Part shown: positions 1 through 32,000 of the stretch, piece after piece
Position numbering within the stretch: position 1 is the first letter of the stretch
Layout of the letters: the number at the start of each line of letters is the position of its first letter
NCBI GenBank assembly: GCA_000503875.1
Contig: CP006913.1
Coordinates: 570,001 to 602,000, forward strand
Source of the DNA: Candidatus Saccharimonadota bacterium
GTDB taxonomy: Bacteria; Patescibacteriota; Gracilibacteria; Absconditabacterales; Absconditicoccaceae
DNA: 32,000 bases
Reading direction: 5' to 3'
Made by a program: the position numbers and the translations under genes
The notes under the pieces: model-generated
The model's database searches: none
Seen by the model: only the letters and a program-made list of their open reading frames with translations
What the model was told of the DNA's origin: nothing

Positions 1-3000
1 ATGTTGTTATAATAGCAGGTTCATAAGATACATATCAAGGAGTAGGAATATATCATCATGTATATTCTCCTATATATAATCAAGTTACATCATTTTGTAA
101 AGATGATACAAGACCAGTTCATGATATATAATTATAAATTACAGATTGAACTTGTCTATTACTATTTTTACCATAGATATATCCTGCAACTGGTGGATAA
201 AAATCAAGATCCTTTTGCGAATTACACAATCCATCAACATGTAAAAATAGCTCATCAGAAGAAAAAGGATTTACTGCATAATCGCAAGACATAGTAGGCC
301 CAGTAAGCAAAAGTATTCCTGTAGTTCGTCATAAATAGTTATACGTAGCTCATCCTGTTGCAAAATAACTTGCATTTGGAATTGAAATATTGCTTAAGCT
401 ACCGTTAGCATACATCTTTATAGTACCAAAATATTTAGTATAATGAGTATAGTATCTATTATCTACATATATTGCATTAATAGTATTATTATAACATTCC
501 AAATTATTTACAACATTATATTGTGACCTATTATTAAAACCAATTCAATACCCATTATTATATAATTGTGCATTATTTATAACTCAAGAATTACTACCAT
601 CTATATAAATTCCATTATTGGTATTATTAAATGATTGAATATTATTTAATGTAGTATAGTTAGAATTATATATCCTAATTCATCAATAAGAACCATTTAT
701 ACTATTTTGAAATAACTGTACATTATCCACAAAATTATAATGAGAAATATATATATGAATACCTTCTTGAGAATTATTATATGATTGACTATTAGAAATT
801 GTGGTATAATTTACACCATTATTAAAATAAATTCATCTATAATAATTATAGGTTTCAACATCATTAATAATACCAAAGCTAGATCAATTAATAAAAGAGA
901 TACCAGCTGATATTGGTGTATGAAATCAAGAAGAGCCATTAGATTTACCATCAAATTTAATTCCATCTATCAAAATATTGTTTAAATTATCAATAGATAA
1001 GGCTGAAGTCGATCAGGTAGTATTATAGAAAGTAACAAGTCCGGATCAAATCAAAGCAGTACAATGTCATAAAAAATTTATAACTCATGTATTTAAATAA
1101 TCTCCTGAAGATAATATATATAAGGTATTTCATTGTAAATTTTGAGGGACTGTTCCAAGTCATGGAGAAAGATATTTGAGCATCATTTTATTAATATCAC
1201 AACTATTCGCTAACCAATTATATCAAGAGAAATAATATTTCTGTATAATATCTTTTTCAGACTGAATGGTGACAGAATCCAAATATATTATCGTATTATT
1301 AAATGTTTTATATATCATACCTCCGGTAGATAAATAGAGGTTTATAGATTTTTCACCATATCATGGTGTTAAAGTAACATTAAAAGTTCCAGTACCATTT
1401 AATATTCAATTCAAAGATCCTCACACAATATCACCTGAAATAGTATATGAACCGGTAAACGCTAAAACGACAACCAATTCCAAGTTTCTTGTTGTTGTAT
1501 ATGTGTCACTATTGATAAAAAAGTCCGCTCACGGAAGAATACTAGTTGGTTCTGCAATAAATTTAGTAGAATCAAAATCTAAAGAAGATAAAACCAAGTT
1601 AGTAGTTCACGAGTACATTACCGGTTGAATTTGTTTCGAAATAGATCATCAATAAATATTAGTTCAAGTTAATGATATATTACTTCTATATCATCTATAA
1701 TCACAATTAGATATTAAATTCAAAAAAGAATTTTGATTTCGATCCAAAATATTAACAGCTAATCAACAATTCATCTTTCATGATCAGGCTATAATTTCTC
1801 AAACATTTCGTCATAATCAAAGATTTTCTAATCATCATGAGATGAAAGATGATGTATTATCTAACTTTACATTACCATAGCTATTATTGAAAAAGCTATT
1901 TTTACCATAAAATTTTGATCCTGTCGAAAAAGTACTAGAAATAGCATATCACATATTATTATATATATTTACATTATTTATTATTGTTCAAGTAGAACGA
2001 TCGAGACTAATACCATTATTTTGATTATTGAAAATATGTGCATTATTAACAACGGTATTTACTGCATAACCAATATTAAAAGACATATACGTTGGATATG
2101 AAACATCTCAATTACCATAAATAAGGACATTATTTAATGTAGTATAATGTGAATTATATATTCTATTCATTCTATTATTATACAGATCAATATTATTAAA
2201 TGTATTATTATCAGCCATATAAACCTCTAATCAATAATTAGAATTATTATATAATTGCAAATTATTTATAGAATTATTTGAAGCACTATTATCTAGATTC
2301 AATCAATTCGTACCATCATACGATTGAATATTATTCAATATATTATTAGAAAAATAAGCCAATCTACCTCATTGTGAATTTCCATATAATTTAAGAGTAT
2401 CTAATGTGTTATATTTTGCATAAAATATATAAATAGCATAATTTGCGTTGGTTACTTCAATATTATGAAGAGTATTGTTTTTTGACACATTATTATTATC
2501 TGTTCCAGCAAGATATAAAGAATAGTAATCTTTGGAATGAGATCATCACAATCCATTATCAGTTCAATTTATATAAATACTATCAAGTATATTATTCGAT
2601 GCAAGCTTTCCATAAAAGACTCAAGAATTTGAAAAATAAGAAGAAGTAAAAAATTTAGCCATACCATTTCTAGCAATTATTGCATTACATTTATTAATGG
2701 TTATTTCAGAATCAGTAATATAATCTCCCGGATTAAGAACATATATAGTATATGGAGTTATAATAGACGGCAATACATTGGTACCAGGAGAAACTTGTTT
2801 GATAAGAGCATTTTCCGAACTACAGGCATTGGTCTGCCAATATTTTGTATACGCTGTTTTATCTGCTGAATTGGTTCCATATAATGCAGCATGAATATCA
2901 CAATTATTTGGGTTTTGACTCCAAAATGATGCGTCTAGGAATTTATCATTATCCCAAGATATAGTATATTGTCATTCACAACTAGTACAAGTAGTATCAG

Positions 3001-6000
3001 TATTCTCTGCTATTTTATTGATTTCACCAATATATAAATTTCATGAATAAGAAATAGATGATCAGGTAAGTAATGATCAAGAATATTGTACAGGAGCAAG
3101 CTGTTTTGGTAAAGATATTCCATAAACATAAGATATCAATTCACCTGTCGTTGGTTTCCAAGTAGCTATTTGTCACCTAGAATTACAATAATCATACACT
3201 CAGGTATTAGTAAGTAATCAGTTAGAAAGATTAAATGGATTAGCAATATTTCCACAACGAAAACATTCCCCATTTTCCACCATTCATCATGTTCGTCATA
3301 TATTAGTATAGACACTGGAAGTTCCTCCTGTCAAAAAAGTAATAATTCAATCATCATCATTAGCATACAATTTTAATGTTCCATAATATGTATTTCACGT
3401 AGATACAGAAAAAGATACTCATAAATTATTGTTTAATAGACTTACATGATTTAAAACATTATAATTTGAAGAATTAAAATACAGTCACTGTTGATTATTA
3501 TATATTTGAGCATTATTTATTATAGTACCTGACGAAGAAATCAGAGATAATCAATAAGTTGTATTATTATATAATTGAGAATTATTTACAACATTATAAT
3601 TTGAAGAAGAATAAGCTATTCAAGCTTGAAGATTATTATATGATTGAATATTATTCAATGTATTATATTGAGAATTAGAATATATATATATTCAATGAAT
3701 ACTATTATTATATGTTTGAATATTGTTTAATATATTATTAGAAGAAGCTCTTAAATAAATTCCATAGCTTTTATTGTCTGAAGTTTGAATATTGTCGAGT
3801 ATATTATTATTAGAACTATCTAAATATATTCAATAACAATTAGTGGAAGTATTCTTACATTTACTCGTTTGAATATTTCTTAGTGTATTAAAGTGAGAAG
3901 AAGAAAGTGATATGTTTGTATCATTATTAAATGAAAATTGTGCATTATTTAACATATTGTTTGAAGCACTTTGAATCTGTATTGCAGTACTCGTATTATT
4001 ATAAAATTGCAAATCATCTAAAATATTTCGATTTCCCATTAAATACATTCCATAGACATTATTATAGGATTGAACAGCGTGTACTGTATTATTTGATGCG
4101 TTTAAATAGATACCATAACTATTCGCCGCATGAGATCATCATTGTCCATCACCTGTTCCGTTAAAAGAAATATTTTCAAAAATAGTATTCTTTTTGGCGT
4201 TAACAAAAAACAATCAATTACCTAGTTGAGTATTTGAATAAAATGTTCATGAATCGTTTTTAACGATAACTGCATTACAGGTATTTGGATTAATTGTTCA
4301 ATTAGTTATATAAGTACCAGGATCCAAAACATATATTGTATTAGATACTAATTGATTTGGTAATATATTAGTTCCAGGAGATACCGTTGAAACTCTCATA
4401 TTTTCCACATCACAAATACTTGGATTTGACCAGTTTATGGTATACGCTGTTTTGTCCTCACCATATATTCCCGTACCATATAATGCTGATATAATATCAC
4501 ATGTGTTCGGCGTTTGAGACCAGAATCAGCTATTTATATAGACGTCATTATTCCAAATAGCACTATAGTTTGATATACAATTATTACAGGTGGTGTTATT
4601 ATCTTCTCCGATTTTATCAACTTCACCAATATATAAATTTCAAGAATAAGATAAATTAGAAATAACTGGATTGGCTCATGAATATTGCACGGGAACTACT
4701 TGTTTTGGCACATTTGTTCAATAGATATAAGTAATAGATTCTCCCATTGCTGGTTTCCATCCTATTATTTTACCCTTACTATTACAAGATCGATAAATTC
4801 CTGTATTCGTTAATAGTCCAGATCCAATATTAATCGGATTAGTGATATCTGCACAACGAAAACAAGTATTTATACCTATAGTTCCTGTTGTCCATCCAAA
4901 AGCACTATAATCATTTAATCATGCGGCGATTTTTCATCAACTATTTTGTCGATCAGCATCATTTTCATAAAGTTTTAATAATCCATAATAACTACCTGTC
5001 GACGTTCAAACAAAAGATATTCATGTAGTATTATTTAATATACTAACCTGATTAAAAATAGTATTTGTAGCATTACTTAAACCTATTCAAGCGCCATTAT
5101 TATTATATGATTGAATGTTATTAAGGATAGTGTTTGACGATGCTATTTGTAATCAATCTTGAGCATTATTATAGCTCTGTATATTATTTAAACTATTATT
5201 AGAAGCGGATATATATATTCCATAGTTATTATTATCATATGATTGAATATTATTCATGACATTGTTTAATGCACCAATTTGTATTCCATAACCAGTATTA
5301 TTATATGATTGTATATTATCCAATGTAGTAGAATAAGAATTAGATCACAAATAAACTCAGACACTAGTATTGTTATAGGTCTTTATAGTATTTAATATAT
5401 TTCAACTTGAAGAAGTATTAATAAATATTCAGTTACTACTATTATAAGCATTTACGTTACGTAATATGTTATAATTAGAACTGGAAAGGAGATAGATTGA
5501 ATGATTACTATTATTATAAGAATCTATAGTGTCAAGAATATTATTTGATGATGAATTTAAGTAGATTCCATATTGGTTTTTATAAGACTGAATAGCATAT
5601 AAAGAATTGTTTGATGATGAATTTAAATAAATCGAAGCCGTGCTGGCATTATACGATTCAATAGCATGCAATGCATTATTTGGCGATGAAACAAAAAATA
5701 TTCCATATCCATTCGCTGTATGAGATCATCATAGTCCATTTCCTGTGGCACTTATATGTATATTATCAAAAATATTATTCTTTTTTGTATTAACATAAAA
5801 CATTCCATTGGCTAGTGGTCAAGTAGAATAGAAAACTCAAGTTCAGTTTTTAGTAACGATTGCATTACATTTTTCTGTATTAATGGTTCCCGTTGTAATA
5901 TAATTCCCTGGCTCCAAAAGGTATATTGTATGCGATGATAATTGATTCGGCAAAGTCCCTGTACCGGGAGAAATAGTAATGACTCTTATATTTTCCGTAT

Positions 6001-8332
6001 TACAAAGATTACCATTTTGAACTCCTGATCGATTAGAACTATACATCGTTCTATCTTCTCCATAACGTCATGTACCATATAATGCTGCCACCATATCACA
6101 ACTATTTGGATTTTGATCCCAAAATGCTCATGTTATAAAATTAGAATTATCCCAATTTACTGTATATTTATTAAAACAATCATTGCATGTCATATCTGTA
6201 TTTTCTTCTATTTTATTTATTTCTCCTATATACAAACTTCATGAATAATAAGAGTTTGATCAAGTAAGCTGAGACAATATATAGAAAACAGGTTGTATCT
6301 GTTTAGGAACATTTATACCATAAATATAAGAAAGACTATTGGGTGATGATGTCCATCATCATATCTTTCATCTACTATTACAAGACCGATATATACCAGT
6401 ATTTGTTAGCGTTCATGAAGCTATATCGACTGGATTGGTAATATTAGCACAACGAAAACATCCACTATCAATTTCTATAGATCCTCATGTCCATCACAAA
6501 AAAGAAATATCAGCAAGATTCCCTGTAATCAAACCAGTAAGTATTCCATCTATATTTTGATCATTTTCAGAAAAAATAAGTGTATCATAATATTTATTAT
6601 TGGTCAGTGTTCAACCAAGAGATAAACCCGTTTGATTATTTTTAATAGATACTCTGTTTAATATCGTACCTGAAGTTGAGTTAAGTATTATTCAATATAA
6701 CGCATTATTATAACTTTGTGCATTATTTATTACATTATAATGAGAGTTATTAAAGATATAAATTCCATAACTTGAATTATTATACGATTGAATATTATTT
6801 AACGAATTATAACTAGAAGTTGTTTGAATAACAATTCCATTATCTGAATTGTTATACGATTGAATATTATTTAACGAATTATAATTAGATGTAGAAAATA
6901 GATATATTCAATATGCATTATTATAACTTTGAATATTATTTAATATATTATTAGAAGAAGTCTGAAGTTGAATACCATAATTAGTATTATTATAACTCTG
7001 AATAGTATCCAATGTTATAGAATTAGAAGTAGTATTTAAATAAATTCCCTTATTATTATTAAGTAATTGAATATCATGTATAGTACTATTTACTATAGAT
7101 TGAAAATATATTCAGTTTGCATTTTTTGTATGAGATCATCACCATCCATTTCAAGATCAATTAACACTAATTCCATCTATTATGATATTATTTTTCGTAG
7201 TAGCATAAAACATTCACTGAGTAGCGGTACTCAATTGTACTGATGAATAGAAATTGATATTTCATGTACCACCAATTACTGCAGAGCATCAATTCATAGC
7301 AATAGCTCCTGTTGTAATATAATTTCCTGATCATAAAATATAAATAGTATTTGCTGCTAGAGCAATAGGTAGAGATCATGTTCCTTCAGTAAGATATACA
7401 ACAGACATATTTCCCGTAATACATGTGACTCCAGTTCGATTTCTTGTATATGCAGTCCTTTCTATTCATCAACTTCCATCTCCATATAACGCTCTTATCA
7501 CATCTTGATTTGTTGGATTATTATTCCAGAAATCATCTGTTATAAAATTGTCATTGTCCCATTGGATTGATCCTACAGTAAACAAGGTAAAGTGATTTGT
7601 AGTAAATACTACATAGGAACTATTATCGATTTCTTGAACCATAGTTTGTGTATGAAGTTTCCATTCTTTTCCATTTTCTGATGAATAGATATTAACTTTT
7701 TCTCCTTGATTATATCATGGAGCTGGCATTCTAATTGTTACATATTCATCTTGTCCTTTCTCATTTTTAAAGAACAAAGATTCTTGATCTGATCATACTT
7801 CAATAAGAGAAACAGCTGATTTATTATCTAATTTATATTGTTTAGGGTCGATAAAAGTTGGAACTTTTATTTCCTTAGTATAAAAGGTATTTTTTTTAGT
7901 TTTAATAGCAATTCATGCTGGAATTTCCACTTGAGCAACTTTATTATTCAAGGTGTTTTTTGAAATAAGAACTGTTTGAACAAGAATTTTTCCGTTTTTA
8001 GAAAGAGAAATATTTTTATCAGTTATATTCTTAGTTTCAGATGAAATATTAGTATCAAATACATTATTGGTAACAGATACTGTTTTATCGTCCAACAATT
8101 CTGATGAAGATGAATCAACAGTAGTTGGTTTCGAATTAGAAATAATCACTGGAGTGAGATCTATTACTCAGGTATTTTCTTTTATATCCTGTTTATAAAT
8201 AGGTTCTGGAATTATAGGAGAATTTAATTCTTCATTTTTTTCTCAAAAGAAAAAATAAGCAACAGAAAGAATTATAGATAAAAATAGAATTATTAAGAAA
8301 TACATAGCTCCCTTTCTATATTTTTTTTTCAT
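1..8332 (-). CDS. Giant cell-surface protein (putative adhesin). The N-terminal 2,777 codons are visible and the C-terminus runs off the left edge. It has an N-terminal membrane anchor/signal, then at least five tandem modules of a Cys-rich linker domain plus right-handed parallel beta-helix (PbH1-type) repeats.
   Basis: The minus-strand frame with codon first bases at coordinates = 1 mod 3 has no TAA/TAG from 8332 down to 2 (checked line by line); only TGA interrupts it. Track fragments 7913..8149, 5843..6046, 5429..5671, 3830..4048 and 119..310 all lie in this frame. ATG at 8332 gives MKKKYRKGAMYFLIILFLSIILSVAYFFF (hydrophobic anchor); an alternative in-frame ATG is at 8305. There are many 22-24 aa turns of the type S-x-N-N-I-L-N-N-I-Q-S-Y-N-N-x-x-Y-G-I-Y-L. 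Each helix starts with P-G-x-Y-I-T...C-N-A-I/V, as in pectate-lyase-fold proteins. Confidence 0.85.
1670..6460 (-). repeat. Three tandem, clearly paralogous ~1.6 kb (about 532 aa) coding modules inside the giant gene. More diverged copies flank them at about 6600..7560 and 1..1670.
   Basis: The conserved C-F-R-C anchor (plus-strand acaacgaaaaca) sits at 6449..6460, 4853..4864 and 3254..3265, giving periods of 1,596 and 1,599 bp. The blocks L-Y-I-G-E-I/V, F-W-x-Q-N-P-N-x-C-D, A-L-Y-G and P-G-x-Y-I-T recur in the same order in each module. Confidence 0.8.
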
Positions 8333-8699
8333 GGAAATAATTCTTATATAAAAAAATTACCAGCTGATAACCAAAAGTAATCAAAAATACAAGAAAATCA
8401 AGTTAAAAATCAATAAATAACCGGCAAGATTCCATTTTTTTTATAGTTTGACAAAAACGATTTAAGTAATACCGTAGAGAGTAAAATAAAGTCAACTAGA
8501 AAAGGATTAATAATAAATATTGTCCATTCTTAATAAACAATAATCTCTTGTTCTCAAGAATATAATTCTAATAATGAAAACCAAGAATTCTTAATCAATA
8601 AAAACAATAATAAATGACGTGACGAGAAGCAATATACATACCAGGAACTGCAGGTATAATAATGCGAATAATCTGATATTTATGATCTGCAAAATAATA

Positions 8700-9641
8700 T
8701 TAATCGATATTTTCTATTAAGATATCTTTCATTTTTTCATATATTTCTTTCACATCTTCTGGTGATTCATAATTAGGAAATAATGTCTGTCCCAAAGCAA
8801 CTTTTACATCAAAAGAATCAGCTAAAGCAACATTATTTGCAATCATTTTTTCGATTTGATCAGCTGTATATCAATTAGTTATAAGTACCTCACTAATCTC
8901 CTCTTCTGTCATAATATGAAAATTTCATACAGGTTGTCTCCTATCCATTTCATATATTTTTTTCCCATCTTTTACAGCTAATGCTACTTCCCAAGCTTCT
9001 TTATCAGATTTTTTTATATAATGATAATTTGTATTAACTACACAAGGTACACCAAGCTCCTGACACAAAGAAAATATATAAGTATTTATACGTTCTAACT
9101 CTGAATTTTCACTATGAAGTTGTGCTATAATTTCTCCATACACTGCATATTCACCAAGAACAGATTGCAATAAACGAATGATTTCACTAATTTTTTCACG
9201 AGATTCATCACGTAAAATCATTTTTCCTATCCATGATTGGTTACCACCAAATAAACAAACAACTCCATCAAAAAAAGAACGAATAGCTCAAAGATCAACT
9301 TTAGGTTTTCCTTTAACTCAAATAGTATTAGCATAAGAAGTAAGTTCCAGAAGAGATGAATATCATTTTGTTGTTTTAGCAAGAAAGACTATATTGCCAA
9401 CTTGATCAATAGGATAGATAGAAGTTACATCCAAAACAAATCCAAGTTCAACTCAAAGAATAGGTTTAATTCATTCATCTTTACAAGCTCACAAAAACTT
9501 AATAGCACCAAACATACCATTATAATCAGTGATTGCTATTGCTGACATTCCAAGTTCTTTGGCTCTAGCAGCAATTTTTGCTGGTTTACCAATGGCTTCG
9601 AGAAATGAAAACGTGCTATGTCCATGAAGATGAATAAACAT
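8700..9641 (-). CDS. dnaE: DNA polymerase III alpha subunit, N-terminal PHP domain only (313 aa). It is truncated relative to full-length DnaE of about 1,100+ aa, so it is a fragment or a split gene.
   Basis: The table-25 translation starts MFIHLHGHSTFSFLEAIGKPAKIAARAKELGMSAIAITDYNGMFGAIKFLGACKDEGIKPILGVELG, a typical DnaE PHP N-terminus. Similarity continues to ...LGQTLFPNYESPEDVKEIYEKMKDILIENID, then TAA at 8700..8702. The palm/fingers regions are absent and nothing downstream (8333..8699) is coding. No in-frame TAA/TAG; the track ORF 8925..9221 is in frame. Confidence 0.75.
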
Positions 9642-9663
9642 TATCTCTTACTAACAAATAAAA

Positions 9664-11205
<1,542 letters not shown>

Positions 11206-11285
11206 TCATAAAAAAATAAATGCTGATCTTTTAATATAGTTTCTACTTATTTTTTCAAGTCAACCTCACATTTCTTACACTCGAA

Positions 11286-11313
11286 TTGAAAACAGAAGAG
11301 ATATTACTATAGT
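11286..11313 (+). promoter_or_regulatory. Candidate sigma70-type promoter for the SbcC-like gene (TTGAAA, 16-nt spacer, TATAGT)
   Basis: ttgaaa at 11286..11291 and tatagt at 11308..11313, in the 177-bp divergent intergenic region. In AT-rich DNA such matches also arise by chance. Confidence 0.3.
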
Positions 11314-11376
11314 ACCAAAGAGAAAAACGATAAAACAAAATTATTAACTTTTAAAATCTACTGAATTCAAGCAATT

Positions 11377-13899
11377 ATGTTAGATATTATAGCAATTTCA
11401 TATAAAAACATATGACCATTCAAAGGAGATCCAATTTCTTTGTTTTTTCTACAAGGAAAATATCTCATCAAAGCACCTATAGGAACTGGTAAAAGTTTTC
11501 TATTTTTTGATTGACCAATTTATTGATTATACAAATACAATACAAGAAATCTTTTAAACAACACTTCTTCAGAAGGACAAATCAAAATATTGTTTACATT
11601 CGAAAATGAAACTCGACTAATTATTAGACATATTACCAAAGCAAAAATCAAAGAATCATGCACATCAACCCTCTATAAAGTACAAAATTATGAAATAATA
11701 CCAGAAGAAATAATCAAAAAAAATGAAGATATAGAAGTCTATATCAAAAAATCTGGCGCTATTTTGGAAAAAATAGAATTTAAGAACGAAACAGATCTTC
11801 AACAAACATTTCTTTCTTTTTTGCCTCCCAAAGAAGTTTTTGTAAATACCGTATTTTTGATGCAAGATTCAGACAATATTTTTGAATTACTACCAAGTGA
11901 AAGGCTTACTGTGCTCAAAAATGTATTCTGACTCCTAGGAATCGATGAAGCCAAAGAAATAATCGCAGAAAAGAAAAAAGAAATCAGTTATAAACTCAAA
12001 AATTATTCAGATACCAGCAAATATGATGAAAAAACACAGTTTCTTATCAAGAAACTTTTCCAAAACCATCAACAATTACAAAAAGAACCAATAGAAGAAA
12101 TCAAAGAATTGATTGATAAAAAGAATAAAAGTTTACAGGAATTAGAGCTTATTCAAGAAAAAGTTACTATACAAGATTTGGACATAAGTAATTTTTGAGC
12201 AGATATAAACCTAGAAATAGATATAATAATTCAAAAAGAAAAAGACAAGCATAAAAAAATTCATAATCAGCTAGAGAATATCCAAGAATCAATTAAAACA
12301 GTAAAACAAAAGCTAGACACTAAGAGACAAAATTTATTTTCTATTCAGAAAAACAGTCAAGAAGCTGAAGAAAATATCAAAAGCATTGAAAATAATAATT
12401 TTGAAATTATAAAAAAACAAGTAGAAGAGGATCAAGAACTATTACATCAAAAAGACAGTAACCTCCCCTATCAACATATCTCTCTATTTTTAGATAACTG
12501 TAGACTAAATACAGAACTAGAAGATTTTAGTAAACTCAAAGAAATTCAAGGGATAGAAAGCGTATATAGCATTATCAAACAACTTATAGAAAAAGGGAAA
12601 TCTCTTCAAGAAAAAATCAAAAATAATCAGCTTCTTATACAAAATAAACAATTAGAGCAAAAATCAGAACAAGAAAGATATATTCAATGAGAAAAAACAT
12701 TATTAGATCAACAAGGAGAATTAGAAAAACAACTTTTAGAAACAGAAAATCATCTAAAAACATTTGAAAATAATATAGAACAACAAGCTACTTTTTCATG
12801 TGAAAAGATACAGACAAATTGCCCATTCATCAAAATAATCAACAAAAAAACATTTGATCAACTTGAAGAACAAAAAAAAACTTTTGTAAATAAAAAAAAT
12901 GATCTCGAAAAAGCAATTTGAAATAAAAAAGAACAAAGAGAAAATATAAAAAAACAACAAGCTGAAATAGGCACCAAAGAAGTTGAACTCCTTGTACAAC
13001 AATATCAAGAAAACATATTACTTCAAGAAAAAGCAACCACAACTATCAAAGAATTTCTCAATAATATAGAACGAAAAAACATAGAAACAGACTACCAATC
13101 ATACATAACAATTAAAAAGGAAAAAATAGCAAAAGAACTACAACTCAAAGAAGCAGAAAATCTGCAAAAGAAAAAAGAAGAATATATACAACATATAGAA
13201 AAAAACAAAGAAATCGAAAAACGTATCAAACAAGAAATACAAGAGAGTGAAAATGAAATACAAAGCTTTGAAAATAATAAAAAAACAATTGAAGAACAAA
13301 TTCAGAATATTAATTATGAAAAAATACTACAAGCTGAAGAATATAACAATCAATGTATCACTATCCAACGCGATATTGCGAATATGATTAATGAGTTCAA
13401 AACTCTCCAAAGAGAAACAGAACTTCTCAAAAAACAAGAAAAACAAATAGGCAATCTATACAACATTTTTTCAAAAGAACTACTTCTTTTGGTATTACAA
13501 GATCACTTACCTATCCTAAATGATATAATAAATAATTATTTATCACAGATAGTTGAATATCAGATATCACTTAAATTAAATAAAACAAACAGTGACAAAT
13601 TAGAGTTAGAAGCCAATATTATTGATAAAGAGGGCGAAAGAGAAATCAAAAGTCTTAGTTGATGACAAAAAATTATTTTAAAACTTATTTGGATGCTTTC
13701 TATATCTTCATATATGAGATCACCAATATTATTTTTGGATGAAACTATAAATAACTTAGATACAGAGACTGTAAGTAAAGTTGCTGATATGTTGGAAGAT
13801 TTTGTAAAACAAAGAAATATAAAATTTTACACAGTTACTCATAATCAACAAATCCAAGATATGCAAATACGAGATAAAGTCTTGGAAATAACAAGATAA
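11377..13899 (+). CDS. SbcC/Rad50-family SMC-like ATPase (840 aa) with a long central coiled coil
   Basis: N-terminus MLDIIAISYKNIGPFKGDPISLFFLQGKYLIKAPIGTGKSFLFFDGPIYGLYK (Walker A G-T-G-K-S). About 550 aa of K/E/Q-rich heptad-like sequence follows. The C-terminus carries the ABC signature S-L-S-G-G-Q, with both Gly encoded by TGA TGA at 13660..13665, and Walker B ILFLDE. All 20-codon lines from 11881 to 13384 were checked and have no TAA/TAG. Confidence 0.85.
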
Positions 13900-13910
13900 A
13901 TATCATAGAC

Positions 13911-13938
13911 TTGAAATTTAGATAATTTTTAGTATCAT
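13911..13938 (+). promoter_or_regulatory. Candidate promoter for the transporter gene (TTGAAA, 16-nt spacer, TATCAT)
   Basis: ttgaaa at 13911..13916 and tatcat at 13933..13938, 34 bp upstream of the ATG at 13972. Confidence 0.3.
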
Positions 13939-13971
13939 CCCACTCCGTTACTATTTATTTAAACCAAAAGG

Positions 13972-15129
13972 ATGAAGAAATATAAAAATTTAATTCTTTT
14001 TCTAGTAATTACTTTCTTACGAAGTATCTTTTTGGCAATGGCCAAAATTTTCTTACGATCTGCACTCAAAGAAGATAATAGGACATTGGAGGAAATTGCT
14101 GGATATATCAGTTTATGAGCAACAATATCATATTTTATAGGTGGGGCGTTAAATTATACTTTTCGTAAAAAACCTATTGTGATTGTTTCATGAATAGTCG
14201 TTATTATATGCTTGATTTATGGATATATGACAGATTATTTTCCACTCAAAAATTTTGCATTTATTATTTCTATTATGTGATTTTTTTATGGATTACGACT
14301 TACCGTAAAAGGAATTCTTACCACTGTAGAAATCATGGAATCATGATTGGGTGAAACAAAAATCAATGCTATCACAAATATAGTTATATTCCTATGATTA
14401 TTAACAGGTTCTTATTGGTGATTTGATATATACGATCGTCTACAAGGCGTTGGTGTTATTTGACTTATTTGAACAGTTGCGTTAGCAACAATATTGATTC
14501 TTTTTACCAAATATGATATAAATTTCAAAAAACATACATTACATAGCGCAATAACAAAGAATATTCCAAACATTTTCTGATCTATTAAAAAATACTTTAG
14601 TTATCTTATTCCAATAGGAGTTTTACGAGCAATTTCTACTGCTGTAGGACAAAAAATGTTGGAAATAGGAATAGATATTATGAATAAAACACCAACAAAG
14701 GGAATTATAGTAATTGTTGTTTCTATGGTATGAGCAATAGTAGGACATATCATTTCTACTCCAATAATCAAAAGAAAAAGAGTTCTTTCTACATTATTAA
14801 CTATATTATTAGCTATTAGTATAATGTTTTTCCCCAATTTCTTAGCACAAAAAGATACATTTTTATTTATGATGTGATATAGTGCATATTTATGAGTTAT
14901 ATTCGGTGTTATCGTAAACTTAATAGAAGGAAGATTTTATCATCAAATAGGTGAAGACAATAGAAAAGAATTCTGATCTGCAGCTTATGGAATTATCACG
15001 AGTATTATTATCTTTCTTATTATGATTATAGGAAATAATGTCACTAAAAAGATTGGAATAAATGCAAGCTTTATCTTTTATTGAATAACAGTTGCTGCAA
15101 TTATCCCTTTTATAAGAAGAGTTGAATAA
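13972..15129 (+). CDS. Polytopic integral membrane protein, MFS-like transporter (385 aa; family uncertain)
   Basis: Continuous table-25 ORF (checked codon by codon) made of roughly 10-12 hydrophobic segments separated by short K/R-rich loops, e.g. NLILFLVITFL.., IVIVSGIVVIICLIYGY.., GIIVIVVSMVGAIVGHIIS.., ITSIIIFLIMIIG. The opposite-strand track ORFs 14601..14837 and 14920..15177 are shadows. Confidence 0.75.
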
Positions 15130-15183
15130 TCTCAAAATAAATTTAGAAATTTTCATATGATTATCAAAAAATGTCAACTAGAA

Positions 15184-15210
15184 CTCGCCTGAAAATAGGT
15201 GAGTTTTTTT
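15184..15210 (+). terminator. Rho-independent terminator after the transporter gene
   Basis: Stem ctcgcct (15184..15190) / aggtgag (15197..15203) with one G-U pair, 6-nt loop, then T7 at 15204..15210. Confidence 0.6.
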
Positions 15211-15269
15211 GTTTTTAAGTTTTTTGGAATATACTTGAGATAAGCAATTTTAGTTTATAGAAAACACGA

Positions 15270-17183
15270 ATGAAACAATTGATGTACAAAGTTATTGGGA
15301 TACTAATGATCTTACTAGGAAATATTGCATATATTCATGGACAATCAATAGATACTGAAAATATCGATAATTTTGACGTAAGTAACGCTACTACAAGTAT
15401 TAAAGATCTTAAATGAAGTATAGATACCATAACTGAAGAGCTTTTTGCCTTAGATGAAAAACAAAGAACAGAAGAATGAGTATCAGAACAATATAAAGAA
15501 ACAAGAGATGAAATAGTAAATGTGATTAATAGTATCAATACTACGACAGAAAAAGTAACAAGAATTTTACAACAGATTGCATTATATAAAAAAGAAATAA
15601 TAACTGCCAGTGAGGAAGTTAAAAATTCAAGAGTTTGAGGAGAAAATAGTAAAGAACGTATAAAGGAATTTTTAAATGTAATTTATAAATTAGATAATAA
15701 GCTTTATAACGAAGATGGAAGCGCTATCGATACAATCAAACTCTTAATTAATTCTGACAATGTACCACGTACACTTGCCAATGATTATGCAGTTCAATCA
15801 ATGATTGTTCAGCTCAACAATCTCATAGGAAATTTTGACGAAGAAGAACAATACCAAGTAGAAAATATACAAAAATTAAATACACTAAAAAAACAAGCTC
15901 AAACAAAACTAAAAGAATATAGTGTAGATCTAGAAAAACTTCAACAAAAAAAAAGTTATCTTTTACAATTTTTATGACTTTATAAAAGCGATAAAGATCA
16001 AAGAAAATATACTATAGCACAATTATTTGAAAGTACAAAAAGTGTGCATGAAAAAATTGAAGAAATGCTAAAAGATATCAGAAAATGAATATATAAATGA
16101 GATTTGACTATAGAAACAAAACTAAAAGAAATAGAAGAAGAAGAATCAAATCAAAAAAGATATCCAATATCACGACCTATTTATCCGATCAACGATATTC
16201 AAACATATTTTGGTGATTTAGATTTTCAAAAAGAACACTGATTTCCTCATTTGGGAATTCAAATAAAGGCAGAACAAGGAAATCCTGTTTACGCTGCTCG
16301 TGACGGTATCGTTTATCTTGTTGCTGACAATGAAGAAATTGGAATTAATCGAGCAATGATTATTCATACAGATTGATATGTAACCGTTTACGAATATCTA
16401 AATAGAACAACTATTAGTATAGGTGATGTAGTAAAAAGATGAGAATTAATCGGTTATAGTTGATGAGAGCCTGGAACAAGAGGAGCATGATTTATTTCAA
16501 AATGACCTAATCTAACGTTTATGGTATTTAGGAACGGAGTTCCATTAGATCCATTTGATATTTTGGATGCAAGTATTGTTCAAGATAAATCAGTACTACC
16601 AACAGGATATCATATCAAATATTTAAGAGATAAATATGCAAGACCTATCGATATTACAACGCTTTCCGTAATGACAGGAAGTTCTGATGATGAAAGAGCA
16701 TATCAATTTCTTAGATTATATGGGGTTGGTATCTATAAACATATTCAATTCCGAGAAGATGCGACGAAAAACACAAATATTGATAGAGATGTGGTTATTT
16801 GTATCGCTTTTGCAGAATCTACACTTGGTAAATATTTAAGTACAGCCAATAATATTGGAAACGTAGGAAATGATGATAGTGGAAATAGAGTTGCTATGTG
16901 ATGAGCACTTGCTGGAGCTAGGGCAATTGCACTTACATTAAACAATCAACATTTAGGACACTACCATACTATCAATCAGCTTTCAAGATATGGAAATCCT
17001 GATGGAAAAATCTATGCATCATCGCCTATCAACTGGCAAACTAACGTATTGAAATGTCTTTCACAAATCAAAGGATATTATATTCCAGAAGACTTCCCAT
17101 TTAGAGTCGGACCAAATCCAAATCTCTCTGAAGAACATGAACAATTAGTTGAAATACTAAAATCAAAAAGTTTTAAGAAATAA
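15270..17183 (+). CDS. Secreted EnvC-like cell-wall protein (637 aa): signal peptide, coiled coil, degenerate (non-catalytic) M23/LytM domain, and a C-terminal GH73-like lysozyme-fold domain
   Basis: MKQLMYKVIGILMILLGNIAYIHG (signal), followed by about 280 aa of coiled coil. The M23 fold reads ...YPIS-[CGA]-PIYPINDIQTYFGD...HLGIQIKAEQGNPVYAARDGIVYLV...IIHTDGYVTVYEYL...GELIGYSGGEPG...GPNLTFMVFRNGVPLDP. The zinc/catalytic positions are replaced: H-x-x-x-D is H-L-G-I-Q, Y-x-H-L is Y-E-Y-L, and H-L-H-F-E is N-L-T-F-M. The C-terminal part IAFAESTLGKYLSTANNIGNVGN...KIYASSPINWQTNVLKCL resembles the GH73 blocks E-S-G-W-G-K...N-N-L-F-G-I and Y-A-T-D-P-x-Y. The frame was checked from 15270 to 17183. 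Confidence 0.9.
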
Positions 17184-17192
17184 TTTTAAAAG

Positions 17193-17216
17193 GATGCCCA
17201 GAAGGCATCTTTTTTT
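17193..17216. terminator. Hairpin terminator between the convergent EnvC-like gene and cysS (probably bidirectional)
   Basis: gatgcc (17193..17198) / ggcatc (17204..17209), 5-nt loop, T7 on the plus strand (17210..17216) and a T/A-rich tract on the other side. Confidence 0.6.
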
Positions 17217-17226
17217 CTGATATAAA

Positions 17227-18702
17227 TTAATTTTTTGTTATTTCATAGCCATCTTTGTTATCTTTTACATTCCATCAGAGCTCAGTTATCTTATTCCTAA
17301 GTTCATCAGCCAATGCATAATTTTTATCTTGCTTAGCTTGAATTCTTTGATCAGCAAGAGCAGTTATTTCGGCAGGAATATCAAGTTTTATTTCTTCAAT
17401 AAGATCAAATAAACCAACTTTTAAAAAACGTTTTTCTAATCGATATAATAAATTAATAATTTCTTCATTTATATCACTAATATAAGTATTAATTACAGCT
17501 ATTACTTTTGGTGTATTTATATCATCACAAATCGCATCCAAAATTTCTTTATGAAATTTTCTTGCTTGATCAGTTTTTAGATCTTTTCAAAGCTCAATAA
17601 AAGATCAATCTATAGTAATATTTTCAAAATTTAATTTTCTTATCTGTACTTTTTTTTTAAGATTATATCTACTTTGTTTGGCTACATCCATACTATTTCG
17701 AGTAAAATCGAAAAAACTACGATAATGAGTTGTAAAAAAGAAATATCTAATATCCAAATAATCATATCATTTATCCAAAACTTCATAAGGAGAAACTATA
17801 TTACCATCAGATTTTGACATTTTTTTACCATTCATATTCACAAACTGATGATGAATTCGGTATTTTACCCATGGATGAACATCAAAAGCACATTCAGATT
17901 GTGCAATTTCATTTGTATGATGAATAGGAATTAAATCATATCATCCATGATGAATATCAAATTGGTTTCATAAATATTTACTAGACATTGCACTACACTC
18001 AGCATGCCAACCTGGAAATCAAATTCATCGAGGACTTTCTCGTTCCATATCTCTCTTACCACTACCTACATGAAATTTCCACAAGGCAAAATCAGTAAGA
18101 TTTTTTTTTCATCACATATCAACTCTCTCTCATCATTGAATTCCCTCTAAATGTTTTTTATAATTTAAACCAAGTAGTTTACCATAATCACTAATTTTAC
18201 TGGTATCCATATACACTCCATCACCATCAATAATATATGTATATCATTTCTCTTCCAACATTTTAACAAGGTCTATCTGTTCTTGAATATATTCTGTAGC
18301 CCTAGGCATAACATCAAATTCATCTATATTCAATCATTTAAAAAAATCTCTAAAAATTTGTTCATATTTTTTTGCAACATCTCGAGCAGATATTCATTCT
18401 TTTTTTGCAGCCTTTTCCATTTTTTCATCACCATCATCACTATCTCAAGCCAAATGACCAACATCAGTAAAATTACTCATAGATATTACTTTATATCAAA
18501 GAATATTTTTTATTACATTTCTGATTAAGTCAGCCGTAAAAGCAGCTCTTACATTACCAAAATGAGGCATACCATAAACCGTAGGTCCACAACTATAAAA
18601 ACCCACAAAATCTTTTTTTGGTCAATGATAATTAGGATCTTCCATCAAGGGTACAAATTCTTCTTTTTGACGAGTAAGAGTGTTATAAAGATGCAGTTTC
18701 AT
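17227..18702 (-). CDS. cysS: Cysteinyl-tRNA synthetase (491 aa)
   Basis: MKLHLYNTLTRQKEEFVP; CGPTVYGMPHFGNVRAA (HIGH-like); ..ESP-x-GIGFPGWHAECSAM; FDIHHGGYDLIPIHHTNEIAQS; GKKMSKSDGN. No in-frame TAA/TAG between 18702 and 17230 (checked). Track ORFs 17275..17541 and 18622..18816 are in frame. The start is placed at the conserved MKLHLYNT rather than at the upstream extension to 18816. Confidence 0.95.
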
Positions 18703-18820
18703 AGAGAGAAAAAATATATAAAGTACACTTCTTGTAGTGTTTTTGAATATAAATTCAATTGAAAAGACAGCAGAAAAATATAGAACAAGCCCTGCACATT
18801 TAAATTTTGAAACCAAAAAA

Positions 18821-20113
18821 ATGAATACACCAAAGCTTTCAAATTACTTTTCACAGAAATCTCCATCAGCAATTAGAATGGCACAAATGGAATTTGCCAA
18901 AAGAAATGATGGCACAAAAGCAATCAATGTGTCTATTGGAAATGTTTCGTTACCCATGCATCCAGCGATGCAAAAAAGAATGTTTGAATTAAATAATCCA
19001 GATAGTCCTCTAAAAGATTGAGTAGTAAAATACACACAAACAGTTGGGAATCAAGAGACAATTGACGCATTTTTGAATATCGTGAAATCCAGTTGATTCC
19101 CAACAGAAAATCTTTTTTGTCAGATCACCGATGGAGGAAGCCAAGCTATGGAATTAGTCCTTCTTGGAGTGAGTGATGCCAATGACAGACCGATCTTATT
19201 GATAGATCCAGCCTATACTAATTATATGAGTTTTGCTCAAAGAGTAGGAAGAAAAACCATCACTATTACGAGAAACCTACAAGATGATGGAACCTTTACC
19301 TTACCAAGCAAAGAAATAATAGAAGAAACCATAACCCAATATAATCCATCAGCTATTGTGGTTATCCCCTATGATAATCCTACGGGACAATATTACACTC
19401 AGGAAGATATGATAACAATTGCTAAACTTTCCGTAGAACATAATATGCGAATAATTAGCGATGAGGCCTATAGAGAATTACAATATCATCACCAAAAATC
19501 AACAAGCATTCGAGGTATAGACAATACTCTAGTTCCAGGTATTGAAGGAAGAAGAATCAGCATAGAAAGTGCTTCAAAAGTACGAAACGCCTGTTGATTA
19601 AGAATAGGAGCAATCATCACGGACAATGCAGAATTTCATCAACAAGCAGTAGCAGAAAACACAACGGCTCTTTGTTCAAGCACTATTGGACAATACATTT
19701 TCGGATCATTAGCTCATCTCAATAAAGAAGAACTTCAAGCTCGATACGAACAACAAAGAACCTATTATGGAAGTATGCTCAATACGTTAACTTCGGCGTT
19801 TAAAGAGGTATTACCAGGGATTATTGTTTCTAGTCCAGACGCTTCTATCTACTCCGTAATTGATGTAAAACATATTGCAAAGCCAGATTTTGATGCTAAA
19901 ACTTTCGTACTTTTTTGTGCACAACAAGGATATACTCTGATAGATAACCAAAAATATACAGTGCTCACCTCTCCTATGAGTGGATTCTACAACAACAAAG
20001 AAAACCCAGGGAAAACCCAAATGAGAATTTCTTTTGTAGAATCTCCTGAACAGATGAAATTAGTTCCTTACATTTTCGCAGAACTTTTTAAACAATACGA
20101 GAACACAAGATAA
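18821..20113 (+). CDS. Fold-type I (class I/II) PLP-dependent aminotransferase (430 aa); substrate not assignable from sequence alone
   Basis: Track ORFs 18737..19021, 19148..19597 and 19775..20113 share one frame and are joined only by TGA. Motifs: LLIDPAYTNY, VVIPYDNPTGQ, IISDEAYREL, and the PLP-lysine block S-A-S-K-V-[CGA]-N-A-C-G-L-R-I-G, where the conserved Gly is TGA at 19595..19597. Confidence 0.9.
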
Positions 20114-20132
20114 AGAATCTGATTATACAAAT

Positions 20133-20166
20133 GATGGTAGCATAACAAATAATGCTATCATTTTTC
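20133..20166 (+). terminator. Rho-independent terminator after the aminotransferase gene
   Basis: gatggtagcat (20133..20143) pairs with atgctatcatt (20152..20162) with two G-U pairs, followed by a T-run. Confidence 0.5.
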
Positions 20167-20260
20167 TTATAGGAACAATTGATTTTTCTCACCATTTCAT
20201 TACGCTACACGCAATAGTCGATTCTCTGTAATCCTCTAGCAATTTACCTTACGTAAAACC

Positions 20261-22696
20261 ATGTTCTGAATTCTTGGGAACAATGCAAGGAATCTCCTCT
20301 ATATCAAAAAGTTTAACGATAAAAAAGCTATTCGTCTGGCGAACAACAAACTCGAGACAAAAAACTTCTTATCAGAAAGAGGAATCCCTTTCGCCAAAAC
20401 TTATGGAATCATATCCAATCGTAATGAACTTTATGACTTTGATTTTTCTTATTTACCAAAAAAAACATTTGTCATAAAACCAAATCAATGAAGTAAATGA
20501 GAATGAATTTTGATAGTAAAAAATATCACCAAAGAAGAACAACCAATACACAAGAAAAAAAATACAATAATAGATAATTTGGAAAAACGACGAGCGAAAA
20601 TAATACCCTATAAAACAATTCCAATCAATAGAAAAGAACTTTATCATGTAGGAGAAAAATCAATCAATGACGAAACATTTAGAAGATATTTGCTTGATAT
20701 CATCGATTGAAAATATTCTATGACAATGGGAAATGACAAAGTAATTATAGAAGAAAAACTAATTCCAGGAGAATTATTTAAAGAATTTTGTGAACGATGA
20801 TTAGCAGATATTAGAATCATTGTTTTCAATCTTGTTCCTATTGCTACAATGATTAGAGTGCCTACAAAATATTCCAACGGAAAGGCAAATTTAGCACAAT
20901 GATGATTAGGGCTTGGAATAGAAGTATGAACAGGAAAAATAACATCTATGCTTCGAAAAAACAAAGTATATACACGTAAATTTCCCAAAGAGTTTGGTCA
21001 TTTTTTTGGAAAACAAATTCCTTATCGAAACGATATTTTATTCCTTTCATCAAAAGCTCAATATTATGTAAACCTTGGATATCTTGCTCTCGATCGAGTA
21101 ATAACAAATGAGGGACCAAAACTTTTGGAAATCAATGCAAGAGCCGGTTTAGAGGTACAAAAAGTAACAAACACTCCTCTAGAAAAAATATTAGAAAAGA
21201 TTGAAGATCTCAATATTCAAGATCCAGAAAAATGAGTAGAAATAGCAAAAACTTTGTTTAGCAAAGAATCTAATGATCTTATCAAACAACAAAAAATTCT
21301 TTATTTATCTCAATACGGGAAAGTTATTTTAAAAAATGATGATGATGAAACTATAGATGTTATCGTAGAAATTGATCTTAATAAGCAAAATAATTATGTA
21401 ACGCCAAGTATATATGATAAAATCAAACAAAAATCTGATTTTATTTTGGATATGTATGAAAACGACATAATTCTTAAAAAACCAAAACTTATTGCAAAAG
21501 AACAAATAAGTGAAAATAAAATTATATTAGGAAGAAAAACTGCAGAAAAATTTCTCATAAAACCTATTCACAAAACATTCGAAAAGATAGAAATTATCTC
21601 TTCTGATAAATTGCTTCCGCTGGAGACCAAAGAACTACATATCATCGATGAAAGATTAGAAAAGCTCTCCAAAAGATTAAACCTCTCAGCAAAACTCAGA
21701 CCAACAAACTATTTCAATGAACTTGATAATTTTATTACACGAAAAGGTAATTATAATCCTATTTTTCAATATAAACGACCAACTGAAGAAAAAATATTAG
21801 AAACAAAAAATGATTTAGAAAAACTTCAAGAAAAAACAAATAAATTAGAAAGTCCTATAAAAAAACTTTTTTTAGAAAAAGCAGATGAATTAACAAATAA
21901 ATTATTCTTACTACAATCTTATACAAAACAAAATTTTAAAAACATAGCAATATATAATGAGAAACTTTTTGGTTCATTTGATCAGGAACTTCTCAAAAAT
22001 TCAAAAGAAAAAGTGTTTTCACAAAAGGAAAATAATCAAGAAATATTGGGGGAACCATTGAAATTATCAGAAATAGAACAACTTATAGAACGCTATCTTG
22101 CTGAAAAAAAAATATATGGTGTTGATATCGTATTCAGTTATGATAATCTTTCTAGAATTTCTGTCATTATGGGAAAAGAAATCAGAATCAGTATTTCTAA
22201 ACATGGTATTTTTAGAGAAAAAGAAATTCTTTCAATTCTGGCTCATGAAATAGATACACACCTTGTAAGACATCTTAACGGATTAAAATCTTGACGAAAA
22301 ATATTTAAATCATGAACAGGATATTATCTAAAGGATGAAGAAGGTTTAGCTATATGGAATGCAAGTAAATTTTTGCCTGAAGAATATGAAAAAGACAGTA
22401 TATACAAAAAATATATTTTAATAAACGATTGAGAAAAAATGGATTTTAAAAAACTATGTGAAACAGCTAGATTCTATTATCCAGAAAGAAGTAATGAATG
22501 ATTATTTAAAACAGCTATTAGAATAAAGAGATGATTAATAGATTCTTCAAGAATTTGAAAAGGAACAAATGCAATTCAAAATAAAATATATTTAGAATGA
22601 TACGAAAAGATAAAAGAAATTTTCAAAAATTGAGGAGAAATCGATAGATTATACAAGGGGAAAATTAAAATAGAAGATTTAGATTTTATAAAATAA
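20261..22696 (+). CDS. Fusion protein (811 aa): N-terminal ATP-grasp amino-acid ligase (alpha-L-glutamate-ligase-related, sugar-transfer-associated type) plus C-terminal DUF1704/QEGLA-family (MATCAP-type) metallocarboxypeptidase
   Basis: Track ORFs 20510.., 20948.. and 21254..22294 share one frame with the ATG at 20261; only TGA intervenes. ATP-grasp blocks: FVIKPNQGSKGEGILIV (20477..20509; three Gly are TGA), GLADIRIIVF, VPTKYSNGKANLAQGGLGLGIEVGTGKI, GPKLLEINARAGLEVQ (21128..21154). DUF1704 blocks: KLRPTNYFNELDNF..NPIFQYKRP, H-E-I-D-T-H (HEXXXH, 22244..22261), E-E-G-L-A (22337..22351), RIKRGL..GKGTNAIQNKIYLEGY. Stop TAA at 22694..22696. Confidence 0.9.
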
Positions 22697-22705
22697 ATAT
22701 TTCCA

Positions 22706-23584
22706 ATGAAACTACTAAGATTATATGAATCTAGAGAAATAAGTAAAAAAAAAGAGAGATTTGATACAGAAGCAAAAATAATATGAGGCATAGAGACTTA
22801 TTTTATGCCATATTTAGATATATATTATGATGGGAAATTCAGAAACATTATAGATTGAAAAGAGATCGAAGATGCTGATATATACTGGATACCATCTACT
22901 GTAAAAAAATGAATTAGCATGAATTCTTGATTAATATATTATCTAGGAATATTAAAAAAGAAAAAGATAATGGATCCTTTTAAATATTATGGAATCCTTT
23001 GAGGAAAATTTCAACAAACATTGTTTTTTAATCATTATTGACACAAGACACCAAAAACATTTTTTTTCCAAATAACCCAAGAACATAAAAAATCCTATAT
23101 AGATATTATAGAAAAAAATTTCACTTATCCATTTTTAACCAAAGATTTATATTTGGAAAAAGGGAAATGAGTAATTCTTATTAAAGATAGAGAAGAATTA
23201 ATAAACAACATAAATAAATATACAGACCAAGGAATATTAATACAAGAATGTATAGAAAATACCTGAGAATATAGAATATTATGTGTTTGAAAAAAAATAA
23301 TAGGAAGCTTCAAAAGATATAATCCTAACCATTACAAAAACAATACATACAAATGAACACTCTTTGAAAAAGCAGAATTAACGAAAGAAACAAAAAAAGA
23401 AGTTCTGAAAATGGTGGCTAGATATGGCATAGAATTTGCTGGTATAGATCTCTTAATCGGTAAAGATTGAGAACTCTATTTTTTGGAAATAAATTCATGA
23501 CCTCTCTACAAAAGAGCCGAAGAAGTTTTGGAAATAAACGTAGTAAAAGAACTTTTATTGTATCTTAAAAAAGGTGGAAAATAA
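22706..23584 (+). CDS. RimK/GshB-like ATP-grasp ligase (292 aa)
   Basis: Continuous table-25 ORF (checked) starting 9 nt after the previous stop. Motifs: YPFLTKDLYLEKGKGVILIKD, GILIQECIENTGEYRILCVGKKIIGSFKRYNPNHYKNNTYKGTLFEKAEL, GIEFAGIDLLIGKDGELYFLEINSGP. These follow the RimK pattern (K-P..G-S-x-G-x-G-V, Q-E-F-I..D-x-R, R..F-x-x-N..G-G, G-x-D-L..E-x-N..P). Confidence 0.85.
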
Positions 23585-23605
23585 TATTTATATACTACCA
23601 TAATA

Positions 23606-24856
23606 ATGAAAAAGATTGCTGTAACATGAACTAAATGAAAAACAACAATAATAAGATTAATCAATTTTATTTTATTAGAATTATGAAATAAGACATTGTC
23701 TGTCGATTCAGATTGAGTATATATAAACTGAAAACAGAAATTAGACAAAAAAGATTCTATAAACATCTATTGATTACTACCCTGAAAATGCCCATGACGT
23801 TTCCTATATTTAGGATATGATTATAAGAATAAATATTGGAAAATAGATTATGCAGTATTAGAAACAATTATTGGCTGTTATGTTACCTGACTTTGATATA
23901 AAAAACACGATATATGAGTTTTTTCAAATGTATTTGAAGACCATATAGGAGGCCTATGCTCCGCAATCAAAACAAGAGAAGATTTAGCGTTAAGAAAATA
24001 CAGAATTATTTCAAAAATTAAAACAGGATGATATTTTGTATACAATATGGATGATCAGCTAATAGCAAACAATATGGATGATCATATATCAAATGAAATT
24101 AAAAAAATATGAGTAACAAAAGATTTAGAAAAATTTCAATGAAAAAAAACATGTATATTCATTTCAAAAAAAGAAGTTAAAATAAAAATTAGCAACAAAA
24201 TTATTAAATTTGATCTATCCAATAACAAGTTTTCTTTCTATTGAGAATATGAACCAGCATTATACAATATTGGTTTATCTATTTGATGATTATTAGGATT
24301 ATTAGGAGAAGAAATATTTATATCAAAACACAAACAAATAAAAGAAAGTATAGATAGATATACAACTGATATATTAGGAGGAAGAATGATCTTATTGGAA
24401 CAAAATGGCAGAAAAATTATATTGGATTATGCACATGAAAAACAGTCATTATCAGCAGTTCTAAAGCTAGCAAATACATTGAAAACAGGGAAATCTATAG
24501 GTGTTGTAAGACTATCTCCCGAAAGAGAAGATAAAATATATCATAACATAGGGAAAAGTATTGCAAGCCTTGCTGATGAATTTATTGTATACGATAAAAT
24601 TGATTGAATAGAAGACAAATCATATACAATAAATACAAAAGAAATAAAAAACAAGAAAAGAAACCCATGAGAAATAATGCATTTATTTGCTGAATGAATT
24701 AAAACAAAAAATAAAAAGGTACAAGAAATTATTTATCGAAAAGATGCAATAAAATATTGATTAAAAAACACTAAAAAAGGAGATGTAATAGTAATCATAG
24801 TAAAAAACAGCAAAGAAACAGGTGTTTTTATAAAAAAATACCTTAAGATAAAATAA
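23606..24856 (+). CDS. Mur-ligase-family protein resembling the M (Mur-ligase-like) domain of cyanophycin synthetase CphA (416 aa)
   Basis: P-loop I-A-V-T-G-T-K-G-K-T-T with Gly encoded by TGA at 23627..23629 and 23636..23638. LSVDSDGVYINGK (compare CphA T-T-D-G-I-Y-I). DYAVLETIIGCYVTGLGYKKHDIGVFSNVFEDHIGG (compare CphA A-V-L-E-T-A-R-G-G-I-L-R-x-G-L...N-I-x-x-D-H-L-G). ILDYAHEK (compare D-Y-A-H-N-P). The frame was checked; track ORF 24386..24607 is in frame. It starts 21 nt after the ATP-grasp gene. Confidence 0.85.
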
Positions 24857-24906
24857 GCTGATACAAAAGGAAGAAAACACAGAAGAAAATTCTTAATCAC
24901 TTTCCC

Positions 24907-24935
24907 TTGATTCCCCCACTCAAATCACTTAAATA
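24907..24935 (+). promoter_or_regulatory. Candidate promoter for the 7TM gene (TTGATT, 17-nt spacer, TAAATA)
   Basis: ttgatt at 24907..24912 and taaata at 24930..24935, in the 109-bp gap before the ATG at 24966. This is a weak -10 match. Confidence 0.25.
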
Positions 24936-24936
24936 T

Positions 24937-24960
24937 GAGGCAATTTATTTGCCTCTTTTC
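24937..24960 (+). terminator. Hairpin plus T-tract immediately upstream of the 7TM gene. It is either a terminator/attenuator for the ligase genes or a 5' leader hairpin.
   Basis: gaggcaa (24937..24943) / ttgcctc (24949..24955), 5-nt loop, then ttttcttctt running into the ATG at 24966. Confidence 0.4.
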
Positions 24961-24965
24961 TTCTT

Positions 24966-26492
24966 ATGAAAAAACTCTCATTACTCATAACAATACTTCT
25001 TTGACTTTTTGTTTTTCCAGCATTTGCTGAGGAACAAGCACACAATGCTGCATGATGTGAAAATAGGACATATGACATCAAGGGTTTATCTGATATCAAA
25101 AAAGGTCAAACTGCTGAATATAGTATGGTTTGGGCAAAAGATAAATATCTTTGACCTATAAGCTTTAACTCTATAAAATTCACTTTAAGCAAAAACAACA
25201 AGGTTATTTCAAAGAATAATTCTGATTTTTTCTCATTTACTCCTTCTGAATTAGGAAAATATACATTACAAGTAGAAGCAATCGATAACCAAAACTGTTA
25301 TAGTAAAATAAGCAAAACCATAACTACTCATGATAAAATCATTCTCTATATAGGGAAAGCTAGCGAAGATCTTCAAGTAGAATTCGATGATACTTTCAAA
25401 AAAAACAACACTCTTTTTAAGAAGATCATCATAAAAGAAAAAAAACTTTTTGGAGAAGATGAATTACTATGAGAACTCGCTGAAAATAGTAGTTATATTA
25501 AAAACAGTTCTATTATTATTATTAATATAAGCAATTTTGATAGTTTCTTTCAATTATTATGAAATATTAATAAGACAGAGACGCTCAACTTAAACAAAAA
25601 AGATATTTATCTTATAACAGATCTTAATAAATATTTTCTCAAAAGAATAGTTGCAAAATATCTCAATACCGTATGAATAGAAAAAATTTACACCGTAAGC
25701 GATAAAGATTTCTTTAGTGTTCTTTCAAAACTTTCTTTTAAAAAAGATTTACAAAACGATCCTACAATAACGACATTTTCATTATTATTTCAAGAAGCGC
25801 CCAAATATATTCTGATTTCTTATTTAATAGATAATTTAATTTACAATTGATTTCCTATTGATTTAATAGGTATATTACTAGTTTTATGTATAGCAACACT
25901 AGTCATAAGCATCTTTAGACAAGTTATTTGATTCTCTGTCTTTGGAATTTATAGTCCTCTTCTTTTTGGGCTTGCCATGGCAATTCTCAATATAAAATTA
26001 AGTCTTATCCTTTTAGCTATTGGAATTTTAGCCAAGGTCTTAACTCATCTTCTCAACAAAAAAATATATCTTCTTTTTAATACTAAATTATCTGTCTTAG
26101 TCGTTCTTTATTTTCTACTGACAATCATAGTTCTTGGGCTAGATAAAATTCTTCACACCAACATTATAAATCTGGATATATTCAATAATGGATTTATTAT
26201 TTTCCCTATTATGTTTATTATTATTGTTACTGATAAAGTATTCAACGAAGGATTTAAGGTATTTAGTCTAGGATGGTGGATTTCTTTTGGAGAATTTTTA
26301 ATTGTAAGTTTCTCTGTATATGGATTATTAAATCGATGATGGATGAAACATATATTATTATCATACCCAGAAAGTATTCTTATTGTTCTTTTGTTACATA
26401 TAATTATCGGTAGATTTACAGGTCTTCAATTATTAGAATATTTCCGTTTTATGCCTCTTATCAAAAAACATTTCGATAGTGAAGAAGAATAG
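24966..26492 (+). CDS. Membrane protein (508 aa): signal peptide, ~290-aa extracytoplasmic domain, and a C-terminal 7TM_transglut-type seven-helix module (the partner of RimK-related ATP-grasp ligases)
   Basis: MKKLSLLITILLGLFVFPAFA (signal). The C-terminal half is seven hydrophobic helices: FRQVIGFSVFGIYSPLLFGLAM..., IIFPIMFIIIVTDKV..., and the family-typical tail YPESILIVLLLHIIIGRFTGLQLLEYFRFMP (26409..26450; compare G-R-Y-T-G-Y-R-L-x-E-x-x-R-F). The frame was checked from 24966 to TAG at 26490..26492; track ORF 25977..26339 is in frame. Confidence 0.85.
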
Positions 26493-26565
26493 AAAAAGAT
26501 CTTGTAACATTTTTATATCAGATTCGTAGTATAGATATAATTCTTTACTTGTTAATACAAAAAAA

Positions 26566-27327
26566 ATGGACAAAAAACGATTATGACTTGTTTCAACCGC
26601 AGTAATCTGTGGAACACTTATCTTTGTTGGATATGTTATTAAAACACCGTACAAGCAACAAATTTCTAGCCAACAAGGAATTACAAACACCGTTAGCGTT
26701 GCTGGAGAAGGAAAAAGCTTAACAGCACCTGATACACTGTCTATCAATATTCAAATCTCAGAATTAGGAAAAACAACAAAAGAAGCTCAAGACAAAGCAA
26801 ATGCAAAAATTGCTAAGATCAAGGAAGCTCTCAAAGAATATAATATCCCTAAACAAGATATCCAAACAACAAATCTGAATGTATACACAGAATACGATCG
26901 AACAAATAATACAAGAAAACTTCTTGGATATAGATCTCAACAAGATTTAAATATCAAAGTAAAAGGAGAAAACTTCTCAGAAAAATGAGCAAATGTTATC
27001 AACAAGATATCAGAAATTGGGGAAATCAACGTAAACAATATAAATTTCATTCTCGATGATAAATCAGTAGCAATGGAAGAAGCTCGTGAAAAAGCATTTA
27101 ATGATGCAAAAGCAAAAGCTGAACAACTTGCAAAATTAGGAGGATTAACACTTGGACAACCAACAATGATTACTGAACAAGAAATTCAATATAACTATGA
27201 TAGACCTATGTATGCTATGGAAGCAAAAGCTATGGATTGAGCTGGTAATGTAATGAACGACCAATCACTTTCAGCTGGACAATTGGAAATGACTGCTAGA
27301 GTAAATATCGTTTATGAATTAAAATAG
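26566..27327 (+). CDS. SIMPL-domain (DUF541, BP26/YggE-like) envelope protein with an N-terminal anchor (253 aa)
   Basis: MDKK-x-LGLVSTAVICGTLIFVGYVI (anchor), then TVSVAGEGKSLTAPDTLSINIQISELGKTTKEAQDKANAKI...LLGYRSQQDLNIKV...AREKAFNDAKAKAEQLAKLGGLTLGQP...LSAGQLEMTARVNIVYEL. These are the typical SIMPL blocks. The frame was checked codon by codon; stop TAG at 27325..27327. Confidence 0.85.
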
Positions 27328-27443
27328 ACACAAAAAATCTGATAACTAAAAGCTTGCACAAAATAAGGACACATTCTTGTTTTGACAGGCTTTTTTTATA
27401 TATTAGACAAAAGTAGACATTTTATTTTTCCAGACAATAATTT

Positions 27444-30400
27444 ATGAAAAAATTATTTTCACTAATTACAAGCTTTGCTCTAATATTTTCTTTGTTTTCC
27501 AATCGAGTAATAGCACTCACATGGACTATTGAATACAGTCCTAGTAGTTTAACCAATACTGATGTTGTAGCAACCATCACTGGTTTTGATGAAACAGGAA
27601 CAGTTATCCTCAACAATGGATGATCTCCCATTTATACATTTACCAATAATAGTTCTTTTGATTTTGAGTTATCAGGTGATATCAGCACAGGTACCGCAAA
27701 TGCAAACGTAACATGGATCGATAAAGAAGCACCTCAAATCATAAATATAACTGGATGACAATATTTCAAAACAAACATTATCCCAACCATTATTGATTCA
27801 AATTATTCAGGAGCAACACTCAATGGCTTAGAATATACAGGAACAGAAATTACTGATGAAGGAAATTATACACTATTTGTAGAAGATACATTAGGGAATA
27901 ACCAAACCGTTTCCTTTACTATAGATAAAACATTGCCAACAGCAAGTATCGATTATTCTCATACAGGAATCACGAATCAAGATGTTATAGCAACCATTAC
28001 AGGATTTTCTGAAACCATCACCGACCTCAATAGTACAGGGACTACCTTTACAACAAATGGAACATTCACTTTCACCTATCAAGATTTAGCGGGAAATTTG
28101 GGAACAACTGTAGCTGAAGTCACAGGTATTGATAAAACGCCACCTACAGCAATCGTAGATTATTCTATTCTATGACCAACAAATAGTGATGTTATAGCAA
28201 CCGTTACCGGATTTTCTGAAACCACAACAAATCTGAATACACCAACACATACTTTCACATCAGATGACAGTTTTATCTTCACGTATGAAGACGAAGCAGG
28301 GAATACAGGATCATCAGTAGCAACCGTTACACGAATCGACAAAGAAATGCCTACCTATAGCGGAATAACAACATGATGATTATACGGAAACGAACAAACA
28401 ATTACCTTCAGCGATAATAAAGCAGGCGTTAGCGCAACACTCAATTGAGCATGATATACTAATGGAACACCTATCAATGGTTATGGAATTTTCGAATTTA
28501 TAGTTACAGATACTGCGGGAAATACTACATGAGCCACCTTTCAACTTGATACGACAGTACCAACAATAACAATTAATGGTTCATCACCCCTATATCTTGA
28601 AGTCTTTTCTCCCTACACAGAAAGCTGAGCAACATGGTCAGATAATAGTAGTTCAGGAACGGTAAGTGATATGATTGGAGCAGTAAACACAAACATCATT
28701 TGAACCTATACCATTGATTATTTCTATAGCGATGGTTTCCATACATGATCTACACAAAGAGAAATATTTATCCAAGATACAACGGCACCAATAATAACGC
28801 TCAATGGAGATAATCCAGTAACTATTGAACGCACATTCTCTTATACAGAAAGCTGAGCAACACGATCAGACAACTACGATGGAACAGGCGATATAACAAT
28901 AATTTCATGATCGGTAGATACAAACACAGTTTGATCATATAACATAAGTTATGAAAAAACAGATACTTCATTAAATAGTAGTTCGCTATCAAGAACGATC
29001 AACGTCATAGATACTATACACCCTACAGCAAATATTATCTATTCAAAAACATGAATAACAAATCATGATGTAGTAGCAACTATTACAGGATTTTCTGAAA
29101 CTACAACAAACCTCAATACAGCAAATTATACTTTCACAGGAAATGGAACCTTTATTTTTACTTACGAAGATCTTGCGGGAAATACATGATCGACACTAGC
29201 AACCGTTACATGGATTGACAAAGAAATGCCTACTGCAAGCCTACGATACGATCCAATGGGACCATCATGGACCAATGGAAGCGTTTTTGTACAAATAACA
29301 TGATTTTCTGAAAGTATAACGTGATTAAATCAACCAGATTATTTATTTATTACCAATGGAACCTTTGTTTTTAATTATCGAGATATAGCCGGAAACACAG
29401 GAACAAATACAGCAACCGTTACATGGATTGATATTACGCCACCTACTATTGGACAGGCAACTATTTCGGTTGGAACAACAGGAAATAACGGTGCTACATT
29501 ATATTATAAAGGAATAATTGATATCAAAGCAACCGTTAGTGACGCTTGATGATCAGCTCTCGATGGATCAACATGTGAATACACACTCGACAATGGAGCA
29601 ACACGAAATCCAGCATGATTTAGTAGTACATACTGCCAATTAACAAGCTTAGATCCAGCAACAAATATCCAACTCGCATTTAGAATACAAGATACTGCAA
29701 CAAATCTAACAACAGGAACTACGAATAATTATATTTTTGATAATACAGCACCTAGTACCACGGCAAATCCAAGTTCATGATTAAGTAATACAAGCATACC
29801 TGTAATACTTTCTAGATCAGATATTGGAATCTGAACATTTTCAGGAACACGATATTGTATAGATACGACGGATACCTGTACACCAAACATTGCAGGTACA
29901 GTAGCAAGCATTACCGGTGCTGCAAACACTTCAGAAACAAAATATCTGAGATATCGTTCAATAGATAGATTAAACAACACGGAAAGCATAAAGAGTAATG
30001 TCTACACAATAGACAAAGTACTTCCCTCTATCACAGGCACAACAAGCTCTTCAAACAACGCTACAAATTCAGGATATGCAAAAACGAATGACATCATAAC
30101 AATCTGATTTTCAAGCACGAGACCACTTGCAACACTACCTACCCTTACTATTTCTGGAGGTAGTTTAACAACAGGTATTGTAACTGATCTTGGAGGGAAC
30201 AACTACTCTGGTACCTATATAGCAAAAGTAACAGATATCCAGGGACAAATGAAATTTATCGTAAATATGCAAGACACCTTAGGTAACACAGGAACAGCAA
30301 TCATAAATAGCGTTATTCTCGATAGAACAGCTCCTGCTGGTATAGCATTTACTTCACCAGCTGCAGGTGCCTTTTGGACATCAGGACGAAATTATGATAT

Positions 30401-32000
30401 CAGACGAACAACAGGTACGGAAACTAATTTTTGACCAACAAGCATCAAGATAACCTATTCAATCAATGGATTTAGTGGAAGTTCTACATTAGAAAATGGA
30501 ACAGGAAATAGTGGAACCTATACACGAAATAATTTCAATCTTACAGATAATTTCCAAACAAGAATTTTTGCAACAGATCTTGCAGGAAATCAAACAATAA
30601 TAACAAGTAGTGTAGTACAGATCGATAATATATCGCCTATTGCTGCAACATTTATTGCACCTACAGGTGGCGAATATTTCAAAGGAGGAAGTGGTTATCT
30701 TATCACATGGACAGGAGGATATGATGAAAATGTTGCATCAATAACATTGGAATATACAACAAACAATCGAGTATCTTCTGGTCTTATTTCAAATACAATA
30801 CCAACAAGTAGCACTTCTTATCTACGAACAGCACCAGCACTCAATTCCAATACCATAAAATTACGTGTTACTTATAGAGATTATGCATGACTACAAGGAA
30901 TCAAACAAACCCCGACGGTATTCACTATTGACTCTACAAAACCAAATATAACCAATATAATGTCAGGAAGAATTTATACAGGAACCATCACTCCAACCAT
31001 TGTAGAAGTTAACTATTCTGGTAGCATATTAACAAGTTCGACAGGAACAACGAGATATACAACAACTGGATATTCTATTACACAAAATGGACGATATGAT
31101 TTATTTATCGAAGATAAAGCGGGTAATTTTACAGGACGTATATTTGCGATAGATACCATTGCTCCAACCGTACAAATAGATACAGGAACCATCTATAAAA
31201 ACACAGGATTTACCCTAACAGCAACAGGTATTGACGCCACTGCTGGTATTTCTTGATATCAACGAACAAAATTCAGTGGAACAGGAACTCTCACTTTCGG
31301 ATCTGGGACTTCTAATACAACATCAATTACAGCAAGTACAGGAGGAACCTACATTATTCAAGTTAAAGCAATAGATAAAGCAAATTTAAGTTGATTTGCA
31401 ACGTTTACGCTAATTCGAGATAACCAAGCACCTACACTTTGAAGTTGAACAGTTACAACAGGAAACAAAATAGCTACATTTACTTTTTTCTCCAACAAAA
31501 CAGGCACAGTTATCTATAGTGGAAGCTGTGGAAATGGAACAACAACATCAATAACAAATAGCTGAGCTACTACAATATCCTGGACTTTAACAAACAATAC
31601 GTATAGTAATTGTAACATCAAAGTTACTGATAGTTTTGGAAATTATAGTCGAATAGCTGTTCCTAGCTTTACTATCAATTATACAGCTCCAAGTTGATGA
31701 GGTGGTTGATGAGGTTGAGGAGGAGGATGAACAACAATACCAACATGTACTCTTTCAAATCTTGTTTGTGAAAATTGAAAATACACCAAAAAATCTGGAG
31801 TTTCTTGTCAATGAGGCGATCTTTGATATTCTTGTTCAGAAACAAGTAGTGGTACATCTACAGGGACAACATTAGAGTTTTCTGACAGTATTTTATCAAC
31901 AGCTTCAGCAGAAACTATTGCAGCAACATTAGTCGGAATTCAATGAGTTGCTGAACTTAAAAAAGCTTATATTTATGGAAAATATTTAGGATTAACAAGT
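27444..32000 (+). CDS. Second giant cell-surface protein. The N-terminal 1,519 codons are visible and it continues past the right edge. It has a signal peptide, arrays of bacterial Ig-like domains, DUF5011-like domains, a poly-Gly linker and a Cys-rich segment.
   Basis: ATG at 27444 (MKKLFSLITSFALIFSLFSN, signal-like). The frame with codon starts = 0 mod 3 has no TAA/TAG to position 32000 (checked line by line). Track ORFs 27933.., 30249.. and 30960.. are in frame. Recurrent ~70-aa units T-N-x-D-V-I/V-A-T-I-T-G-F-S-E-T...T-F-T-x-N-G-T-F-x-F-T-Y-E-D-L-A-G-N-x-G...A-T-V-T-W-I-D-K-x-x-P are characteristic of surface Ig-like repeats. Confidence 0.9.
27519..29444 (+). repeat. Five copies of a ~70-aa Ig-like coding repeat (27519..27734, 27936..28145, 28146..28352, 29022..29231, 29232..29444), interrupted by other domains
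   Basis: Each copy carries T-N-x-D-V-x-A-T-(I/V)-T-G-F-(S/D)-E, an A-G-N-x-G block in four of the five copies (the first has D-I-S-T-G instead), and ends in V-T-(W/G/[CGA])-I-D-(K/I)-x-x-P. Confidence 0.7.
28557..29021 (+). repeat. Two tandem DUF5011-like Ig domains (28557..28784 and 28785..29021)
   Basis: VPTITINGSSPLYLEVFSPYTESGATWSDN...IGTYTIDYFYSD aligns with APIITLNGDNPVTIERTFSYTESGAT-[CGA]-SDN...VGSYNISYEKTD. Both match the P-x-I-x-L-x-G...Y-x-E-x-G-A-x-A-x-D...G-x-Y-x-I-x-Y pattern. Confidence 0.65.
31695..31730 (+). other. Twelve-codon poly-glycine linker written as tga tga ggt ggt tga tga ggt tga gga gga gga tga
   Basis: Read directly in the frame of the giant ORF: six TGA interleaved with three GGT and three GGA, flanked by ..Y-T-A-P-S and T-T-I-P-T-C. 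Confidence 0.9.

Follow-up and report, generated by a model that had tools for sequence, protein, structure and literature searches.

CGA and TGG alternate in paralogous columns of a giant surface protein from an SR1 bacterium, consistent with the reading of CGA as tryptophan

The window analyzed here, a stretch of 32,000 nucleotides from assembly GCA_000503875.1, belongs to an organism that GTDB places in s__UBA5124 sp000503875 (o__Absconditabacterales, genus UBA5124). Its methionyl-tRNA synthetase (MetRS), when CGA is translated as arginine, matches the NCBI record P148_SR1C00001G0546 of SR1 bacterium RAAC1_SR1_1 exactly, its ATP-grasp protein is likewise identical to an NCBI record of that bacterium, and its closest relatives bear the names Absconditabacteria or Absconditabacterales. 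The genes considered are as follows.

1..8332 (-): giant surface protein gene; ATG at 8330-8332, 3' end beyond window position 1
9664..11199 (-): MetRS gene; five CGA, at 10966, 10708, 10459, 10144 and 9988
17227..18702 (-): cysteinyl-tRNA synthetase (CysRS) gene; six CGA, at 18382, 18040, 18028, 17857, 17698 and 17440
18821..20113 (+): class I/II aminotransferase gene; four CGA, no TGG
20261..22696 (+): ATP-grasp / MATCAP (DUF1704) fusion gene; nine CGA, one TGG
27444..32000 (+): second repetitive surface protein, with Ig-like and PKD domains, running off the window; 16 CGA, nine TGG

The giant protein exceeds 2,777 codons in a single minus-strand frame (8332..1) that runs off the window and is open only with TAA and TAG as stops, that is, with TGA as a sense codon. 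An N-terminal hydrophobic anchor is followed by five paralogous modules of approximately 470–570 residues each, composed of a Cys-containing linker and beta-helix-type repeats of about 22 residues. These N-x-L-x-N-I-Q-S-Y-N-N repeats are visible in both the translation and the module alignment, and the protein matches the Pfam beta-helix family NosD weakly, at 20.3 bits under a curated cut-off of 23.6. The gene contains 121 TGA, 9 CGA, 1 CGG, and 18 TGG codons.

Across the whole window, table 11 yields only tiny open reading frames, and frames bounded by TAA and TAG alone tile the sequence. When the TGA sites of CysRS are compared with 76 standard-code orthologues, Gly accounts for 727 of 1,205 pooled residues, and at 10 of the 18 sites 54 or more of the 76 carry Gly. 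Judged by these comparisons, UGA is glycine in the Absconditabacterales source organism. The window has a G+C content of 0.25-0.36 and its arginine codons are dominated by AGA (153, against 13 AGG, 29 CGT, and 3 CGC), with CGN depressed. There are 63 CGA, 1 CGG, and 47 TGG codons; tryptophan content is 1.09% if CGR is counted as Trp and 0.46% if it is not, and two genes that lack TGG altogether carry four and two CGA.

An earlier note on this DNA claimed that CGA and TGG occupy the same position in four copies of the linker. The five modules were aligned with MAFFT after CGA and CGG had been masked as X, and the codons concerned are listed below; rows without an alignment column are from the module alignment, except 4028..4030.

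7436..7438 (-): CGA, linker column, module 1, ERTAYTRN-CGA-TGVTC
6029..6031 (-): CGA, linker column, module 2, DRTMYSSN-CGA-SGVQ
4430..4432 (-): TGG, linker column, module 3, DKTAYTIN-W-SNPSIC
2837..2839 (-): TGG, linker column, module 4, DKTAYTKY-W-QTNAC
1214..1216 (-): TGG, linker column, degenerate module 5 (alignment column 45)
6491..6493 (-): TGG, G-[W/CGA]-T-x-G, module 1 (column 501)
4892-4894 (-): TGG, G-[W/CGA]-T-x-G, next module (column 501)
3293..3295 (-): CGA, G-[W/CGA]-T-x-G, module 3 (column 501)
1808-1810 and 326-328 (-): CGA and CGA, rest of G-[W/CGA]-T-x-G (column 501)
4028..4030 (-): CGA in the beta-helix repeat MGN-CGA-NILDDL, a mixed column across repeats
4790..4792 (-): CGA in the GIY-x-SCNS column, partner of CGG
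6386..6388 (-): CGG, GIY-CGG-SCNS, the sole in-frame CGG of the window

The alternation held: the linker copies form one aligned column that reads CGA, CGA, TGG, TGG, TGG over the five modules, the fifth being absent from the earlier account. All seven codons cited there were found at their positions and the linker peptides read as quoted; the strand had been omitted, and the codons in fact lie on the minus strand, the plus-strand letters being TCG (= CGA) at 7436-7438, 6029-6031, 4028-4030, and 4790-4792, CCA (= TGG) at 4430-4432 and 2837-2839, and CCG (= CGG) at 6386-6388. A second column, G-[W/CGA]-T-x-G, had been overlooked and reads TGG, TGG, CGA, CGA, CGA, so that two five-copy columns of the giant protein contain CGA and TGG only. 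In the giant-protein homologue of one relative (L083), the G-[W/CGA]-T-x-G column reads CGA, CGA, TGG, TGG. The CGA at 4028 is indeed present in the beta-helix slot that had been described as aromatic, but its partners are a mixture (Tyr 9, Ser 10, Asn 10), and this slot was consequently dropped as evidence.

The pairing extends beyond these columns. When the window's two repetitive proteins were compared internally, with queries of 70 residues searched against pieces of 200, 19 CGA/CGG sites had a paralogous partner, which was TGG for 7 and an arginine codon for none, whereas 38 true arginine-codon sites were partnered with TGG in no case and with an arginine codon in 22 (Fisher p = 2e-4 for TGG pairing). 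More specifically, the second repetitive protein contains paralogous TVT-W-IDKE and TVT-CGA-IDKE columns, and its CGA codons at 28332, 28863, and 30405 pair with TGG.

Codon pairs were also drawn from orthologues in nine syntenic relatives, all of them metagenomic contigs that different projects had assembled independently. At 38 CGA sites of the window, the relatives have TGG at 20, CGA or CGG at 33, and an arginine codon at none, versus TGG at none and arginine codons at 117 of 135 true arginine sites (p = 4e-16); true arginine codons exchange with one another or with Lys, and never with TGG. The earlier note had set against its own reading a pattern in which CGA exchanges mainly with AGA, AGG, CGT, or AAA, and neither the paralogues nor the orthologues display it (arginine codons 0/38).

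Single-copy enzymes allow comparison with homologues that use the standard code. CysRS has six CGA sites, and at five of them the aligned column is a Trp column, with Trp in 70/76, 76/76, 76/76, 69/69, and 50/74 among 76 standard-code Patescibacteria orthologues, although 80 CysRS loci were retrieved by peptide patterns in which four of these six positions were W and are subject to ascertainment bias. Site aa107, the independently fetched relatives, and alignments of X-masked CysRS to PDB chains (W 3/3 at aa221, W 3/3 at aa225, W/F/W at aa282) are free of this bias, and CGA occupies the invariant Trp of the motif W-x-S-P-W-G. In the scan of genome contigs for CysRS, all relatives were at most 51% identical and the source genome was not among them; the flanks of the 80 loci contained almost no homologues of other window genes.

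In MetRS, four of the five CGA sites align with F/V/F, Y/Y/Y, I/L/L, and I/V/A in X-masked comparison with PDB chains. Among 120 clade MetRS proteins, the invariant Trp of VWYDAL is written R in 51, and an 'R' that derives from CGA is seen in Trp columns only, while true AGA columns hold R 1119 times, K 127 times, and W never. Of the nine CGA columns of the ATP-grasp/MATCAP fusion, compared across 120 relatives, eight show W/R, aromatic, or hydrophobic residues. In the aminotransferase, solved homologues have Phe, Tyr, or Val opposite three of its four CGA. The one MetRS site and the one aminotransferase site left over are in regions where the alignment is poor or the sequence varies.

The pairing of CGA at 4790 with CGG at 6386 had been taken as a hint that the two codons are read alike. 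They do share a column, but the other two modules have Asp and Ser there (GAT 3191, TCT 1709), and this column alone says little, as does a single in-frame CGG. The relatives support the claim: six of the seven CGG-containing columns among close relatives otherwise contain CGA or TGG only, and two contain CGG, CGA, and TGG together. From these columns, CGG is probably Trp in the source organism as well. It is also likely, in our view, that CGG is Trp in the genus UBA5124 and that CGA is locally ahead of UGG as the main Trp codon.

No tRNA gene is present in the 32,000-nt window, where an Rfam search gave no match, and none of 91 fetched loci contains a tRNA with anticodon UCG or CCG. The published gene counts for GCA_000503875.1 are ACG 0, GCG 1, UCG 1, CCG 1, and CCA 1 (PMC8629427). 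In the clade, tRNA(UCG) and tRNA(CCG) carry Trp rather than Arg identity features (G73, no A20), as the text confirms for the clade and not for GCA_000503875.1 individually, and CGU and CGC stay arginine via tRNA-Arg(GCG), there being no tRNA(ACG) or inosine decoding (PMC8629427).

Given the paralogues (TGG 7/19, Arg 0), the orthologues (TGG 20/38, Arg 0/38), and the CysRS Trp columns, we are highly confident that the organism would use a code in which UGA is Gly, CGA is Trp, and CGG is probably Trp. CGA and TGG are then synonymous and would therefore alternate in one column of the giant-protein modules. This reading of CGA is a rediscovery, as it was already published for GCA_000503875.1 in 2021: Shulgina and Eddy (eLife 2021) list the genome in Codetta results with UGA=Gly, CGA=Trp, and CGG='?' (PMC8629427).

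One alternative is ambiguous decoding, in which CGA would be mostly Trp and sometimes Arg, for instance through competition between tRNAs or mischarging of tRNA(UCG), and the proteome would be statistical at these sites. Published work leaves this possible, its authors stating that only experiment can establish translation and rule out ambiguity (PMC8629427), and a minority of CGA sites do lie in polar or basic contexts. The genome is, however, reported to have a single gene for tRNA(UCG) and none for tRNA(ACG) (PMC8629427). Moreover, CGA is used freely where the essential enzymes CysRS and MetRS have an invariant Trp that is critical to the structure, and it outnumbers TGG in the window, so that a sizeable Arg fraction would be costly; we regard ambiguity of this kind as very improbable.

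NCBI table 25 retains CGA and CGG as arginine. If CGA were ordinary arginine, as the deposited annotation also has it, the CGA/TGG columns would be real Arg/Trp differences in fast-evolving modules. Public protein records do give CGA as R, and the residues aligned with one CGA site are K, R, or Q. The codon-pair counts refute ordinary arginine: CGA has no arginine-codon partner in the paralogues or the nine relatives, whereas AGA, AGG, CGT, and CGC interchange among themselves but with TGG in no case. The invariant Trp of CysRS W-x-S-P-W-G and the confinement of the clade MetRS 'R' to Trp columns, with no W in AGA columns, leave ordinary arginine a highly improbable reading.

C-to-U editing of the first codon base would turn CGG into UGG and yield Trp, but 63 of the 64 cases are CGA, and edited CGA would be UGA, which is glycine here; CGA pairs with TGG and faces Gly codons in 0 of 85 orthologue pairs, and such editing is not known in bacteria, so we reject this explanation as having a negligible chance of being correct. 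An artefact could come from errors in sequencing or assembly or from misaligned repeats, and repeat misalignment is conceivable at slot 4028 of so repetitive a protein, yet the CGA/TGG exchange recurs in single-copy housekeeping genes and nine independent metagenomic contigs, which refutes an artefact to practical certainty.

The reading of CGA as Trp agrees with the Absconditabacteria (SR1) CGA/CGG-to-Trp reassignment, of which this very genome is row 10 of the Figure 4 source data (PMC8629427). The codon and its new meaning are the same and likewise accompany UGA = Gly, low G+C, AGA-dominated arginine usage, and rare CGG are shared, and nothing is different in kind. CGG was left as '?' there, and called 'Arg' in the sister species GCA_002414185.1 (PMC8629427), whereas the relatives here place CGG with CGA and TGG in 6/7 columns. 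Genome-wide Pfam columns hold 25.7 CGA vs 57.9 UGG per 10,000 (PMC8629427), compared with 61.9 vs 46.2 in the window genes. The CGG columns, small evidence on a codon left uncalled by Codetta for GCA_000503875.1, and the excess of CGA over TGG in the window (63 vs 47) are small additions to the 2021 publication.

CGG-to-Trp reassignment has been described in Anaerococcus and RFN20 Bacilli (Onthovivens), and CGG-to-Gln in Peptacetobacter (PMC8629427; PMC13092985). These are likewise low-G+C bacteria with rare CGN codons, and the likeness includes Arg-to-Trp sense-codon reassignment. They lack tRNA(UCG), and in them CGG alone is reassigned while CGA stays Arg via tRNA(ICG); in the SR1 genome, the reassignment mainly concerns CGA, and tRNA(UCG) appears in the published gene inventory. 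UGA-to-Trp (table 4: Mycoplasmatales, Entomoplasmatales, insect endosymbionts) similarly provides an A-ending Trp codon in A+T-rich genomes. A different codon was captured, as UGA is already glycine in SR1 and the A-ending Trp codon would be CGA. It is possible that strong A+T pressure, with UGA already glycine, left Trp without an A-ending codon. TGG could then pass to CGG and on to CGA by single synonymous steps, and a third-position A preference may have accumulated codons at CGA, giving 63 CGA against 1 CGG in the window.

Table 25 (SR1/Gracilibacteria, UGA = Gly) goes back to Campbell et al. 2013 and Rinke et al. 2013, cited in PMC8629427. Its assignment of UGA agrees with the window, and the deposited annotation fits its CGA = Arg. 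The alignments show this reading of CGA to be wrong for the SR1 lineage, deposited proteins having R where the cell would make W. Public protein records of the whole clade still translate CGA and CGG as arginine; the deposited RAAC1_SR1_1 MetRS contains five such W-to-R errors, and errors of this type corrupt alignments, profile models, and structure predictions of SR1 proteins. The case also shows that comparing paralogous modules with one another, from the raw letters and with no database, can reveal the reassignment of a sense codon.

A dual decoding of CGA, mostly as Trp with a minor Arg component, in which the cell would put up with, or even make use of, the few CGA codons that lie in basic or polar columns, seems to us a long shot. 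The codons relevant to it are the CGA at 20588-20590 (aa110 of the ATP-grasp/MATCAP fusion), which lies in the K/R/Q column, the CGA paired with CAA twice and with AAA once in relative L081, and one window AGA opposite CGA in relative L089.

The window is A+T-rich (G+C 0.25-0.36), and long open reading frames are almost absent from it under the standard bacterial code. When only TAA and TAG are taken as stops, open reading frames tile the window, and TGA must therefore be a sense codon. The genes discussed here are the following (plus-strand numbering):

8332 to beyond window position 1, minus strand: giant protein, ATG at 8330-8332, more than 2,777 codons
9664-11199, minus strand: MetRS
17227-18702, minus strand: CysRS, six CGA codons
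18821-20113, plus strand: aminotransferase
20261-22696, plus strand: ATP-grasp/MATCAP fusion protein
26566-27327, plus strand: SIMPL protein
27444-32000: second repetitive protein, with Ig-like and PKD domains and the same CGA/TGG pattern as the giant protein

At the TGA sites of CysRS, Gly occupies 727 of 1,205 aligned positions pooled over 76 standard-code Patescibacteria orthologues; judged by sequence comparison, UGA is glycine in the source organism, SR1 bacterium RAAC1_SR1_1. AT skew is strongly positive (0.34) at 12001-14000, over the gene of an SbcC/Rad50-like ATPase (11377-13899), a protein with a long coiled-coil stretch very rich in Lys, Glu and Gln.

An earlier note had claimed that CGA and TGG alternate in one column of the paralogous modules of the giant protein, that CGA is read like TGG, and that CGG may be read alike. 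Its codon coordinates were all correct, as plus-strand positions of minus-strand codons, and the peptides it quoted match our translation exactly. The codons concerned, and those of a further column, are:

7436, 6029, 4028 and 4790, minus strand: CGA codons of the giant protein
4430 and 2837, minus strand: TGG codons of the giant protein
6386, minus strand: CGG codon of the giant protein
TGG 6491, TGG 4892, CGA 3293, CGA 1808 and CGA 326, minus strand: column G-[W/CGA]-T-x-G of the module alignment

The giant protein was split into five modules, and X was put for every CGA and CGG before these were aligned, so that no assumed codon meaning could guide the result. The linker column does alternate (CGA, CGA, TGG, TGG), and the fifth, degenerate module adds TGG (1214-1216). 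The column G-[W/CGA]-T-x-G, which the earlier note had not listed, lies immediately upstream of a C-F-R-C motif and reads CGA, CGA, TGG, TGG in the giant-protein homologue (approximately 30% identical) of the related metagenomic contig L083. The proposed aromatic slot at 4028 lends little to the argument, its column being a mixture of Tyr, Ser and Asn. CGA 4790 and CGG 6386 share a column as described, but the remaining modules have Asp and Ser there, which makes the pair weak support for a common reading.

In the second repetitive protein, TVT-W-IDKE interchanges with TVT-CGA-IDKE, and GAT-W-SDN with GAT-CGA-SDN. Across both repetitive proteins, 19 CGA/CGG sites have a paralogous partner, which is TGG in seven and an Arg codon in none; 38 true Arg-codon sites pair with TGG in none and with an Arg codon in 22 (Fisher p = 2e-4). 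The giant, putative beta-helix protein (1-8332, minus strand) is itself a variable island among related contigs L081, L083, L085 and L087. In L083, L084 and L087 its gene comes after that for the PHP-domain protein; in L081 and L085 a UvrD helicase and housekeeping genes occupy the position.

Single-copy genes were also aligned, with CGA and CGG masked, to their counterparts on nine syntenic contigs, which were drawn from different projects (52-94% protein identity). At the 38 window CGA sites covered, a relative has TGG at 20, CGA or CGG at 33 and an Arg codon at none; at the 135 AGA, AGG, CGT or CGC sites covered, these numbers are 0, 1 and 117 (Fisher p = 4e-16). The earlier note had proposed that CGA exchanging mainly with Arg codons would speak against its reading, and the count in these nine relatives (Arg codon 0/38, TGG 20/38) favours that reading. 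The sole exception among the 135 sites is 22484-22486 (plus strand), AGA in the window, CGA in L089 (YYPE-R-SNEG) and AAA in three relatives. All three codons (TGG, CGA and CGG) occur in two orthologous columns, mfs aa109 and sbcC aa566. Codon exchange thus shows CGA to behave as a synonym of TGG, which CGT, CGC, AGA and AGG do not.

Distant standard-code homologues were compared with CGA masked as X. In the three best solved CysRS structures in the PDB, a comparison unbiased by retrieval patterns, both sites of W-x-S-P-W-G are W and a third CGA site is W, F and W. Among the 76 orthologues, Trp occupies five CysRS CGA sites in 70/76, 76/76, 76/76, 69/69 and 50/74, and the remaining site varies. 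These counts are subject to ascertainment: the peptide patterns that fetched the loci specified W for four of the six CGA sites, and only the first site, aa107, is free of this bias. Four of the five MetRS sites are F/V/F, Y/Y/Y, I/L/L and I/V/A in solved structures, and the stretch around the fifth (aa247) aligns poorly to them; three of the four aminotransferase sites are F/V/Y/Y, F/F/F and F/Y/F, and the fourth is variable. No cleanly aligned CGA site in solved structures has Arg or Lys except CysRS aa107, which is Lys in one of three structures and Trp in 70 of the 76 orthologues. Paralogues, codon pairing in relatives and standard-code homologues all support CGA as Trp. The CysRS gene itself is 52-62% identical to those of the nine relatives, versus about 70-94% for flanking genes, and encodes 491 residues versus about 440-465; the greater divergence suggests faster evolution or gene replacement.

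The Trp content of 14 window genes is 1.09% if CGA and CGG are Trp and 0.46% otherwise, in which case two window genes would have no Trp at all. The aminotransferase and SIMPL genes have zero TGG and four and two CGA codons, so that every tryptophan would be spelled CGA. In the window CGA (63) exceeds TGG (47), whereas the published genome-wide frequencies for GCA_000503875.1 per 10,000 Pfam-aligned codons (CGA 25.7, CGG 1.6, UGG 57.9; PMC8629427) give a CGA:TGG ratio of about 1:2. The published description, early stage with the codon not rebounded, may therefore understate CGA use outside conserved domains. The single in-frame CGG of the window is uninformative alone. Seven CGG-containing columns, taken from close relatives rather than from GCA_000503875.1 or its sister genome, include six otherwise made up of CGA and TGG only and one variable column, with an Arg codon in none. 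This supports CGG as a probable Trp codon in the lineage of GCA_000503875.1 and its sister species, for which Codetta gave '?' and 'Arg', respectively (PMC8629427).

In the public protein predictions for the clade, CGA and CGG were rendered as Arg. Across 120 clade MetRS sequences the window CGA/TGG columns contain both W and R: R stands in place of the invariant VWYDAL Trp in 51/120, and conserved Trp columns hold 33-51 R each among these public entries. Window AGA columns hold R 1119, K 127 and W 0. The ATP-grasp/MATCAP protein behaves in the same way in eight of nine CGA columns. With CGA as R, the window MetRS and ATP-grasp proteins are identical to NCBI P148_SR1C00001G0546 and G0552 of candidate division SR1 bacterium RAAC1_SR1_1, so the deposited proteins probably contain five and nine W-to-R errors. 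SR1 database proteins, this genome included, show Arg at positions where Trp is almost certainly inserted by the cell.

That CGA and CGG switched from Arg to Trp in Absconditabacteria, besides UGA to Gly, was reported from a Codetta survey of more than 250,000 genomes (Shulgina & Eddy, eLife 2021, PMC8629427) and repeated in a 2026 NAR paper. The assembly itself (GTDB s__UBA5124 sp000503875) is listed in the Figure 4 source data with UGA = Gly, CGA = Trp and CGG = '?' (PMC8629427); therefore, CGA = Trp is here an independent and correct rediscovery, already known for this assembly. No tRNA genes were found in the window. Published tRNA gene counts for the assembly are ACG 0, GCG 1, UCG 1, CCG 1 and CCA 1; the Candidate Phyla Radiation is without tRNA(ACG)/inosine, tRNA-Arg(GCG) reads CGU and CGC, and tRNA(UCG) and tRNA(CCG), with Trp-type identity reported for the clade (criteria G73, no A20), read CGA and CGG (PMC8629427). 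CGA and CGG would shift meaning together because tRNA(UCG) wobbles onto both (PMC8629427). With UGA already meaning glycine, Trp would have lacked an A-ending codon. TGG to CGA requires two substitutions, and the sole synonymous path would be through CGG, as the other intermediate, TGA, would mean Gly. A strong third-position A preference (AGA 153 versus AGG 13 in the window) would explain 63 CGA codons against a single CGG.

A few CGA codons occupy polar or basic columns. The simplest reading of these codons is Trp at surface sites free of constraint. They alone might be taken to point to ambiguous decoding. The clearest CGA site unlike a Trp position is the first of an adjacent pair at 20588-20593 (plus strand; LEK-CGA-CGA-AKI), whose columns in 120 relatives are mostly K/R/Q and then I/F/V.

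A stand-alone PHP-domain gene (8700-9641, minus strand; 313 residues, ending at TAA) is similar to the N-terminal part of DNA polymerase III alpha. A broken dnaE was ruled out, as a separate 312-313-residue PHP gene follows MetRS in seven related contigs, which makes it a conserved small gene. Finally, a conserved plus-strand cluster (20261-27327) encodes the ATPgrasp_ST-MATCAP fusion (DUF1704, 'tyrosine/phenylalanine carboxypeptidase'), a RimK-type ATP-grasp protein, a Mur-ligase-like protein, a 7TM_transglut membrane protein and the SIMPL protein, and looks like a putative peptide-ligation or modification system.

Follow-up and report, generated by a model that had tools for sequence, protein, structure and literature searches.

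RimK is an ATP-grasp ligase that adds alpha-L-glutamate to a protein ending in Glu-Glu, S6 (RpsF), and the retropepsin RimB removes the Glu residues. In Escherichia coli, S6 ends in ...DSEE. The neighbourhood of an ATP-grasp ligase and a seven-transmembrane (7TM) protein was reportedly first predicted by Iyer and coworkers in 2009. The operon rloABC of Pseudomonas aeruginosa encodes a secreted retropepsin (RloA), an inactive-transglutaminase 7TM protein (RloB) and an ATP-grasp protein (RloC). It has been studied genetically in Pseudomonas and is tied to stress tolerance. RloA cuts runs of at least eight Glu residues, and deletion of rloB or rloC rescues a triple protease mutant (PMC11957051, 2025). 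Cleavage specificity and genetics together place the ligase, the 7TM protein and an acidic-peptide peptidase in one process.

Locus and genetic code

The window, a stretch of 32,000 nucleotides, originates from candidate division SR1 bacterium RAAC1_SR1_1 (99% identity, mismatches at CGA codons), confirming the CPR origin assumed for the cluster. Translation of positions 20261-26492 with table 11 yields fragmented ORFs. Code 25 (TGA=Gly) yields four long ORFs, A to D, in one direction with intergenic gaps of 9, 21 and 109 bp, exactly the arrangement described in an earlier sequence-only reading. The recoding proposed there, TGA to Gly and CGA to Trp, is upheld by the alignment of gene A to 29 distant homologues. 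At most positions, TGA codons correspond to Gly in 24-27 of the 29. CGA codons stand opposite Trp or aromatic residues, e.g. Trp in 25 of 29 at residue 256, and none was found opposite a conserved Arg in this alignment. A terminator had been placed 5' of the cluster. A terminator-like hairpin with a T-run is indeed present after the aminotransferase gene and marks the 5' boundary (Table 1). Profile searches with Pfam and NCBIfam supported all five domain assignments made for A to D.

Table 1. Features of the amidoligase locus, in window coordinates
Feature	Position	Strand	Description
Hairpin	20133..20162	+	terminator-like, 11 pairs, with T-run; closes upstream aminotransferase gene
Gene A	20261..22696	+	811 aa, P148_SR1C00001G0552; three-domain cytoplasmic protein
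A, domain 1	20288..21205	+	residues 10-315; RloC-type ATP-grasp ligase (ATPgrasp_ST / TIGR02291-like)
A, domain 2	21284..21583	+	residues ~342-441; degenerate RimB/RloA-like retropepsin domain
A, domain 3	21647..22690	+	residues ~463-810; MATCAP/DUF1704-type zinc carboxypeptidase
Gene B	22706..23584	+	292 aa; RimK-family ATP-grasp ligase, variable-cassette member
Gene C	23606..24856	+	416 aa; stand-alone Mur-ligase M+C protein, lineage-specific cassette cargo
D leader	24907..24965	+	conserved; promoter-like TTGATT-17 nt-TAAATA, hairpin, T-run up to ATG
Gene D	24966..26492	+	508 aa; signal peptide and RloB/7TM_transglut-type membrane protein
D C-terminus	26481..26489	+	Glu-Glu-Glu (...KKHFDSEEE*), predicted cytoplasmic; candidate acceptor/docking tail

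Gene A, a ligase-peptidase fusion

The ligase domain of A matches Pfam ATPgrasp_ST (8.5e-46) and NCBIfam TIGR02291 (3.7e-56). Its ATP/Mg-binding residues K73, D159, E164, R199, N210, D278, E290 and N292 are invariant in an alignment of 59 sequences. A structure search identified RimK, including the RimK-RpsF complex (5zk6), and LysX/ArgX as nearest folds, all of which ligate onto a protein C-terminal Glu.

The second domain, which the sequence-only reading had overlooked, aligns with RimB-like domains (hhalign probability 98.2%, E 2.7e-14) and is beta-rich in the predicted model (residues 346-437). D-L-N-K stands in place of the catalytic D-T-G-A motif; the domain is therefore presumed to be non-catalytic and may act as an acidic peptide binder. 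The DTGA motif is lost in all but two or three of the 59 family members. Related ligases carry an intact PF05618 at the same position, in some cases fused to MATCAP.

The third domain matches Pfam MATCAP (2e-17) and TIGR02421, QEGLA (4.2e-22). The HExxxH motif (H662, E663, H667) and E694 of the EEGLA motif are invariant in the 59-sequence alignment. Human MATCAP (7z5g) was retrieved by phmmer (1.7e-9) and as best Foldseek match (E 1e-12). The catalytic residues of gene A are unchanged over 59 homologues with identities as low as 25%. Profiles, alignment and fold matches thus bear out the proposed fusion of a ligase with a MATCAP-like peptidase. MATCAP itself, the nearest fold of the peptidase domain, trims the residue following ...GEE of tubulin.

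Conserved core and variable cassette

A and D form the conserved core of the system, B and C belong to a variable cassette. A and D lie in the same direction in 24 of 26 related loci with enough downstream DNA, at a spacing of 50 bp to 6 kb. D was not found nearby in two loci that extend about 8-10 kb downstream (L001, L007). In one lineage with the standard code, A adjoins RimK only, and D is absent from the 8 kb fetched on either side. The interval between A and D is filled differently in other loci, with zero to three ATP-grasps, GNATs, YdjC or a second MATCAP-like peptidase. Co-conservation of all four genes, as had been expected, therefore does not hold: B is variable and C limited to its lineage.

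Gene B matches Pfam RimK (1.7e-24) and TIGR00768 (1.1e-27, under the curated cutoff). Its closest relatives, with 43-46% identity, are SR1 cassette genes in two loci (L019, L015). There they adjoin a GNAT and have no Mur ligase, which speaks against the former view that B and C were inserted as a pair.

Gene C matches Pfam Mur_ligase_M (1.8e-14) and Mur_ligase_C (7.2e-11), with a P-loop GTKGKTT at residues 7-13. Its best NCBIfam match covers positions 482-860 of cyanophycin synthetase (3.4e-44), and CphA chains were the sole matches in a PDB sequence search. Pfam and NCBIfam profiles revealed no N-terminal UDP-binding domain. None of the 35 other GTDB loci contains gene C; its sole further occurrence is in a 95%-identical relative. 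Outside SR1, members of the C family have an ATP-grasp neighbour in four of four neighbourhoods, three being Mur ligase-RimB-RimK operons and one having an ATP-grasp_4 beside the C family gene.

The suggested kinship with the proteobacterial ATP-grasp/7TM-transglutaminase neighbourhood was supported. The ligase of A shares 32% identity with the RloC-like gene in a rloA-rloB-rloC operon of Legionella, and the 7TM module of D aligns with the Legionella RloB-like protein at an hhalign probability of 97.2%. Judged from these matches, A and D are homologous to RloC and RloB. The proteobacterial operons examined contain the retropepsin RloA and no DUF1704, which the sequence-only reading had named as part of that neighbourhood.

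Gene D and its C-terminus

Gene D matches Pfam 7TM_transglut (1.9e-8; 34.5 bits, cutoff 25). An Ig/PKD-like domain (35-122) and an alpha/beta domain (124-272) precede seven TM helices (~298-484). They take the place of the extracytoplasmic transglutaminase-like domain of RloB-type proteins; no such domain was found in D. The leader is kept before D in at least ten loci, irrespective of the upstream gene. Its hairpin GAGGCAA/TTGCCTC (24937-24955) scored as terminator-like, and covariation support is modest, with one compensatory pair.

The C-terminus of D was a further feature that the sequence-only reading had not recorded. D-family proteins end in EE in 120 of 120 cases and in EEE in 111, with runs of two to six Glu residues. 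The fetched loci together hold 1793 ORFs with a length of 100 aa or more; 22 of them end in [ED]EE, and these are exactly the 22 D orthologues. Signal peptide, seven TM helices and positive-inside loops would place the tail in the cytoplasm. The RloB-like proteins examined from two Proteobacteria (Legionella, Aeromonas) lack a Glu C-terminus, hence the tail is not general to the system.

Proposed function and alternatives

The locus is best explained, with a probability of about 0.5, as the compact Absconditabacteria (SR1) version of a RloB/RloC-type amidoligase-plus-7TM system, in which an acidic peptide, most plausibly the tail of D, is lengthened and trimmed by A and decorated by B and C. 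A is predicted to be a cytoplasmic writer-reader-eraser that unites an active RimK-related ligase, a dead retropepsin domain and an active MATCAP-type peptidase. The ATP-grasp domain would convert a C-terminal carboxylate into an acyl phosphate and then add amino acids, most likely Glu. The EEE tail of D would be the most plausible acceptor, comparable to RimK acting on S6 (...EE) and LysX on LysW. The acidic chain would be held by the retropepsin domain and trimmed from its C-terminal end by the MATCAP domain, so that the balance of ligation and trimming would set how long the tail is and which residue ends it. The cassette genes would serve as a lineage-variable set of accessory enzymes. B may extend the chain. 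C may couple an amine or amino acid to one of the chain carboxylates, e.g. on a Glu side chain in the way known from cyanophycin, though it is not among the genes kept with the system and only its position ties it to A and D. Modification of the tail would in turn tune the function of D in the envelope, whatever this may be. The tail could also be a docking motif or product mimic rather than the acceptor.

A possible but less likely explanation is that A, B and C jointly synthesize an acidic polymer, free or bound to a primer, in the cytoplasm, and that D exports it or anchors it at the envelope. The polymer might be poly-alpha-Glu, to which C possibly adds branches in the manner of cyanophycin, and the EEE tail a mere product-like docking or gating motif. 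RimK also yields free poly-alpha-Glu, cyanophycin synthetases are the closest solved relatives of C, a strain-varying cassette is typical of surface structures, and the Legionella and Aeromonas proteins do without a Glu tail. The Pseudomonas genetics fit a RloC/RloB product that has to be broken down outside the cytoplasm by a protease cleaving poly-Glu; the periplasmic location of that peptidase argues for an exported product there, and against D-tail modification. In SR1, however, the two peptidase-type domains reside in the cytoplasm on the same chain as the ligase, so degradation would precede export. Neither a transporter ATPase nor a known exporter fold was detected in D, and the strict terminal Glu run of D would be left unexplained. 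Attachment of amino acids to an amino sugar or to a peptidoglycan- or teichoic-acid-type precursor, handled by D in the membrane, is improbable. Some cassettes hint at such a non-protein, glycan-linked substrate and thus count against the preferred reading: they carry GNATs of at least four families and YdjC-type deacetylases (L020, L024), which are also fused to related ligases (P0297). The Pfam name of PF14397, 'sugar-transfer associated', points the same way, and classical Mur-type ligases act on sugar-nucleotide peptides. Yet sugar-related genes are missing from the cluster in the window, C does not possess the UDP-binding N-terminal domain found in MurC-F, the nearest folds of A are protein C-terminus ligases, and relatives of MATCAP and RimB/RloA act on peptides.

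Modification of S6 or another soluble protein, with D adjacent by chance, is very unlikely. In its favour, B and the ligase of A are RimK relatives, and elsewhere in the CPR the C family shares operons with RimB and RimK. Against this stand the scores (B reaches 35 bits with PRK10446, cutoff 331), the A-D linkage, which persists despite cassette turnover, and the ligase-7TM pairing seen in Proteobacteria as well. Housekeeping functions (MurC-F/Ddl, glutathione synthetase or a true cyanophycin synthetase) are hardly credible. The weak matches to MurE (68 bits, curated cutoff 373), Ddl (19, 246), GshB (17, 272) and CphA (151, 850) are far below threshold, C lacks the Mur N-terminal domain, and the N+G+M domains that make up CphA1 do not occur together on any one polypeptide. 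The earlier view that these are not ordinary Mur, Ddl or glutathione enzymes agrees with these scores.

Comparison with known systems

In cyanophycin synthetase CphA1, an N domain, an ATP-grasp (G) and a Mur-like domain (M) are combined. C resembles the M domain most and adjoins an ATP-grasp, which would allow a logic of backbone plus side-chain ligation. In SR1 the genes are split, the N domain is absent, C remains below the CphA cutoff, and the pairing of B with C is not kept in related genomes. B was not matched by the cya_phycin_syn profile and is RimK-like, not G-domain-like. Uncharacterised Mur ligase-RimB-RimK-DUF192 operons were seen in Saccharibacteria and other CPR bacteria during this analysis. 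Their Mur ligases are 37-39% identical to C and likewise accompany a RimK-type ligase and a RimB-type domain. They differ in a stand-alone RimB-like gene (PF05618 by family match only), a RimK with RimK_N domain, and the lack of a 7TM partner or MATCAP domain.

As in the tubulin tyrosination/glutamylation cycle (TTL/TTLL ATP-grasp ligases versus MATCAP/VASH/CCP peptidases), the SR1 system would pair an ATP-grasp writer with a MATCAP-fold eraser on an acidic C-terminal ...EE tail, and the HExxxH+E site of MATCAP is conserved in A. The SR1 system is bacterial, joins writer and eraser on one polypeptide, and its ligase belongs to the RimK/ATPgrasp_ST branch, not to TTL.

With rloABC, the locus shares an ATPgrasp_ST/TIGR02291-type ligase beside a 7TM_transglut membrane protein, both core proteins being homologous as traced via the Legionella rlo operon, as well as a retropepsin-type domain and a link to acidic (poly-Glu) peptides. 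The SR1 retropepsin domain, however, is ligase-fused, cytoplasmic and devoid of DTG, and the predicted active peptidase is a MATCAP-type metallo-carboxypeptidase. D has Ig-like and alpha/beta domains in place of a transglutaminase-like domain and bears the oligo-Glu end, and the core genes flank a cassette of extra ligases. The RimK-RimB/S6 system has its ligase among the closest folds to that of A and is represented by family in B, although A and B score below the RimK equivalog cutoffs and the predicted SR1 eraser is a zinc carboxypeptidase. The SR1 candidate acceptor would be a membrane protein instead of S6; its end, ...DSEEE, is close to the ...DSEE of E. coli S6, and this ever-present Glu run offers a concrete, testable candidate for the target of the system.

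Genetic code and gene organization

Under the standard bacterial code (table 11), the region 20261-26492 yields short ORFs and fragments only, and the reading was therefore moved to code 25 (TGA=Gly) with CGA read as Trp. Code 25 gives four long ORFs on one strand, encoding the proteins A (811 aa), B (292 aa), C (416 aa) and D (508 aa), with intergenic gaps of 9, 21 and 109 bp. The co-directional cluster described in the sequence-only reading is thus confirmed, including its gaps. P148_SR1C00001G0552 of candidate division SR1 bacterium RAAC1_SR1_1 matches protein A at 99% identity. The TGA codons of A stand opposite Gly in 24-27 of 29 distant homologues at most positions. A has nine CGA codons (residues 110, 111, 179, 232, 256, 279, 494, 506 and 679) and just one TGG. 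The CGA codons are aligned with Trp or aromatic/hydrophobic residues of distant homologues, never with a conserved Arg; at residue 256, 25 of the 29 homologues have W. Since the codons fall into matching Gly and Trp-aromatic columns, both recoding assumptions of the sequence-only reading hold. A CGA-to-Trp reassignment in Absconditabacterales was reportedly described by Shulgina and Eddy in 2021, and the CGA pattern of A agrees with it. The public protein records for the RAAC1_SR1_1 genome carry Arg at the CGA sites of A.

Elsewhere in the window, two genes for predicted giant surface proteins account for about 40% of the sequence. One of them is the next gene downstream, on the minus strand, of an ORF for a portion of a DnaE-like polymerase, whose gene may be interrupted or cut short. 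The AT skew of 0.30-0.38 at 12-14 kb results from the composition of an SMC/SbcC-like ATPase gene.

Features of the window and of loci fetched for comparison (L numbers); positions refer to the window unless a locus or residues are named
Feature	Position	Strand	Evidence or remark
Giant surface protein gene (predicted)	1-8356	-	>2785 aa, beta-helix-like 'NNIQSYNN' repeats; continues past window end
DnaE-like polymerase ORF	8700-9647	-	315 aa, PHP N-terminal part only, then stop
SMC/SbcC-like ATPase gene	11212-13899	+	very Lys- and Glu-rich
Terminator-like hairpin	20133-20162		ends upstream aminotransferase gene
Gene A	20261-22696	+	code-25 ORF
A, ligase domain	residues 10-315		ATPgrasp_ST 8.5e-46 (PF14397 156.8 bits, cutoff 31.4); TIGR02291 3.7e-56
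A, degenerate retropepsin domain	residues ~342-441		hhalign to RimB-like domains, probability 98.2%, E 2.7e-14
A, MATCAP/DUF1704 zinc peptidase domain (predicted)	residues ~463-810		2e-17; TIGR02421 4.2e-22
Gene B	22706-23584	+	code-25 ORF
Gene C	23606-24856	+	code-25 ORF
Promoter-like TTGATT-17-TAAATA	C-D spacer, 109 bp (leader 24907-24965)	+	sequence
Hairpin GAGGCAA/TTGCCTC	24937-24955		C-D spacer
T-run	after hairpin, touching ATG of D		C-D spacer
Gene D	24966-26492	+	code-25 ORF
Giant surface protein gene (predicted)	27441-32000	+	>1520 aa, Ig-like repeats; continues past window end
D leader in other loci	window; L003 14623-14695; L004, L005, L006, L008, L009, L012, L014, L022
Cassette: RimK-like ATP-grasps (cluster of B)	across loci		0-3 genes
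Cassette: ATP-grasp_3 and ATP-grasp_4 ligases	across loci
Cassette: GNATs	across loci		at least 4 families
Cassette: YdjC	across loci
Cassette: cluster 1, 500-620 aa	across loci; e.g. L003 12950-14626, L011 7322-9193 and 15 other cassette genes		no Pfam match; divergent MATCAP-like HExxxH/EEG peptidase, hhalign probability 99%
Mur-RimB-RimK-DUF192 operons	L039 7001-10129; L040 6575-9696; L043 7001-10158

Protein A, a ligase-retropepsin-MATCAP fusion

Every domain call of the sequence-only reading was reproduced by Pfam and NCBIfam profile searches; A, previously regarded as a two-domain fusion, comprises three domains. The ligase scores 190 bits against TIGR02291 ('alpha-L-glutamate ligase-like'), under the equivalog cutoff of 314. 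Its ATP-grasp catalytic residues are invariant in an alignment of 59 sequences with identities down to 25%, as are H662, E663, H667 and E694 of the HExxxH...EEGLA zinc site. The C-terminal domain passes PF08014 (63.7 bits, cutoff 27), remains under the equivalog cutoff of TIGR02421 (QEGLA, 79 bits versus 339), and is matched by human MATCAP in a phmmer search (1.7e-9). The MATCAP/DUF1704 class is marked by C-terminal Tyr/Phe carboxypeptidase activity on an acidic tail, a candidate activity for A.

Farther relatives of the ligase are fused to a RimB/RloA-type retropepsin (PF05618). RloA is the retropepsin of the Pseudomonas rloABC operon, which further encodes RloB, a 7TM inactive-transglutaminase protein, and the ATP-grasp RloC. 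Some of these relatives combine the ligase with retropepsin and MATCAP, with retropepsin and a second ATP-grasp, or with YdjC. The PF05618 fusions led to a profile comparison of the linker of A, which revealed the retropepsin domain. The catalytic D-T-G-A is replaced by D-L-N-K in A and kept in just two or three family members; the domain is predicted to be catalytically dead. The AlphaFold model of A (mean pLDDT 86.8) has a beta-rich module where the retropepsin domain maps. The nearest solved structures are RimK (including the RimK-RpsF complex), LysX/ArgX and CphA1 for the ligase, and human MATCAP for the C-terminal domain (Foldseek top match 7z5g). A, B and C have no signal peptide and are therefore predicted to be cytoplasmic. 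The fusion is present in more than 500 database proteins, and many separate representatives in a 50%-identity clustered library hold its length of ~780-820 aa. All named matches belong to Absconditabacteria or Gracilibacteria, including Vampirococcus lugosii.

Conserved core and variable cassette

The comparison covered 35 loci from GTDB genomes and several from metagenomes. Of 26 loci having enough downstream sequence, 24 have A and D on one strand, at a distance of about 50 bp to 6 kb. The interval contains a variable gene set, the cassette. Because the A-D linkage is kept while the interval varies, A and D are the system, and B and C are accessories of one lineage. The interpretation of the sequence-only reading stands in its parts and general theme, but the single conserved unit of four genes reduces to A and D. 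About half of the A-D loci contain a member of the MATCAP-like cluster 1 family, whose strand varies. Another cassette protein (cluster 9, 366 aa, HExxH) gave a weak MATCAP match (probability 64%). PADLOC defence models matched none of the four proteins.

B is a RimK-family ATP-grasp, passing the family-level Pfam domain. It does not reach the RimK equivalogs (PRK10446, 35 bits versus cutoff 331; TIGR00768, 97 versus 143) and has no CphA profile match. Its closest kin (43-46% identity) are located in SR1 cassettes with a GNAT at the place of C, which contradicts the proposed joint insertion of B and C. A joint acquisition from CPR Mur-RimB-RimK operons was also rejected, B being just 27% identical to the RimKs of those operons.

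C consists of Mur ligase M and C domains only, with a P-loop at residue 7. Its best profile models are cyanophycin synthetases, the match being confined to positions 482-860, and a PDB sequence search returned CphA M domains as the only solved relatives. C is not a true cyanophycin synthetase CphA1 (151 bits versus TIGR02068 cutoff 850; one-chain N+G+M arrangement absent). Assignments to MurC-F (best Mur model MurE, 68 bits versus cutoff 373; N-terminal UDP-MurNAc-binding domain missing) and to PgsB/CapB (TIGR04012, 15.5 bits versus cutoff 222.7) were rejected as well. The FolC profile score was far under its cutoff, and the cluster contains no PgsC or PgsA gene. Apart from the window, C is present only in a Rifle contig of 95% identity, with 0 matches in 35 other GTDB loci. 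It is a lineage-specific accessory, not part of the conserved system.

Outside SR1, the members of the C family are ~420-aa stand-alone proteins from Saccharibacteria, Parcubacteria and other groups. An ATP-grasp gene adjoins the C-family gene in all four non-SR1 neighbourhoods read, three of which have a tight Mur ligase-RimB-RimK-DUF192 operon. This operon, with a stand-alone CphA-M-like Mur ligase, a RimB-like retropepsin, a RimK with RimK_N and overlapping gene ends, is conserved in Saccharibacteria and other CPR. It is apparently undescribed and hints at a poly-Glu chemistry that includes branching or modification.

Membrane protein D

According to its model and Foldseek, D starts with a signal peptide, continues with a PKD/Ig-like domain, an alpha/beta domain and seven TM helices, and ends in a short tail. 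It passes 7TM_transglut (PF14402, 34.5 bits, cutoff 25), and its 7TM module aligns with a Legionella 'inactive transglutaminase family protein' (RloB-like; hhalign probability 97.2%). Neither Foldseek nor Pfam matched a transglutaminase/papain-like fold in D. Long orthologues (~500-525 aa) have the N-terminal Ig/PKD-like domain, which short ones (~420-435 aa) lack.

All 120 retrieved D-family proteins end in Glu-Glu, and 111 of them in Glu-Glu-Glu; the Glu run of D orthologues has a length of 2 to 6. Every fetched locus was scanned for stop-to-stop ORFs with 100 aa or more; of the 1793 collected, exactly 22 have a C-terminal [D/E]EE, and all 22 are D orthologues. The signal peptide, the seven TM helices and the positive odd-numbered loops place the tail in the cytoplasm by prediction. 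Many D-family database entries have W in place of the expected G (e.g. NSSWTEEEEE), since the genes were called with code 4, not code 25.

The promoter-like element, hairpin and T-run precede D in at least ten loci with varying upstream genes. Across these loci the element reads TTGAnT, 17 nt with invariant AAATCA, and TAAATA. As this arrangement is kept whichever gene precedes D, D probably has a promoter of its own and a structured leader in its transcript. The hairpin has one compensatory pair, and its covariation score was reached by 28 of 500 shuffles, a modest support. It could act as leader/attenuator or as a 5'-terminal stabilising stem-loop.

Proposed mechanism and alternatives

RimK attaches residues to the C-terminal Glu of S6, and LysX/ArgX to that of LysW. 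MATCAP takes off the residue after ...GEE of alpha-tubulin, and poly-Glu is bound by RimB and RloA. The nearest folds of the ligase of A, RimK and LysX/ArgX, all ligate onto a protein C-terminal Glu. The simplest mechanism using every part would be an action of A on the tail of D. A would extend the tail, or a peptide that the tail primes, while the dead retropepsin domain would grip the chain and the MATCAP domain would trim it. Further residues may be added by B. C may activate the chain carboxylate for attachment of an amino acid or amine, like the CphA M domain. A bacterial counterpart of the tubulin tail code in Absconditabacteria and Gracilibacteria is tentatively proposed, with a probability of roughly 0.3: one writer-reader-eraser (RimK-type ligase, dead retropepsin, MATCAP), together with strain-specific accessory ligases, would extend, branch and trim the encoded oligo-Glu C-terminus of a 7TM envelope protein in a reversible manner. 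If true, D would be the first bacterial membrane protein with a regulated poly-amino-acid modification at its C-terminus; the system would also be a candidate for the ancestral context of MATCAP and would show which class of substrate RloC-type ligases act on.

Alternatively, an acidic polymer is exported and D is its conduit, a rival for which the cassette variability, resembling that of surface structures, and the Pseudomonas genetics both speak. Secreted RloA proteases of Pseudomonas aeruginosa cut stretches of 8 or more Glu; when all three are lost, osmotic, antibiotic, biofilm and shape defects appear, which deletion of rloB or rloC suppresses (PMC11957051). The RloB-like proteins of Legionella and Aeromonas lack the Glu tail, which limits the tail claim to the code-25 CPR family and suggests that the product in Legionella and Aeromonas is something else, or exported. 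In SR1, the tail of D could be a docking or product-mimic motif instead of the acceptor. Cassette genes for YdjC and GNAT proteins, together with the Pfam family name of the ligase of A, hint at modification of a glycan or lipid-linked precursor. A modification of S6 without relation to D is argued against by the persistent A-D linkage. Housekeeping Mur, Ddl, GshB or CphA ligases are excluded, as curated cutoffs are unmet and domains are missing.

The SR1 variant compresses the system, with ligase, peptide-binding remnant and peptidase on a single cytoplasmic chain, and gives MATCAP homologues of bacteria a writer-eraser setting resembling the eukaryotic tubulin tail cycle. The RimK/LysX-style Glu-Glu(-Glu) C-terminus of D, seen on no other ORF of the fetched loci, is a concrete candidate acceptor and a direct experimental handle on the ligase family. 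The cassette is a turnover hot spot of ligase, GNAT and peptidase genes in organisms with genomes of about 1 Mb, from which it is argued that the product matters to the epibiotic lifestyle.

Relation to rloABC and other systems

A pairing of ATPgrasp_ST ligase and 7TM_transglut protein was reportedly predicted in 2009. The ligase of A is 32% identical to an 'alpha-L-glutamate ligase-like protein' (RloC-like) of a Legionella plasmid, whose gene forms an operon with retropepsin-like and inactive-transglutaminase 7TM genes, the rloABC arrangement. The proteobacterial RloB-like genes were found by way of this ligase domain; the 7TM region of D gave no tblastn match to plasmids. Plasmid 5 of Legionella adelaidensis (L045) carries a complete rloA-rloB-rloC-type operon at 2984-5912, flanked by two C1 (papain-like) peptidase genes; its retropepsin is apparently without signal peptide. 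A Shewanella mutant in a 7TM-transglutaminase gene overproduces membrane vesicles (PMC12096838). Literature searches found no report joining DUF1704 or bacterial MATCAP with ATP-grasp, nor any on Absconditabacteria ATP-grasp or on 'alpha-L-glutamate ligase-like' with transglutaminase.

The SR1 locus shares with rloABC a cytoplasmic ligase of the ATPgrasp_ST/TIGR02291 type and a neighbouring 7TM_transglut membrane protein. In contrast, D has Ig/PKD-like and alpha/beta domains in place of the periplasmic inactive transglutaminase domain. A secreted active RloA is absent; the retropepsin is fused to A and cytoplasmic, with DLNK for DTGA. The locus is thus an rlo-type amidoligase/7TM system in a new form. 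Its marks are the fusion of ligase, apparently dead retropepsin and MATCAP, the replaced transglutaminase-like domain, the hypervariable accessory-ligase cassette, here with a CphA-M-like Mur ligase, and the universal oligo-Glu tail on D.

What the first reader, a model, noticed from the sequence alone, without database searches (positions are those of the whole stretch)
20261..22696. Ligase and carboxypeptidase ('writer' and 'eraser') fused in one 811-aa protein, paralleling the tubulin TTL/MATCAP logic
Residues 1 to ~325 are an ATP-grasp amino-acid ligase (K-P-N-Q-G-S-K-G-E-G; K-A-N-L-A-Q-G-G-L-G-L-G-I; E-I-N-A-R-A-G-L). Residues ~480-811 are a DUF1704/QEGLA domain with H-E-I-D-T-H (22244..22261) and E-E-G-L-A (22337..22351). 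As far as I recall, DUF1704 is the family of eukaryotic MATCAP, the metallocarboxypeptidase that removes the C-terminal Tyr of alpha-tubulin, and the enzymes that re-add Tyr/Glu (TTL/TTLL) are ATP-grasp ligases. A single bacterial polypeptide carrying both activities implies a reversible C-terminal amino-acid addition/removal cycle, or length control of a polymer.
Basis: partly seen in the sequence, partly recalled or inferred. Interest (0 to 1): 0.7.

Follow-up and report, generated by a model that had tools for sequence, protein, structure and literature searches.

The report
Ligase–peptidase fusion with Glu-tailed membrane partner
An uncultured SR1 bacterium encodes one protein joining a RimK-like amino-acid ligase, a degenerate retropepsin-like domain and a MATCAP-type carboxypeptidase, and its conserved 7-transmembrane gene neighbour nearly always ends in a short run of glutamates, which points to a bacterial add-and-trim cycle on a membrane protein's tail.

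Summary
Window 20261-22696 (+) is one intact 811-aa gene, provided UGA is read as Gly (code 25). All 17 in-frame stops are TGA, and the source is SR1 bacterium RAAC1_SR1_1.

- **N-terminal domain:** a RimK/RloC-type ATP-grasp ligase (PF14397, 1e-44). Its best fold matches are RimK, not TTL.
- **C-terminal domain:** a MATCAP-type gluzincin (PF08014). It matches human MATCAP 7z5g at Foldseek E=3e-13, and HExxxH and the EEG glutamate are invariant.
residues ~340-440 form a retropepsin-like domain of the RimB/RloA family. Its D-T-G motif is lost in SR1.

The fusion is widespread, with relatives in at least 574 species genomes of Absconditabacteria, Gracilibacteria and Peregrinibacteria. It is always linked to a 7TM_transglut (RloB-like) membrane protein gene.

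My new finding is that this partner ends in 2-6 glutamates in 120/120 database homologues and in 70/73 genome loci. The RloB-type partners of unfused ligases in three proteobacterial lineages do not.

Most likely the ligase extends, and the MATCAP domain trims, the cytoplasmic oligo-Glu tail of the 7TM partner. This would be a fused RimK/RimB-like writer-eraser acting on a membrane protein. No biochemistry exists. I rate it a new variant of a known kind.

The parts
20261..22696 (+). Fusion gene, 811 aa under code 25 (17 in-frame TGA=Gly, stop TAA): ATP-grasp ligase + retropepsin-like domain + MATCAP-type carboxypeptidase
20261..21265 (+). Residues 1-335: RimK/RloC-type ATP-grasp ligase domain (PF14397). 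Invariant residues include K73, P74, G80/G82, E164, D183, R185, R199, A209-N210, G214, D278, E290, N292 and R294.
21278..21580 (+). Residues ~340-440: beta-rich retropepsin-like domain of the RimB/RloA (PF05618) lineage. The catalytic D-T-G is replaced by D-L-N (EIDLNK at residue 370), so it is probably non-catalytic.
21608..22693 (+). Residues ~450-811: MATCAP/QEGLA-type gluzincin carboxypeptidase domain (PF08014)
22244..22261 (+). H-E-I-D-T-H (H662, E663, H667): the HExxxH zinc-binding and catalytic motif. It aligns to HEIGTH of human MATCAP (E281).
22337..22351 (+). E-E-G-L-A (E693, E694). E694 corresponds to the third metal ligand, E316, of TMCP1/MATCAP.
22706..23584 (+). Accessory RimK-like ATP-grasp ligase (292 aa), 9 nt after the fusion gene. 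It is part of a hypervariable accessory slot.
23606..24856 (+). Accessory Mur-ligase-like protein (416 aa), closest to the M domain of cyanophycin synthetase (TIGR02068 positions 482-860, E=2.6e-44). It is part of the variable slot.
24966..26492 (+). RloB-like partner, 508 aa: signal peptide, ~275-aa extracellular Ig-like (Y_Y_Y-like) domain, 7TM_transglut (PF14402), then a cytoplasmic tail ...GRFTGLQLLEYFRFMPLIKKHFDSEEE
26481..26489 (+). GAA GAA GAA: the three C-terminal glutamate codons of the 7TM partner (stop TAG at 26490-26492). This is the proposed acceptor/substrate tail.
20133..20162 (+). Terminator-like hairpin after the upstream aminotransferase gene. It suggests the cluster starts a new transcription unit.
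24937..24955 (+). Terminator-like hairpin between the Mur-like gene and the 7TM gene. It could be an attenuator or separate transcription; function not tested.
26566..27327 (+). SIMPL/DUF541 protein gene. It follows the 7TM gene in the window and in two other SR1 loci (L005, L095). Membership of the system is uncertain.

Best explanation
The gene encodes a cytoplasmic three-domain enzyme. (i) The first domain is a RimK/RloC-type ATP-grasp ligase that adds amino acids, most probably L-glutamate, to a C-terminal carboxylate. (ii) The second is a RimB/RloA-derived retropepsin-like domain that has lost its catalytic D-T-G in this lineage and probably serves as an oligo-Glu/peptide-binding or dimerisation module. 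(iii) The third is a MATCAP/TMCP-type zinc carboxypeptidase that removes C-terminal residues one at a time.

The enzyme works with the co-encoded RloB-like 7TM membrane protein, whose cytoplasmic C-terminus is a conserved oligo-glutamate tail (EE to EEEEEE). The ligase domain extends this tail and the MATCAP domain trims it. Tail length would then be set by the balance of the two activities (ATP and Glu supply against hydrolysis), and would modulate whatever the 7TM protein does at the envelope. In this particular genome a RimK-like ligase and a cyanophycin-synthetase-M-like ligase in the variable slot may further decorate the tail.

Shown here: the domain architecture, intact catalytic residues, fold similarities, gene linkage and the conserved Glu tail. 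Inferred: Glu specificity, the tail as substrate, opposing activities on the same substrate, and a regulatory role.
For: - **Architecture and intactness:**
- **Ligase domain:** PF14397 at 1e-44 and TIGR02291 as the best NCBIfam hit at 6.5e-54. It shares 31% identity end to end with Legionella RloC ('alpha-L-glutamate ligase-like protein'), with catalytic columns invariant. In the domain model (pLDDT 82) the best PDB folds are RimK, including RimK bound to RpsF (5zk6), then ArgX/LysX and the CphA1 G domain. All of these ligate onto a C-terminal residue of a protein or peptide.
- **Peptidase domain:** phmmer hit to human MATCAP at E=1.9e-9, with HEIDTH/HEIGTH, EEGLA/EEGLA and KRG..D(S/T)S aligned. 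Foldseek gives E=3e-13 and TM 0.62 to 7z5g. H662, E663, H667, E693 and E694 are invariant in 32 SR1 sequences, and the equivalent residues are invariant in 19 distant fusions. Members of the MATCAP family remove C-terminal Glu as well as Tyr and act as deglutamylases, and E281 and E316 are essential (PMC10499314).
- **Middle domain:** retropepsin folds including 2pma (DUF785). The P0231 middle domain hits PF05618 at 4.6e-11, and D-T-G is retained in about 20/165 non-SR1 fusions. RimB and RloA cleave poly-Glu (PMC11957791, PMC11957051).
- **Partner linkage:** the 7TM_transglut gene is adjacent in Peregrinibacteria and Gracilibacteria. In 73/80 species loci it lies immediately upstream on the same strand, often overlapping. 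In SR1 it stays linked across a variable cassette.
- **Glu tail:** 120/120 partner homologues end in 2-6 Glu, against 5/386 control proteins. In the genome loci, 70/73 end in two or more Glu and 73/73 end in Glu. Mixed GAA/GAG codons argue for protein-level selection.
- **Contrast:** RloB-type partners of unfused RloC in Legionella, Aeromonas and one further lineage do not end in Glu.
- **Topology:** consistent with a cytoplasmic tail.
- **Independent ligase-peptidase linkage:** the FGase-QEGLA-GshB-like ATP-grasp module in Shinella and Roseateles.
Against: - There is no biochemical or proteomic evidence for any step.
- Glu specificity is inferred only from family resemblance. RloC-type ligases are themselves uncharacterised, and the protein scores below the curated cut-offs of TIGR02291 and TIGR00768.
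- A genetically encoded EE tail could instead be a docking motif, a primer or a pseudo-substrate.
- The proteobacterial contrast set is small (three lineages).
- The variable accessory genes (GNAT, YdjC, extra ligases) look more like a biosynthetic or decorating cassette than a simple regulatory switch.
- In Vampirococcus lugosii no 7TM gene was seen within 7 kb downstream of the fusion, and only about 2.7 kb of contig was available upstream. One genome locus (L061) lacks an upstream partner.
- The inter-domain geometry of the full-length model is unreliable (pTM 0.48).
- Iyer et al. 2009 (Mol Biosyst 5:1636), which defined PF14397 and PF14402, could not be read and may already contain related predictions.
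Confidence: 0.5

Rival explanations
1. Polymer synthesis and export. The ligase, helped by accessory ligases, makes a free poly-alpha-glutamate or related peptide polymer that the 7TM protein exports or anchors at the cell surface. The retropepsin-like and MATCAP domains control chain length, release or recycling. The EE tail of the 7TM protein is only a primer or a tether that keeps the enzyme at the exporter.
For: RimK makes free poly-alpha-Glu in vitro, and RimB stimulates this (PMC11957791). In P. aeruginosa, loss of the secreted RloA proteases is rescued by rloB or rloC mutations, which fits a toxic exported product (PMC11957051). The Pfam name of PF14397 links the family to cell-surface polymer synthesis. 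The variable cassette of GNAT, YdjC, RimK-like and CphA-M-like genes resembles a decorating or biosynthetic locus.
Against: A 7TM protein with no ATPase or recognisable transporter fold is not an established peptide exporter. The strict conservation of a terminal Glu run in exactly the lineages where the peptidase is cytoplasmic and fused is not required by this model. Both peptidase-type domains are cytoplasmic here, unlike secreted RloA.
Confidence: 0.25
2. Unrelated substrates. The ligase and peptidase act on other targets, for example ribosomal protein S6 as with RimK/RimB, or small peptides and amino-acid scavenging in a host-dependent CPR cell. The 7TM linkage would reflect localisation or co-regulation only.
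For: RimK/RimB target RpsF (PMC11957791). The best structural match is RimK, including its RpsF complex. The CPR organisms involved have reduced genomes and depend on scavenging.
Against: Adjacency to the 7TM gene is tight and often overlapping in 73/80 species loci. The Glu tail on that very partner is near-universal. The ligase is RloC-type, whose partner in Proteobacteria is also the 7TM protein RloB, rather than bona fide RimK (TIGR00768 scores 48 bits against a cut-off of 143).
Confidence: 0.12
3. A true TTL/MATCAP-like tyrosination-detyrosination cycle, with aromatic residue addition and removal, as emphasised in the first reader's title and in NCBI's name 'tyrosine/phenylalanine carboxypeptidase domain-containing protein'.
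For: There is MATCAP family membership, and human MATCAP removes C-terminal Tyr. The tubulin tail it acts on is ...EEY, that is an oligo-Glu tail plus Tyr.
Against: No TTL-family signature or fold match was found for the ligase. The partner tails end in Glu, never in Tyr or Phe, in 193 sequences. The ligase groups with Glu ligases.
Confidence: 0.05
4. Artefact: the reading frame is a pseudogene or two separate genes wrongly joined by reading through stop codons.
For: Under the standard bacterial code the frame has 17 stops, and the ORF listing shows only fragments.
Against: All the stops are TGA and lie at conserved Gly columns. The organism belongs to Absconditabacteria/SR1, which uses code 25. 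More than 120 full-length orthologues exist, as do hundreds of standard-code orthologues in Peregrinibacteria with the same three-domain architecture and no stops.
Confidence: 0.01

Closest known systems
RimK / RimB (/RimA) ribosomal protein S6 glutamylation system, and the RimBK hybrid enzyme (Little et al. 2025, PMC11957791)
   Same: An ATP-grasp alpha-L-glutamate ligase extends a protein C-terminus that already ends in Glu-Glu. A retropepsin-like PF05618 protease removes the added glutamates, giving a bacterial writer/eraser pair. Ligase and protease are sometimes fused in one chain (RimBK). RimK is the best structural match of the ligase domain.
   Different: The ligase here is RloC-type, not a member of the RimK equivalog. 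The domain order is ligase then retropepsin, whereas RimBK is the reverse. The retropepsin domain has lost D-T-G in SR1. An additional MATCAP-type exopeptidase is present. The presumed substrate is a 7TM membrane protein, not S6.
RloABC operon of Pseudomonas aeruginosa and other Gammaproteobacteria (Lormand et al. 2025, PMC11957051)
   Same: It has the same three protein families: an RloC-type ATP-grasp (31% identity to Legionella RloC), an RloB-type 7TM_transglut membrane protein with the shared G..TG(L/Y).LLE..RF motif, and an RloA-type PF05618 retropepsin. Genetic data tie all three to one process at the envelope.
   Different: In CPR the retropepsin is fused to the ligase and is cytoplasmic, whereas RloA is secreted. 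The extracellular domain of the 7TM protein is Ig-like/PKD instead of an inactive transglutaminase. A MATCAP carboxypeptidase domain is added. The 7TM protein carries a C-terminal oligo-Glu tail that is absent from the three proteobacterial RloB lineages examined.
Eukaryotic MATCAP/TMCP1-TMCP2 (KIAA0895L/KIAA0895) with TTL/TTLL ligases on tubulin tails
   Same: The peptidase family and fold are the same (PF08014; HExxxH plus EEG; Foldseek E=3e-13). The substrate logic matches: an acidic, Glu-rich C-terminal tail that ATP-grasp ligases lengthen and a MATCAP-type carboxypeptidase shortens. TMCPs are deglutamylases.
   Different: The ligase is RimK-like, not TTL/TTLL. Writer and eraser are in one polypeptide. 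The substrate is not tubulin. There is no evidence for Tyr. The C-domain is about 21% identical to human MATCAP.
Proteobacterial 'flavohemoglobin expression-modulating QEGLA motif protein' (TIGR02421)
   Same: It belongs to the same PF08014 domain family. It is also found next to an ATP-grasp ligase (GshB-like) in Shinella and Roseateles.
   Different: The SR1 domain scores 78 bits against a cut-off of 339, so it is not an equivalog member. Its motif is EEGLA, not QEGLA. The proteobacterial proteins carry or neighbour an FGase amidohydrolase domain and pair with a different ATP-grasp subfamily. No 7TM partner was seen there.
Cyanophycin synthetase CphA1 (relevant to the accessory genes)
   Same: The window's 416-aa Mur-like protein is most similar to the CphA1 M domain. 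In CphA1 an ATP-grasp domain extends a C-terminus and the M domain ligates an amino acid onto side-chain carboxylates.
   Different: Here the genes are separate. There is only a partial match (151 bits against a cut-off of 850). The pair is not conserved even in the closest relative, and no evidence shows that it acts on the same tail.

Membership tests
MATCAP/TMCP metallocarboxypeptidase family (Pfam PF08014, gluzincin) | Significant match to the family profile above the curated threshold | tested here: met
   PF08014 at 64.1 bits against a gathering score of 27, residues 490-698. phmmer to human MATCAP chains 7z5g/7z6s gives E=1.9e-9.
MATCAP/TMCP metallocarboxypeptidase family (Pfam PF08014, gluzincin) | HExxxH motif plus a downstream EEG glutamate as third metal ligand (E281 and E316 in TMCP1) | tested here: met
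   H662-E663-x3-H667 and E693-E694-G695 align to HEIGTH and EEGLA of MATCAP. They are invariant in 32 SR1 sequences, and the equivalent residues are invariant in 19 distant fusions. Residue roles are from PMC10499314.
MATCAP/TMCP metallocarboxypeptidase family (Pfam PF08014, gluzincin) | MATCAP fold | tested here: met
   In the AF2 model the C-domain has pLDDT of about 90. Foldseek top hits are 7z5g/7z6s at E=3e-13 with TM(target) 0.62, followed by M32 carboxypeptidases.
MATCAP/TMCP metallocarboxypeptidase family (Pfam PF08014, gluzincin) | Carboxypeptidase activity removing C-terminal Tyr/Glu from an acidic tail | not testable with these tools
   This needs an enzyme assay. A conserved Glu-terminated candidate substrate is encoded in the same locus.
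TIGR02421 QEGLA equivalog (proteobacterial) | Score above the curated cut-off; QEGLA motif | tested here: not met
   78.4 bits against a cut-off of 338.65. The motif is D-E-E-G-L-A. Ten other stand-alone relatives of the C-terminal domain found in the representative search are also below the cut-off.
RimK-family alpha-L-glutamate ligases (TIGR00768) and the RloC-type 'alpha-L-glutamate ligase-like' family (TIGR02291) | Score above the curated cut-offs | tested here: not met
   TIGR02291 scores 183 bits against a cut-off of 314. It is the best hit but sub-threshold. TIGR00768 scores 48 bits against 143. The protein is related to these equivalogs but diverged from them.
ATP-grasp ligases (PF14397 ATPgrasp_ST subfamily) | Profile match and the ATP-grasp catalytic set: P-loop-like G-rich loop, ATP-binding Lys, the E-E hinge, the K/R-x-N-L-x-x-G-G substrate loop and the D...E-x-N Mg2+ ligands | tested here: met
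   PF14397 at 153 bits against 31. K73, G80/G82, E164, D183/R185, R199, A209-N210, G214, D278, E290 and N292/R294 are invariant across SR1, Peregrinibacteria-type fusions and Legionella RloC. Residue roles are assigned by analogy with RimK/GshB from my own knowledge.
ATP-grasp ligases (PF14397 ATPgrasp_ST subfamily) | ATP-grasp fold closest to C-terminus-directed peptide ligases | tested here: met
   The domain model has pLDDT 82 and pTM 0.79. Foldseek gives RimK 7qys/5zct/5zk6 at E=2e-9 to 2e-8, then ArgX/LysX and CphA1.
TTL/TTLL tubulin ligases (PF03133) | TTL-family profile or fold match | tested here: not met
   There is no PF03133 hit for the fusion at E<=0.1. No TTL/TTLL structure is among the top 50 Foldseek hits.
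RimB/RloA retropepsin-like proteases (PF05618) | Retropepsin fold and family profile match | tested here: inconclusive
   The SR1 middle domain has no Pfam hit even at E<=10. Its fold matches retropepsins and 2pma/DUF785 only weakly (E 0.1-0.5, probability 0.9-0.96, with the full-length model as query). The homologous domain of the distant fusion P0231 hits PF05618 at 4.6e-11, above the gathering score. hhalign against Legionella RloA gives probability 48% and E=1.9e-4.
RimB/RloA retropepsin-like proteases (PF05618) | Catalytic D-(T/S)-G motif | tested here: not met
   The SR1 protein has D-L-N (EIDLNK). At that column 0/117 SR1 fusions have D-T-G, against about 20/165 non-SR1 fusions.
RloABC system | Co-encoded RloC-type ligase and RloB-type 7TM_transglut protein | tested here: met
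   PF14402 scores 34 bits against 25 for the window protein 24966-26492. Linkage is conserved.
RloABC system | Inactive transglutaminase ectodomain on RloB; separate, secreted RloA protease | tested here: not met
   The ectodomain is Y_Y_Y/PKD-like with no transglutaminase hit. The retropepsin-like module is fused to the cytoplasmic ligase and has no signal peptide.

The most novel reading that the evidence does not exclude
A prokaryotic 'tail code'. In a whole clade of CPR bacteria (Absconditabacteria, Gracilibacteria, Peregrinibacteria), a 7TM envelope protein with a sensor-like ectodomain is regulated by reversible C-terminal polyglutamylation. Both writing and erasing would be done by a single fused RimK-like ligase / MATCAP-type carboxypeptidase. 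Lineage-specific accessory enzymes (an extra RimK-like ligase, a cyanophycin-synthetase-M-like ligase, GNAT, YdjC) would diversify the mark. This would be the first post-translationally glutamylated bacterial membrane protein and the first assigned function for bacterial MATCAP homologues. It would show that the ligase/MATCAP logic of tubulin tails has a bacterial counterpart, and possibly an antecedent.
Probability: 0.35. Interest if true: 0.85.

Novelty: new variant of a known kind. Interest (0 to 1): 0.68.

Why it matters
- **Bacterial MATCAP homologues:** the PF08014/QEGLA proteins are numerous and have no known biochemical function. This locus gives a concrete, testable substrate hypothesis: a Glu-terminated tail encoded in the same operon.
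- **Protein glutamylation in bacteria:** so far only ribosomal protein S6 and one Legionella effector target are known to be glutamylated. A membrane-protein target would widen the scope of this modification.
- **The RloABC system:** RloABC matters for P. aeruginosa stress tolerance, biofilm and antibiotic susceptibility, but its chemistry is unknown. The CPR version has all enzymatic parts in one chain and a candidate substrate tail next door, so it could serve as a simplified model for how RloC and RloB cooperate.
- **Evolution:** the locus shows the 'ATP-grasp writer plus MATCAP eraser on an acidic tail' arrangement outside eukaryotes.

Tried and rejected
1. **Standard-code reading.** Rejected. 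It gives 17 TGA stops, all at conserved Gly columns.
2. **tRNA and Rfam scans of the window for a suppressor or recoded tRNA.** Nothing found.
3. **Pfam scan of the SR1 middle region alone.** No hit even at E<=10. The domain was identified only through structure and through less-degenerate relatives.
4. **Reading Iyer et al. 2009 (PMC3268129),** the source of the PF14397 and PF14402 definitions. The paper is not held.
5. **Cluster look-up for taxon names of distant fusions.** Almost no names were returned. Taxonomy came instead.
6. **Strict Rosetta-stone expectation,** that is separate adjacent RloC-type ligase and QEGLA genes in other phyla. Not found. Proteobacterial QEGLA genes pair with a GshB-like ATP-grasp and FGase, or stand alone.
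7. **Glu tail as a general property of RloB-type proteins.** Rejected for Legionella, Aeromonas and one further lineage. The metagenome scan meant to enlarge this control returned only 4 loci, 3 of them near-identical.
8. **Full-length AF2 model for inter-domain geometry.** pTM is 0.48, so it is not interpretable, and the ligase core was mis-modelled until the domain was predicted alone from a clean alignment.
10. **Glu-tail length variation as simple GAA slippage.** Not supported. Codons are mixed GAA/GAG.
11. **TTL-like nature of the ligase.** Rejected.


Full report
**1. The observation**

Under the standard bacterial code, window 20261..22696 (+) is interrupted 17 times. Every interruption is TGA and the frame ends in TAA. 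The window has 25-37% G+C. The exact 811-aa product obtained with UGA=Gly is deposited as a hypothetical protein of candidate division SR1 bacterium RAAC1_SR1_1, phylum Absconditibacteriota.

The TGA codons lie on columns that are glycine throughout the family, including the ATP-grasp G-S-K-G-x-G loop and, in homologues, the glycine of EEGLA. Database homologues show either G or W at these columns, the W being a code-4 mistranslation.

Pfam finds PF14397 (ATPgrasp_ST, residues 10-315, 1e-44) and PF08014 (MATCAP, formerly DUF1704, residues 490-698, 1.5e-17). NCBIfam finds TIGR02291 (alpha-L-glutamate ligase-like, 6.5e-54) and TIGR02421 (QEGLA, residues 463-810, 6e-22), both below their equivalog cut-offs.

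**2. The C-terminal domain**

A plain phmmer search of PDB sequences hits only human MATCAP (7z5g/7z5h/7z6s, E=1.9e-9). It aligns HEIDTH to HEIGTH, DEEGLA to TEEGLA, IKRGLIDSS to AKRGQTDTS and KIYLEGY to QVYLDG.

In the full-length AF2 model the domain has pLDDT of about 90. Foldseek returns MATCAP first (E=3e-13, TM 0.62), then M32 gluzincin carboxypeptidases.

H662, E663, H667, E693 and E694 are invariant in 32 SR1 orthologues, and the equivalent residues are invariant in 19 fusions that share only 27-34% identity with the SR1 C-terminal domain in the representative search. In TMCP1 (=MATCAP), E281 (HExxxH) and E316 (EEG) are required. The family removes C-terminal Glu as well as Tyr and acts as a deglutamylase (PMC10499314).

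**3. The N-terminal domain**

A clean alignment shows all ATP-grasp catalytic columns invariant. It also shows 31% end-to-end identity to the RloC-type 'alpha-L-glutamate ligase-like protein' of a Legionella rloABC operon.

The domain-only model (pLDDT 82, pTM 0.79) is closest to RimK, including the RimK-RpsF complex. Next come ArgX/LysX and the G domain of cyanophycin synthetase. All of these ligate onto the C-terminal residue of a protein or peptide. No TTL/TTLL appears in the top 50. The ligase is therefore RimK/RloC-like, not TTL-like.

**4. A third domain**

Residues ~340-440 form a beta-rich domain. It matches retropepsin folds (Ddi1 RVP, HTLV protease) and 2pma, a Legionella DUF785/PF05618 protein.

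In distant fusions the homologous region keeps K-I-D-T-G and ...IIG.RDL..FLID. One such region (P0231) hits PF05618, the RimB/RloA family, at 4.6e-11, above the gathering score.

In all 117 SR1 fusions examined the D-T-G is lost at that column. In this protein it reads D-L-N, so the domain is probably non-catalytic here. RimB and RloA are retropepsin-like enzymes that cleave poly-glutamate (PMC11957791, PMC11957051).

**5. Distribution**

- The three-domain fusion has more than 120 full-length orthologues in Absconditabacteria, including Vampirococcus.
- At least 1,854 90%-identity clusters match a profile of distant fusions. The named ones are Peregrinibacteria, Gracilibacteria and 'Patescibacteria'.
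The best 80 all come from that clade.
- IMG already auto-labels these proteins 'alpha-L-glutamate ligase-like protein/TIGR02421 family'. NCBI calls them 'tyrosine/phenylalanine carboxypeptidase domain-containing'.
- I found no paper describing them.

**6. Gene context**

In the window the fusion gene is followed by four genes:

- a RimK-like ATP-grasp (22706-23584);
- a Mur-ligase-like protein closest to the cyanophycin synthetase M domain (23606-24856);
- a 508-aa protein (24966-26492) with a signal peptide, an Ig-like ectodomain and a PF14402 7TM_transglut domain;
- a SIMPL protein gene.

In Peregrinibacteria and Gracilibacteria the 7TM_transglut gene lies directly upstream of the fusion gene. 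In 73 of 80 species loci it is upstream on the same strand, often overlapping the start.

Within SR1 the two genes stay linked, but the genes between them differ even between 83%-identical relatives:

| Locus | Genes between the fusion and 7TM genes |
|---|---|
| Window | RimK-like + CphA-M-like |
| L095 (83% identity) | GNAT + 558-aa protein |
| L096 | YdjC |
| L005 | two RimK-likes + YdjC + 530-aa protein |
| L006 | GNAT |

Ligase, retropepsin and 7TM protein are the three families of the proteobacterial rloABC operon. There, loss of the secreted RloA proteases is rescued by rloB or rloC mutations (PMC11957051).

**7. The key new observation**

The 7TM partner in the window ends ...FRFMPLIKKHFDSEEE. 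The evidence for a conserved Glu tail is:

- All 120 database homologues (29-98% identity) end in a run of 2-6 Glu. Run lengths 2/3/4/5/6 occur in 9/52/19/31/9 sequences.
- In the 73 genome loci the tails are EE (48), EEE (20), EEEE (2) and ...QE (3). None lacks a terminal Glu once TGA read-through artefacts are corrected.
- The codons are mixed GAA/GAG.
- The signal peptide, the large ectodomain, the seven hydrophobic segments and the K/R-rich tail put the C-terminus in the cytoplasm (inference).
- RloB-type partners of unfused RloC ligases share the preceding G..TG(L/Y).LLE..RF motif but end ...AKARS (Legionella)...GATPGKDK (Aeromonas) and ...NADTDGH.

A Glu-Glu C-terminus is exactly what RimK extends on ribosomal protein S6 (PMC10375531 abstract; PMC11957791). 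An oligo-Glu tail is what MATCAP-family enzymes trim on tubulin.

**8. Mechanism**

The best-supported reading is that the fused enzyme docks on the 7TM partner, extends its cytoplasmic Glu tail through the ATP-grasp domain, and trims it through the MATCAP domain. The degenerate retropepsin domain would act as a Glu-tail-binding or dimerisation module. Accessory enzymes in the variable slot may decorate the tail.

The main rival is polymer synthesis and export, with the tail acting as a primer or tether. I cannot separate these two readings computationally. In both, the ligase acts at the 7TM tail.

**9. Independent support for ligase-MATCAP coupling**

On chromids of Shinella and Roseateles the QEGLA/MATCAP gene sits between an FGase amidohydrolase gene and a GshB-like ATP-grasp gene. 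In a Vibrio the FGase is fused to the MATCAP domain. The peptidase family therefore pairs repeatedly with ATP-grasp ligases, though of different subfamilies.

**10. Verdict**

The system is a new variant of the RimK/RimB and RloABC kind. It carries an added MATCAP eraser and a conserved Glu-tailed membrane partner that, within the literature I could search, has not been described. Nothing has been shown biochemically.

Noticed in passing
whole window (e.g. 8700-27327): The whole window is recoded (UGA=Gly, code 25). Every long gene (MetRS, CysRS, SbcC-like, M23 peptidase, aminotransferase and others) is fragmented by the table-11 ORF tool and becomes intact only when TGA is read through.
   Followed up: partly
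protein ids P0009, P0018, P0047 etc.: Many public homologues of SR1 proteins carry W where the true residue is G, because pipelines called these genomes with code 4. This corrupts conserved glycine motifs (e.g. KPNQWSKWEW). It degraded the first AF2 model of the ligase domain.
   Followed up: yes
window 22706-24856; L005 9441-13710; L006 9604-10047; L095 8436-10626; L096 8457-9146: The slot between the fusion gene and the 7TM gene is hypervariable within Absconditabacteria. Its contents are RimK-like + CphA-M-like ligase, GNAT + a 558-aa protein, YdjC alone, two RimK-likes + YdjC + a 530-aa protein, or GNAT alone. The 530-aa and 558-aa proteins are homologous to each other (28% identity) and have no Pfam domain.
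   Followed up: partly
L009 4454-8196 (Shinella plasmid), L010 3451-7213 (Roseateles), L007 5116-7107 (Vibrio sp. HDW18): There is a conserved proteobacterial three-gene module: N-formylglutamate-amidohydrolase-like (FGase), a QEGLA/MATCAP protein with an N-terminal extension of ~265 aa, and a GshB-like ATP-grasp. In Vibrio the FGase domain is fused to the MATCAP domain. Function is unknown, and the module looks like another amide-ligase/hydrolase pair.
   Followed up: partly
L003 (GCA_043816165.1, labelled Nitrospirota): A contig assigned to a Nitrospirota MAG has the same gene order as Peregrinibacteria loci L001 and L002 (7TM, fusion, QueA, SpoIIE, STAS, HEAT, MurJ, C39_2). It is probably a misbinned CPR contig.
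   Followed up: no
L014 4164-5918 (Halobacterium sp. DL1 plasmid): A 584-aa archaeal ORF, unannotated in the gene table shown, has a C-terminal half that is 31% identical to the SR1 ligase domain. The nature of its N-terminal half of ~280 aa is unknown.
   Followed up: no
L004 (Vampirococcus lugosii) and L061: The fusion gene has no detectable adjacent 7TM_transglut gene in these two loci. In Vampirococcus the 7TM homologue exists (P0486, ending ...KGEEE), but it was not seen in the 7 kb downstream of the fusion or in the ~2.7 kb of contig available upstream.
   Followed up: no
window 26566-27327; L005 15407-16183; L095 12293-13054: A SIMPL/DUF541 gene follows the 7TM gene in three SR1 loci. 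It may be a further, periplasmic or secreted, component of the system.
   Followed up: no
window 20261-20340 (residues 1-27 of the fusion): The N-terminal motif GILGxNARNLLYI is invariant from SR1 to Legionella RloC, yet it is modelled with low confidence (pLDDT<50). It is a candidate docking element for the equally conserved LLE..RF helix at the end of TM7 of the partner.
   Followed up: no
window 24937-24955: A terminator-like hairpin (7 bp stem, 4 GC pairs, T-rich tail) sits in the 109-nt gap just upstream of the 7TM gene. It may uncouple or attenuate its expression relative to the ligase genes.
   Followed up: no

Follow-up and report, generated by a model that had tools for sequence, protein, structure and literature searches.

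CGA codons in the Ig-like repeats of a surface-protein gene very probably encode tryptophan under the Absconditabacterales genetic code

The question raised by this locus is how CGA should be read in g14, a surface-protein gene whose Ig-like repeats carry CGA where sister copies carry TGG. A preliminary description of the window, by which we mean the entire 32,000-nucleotide stretch of DNA analysed here, had implied that CGA stands for tryptophan. The reading of the neighbouring codon TGA is clear. With TAA and TAG as the only stops the window yields 19 open reading frames of at least 150 aa, 34 kb in total, against 7 frames and 4.2 kb under table 11, and the window is coding-dense only when TGA is a sense codon. 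A run of 12 glycines in g14, in which TGA is mixed with GGT and GGA, shows directly that the residue is glycine, and the TGA sites of the cysteinyl-tRNA synthetase (CysRS) gene are Gly in 59.7% of the pooled residues of 79 standard-code orthologues, many single sites exceeding 90% Gly. TGA is a sense codon for glycine in this window.

Profile searches identify g14 as an Ig-like repeat protein with two PF16403 domains and a K319L-like PKD domain. The PF16403 match (Bact_surface_Ig-like, formerly DUF5011) scores 75.3 bits against a gathering cutoff of 27 and covers two stretches. The g14 gene call on the source contig, ENA k127_922976 (287,776 nt, from a sediment metagenome), is 1829 aa long, and by codon count the part of g14 within the window holds 16 CGA, 9 TGG and 41 TGA codons. 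Its layout is as follows.

27444..>32000, forward strand: surface-protein gene g14, ATG start at 27444, in a frame with only TAA/TAG stops, extending past the window edge
27519..27734, forward strand: repeat A1, W slot TGG at 27714..27716
27933..28145, forward strand: repeat A2, W slot Gly, GGT at 28125..28127
28146..28355, forward strand: repeat A3, W slot CGA at 28332..28334
28554..28781, forward strand: PF16403 domain B1, T-E-S-G-A-T-W with TGG at 28635..28637
28782..29015, forward strand: PF16403 domain B2, T-E-S-G-A-T-[CGA] with CGA at 28863..28865
29019..29234, forward strand: repeat A4, W slot TGG at 29211..29213
29235..29444, forward strand: repeat A5, W slot TGG at 29424..29426, CGA in variable columns at 29244 and 29379
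30321..30629, forward strand: domain C1, CGA in the I-x-W slot (30405..30407), in the Y-x-W slot (30525..30527) and in a variable column (30387)
30630..30941, forward strand: domain C2, I-x-W slot TGG at 30708..30710, Y-x-W slot CGA at 30825..30827
31695..31730, forward strand: poly-Gly run of 12 residues, six TGA interspersed with six GGT/GGA

Direct reading of the sequence confirms the codons on which the preliminary description relied: TGG at 27714, 29211, 29424, 28635 and 30708 and CGA at 28332, 28863, 30405, 30525 and 30825 are all present and in frame with the ATG at 27444. The peptide contexts given for them are right if TGA is glycine, except that the third TGG copy of repeat A reads V-T-W-I-D-I and not V-T-W-I-D-K. 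The fifth copy, repeat A2 with its glycine (GGT) in the W slot, had been left out. The term signature tryptophan is overstated for the PF16403 pair, since 79% of 298 standard-code copies have Ala in this slot and 6% have Trp. Only among this lineage's relatives is the slot Trp (49 of 71).

Does the placement of CGA in these repeats differ from that of ordinary arginine codons? Nine of the 16 CGA codons lie in alignable repeats: Trp dominates the family column of four, a paralogue has TGG opposite another, and the columns of the remaining four are variable. The mean Trp frequency of the family column is 0.40 for CGA (n=9) and 0.46 for TGG (n=8) as against 0.002 for the remaining Arg codons (n=7), and the corresponding mean Arg frequencies are 0.014, 0.007 and 0.53 (AGA/CGT/CGC). 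From these alignments, CGA placement in the g14 repeats exceeds chance, with a column profile that resembles that of TGG and is unlike that of AGA or CGT. The repeat-A slot is Trp in 69%, Asn in 25% and Arg in 1% of 565 standard-code copies, while domain C, compared across about 1,860 homologous copies, has Trp in 98.8% at the I-x-W slot and in 91.9% at the Y-x-W slot, with Arg at 0.1% or less. The domain-C query was the TGA-free stretch 30435-30887 translated with table 11, so that CGA was written as Arg and the search was biased against Trp; the matches show Trp at the slots despite this bias. All domain-C copies were pooled, table-4 translations included, and flagging such translations by their Trp richness was dropped since domain C is inherently rich in Trp. 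AGA, CGT and AAA are thus far from being as common as TGG at the repeat-A and domain-C slots, and in a codon-aware check of three Absconditabacterales orthologues the slot columns hold TGG, CGA and occasional other codons, with zero AGA, CGT or AAA. Where PF16403 and domain C have a conserved Arg, the codon is AGA or CGT; the conserved Arg of PF16403 is AGA in B1 and B2 alike (28758 and 28992). At the DNA level, the paralogous segments 28320-28355 and 29199-29234, and likewise 28611-28646 and 28839-28874, are near-identical apart from the TGG/CGA codon. Several CGA codons occupy variable columns in which Arg would be equally acceptable; at CGA 29379 the paralogues have Q/E/E and the family column is Arg in 9% and Trp in 0%, and CGA 30768 in domain C2 falls in an ambiguous alignment.

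An independent control is provided by the CysRS gene on the opposite strand, where a second aminoacyl-tRNA synthetase gene also carries CGA codons.

17227..18702, reverse strand: CysRS gene, with CGA at 18040..18042, 18028..18030 and 17857..17859
9664..11271, reverse strand: methionyl-tRNA synthetase (MetRS) gene, five CGA codons, four of the five at aromatic/hydrophobic positions

The CysRS control set consists of 79 standard-code organisms from a scan of genome contigs, originally aimed at gathering Absconditabacterales loci, which also returned one relative. The three listed CGA codons of CysRS fall in W-x-S-P-W-G and Y-W-x-H motifs, at sites that are Trp in 78/79, 74/79 and 79/79 of these orthologues. 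A separate gene on the other strand thus agrees, with CGA at three universally conserved Trp positions. Pooled over all CysRS CGA sites, the orthologue residues are 59.7% Trp and 3.0% Arg, similar to TGG sites (56% Trp in the same 79 organisms), whereas CGU/CGC/AGA/AGG sites are 53% Arg and below 1% Trp. PDB alignments of CysRS also place CGA at Trp positions. For MetRS, a MATCAP domain and an aminotransferase, such alignments put CGA at positions that are aromatic, hydrophobic or occupied by Trp, and no conserved Arg falls under it. The fifth MetRS CGA lies in a poorly aligned stretch, with Arg opposite in one PDB homologue. Across CysRS, MetRS, the aminotransferase, the MATCAP domain and g14, a conserved Arg lies under CGA at 0 of about 27 evaluated sites.

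Codon usage in the window points in the same direction. The counts are CGA 64, TGG 48, AGA 160, CGT 30, CGC 3 and CGG 1, with AGA the main Arg codon and G+C between 0.25 and 0.36 along the window; Trp makes up 0.46% of codons, or 1.08% if CGA is counted as Trp. From their placement, CGU, CGC, AGA and AGG are still arginine codons. The sole CGG is paralogous to CGA 4790..4792 in the same giant gene and shares its T-G-I-Y-x-S-C-N-S context, a comparison that concerns a single CGG only.

6386..6388, reverse strand: sole CGG of the window, in T-G-I-Y-[CGG]-S-C-N-S

The nearest named CysRS relatives are labelled Candidatus Absconditabacterales, Absconditicoccaceae or 'Gracilibacteria' (54-72% identity), and the top match in the genome-contig search is an Absconditabacterales MAG. 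Judged by these best-hit names, the source organism appears to belong to the order Absconditabacterales. Among 119 deposited CysRS proteins of this order, the Trp columns show a mixture of W and R without K, while the true Arg columns show R and K without W. At the DNA level, TGG, CGA and CGG swap at the same CysRS columns in five relatives, with CGG found at the invariant Trp columns 232 and 282, and TGG, CGA and CGG likewise interchange at the same columns of orthologous surface proteins. An apparent R in the repeat-A slot is found in 19% of copies from code-25 relatives versus 1% from standard-code organisms (Fisher p = 7e-12); in one relative copy (L087) the slot is TGA, i.e. Gly. The decoding tRNA was not found: ARAGORN predicted no tRNA genes in the window, where an Rfam scan was also empty, nor in the related loci L002 and L082, and eleven Absconditabacterales loci gave tRNA-Leu(CAA) alone. 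This search in relatives covered about 130 kb of unique Absconditabacterales sequence and about 200 kb of loci altogether.

Could CGA still be arginine, at repeat and enzyme positions that tolerate a Trp to Arg change in this lineage? The CGA codons at 29244, 29379 and 30387 do lie in variable, polar columns, and other organisms have D/K/E/A/R in the final CGA column of CysRS. However, this reading requires the loss of Trp at three CysRS positions that are (near-)invariant in 79 diverse orthologues and Arg at domain slots that are 92-99% Trp in about 1,860 copies. It also leaves the window with an abnormally low Trp content, and the real Arg columns use AGA or CGT, with relatives never mixing W there. 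We consider it extremely improbable. An ambiguous CGA, with Trp and Arg competing or chosen by context because a leftover tRNA that accepts Arg, or a different tRNA through wobble, still reads the codon, is a possibility that the authors of the published code raised themselves (PMC8629427), the published cases being computational only, and about half of the evaluated CGA sites in our data lie in uninformative columns. Frequent misreading would nevertheless be costly for a codon that is more numerous than TGG and occupies Trp positions critical to the structure of essential enzymes, and with no evaluated CGA at a conserved Arg, ambiguity appears very improbable. Hardly credible is the proposal that CGA yields neither Trp nor Arg, being either converted to UGA (Gly) by C-to-U editing or decoded as another aromatic residue. 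Glycine does occupy the repeat-A slot in one copy of the window and in one relative, and Phe or Tyr is found in homologues at several enzyme sites, but the best-conserved sites are specifically Trp and not Gly, Phe or Tyr, and relatives alternate CGA and CGG with the canonical Trp codon TGG. The reading of CGA as Trp, to which the preliminary description pointed, is instead supported by the g14 repeat columns, by CysRS and by the codon-aware counts in relatives.

We therefore conclude that the window very probably comes from a member of the Absconditabacterales (candidate division SR1) with UGA as Gly, CGA and presumably CGG as Trp, and CGU, CGC, AGA and AGG as Arg. With the code of the order in use, CGA would be an ordinary synonymous Trp codon in the Ig-like repeats. 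Judging from the literature, a tRNA with a UCG anticodon and Trp identity (G73, no A20) would read CGA and wobble to CGG, while tRNA(GCG) would preserve CGU and CGC as Arg. Trp codons could then turn over by synonymous drift between TGG and CGA by way of CGG (TGG <-> CGG <-> CGA); a genome of 29% G+C would keep CGG rare, with its three G/C, and TGG and CGA would be about equally common because each has two. CGA accounts for 57% of the window's Trp codons and, in several relatives, for 48-62%. It seems unlikely that CGA overtook UGG by selection rather than drift, as a compensatory second reassignment after UGA became Gly. On such a proposal, tRNA-Gly(UCA) could wobble onto UGG and make it error-prone as a Trp codon, and capture of CGA/CGG would let Trp escape the UGN box, perhaps en route to abandoning UGG. 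The rank correlation between CGR share and TGA usage over seven non-independent loci, calculated by hand, is positive (about 0.68) and not significant. A neutral alternative, with equal G+C of TGG and CGA, a link via rare CGG and a predicted ratio near 50:50, fits equally well.

The reading of CGA as Trp is already known, in that Shulgina & Eddy published the same reassignment for the order in 2021 (eLife 10:e71402; PMC8629427), with UGA to Gly and CGA/CGG to Trp, and it is treated as established in PMC13092985. No new question is opened, since the code has been described. Bacterial sense-codon reassignments are rare, and the Absconditabacterales one is supported by computation only; we found no peptide-level or proteomic proof of CGA as Trp in the literature searched, so a multi-gene example has some confirmatory value. 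The additions made here are the excess of CGA over TGG in the window and a mistranslated public CysRS record (P0001, ENA contig k127_922976), in which table 4 (UGA = Trp) makes 24 of 491 residues wrong. Standard pipelines mistranslate such genomes, as table 11 fragments genes, table 4 turns Gly into Trp and table 25 turns Trp into Arg, and these errors spread into homology searches, structure prediction and metaproteomic databases.

The window resembles the published Absconditabacterales systems in its reassigned codons (UGA, CGA and presumably CGG), in Arg usage dominated by AGA, in the rarity of CGG, in its low G+C (0.29 versus 0.29-0.38), in its clade by best-hit names, and in the type of evidence, namely CGA at Trp columns of conserved single-copy genes. 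In that study, tRNA(UCG) was found in nine of ten species, and the ten species have 13-37 CGA and 35-76 UGG per 10,000 Pfam-aligned codons (PMC8629427). In contrast, the window has more CGA than TGG (61 versus 46 per 10,000 codons over all ORFs), although the measures are not strictly comparable. We do not regard the genome as more advanced than those published, because codon usage was measured differently and comparable ratios of CGA to TGG occur in other uncultured relatives. NCBI table 25 (Candidate Division SR1 and Gracilibacteria) shares UGA as Gly but still assigns CGA and CGG to Arg, with the result that its proteins show Arg where Trp is meant. Anaerococcus and the RFN20 Bacilli (Onthovivens), also low-G+C bacteria, have likewise captured an arginine CGN-box codon for Trp. 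However, only CGG is reassigned there, without tRNA(UCG), CGA remains Arg and UGA remains a stop, whereas in our window the reassignment chiefly concerns CGA, with CGG nearly unused.

Judged from DNA sequence alone, CGA in this organism behaves as a synonym of TGG, TGA as one of GGN, and CGT, AGA and AGG as arginine codons. The window has a G+C content of 25-36% and is coding-dense only with TGA as a sense codon: ORFs of 150 aa or more number 19 (34 kb in total) with TAA and TAG as the only stops, and 7 (4.2 kb) under table 11. TGA is about as frequent as GGA (287), and its addition raises Gly content from 4.7% (GGN alone) to 7.7%; Trp content is 0.46% from TGG alone and 1.08% from TGG plus CGA. 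A direct in-sequence illustration of TGA as Gly is a 12-residue poly-Gly run in the Ig-like repeat surface-protein gene g14 (31695..31730), written TGA TGA GGT GGT TGA TGA GGT TGA GGA GGA GGA TGA, with 6 TGA and 6 GGT/GGA codons.

Codon counts in 14 window genes (10,412 codons)
CGA: 64
CGG: 1
CGT: 30
CGC: 3
AGA: 160
AGG: 14
TGG: 48
TGA: 310

The reading of CGA as Trp is supported by CysRS orthologues, by the repeat-family columns of g14 and by relatives. For the window CysRS gene (17227..18702, minus strand), a scan of genome contigs gave 79 CysRS loci of diverse standard-code bacteria and archaea; their translations were aligned to the window protein, the residues being pooled per window codon.

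Residues of 79 standard-code orthologues at CysRS codons of the window
CGA sites: pooled W 59.7%, R 3.0%
TGG sites: pooled W 56%
AGA/AGG/CGT sites: pooled R 53%, W <1%
TGA sites: pooled G 59.7%
18040..18042, minus strand, CGA: W in 78 of 79
18028..18030, minus strand, CGA: W in 74 of 79
17857..17859, minus strand, CGA: W in 79 of 79

The three conserved-Trp sites form the motifs W-x-S-P-W-G and Y-W-x-H, which are also present in four PDB structures, and at two further CGA sites W is the commonest orthologue residue. For MetRS, an aminotransferase and the MATCAP domain, alignment to PDB structures puts CGA opposite F/Y/W, aliphatic residues or variable stretches, and no CGA was found opposite a conserved Arg. 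About half of the evaluated CGA sites fall in uninformative variable columns, which leaves some room for an ambiguous decoding of CGA, a reading that we nevertheless consider very improbable.

Decoding of CGA as Trp is also favored by g14, whose ORF starts at ATG 27444 and extends past the window end, with 16 CGA, 9 TGG and 17 other Arg codons inside the window. The preliminary description had proposed that CGA replaces TGG at the tryptophans of these repeats; all ten CGA/TGG codons that it named are correctly located and in frame with this one ORF, and its peptide contexts are correct with TGA as Gly. Its V-T-W-I-D-K motif holds for the other copies named, but the third V-T-W copy reads I-D-I, and a fifth copy, A2 (27933..28145), has Gly in the slot (GGT 28125..28127). 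Repeat profiles were built from the window copies with CGA kept as X, and homologous copies of other organisms were aligned to them. The V-T-W slot of repeat A is W in 69%, N in 25% and R in 1% of 565 standard-code copies. The PF16403 slot had likewise been taken for a signature tryptophan, but across the family it is A in 79%, W in 6% and R in 1%. For domain C the query carried Arg at CGA, a bias against Trp; even so, 150 representative proteins gave about 1,860 copies with W at 98.8% of I-x-W slots and 91.9% of Y-x-W slots, and R at no more than 0.1%. Both window copies of PF16403 write their conserved Arg as AGA, and domain C writes its own as AGA and CGT.

Mean column frequencies at g14 repeat codons
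CGA (n=9): Trp 0.40, Arg 0.014
TGG (n=8): Trp 0.46, Arg 0.007
Other Arg codons (n=7): Trp 0.002, Arg 0.53

By best-hit names the window is placed in Absconditabacterales, the nearest named CysRS relatives being Candidatus Absconditabacterales, Absconditicoccaceae and 'Gracilibacteria'. In 119 deposited Absconditabacterales sequences, the CysRS Trp columns are W/R mixtures in which Lys is absent, whereas genuine Arg columns are R, occasionally K, and never W. At the DNA level, TGG, CGA and CGG interchange at shared CysRS columns of the window and relatives (column 282: CGA/CGA/TGG/TGG/TGG/CGG; column 232: TGG/CGG/TGG/TGG/TGG/TGG). The Trp slots of three orthologous surface proteins hold TGG and CGA, now and then other codons, and none holds AGA, CGT or AAA. 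The share of 'R' in the repeat-A slot is 19% among code-25 relatives, compared with 1% for standard-code organisms (Fisher p = 7e-12). Slot frequencies in homologous copies and codon data from relatives therefore show that AGA, CGT and AAA are not as frequent as TGG at these slots, contrary to what columns that tolerate Arg or Lys would show.

According to the literature, CGA and CGG would be decoded by a tRNA(UCG) that bears the identity features of tryptophan (G73, absence of A20), and tRNA(GCG) would retain CGU/CGC as Arg; tRNA(UCG) is present in 9 of 10 Absconditabacterales species (PMC8629427). The window itself carries no tRNA gene. TGG and CGA are two positions apart, and CGG would be the sole synonymous intermediate and the only route between them, since the other intermediate, TGA, is Gly. 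AT pressure would keep CGG rare, as it has three G/C; between TGG and CGA, each with two, AT pressure alone makes no difference, so that drift alone predicts about equal use. CGA makes up 57% of Trp codons in the window, and the CGA/CGG share is 0.26-0.62 across the window and six loci of relatives (L002, L082, L083, L086, L087 and L088); it tends upward as TGA is used more (rank correlation about 0.68 over n=7 loci that are not independent). The sole window CGG (6386..6388, minus strand) shares a slot with CGA 4790..4792 (minus strand) in the T-G-I-Y-x-S-C-N-S repeat of a giant beta-helix protein, which fits a common amino acid for both, with one CGG only. A repeat-A copy of L087 has Gly (TGA) in the Trp slot, as window copy A2 has GGT. 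Gly in this slot fits the code, since TGA is one mutation from TGG as well as from CGA, and for the same reason Trp-to-Gly changes may be unusually easy where UGA is Gly.

The giant gene (1..8332, minus strand, past the window edge; 3604 aa on the source contig) has Beta_helix matches and internal repeats, and with the 1829-aa Ig-like protein it brings the share of the window that codes for very large surface proteins to more than one third. Next to MetRS, the sole domain of a stand-alone ORF (8700..9647, minus strand, 313 aa) is PHP, which is N-terminal in DNA polymerase III alpha; a shorter PHP-only ORF adjoins CysRS in L083-L086. A cluster at 20240..26492 (plus strand) encodes an ATP-grasp + MATCAP fusion, a RimK-like ATP-grasp, a Mur-ligase-like protein and a 7TM-transglutaminase-like membrane protein, and looks like a peptide or amino-acid ligation/modification module. 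In L082 the fusion, the RimK-like ATP-grasp and the 7TM-transglutaminase protein adjoin CysRS, and a separate MATCAP protein and an acetyltransferase replace the Mur-ligase-like gene. In the membrane proteins at 13963..15129 and 24933..26492 (both plus strand), CGA lies inside long hydrophobic stretches or at their ends (e.g. F-L-[CGA]-S-I-F-L, G-V-L-[CGA]-A-I-S), where Trp is usual and Arg is not.

Public protein records for such organisms are mistranslated. The database protein P0001, from ENA contig ERZ936476 k127_922976 (287,776 nt, sediment metagenome), differs from the window CysRS solely in that each of the 18 TGA codons is rendered W and each of the 6 CGA codons R, 24 wrong residues of 491, and was therefore translated with table 4. 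Many close surface-protein homologues likewise appear table-4 translated (3-8% Trp).

The observation is confirmed and its reading supported, and the phenomenon is already known for the clade. Shulgina & Eddy (eLife 2021, PMC8629427) described UGA as Gly plus CGA and CGG as Trp in Absconditabacteria, the same codon combination on the same kind of evidence, and stated themselves that experimental confirmation was missing; a 2026 NAR paper (PMC13092985) takes this code in Absconditabacterales as established, and the literature searched yielded no proteomic confirmation. In the window CGA exceeds TGG (61 versus 46 per 10,000 codons), whereas the ten published species have CGA 13-37 and UGG 35-76 per 10,000 Pfam-aligned codons, a measure that differs from ours (PMC8629427). 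We do not claim this excess as a new stage, because the measures are unlike, the window has only 112 Trp codons and relatives are similar. What remains is of confirmatory and practical value, as a clean multi-gene illustration. NCBI table 25 covers the UGA change only, whereas the window also has CGA as Trp, and in Anaerococcus and RFN20 Bacilli CGG alone is reassigned; apart from CGG, which occurs once in the window and may mean Trp, the features of the Absconditabacterales code tested here are all present.
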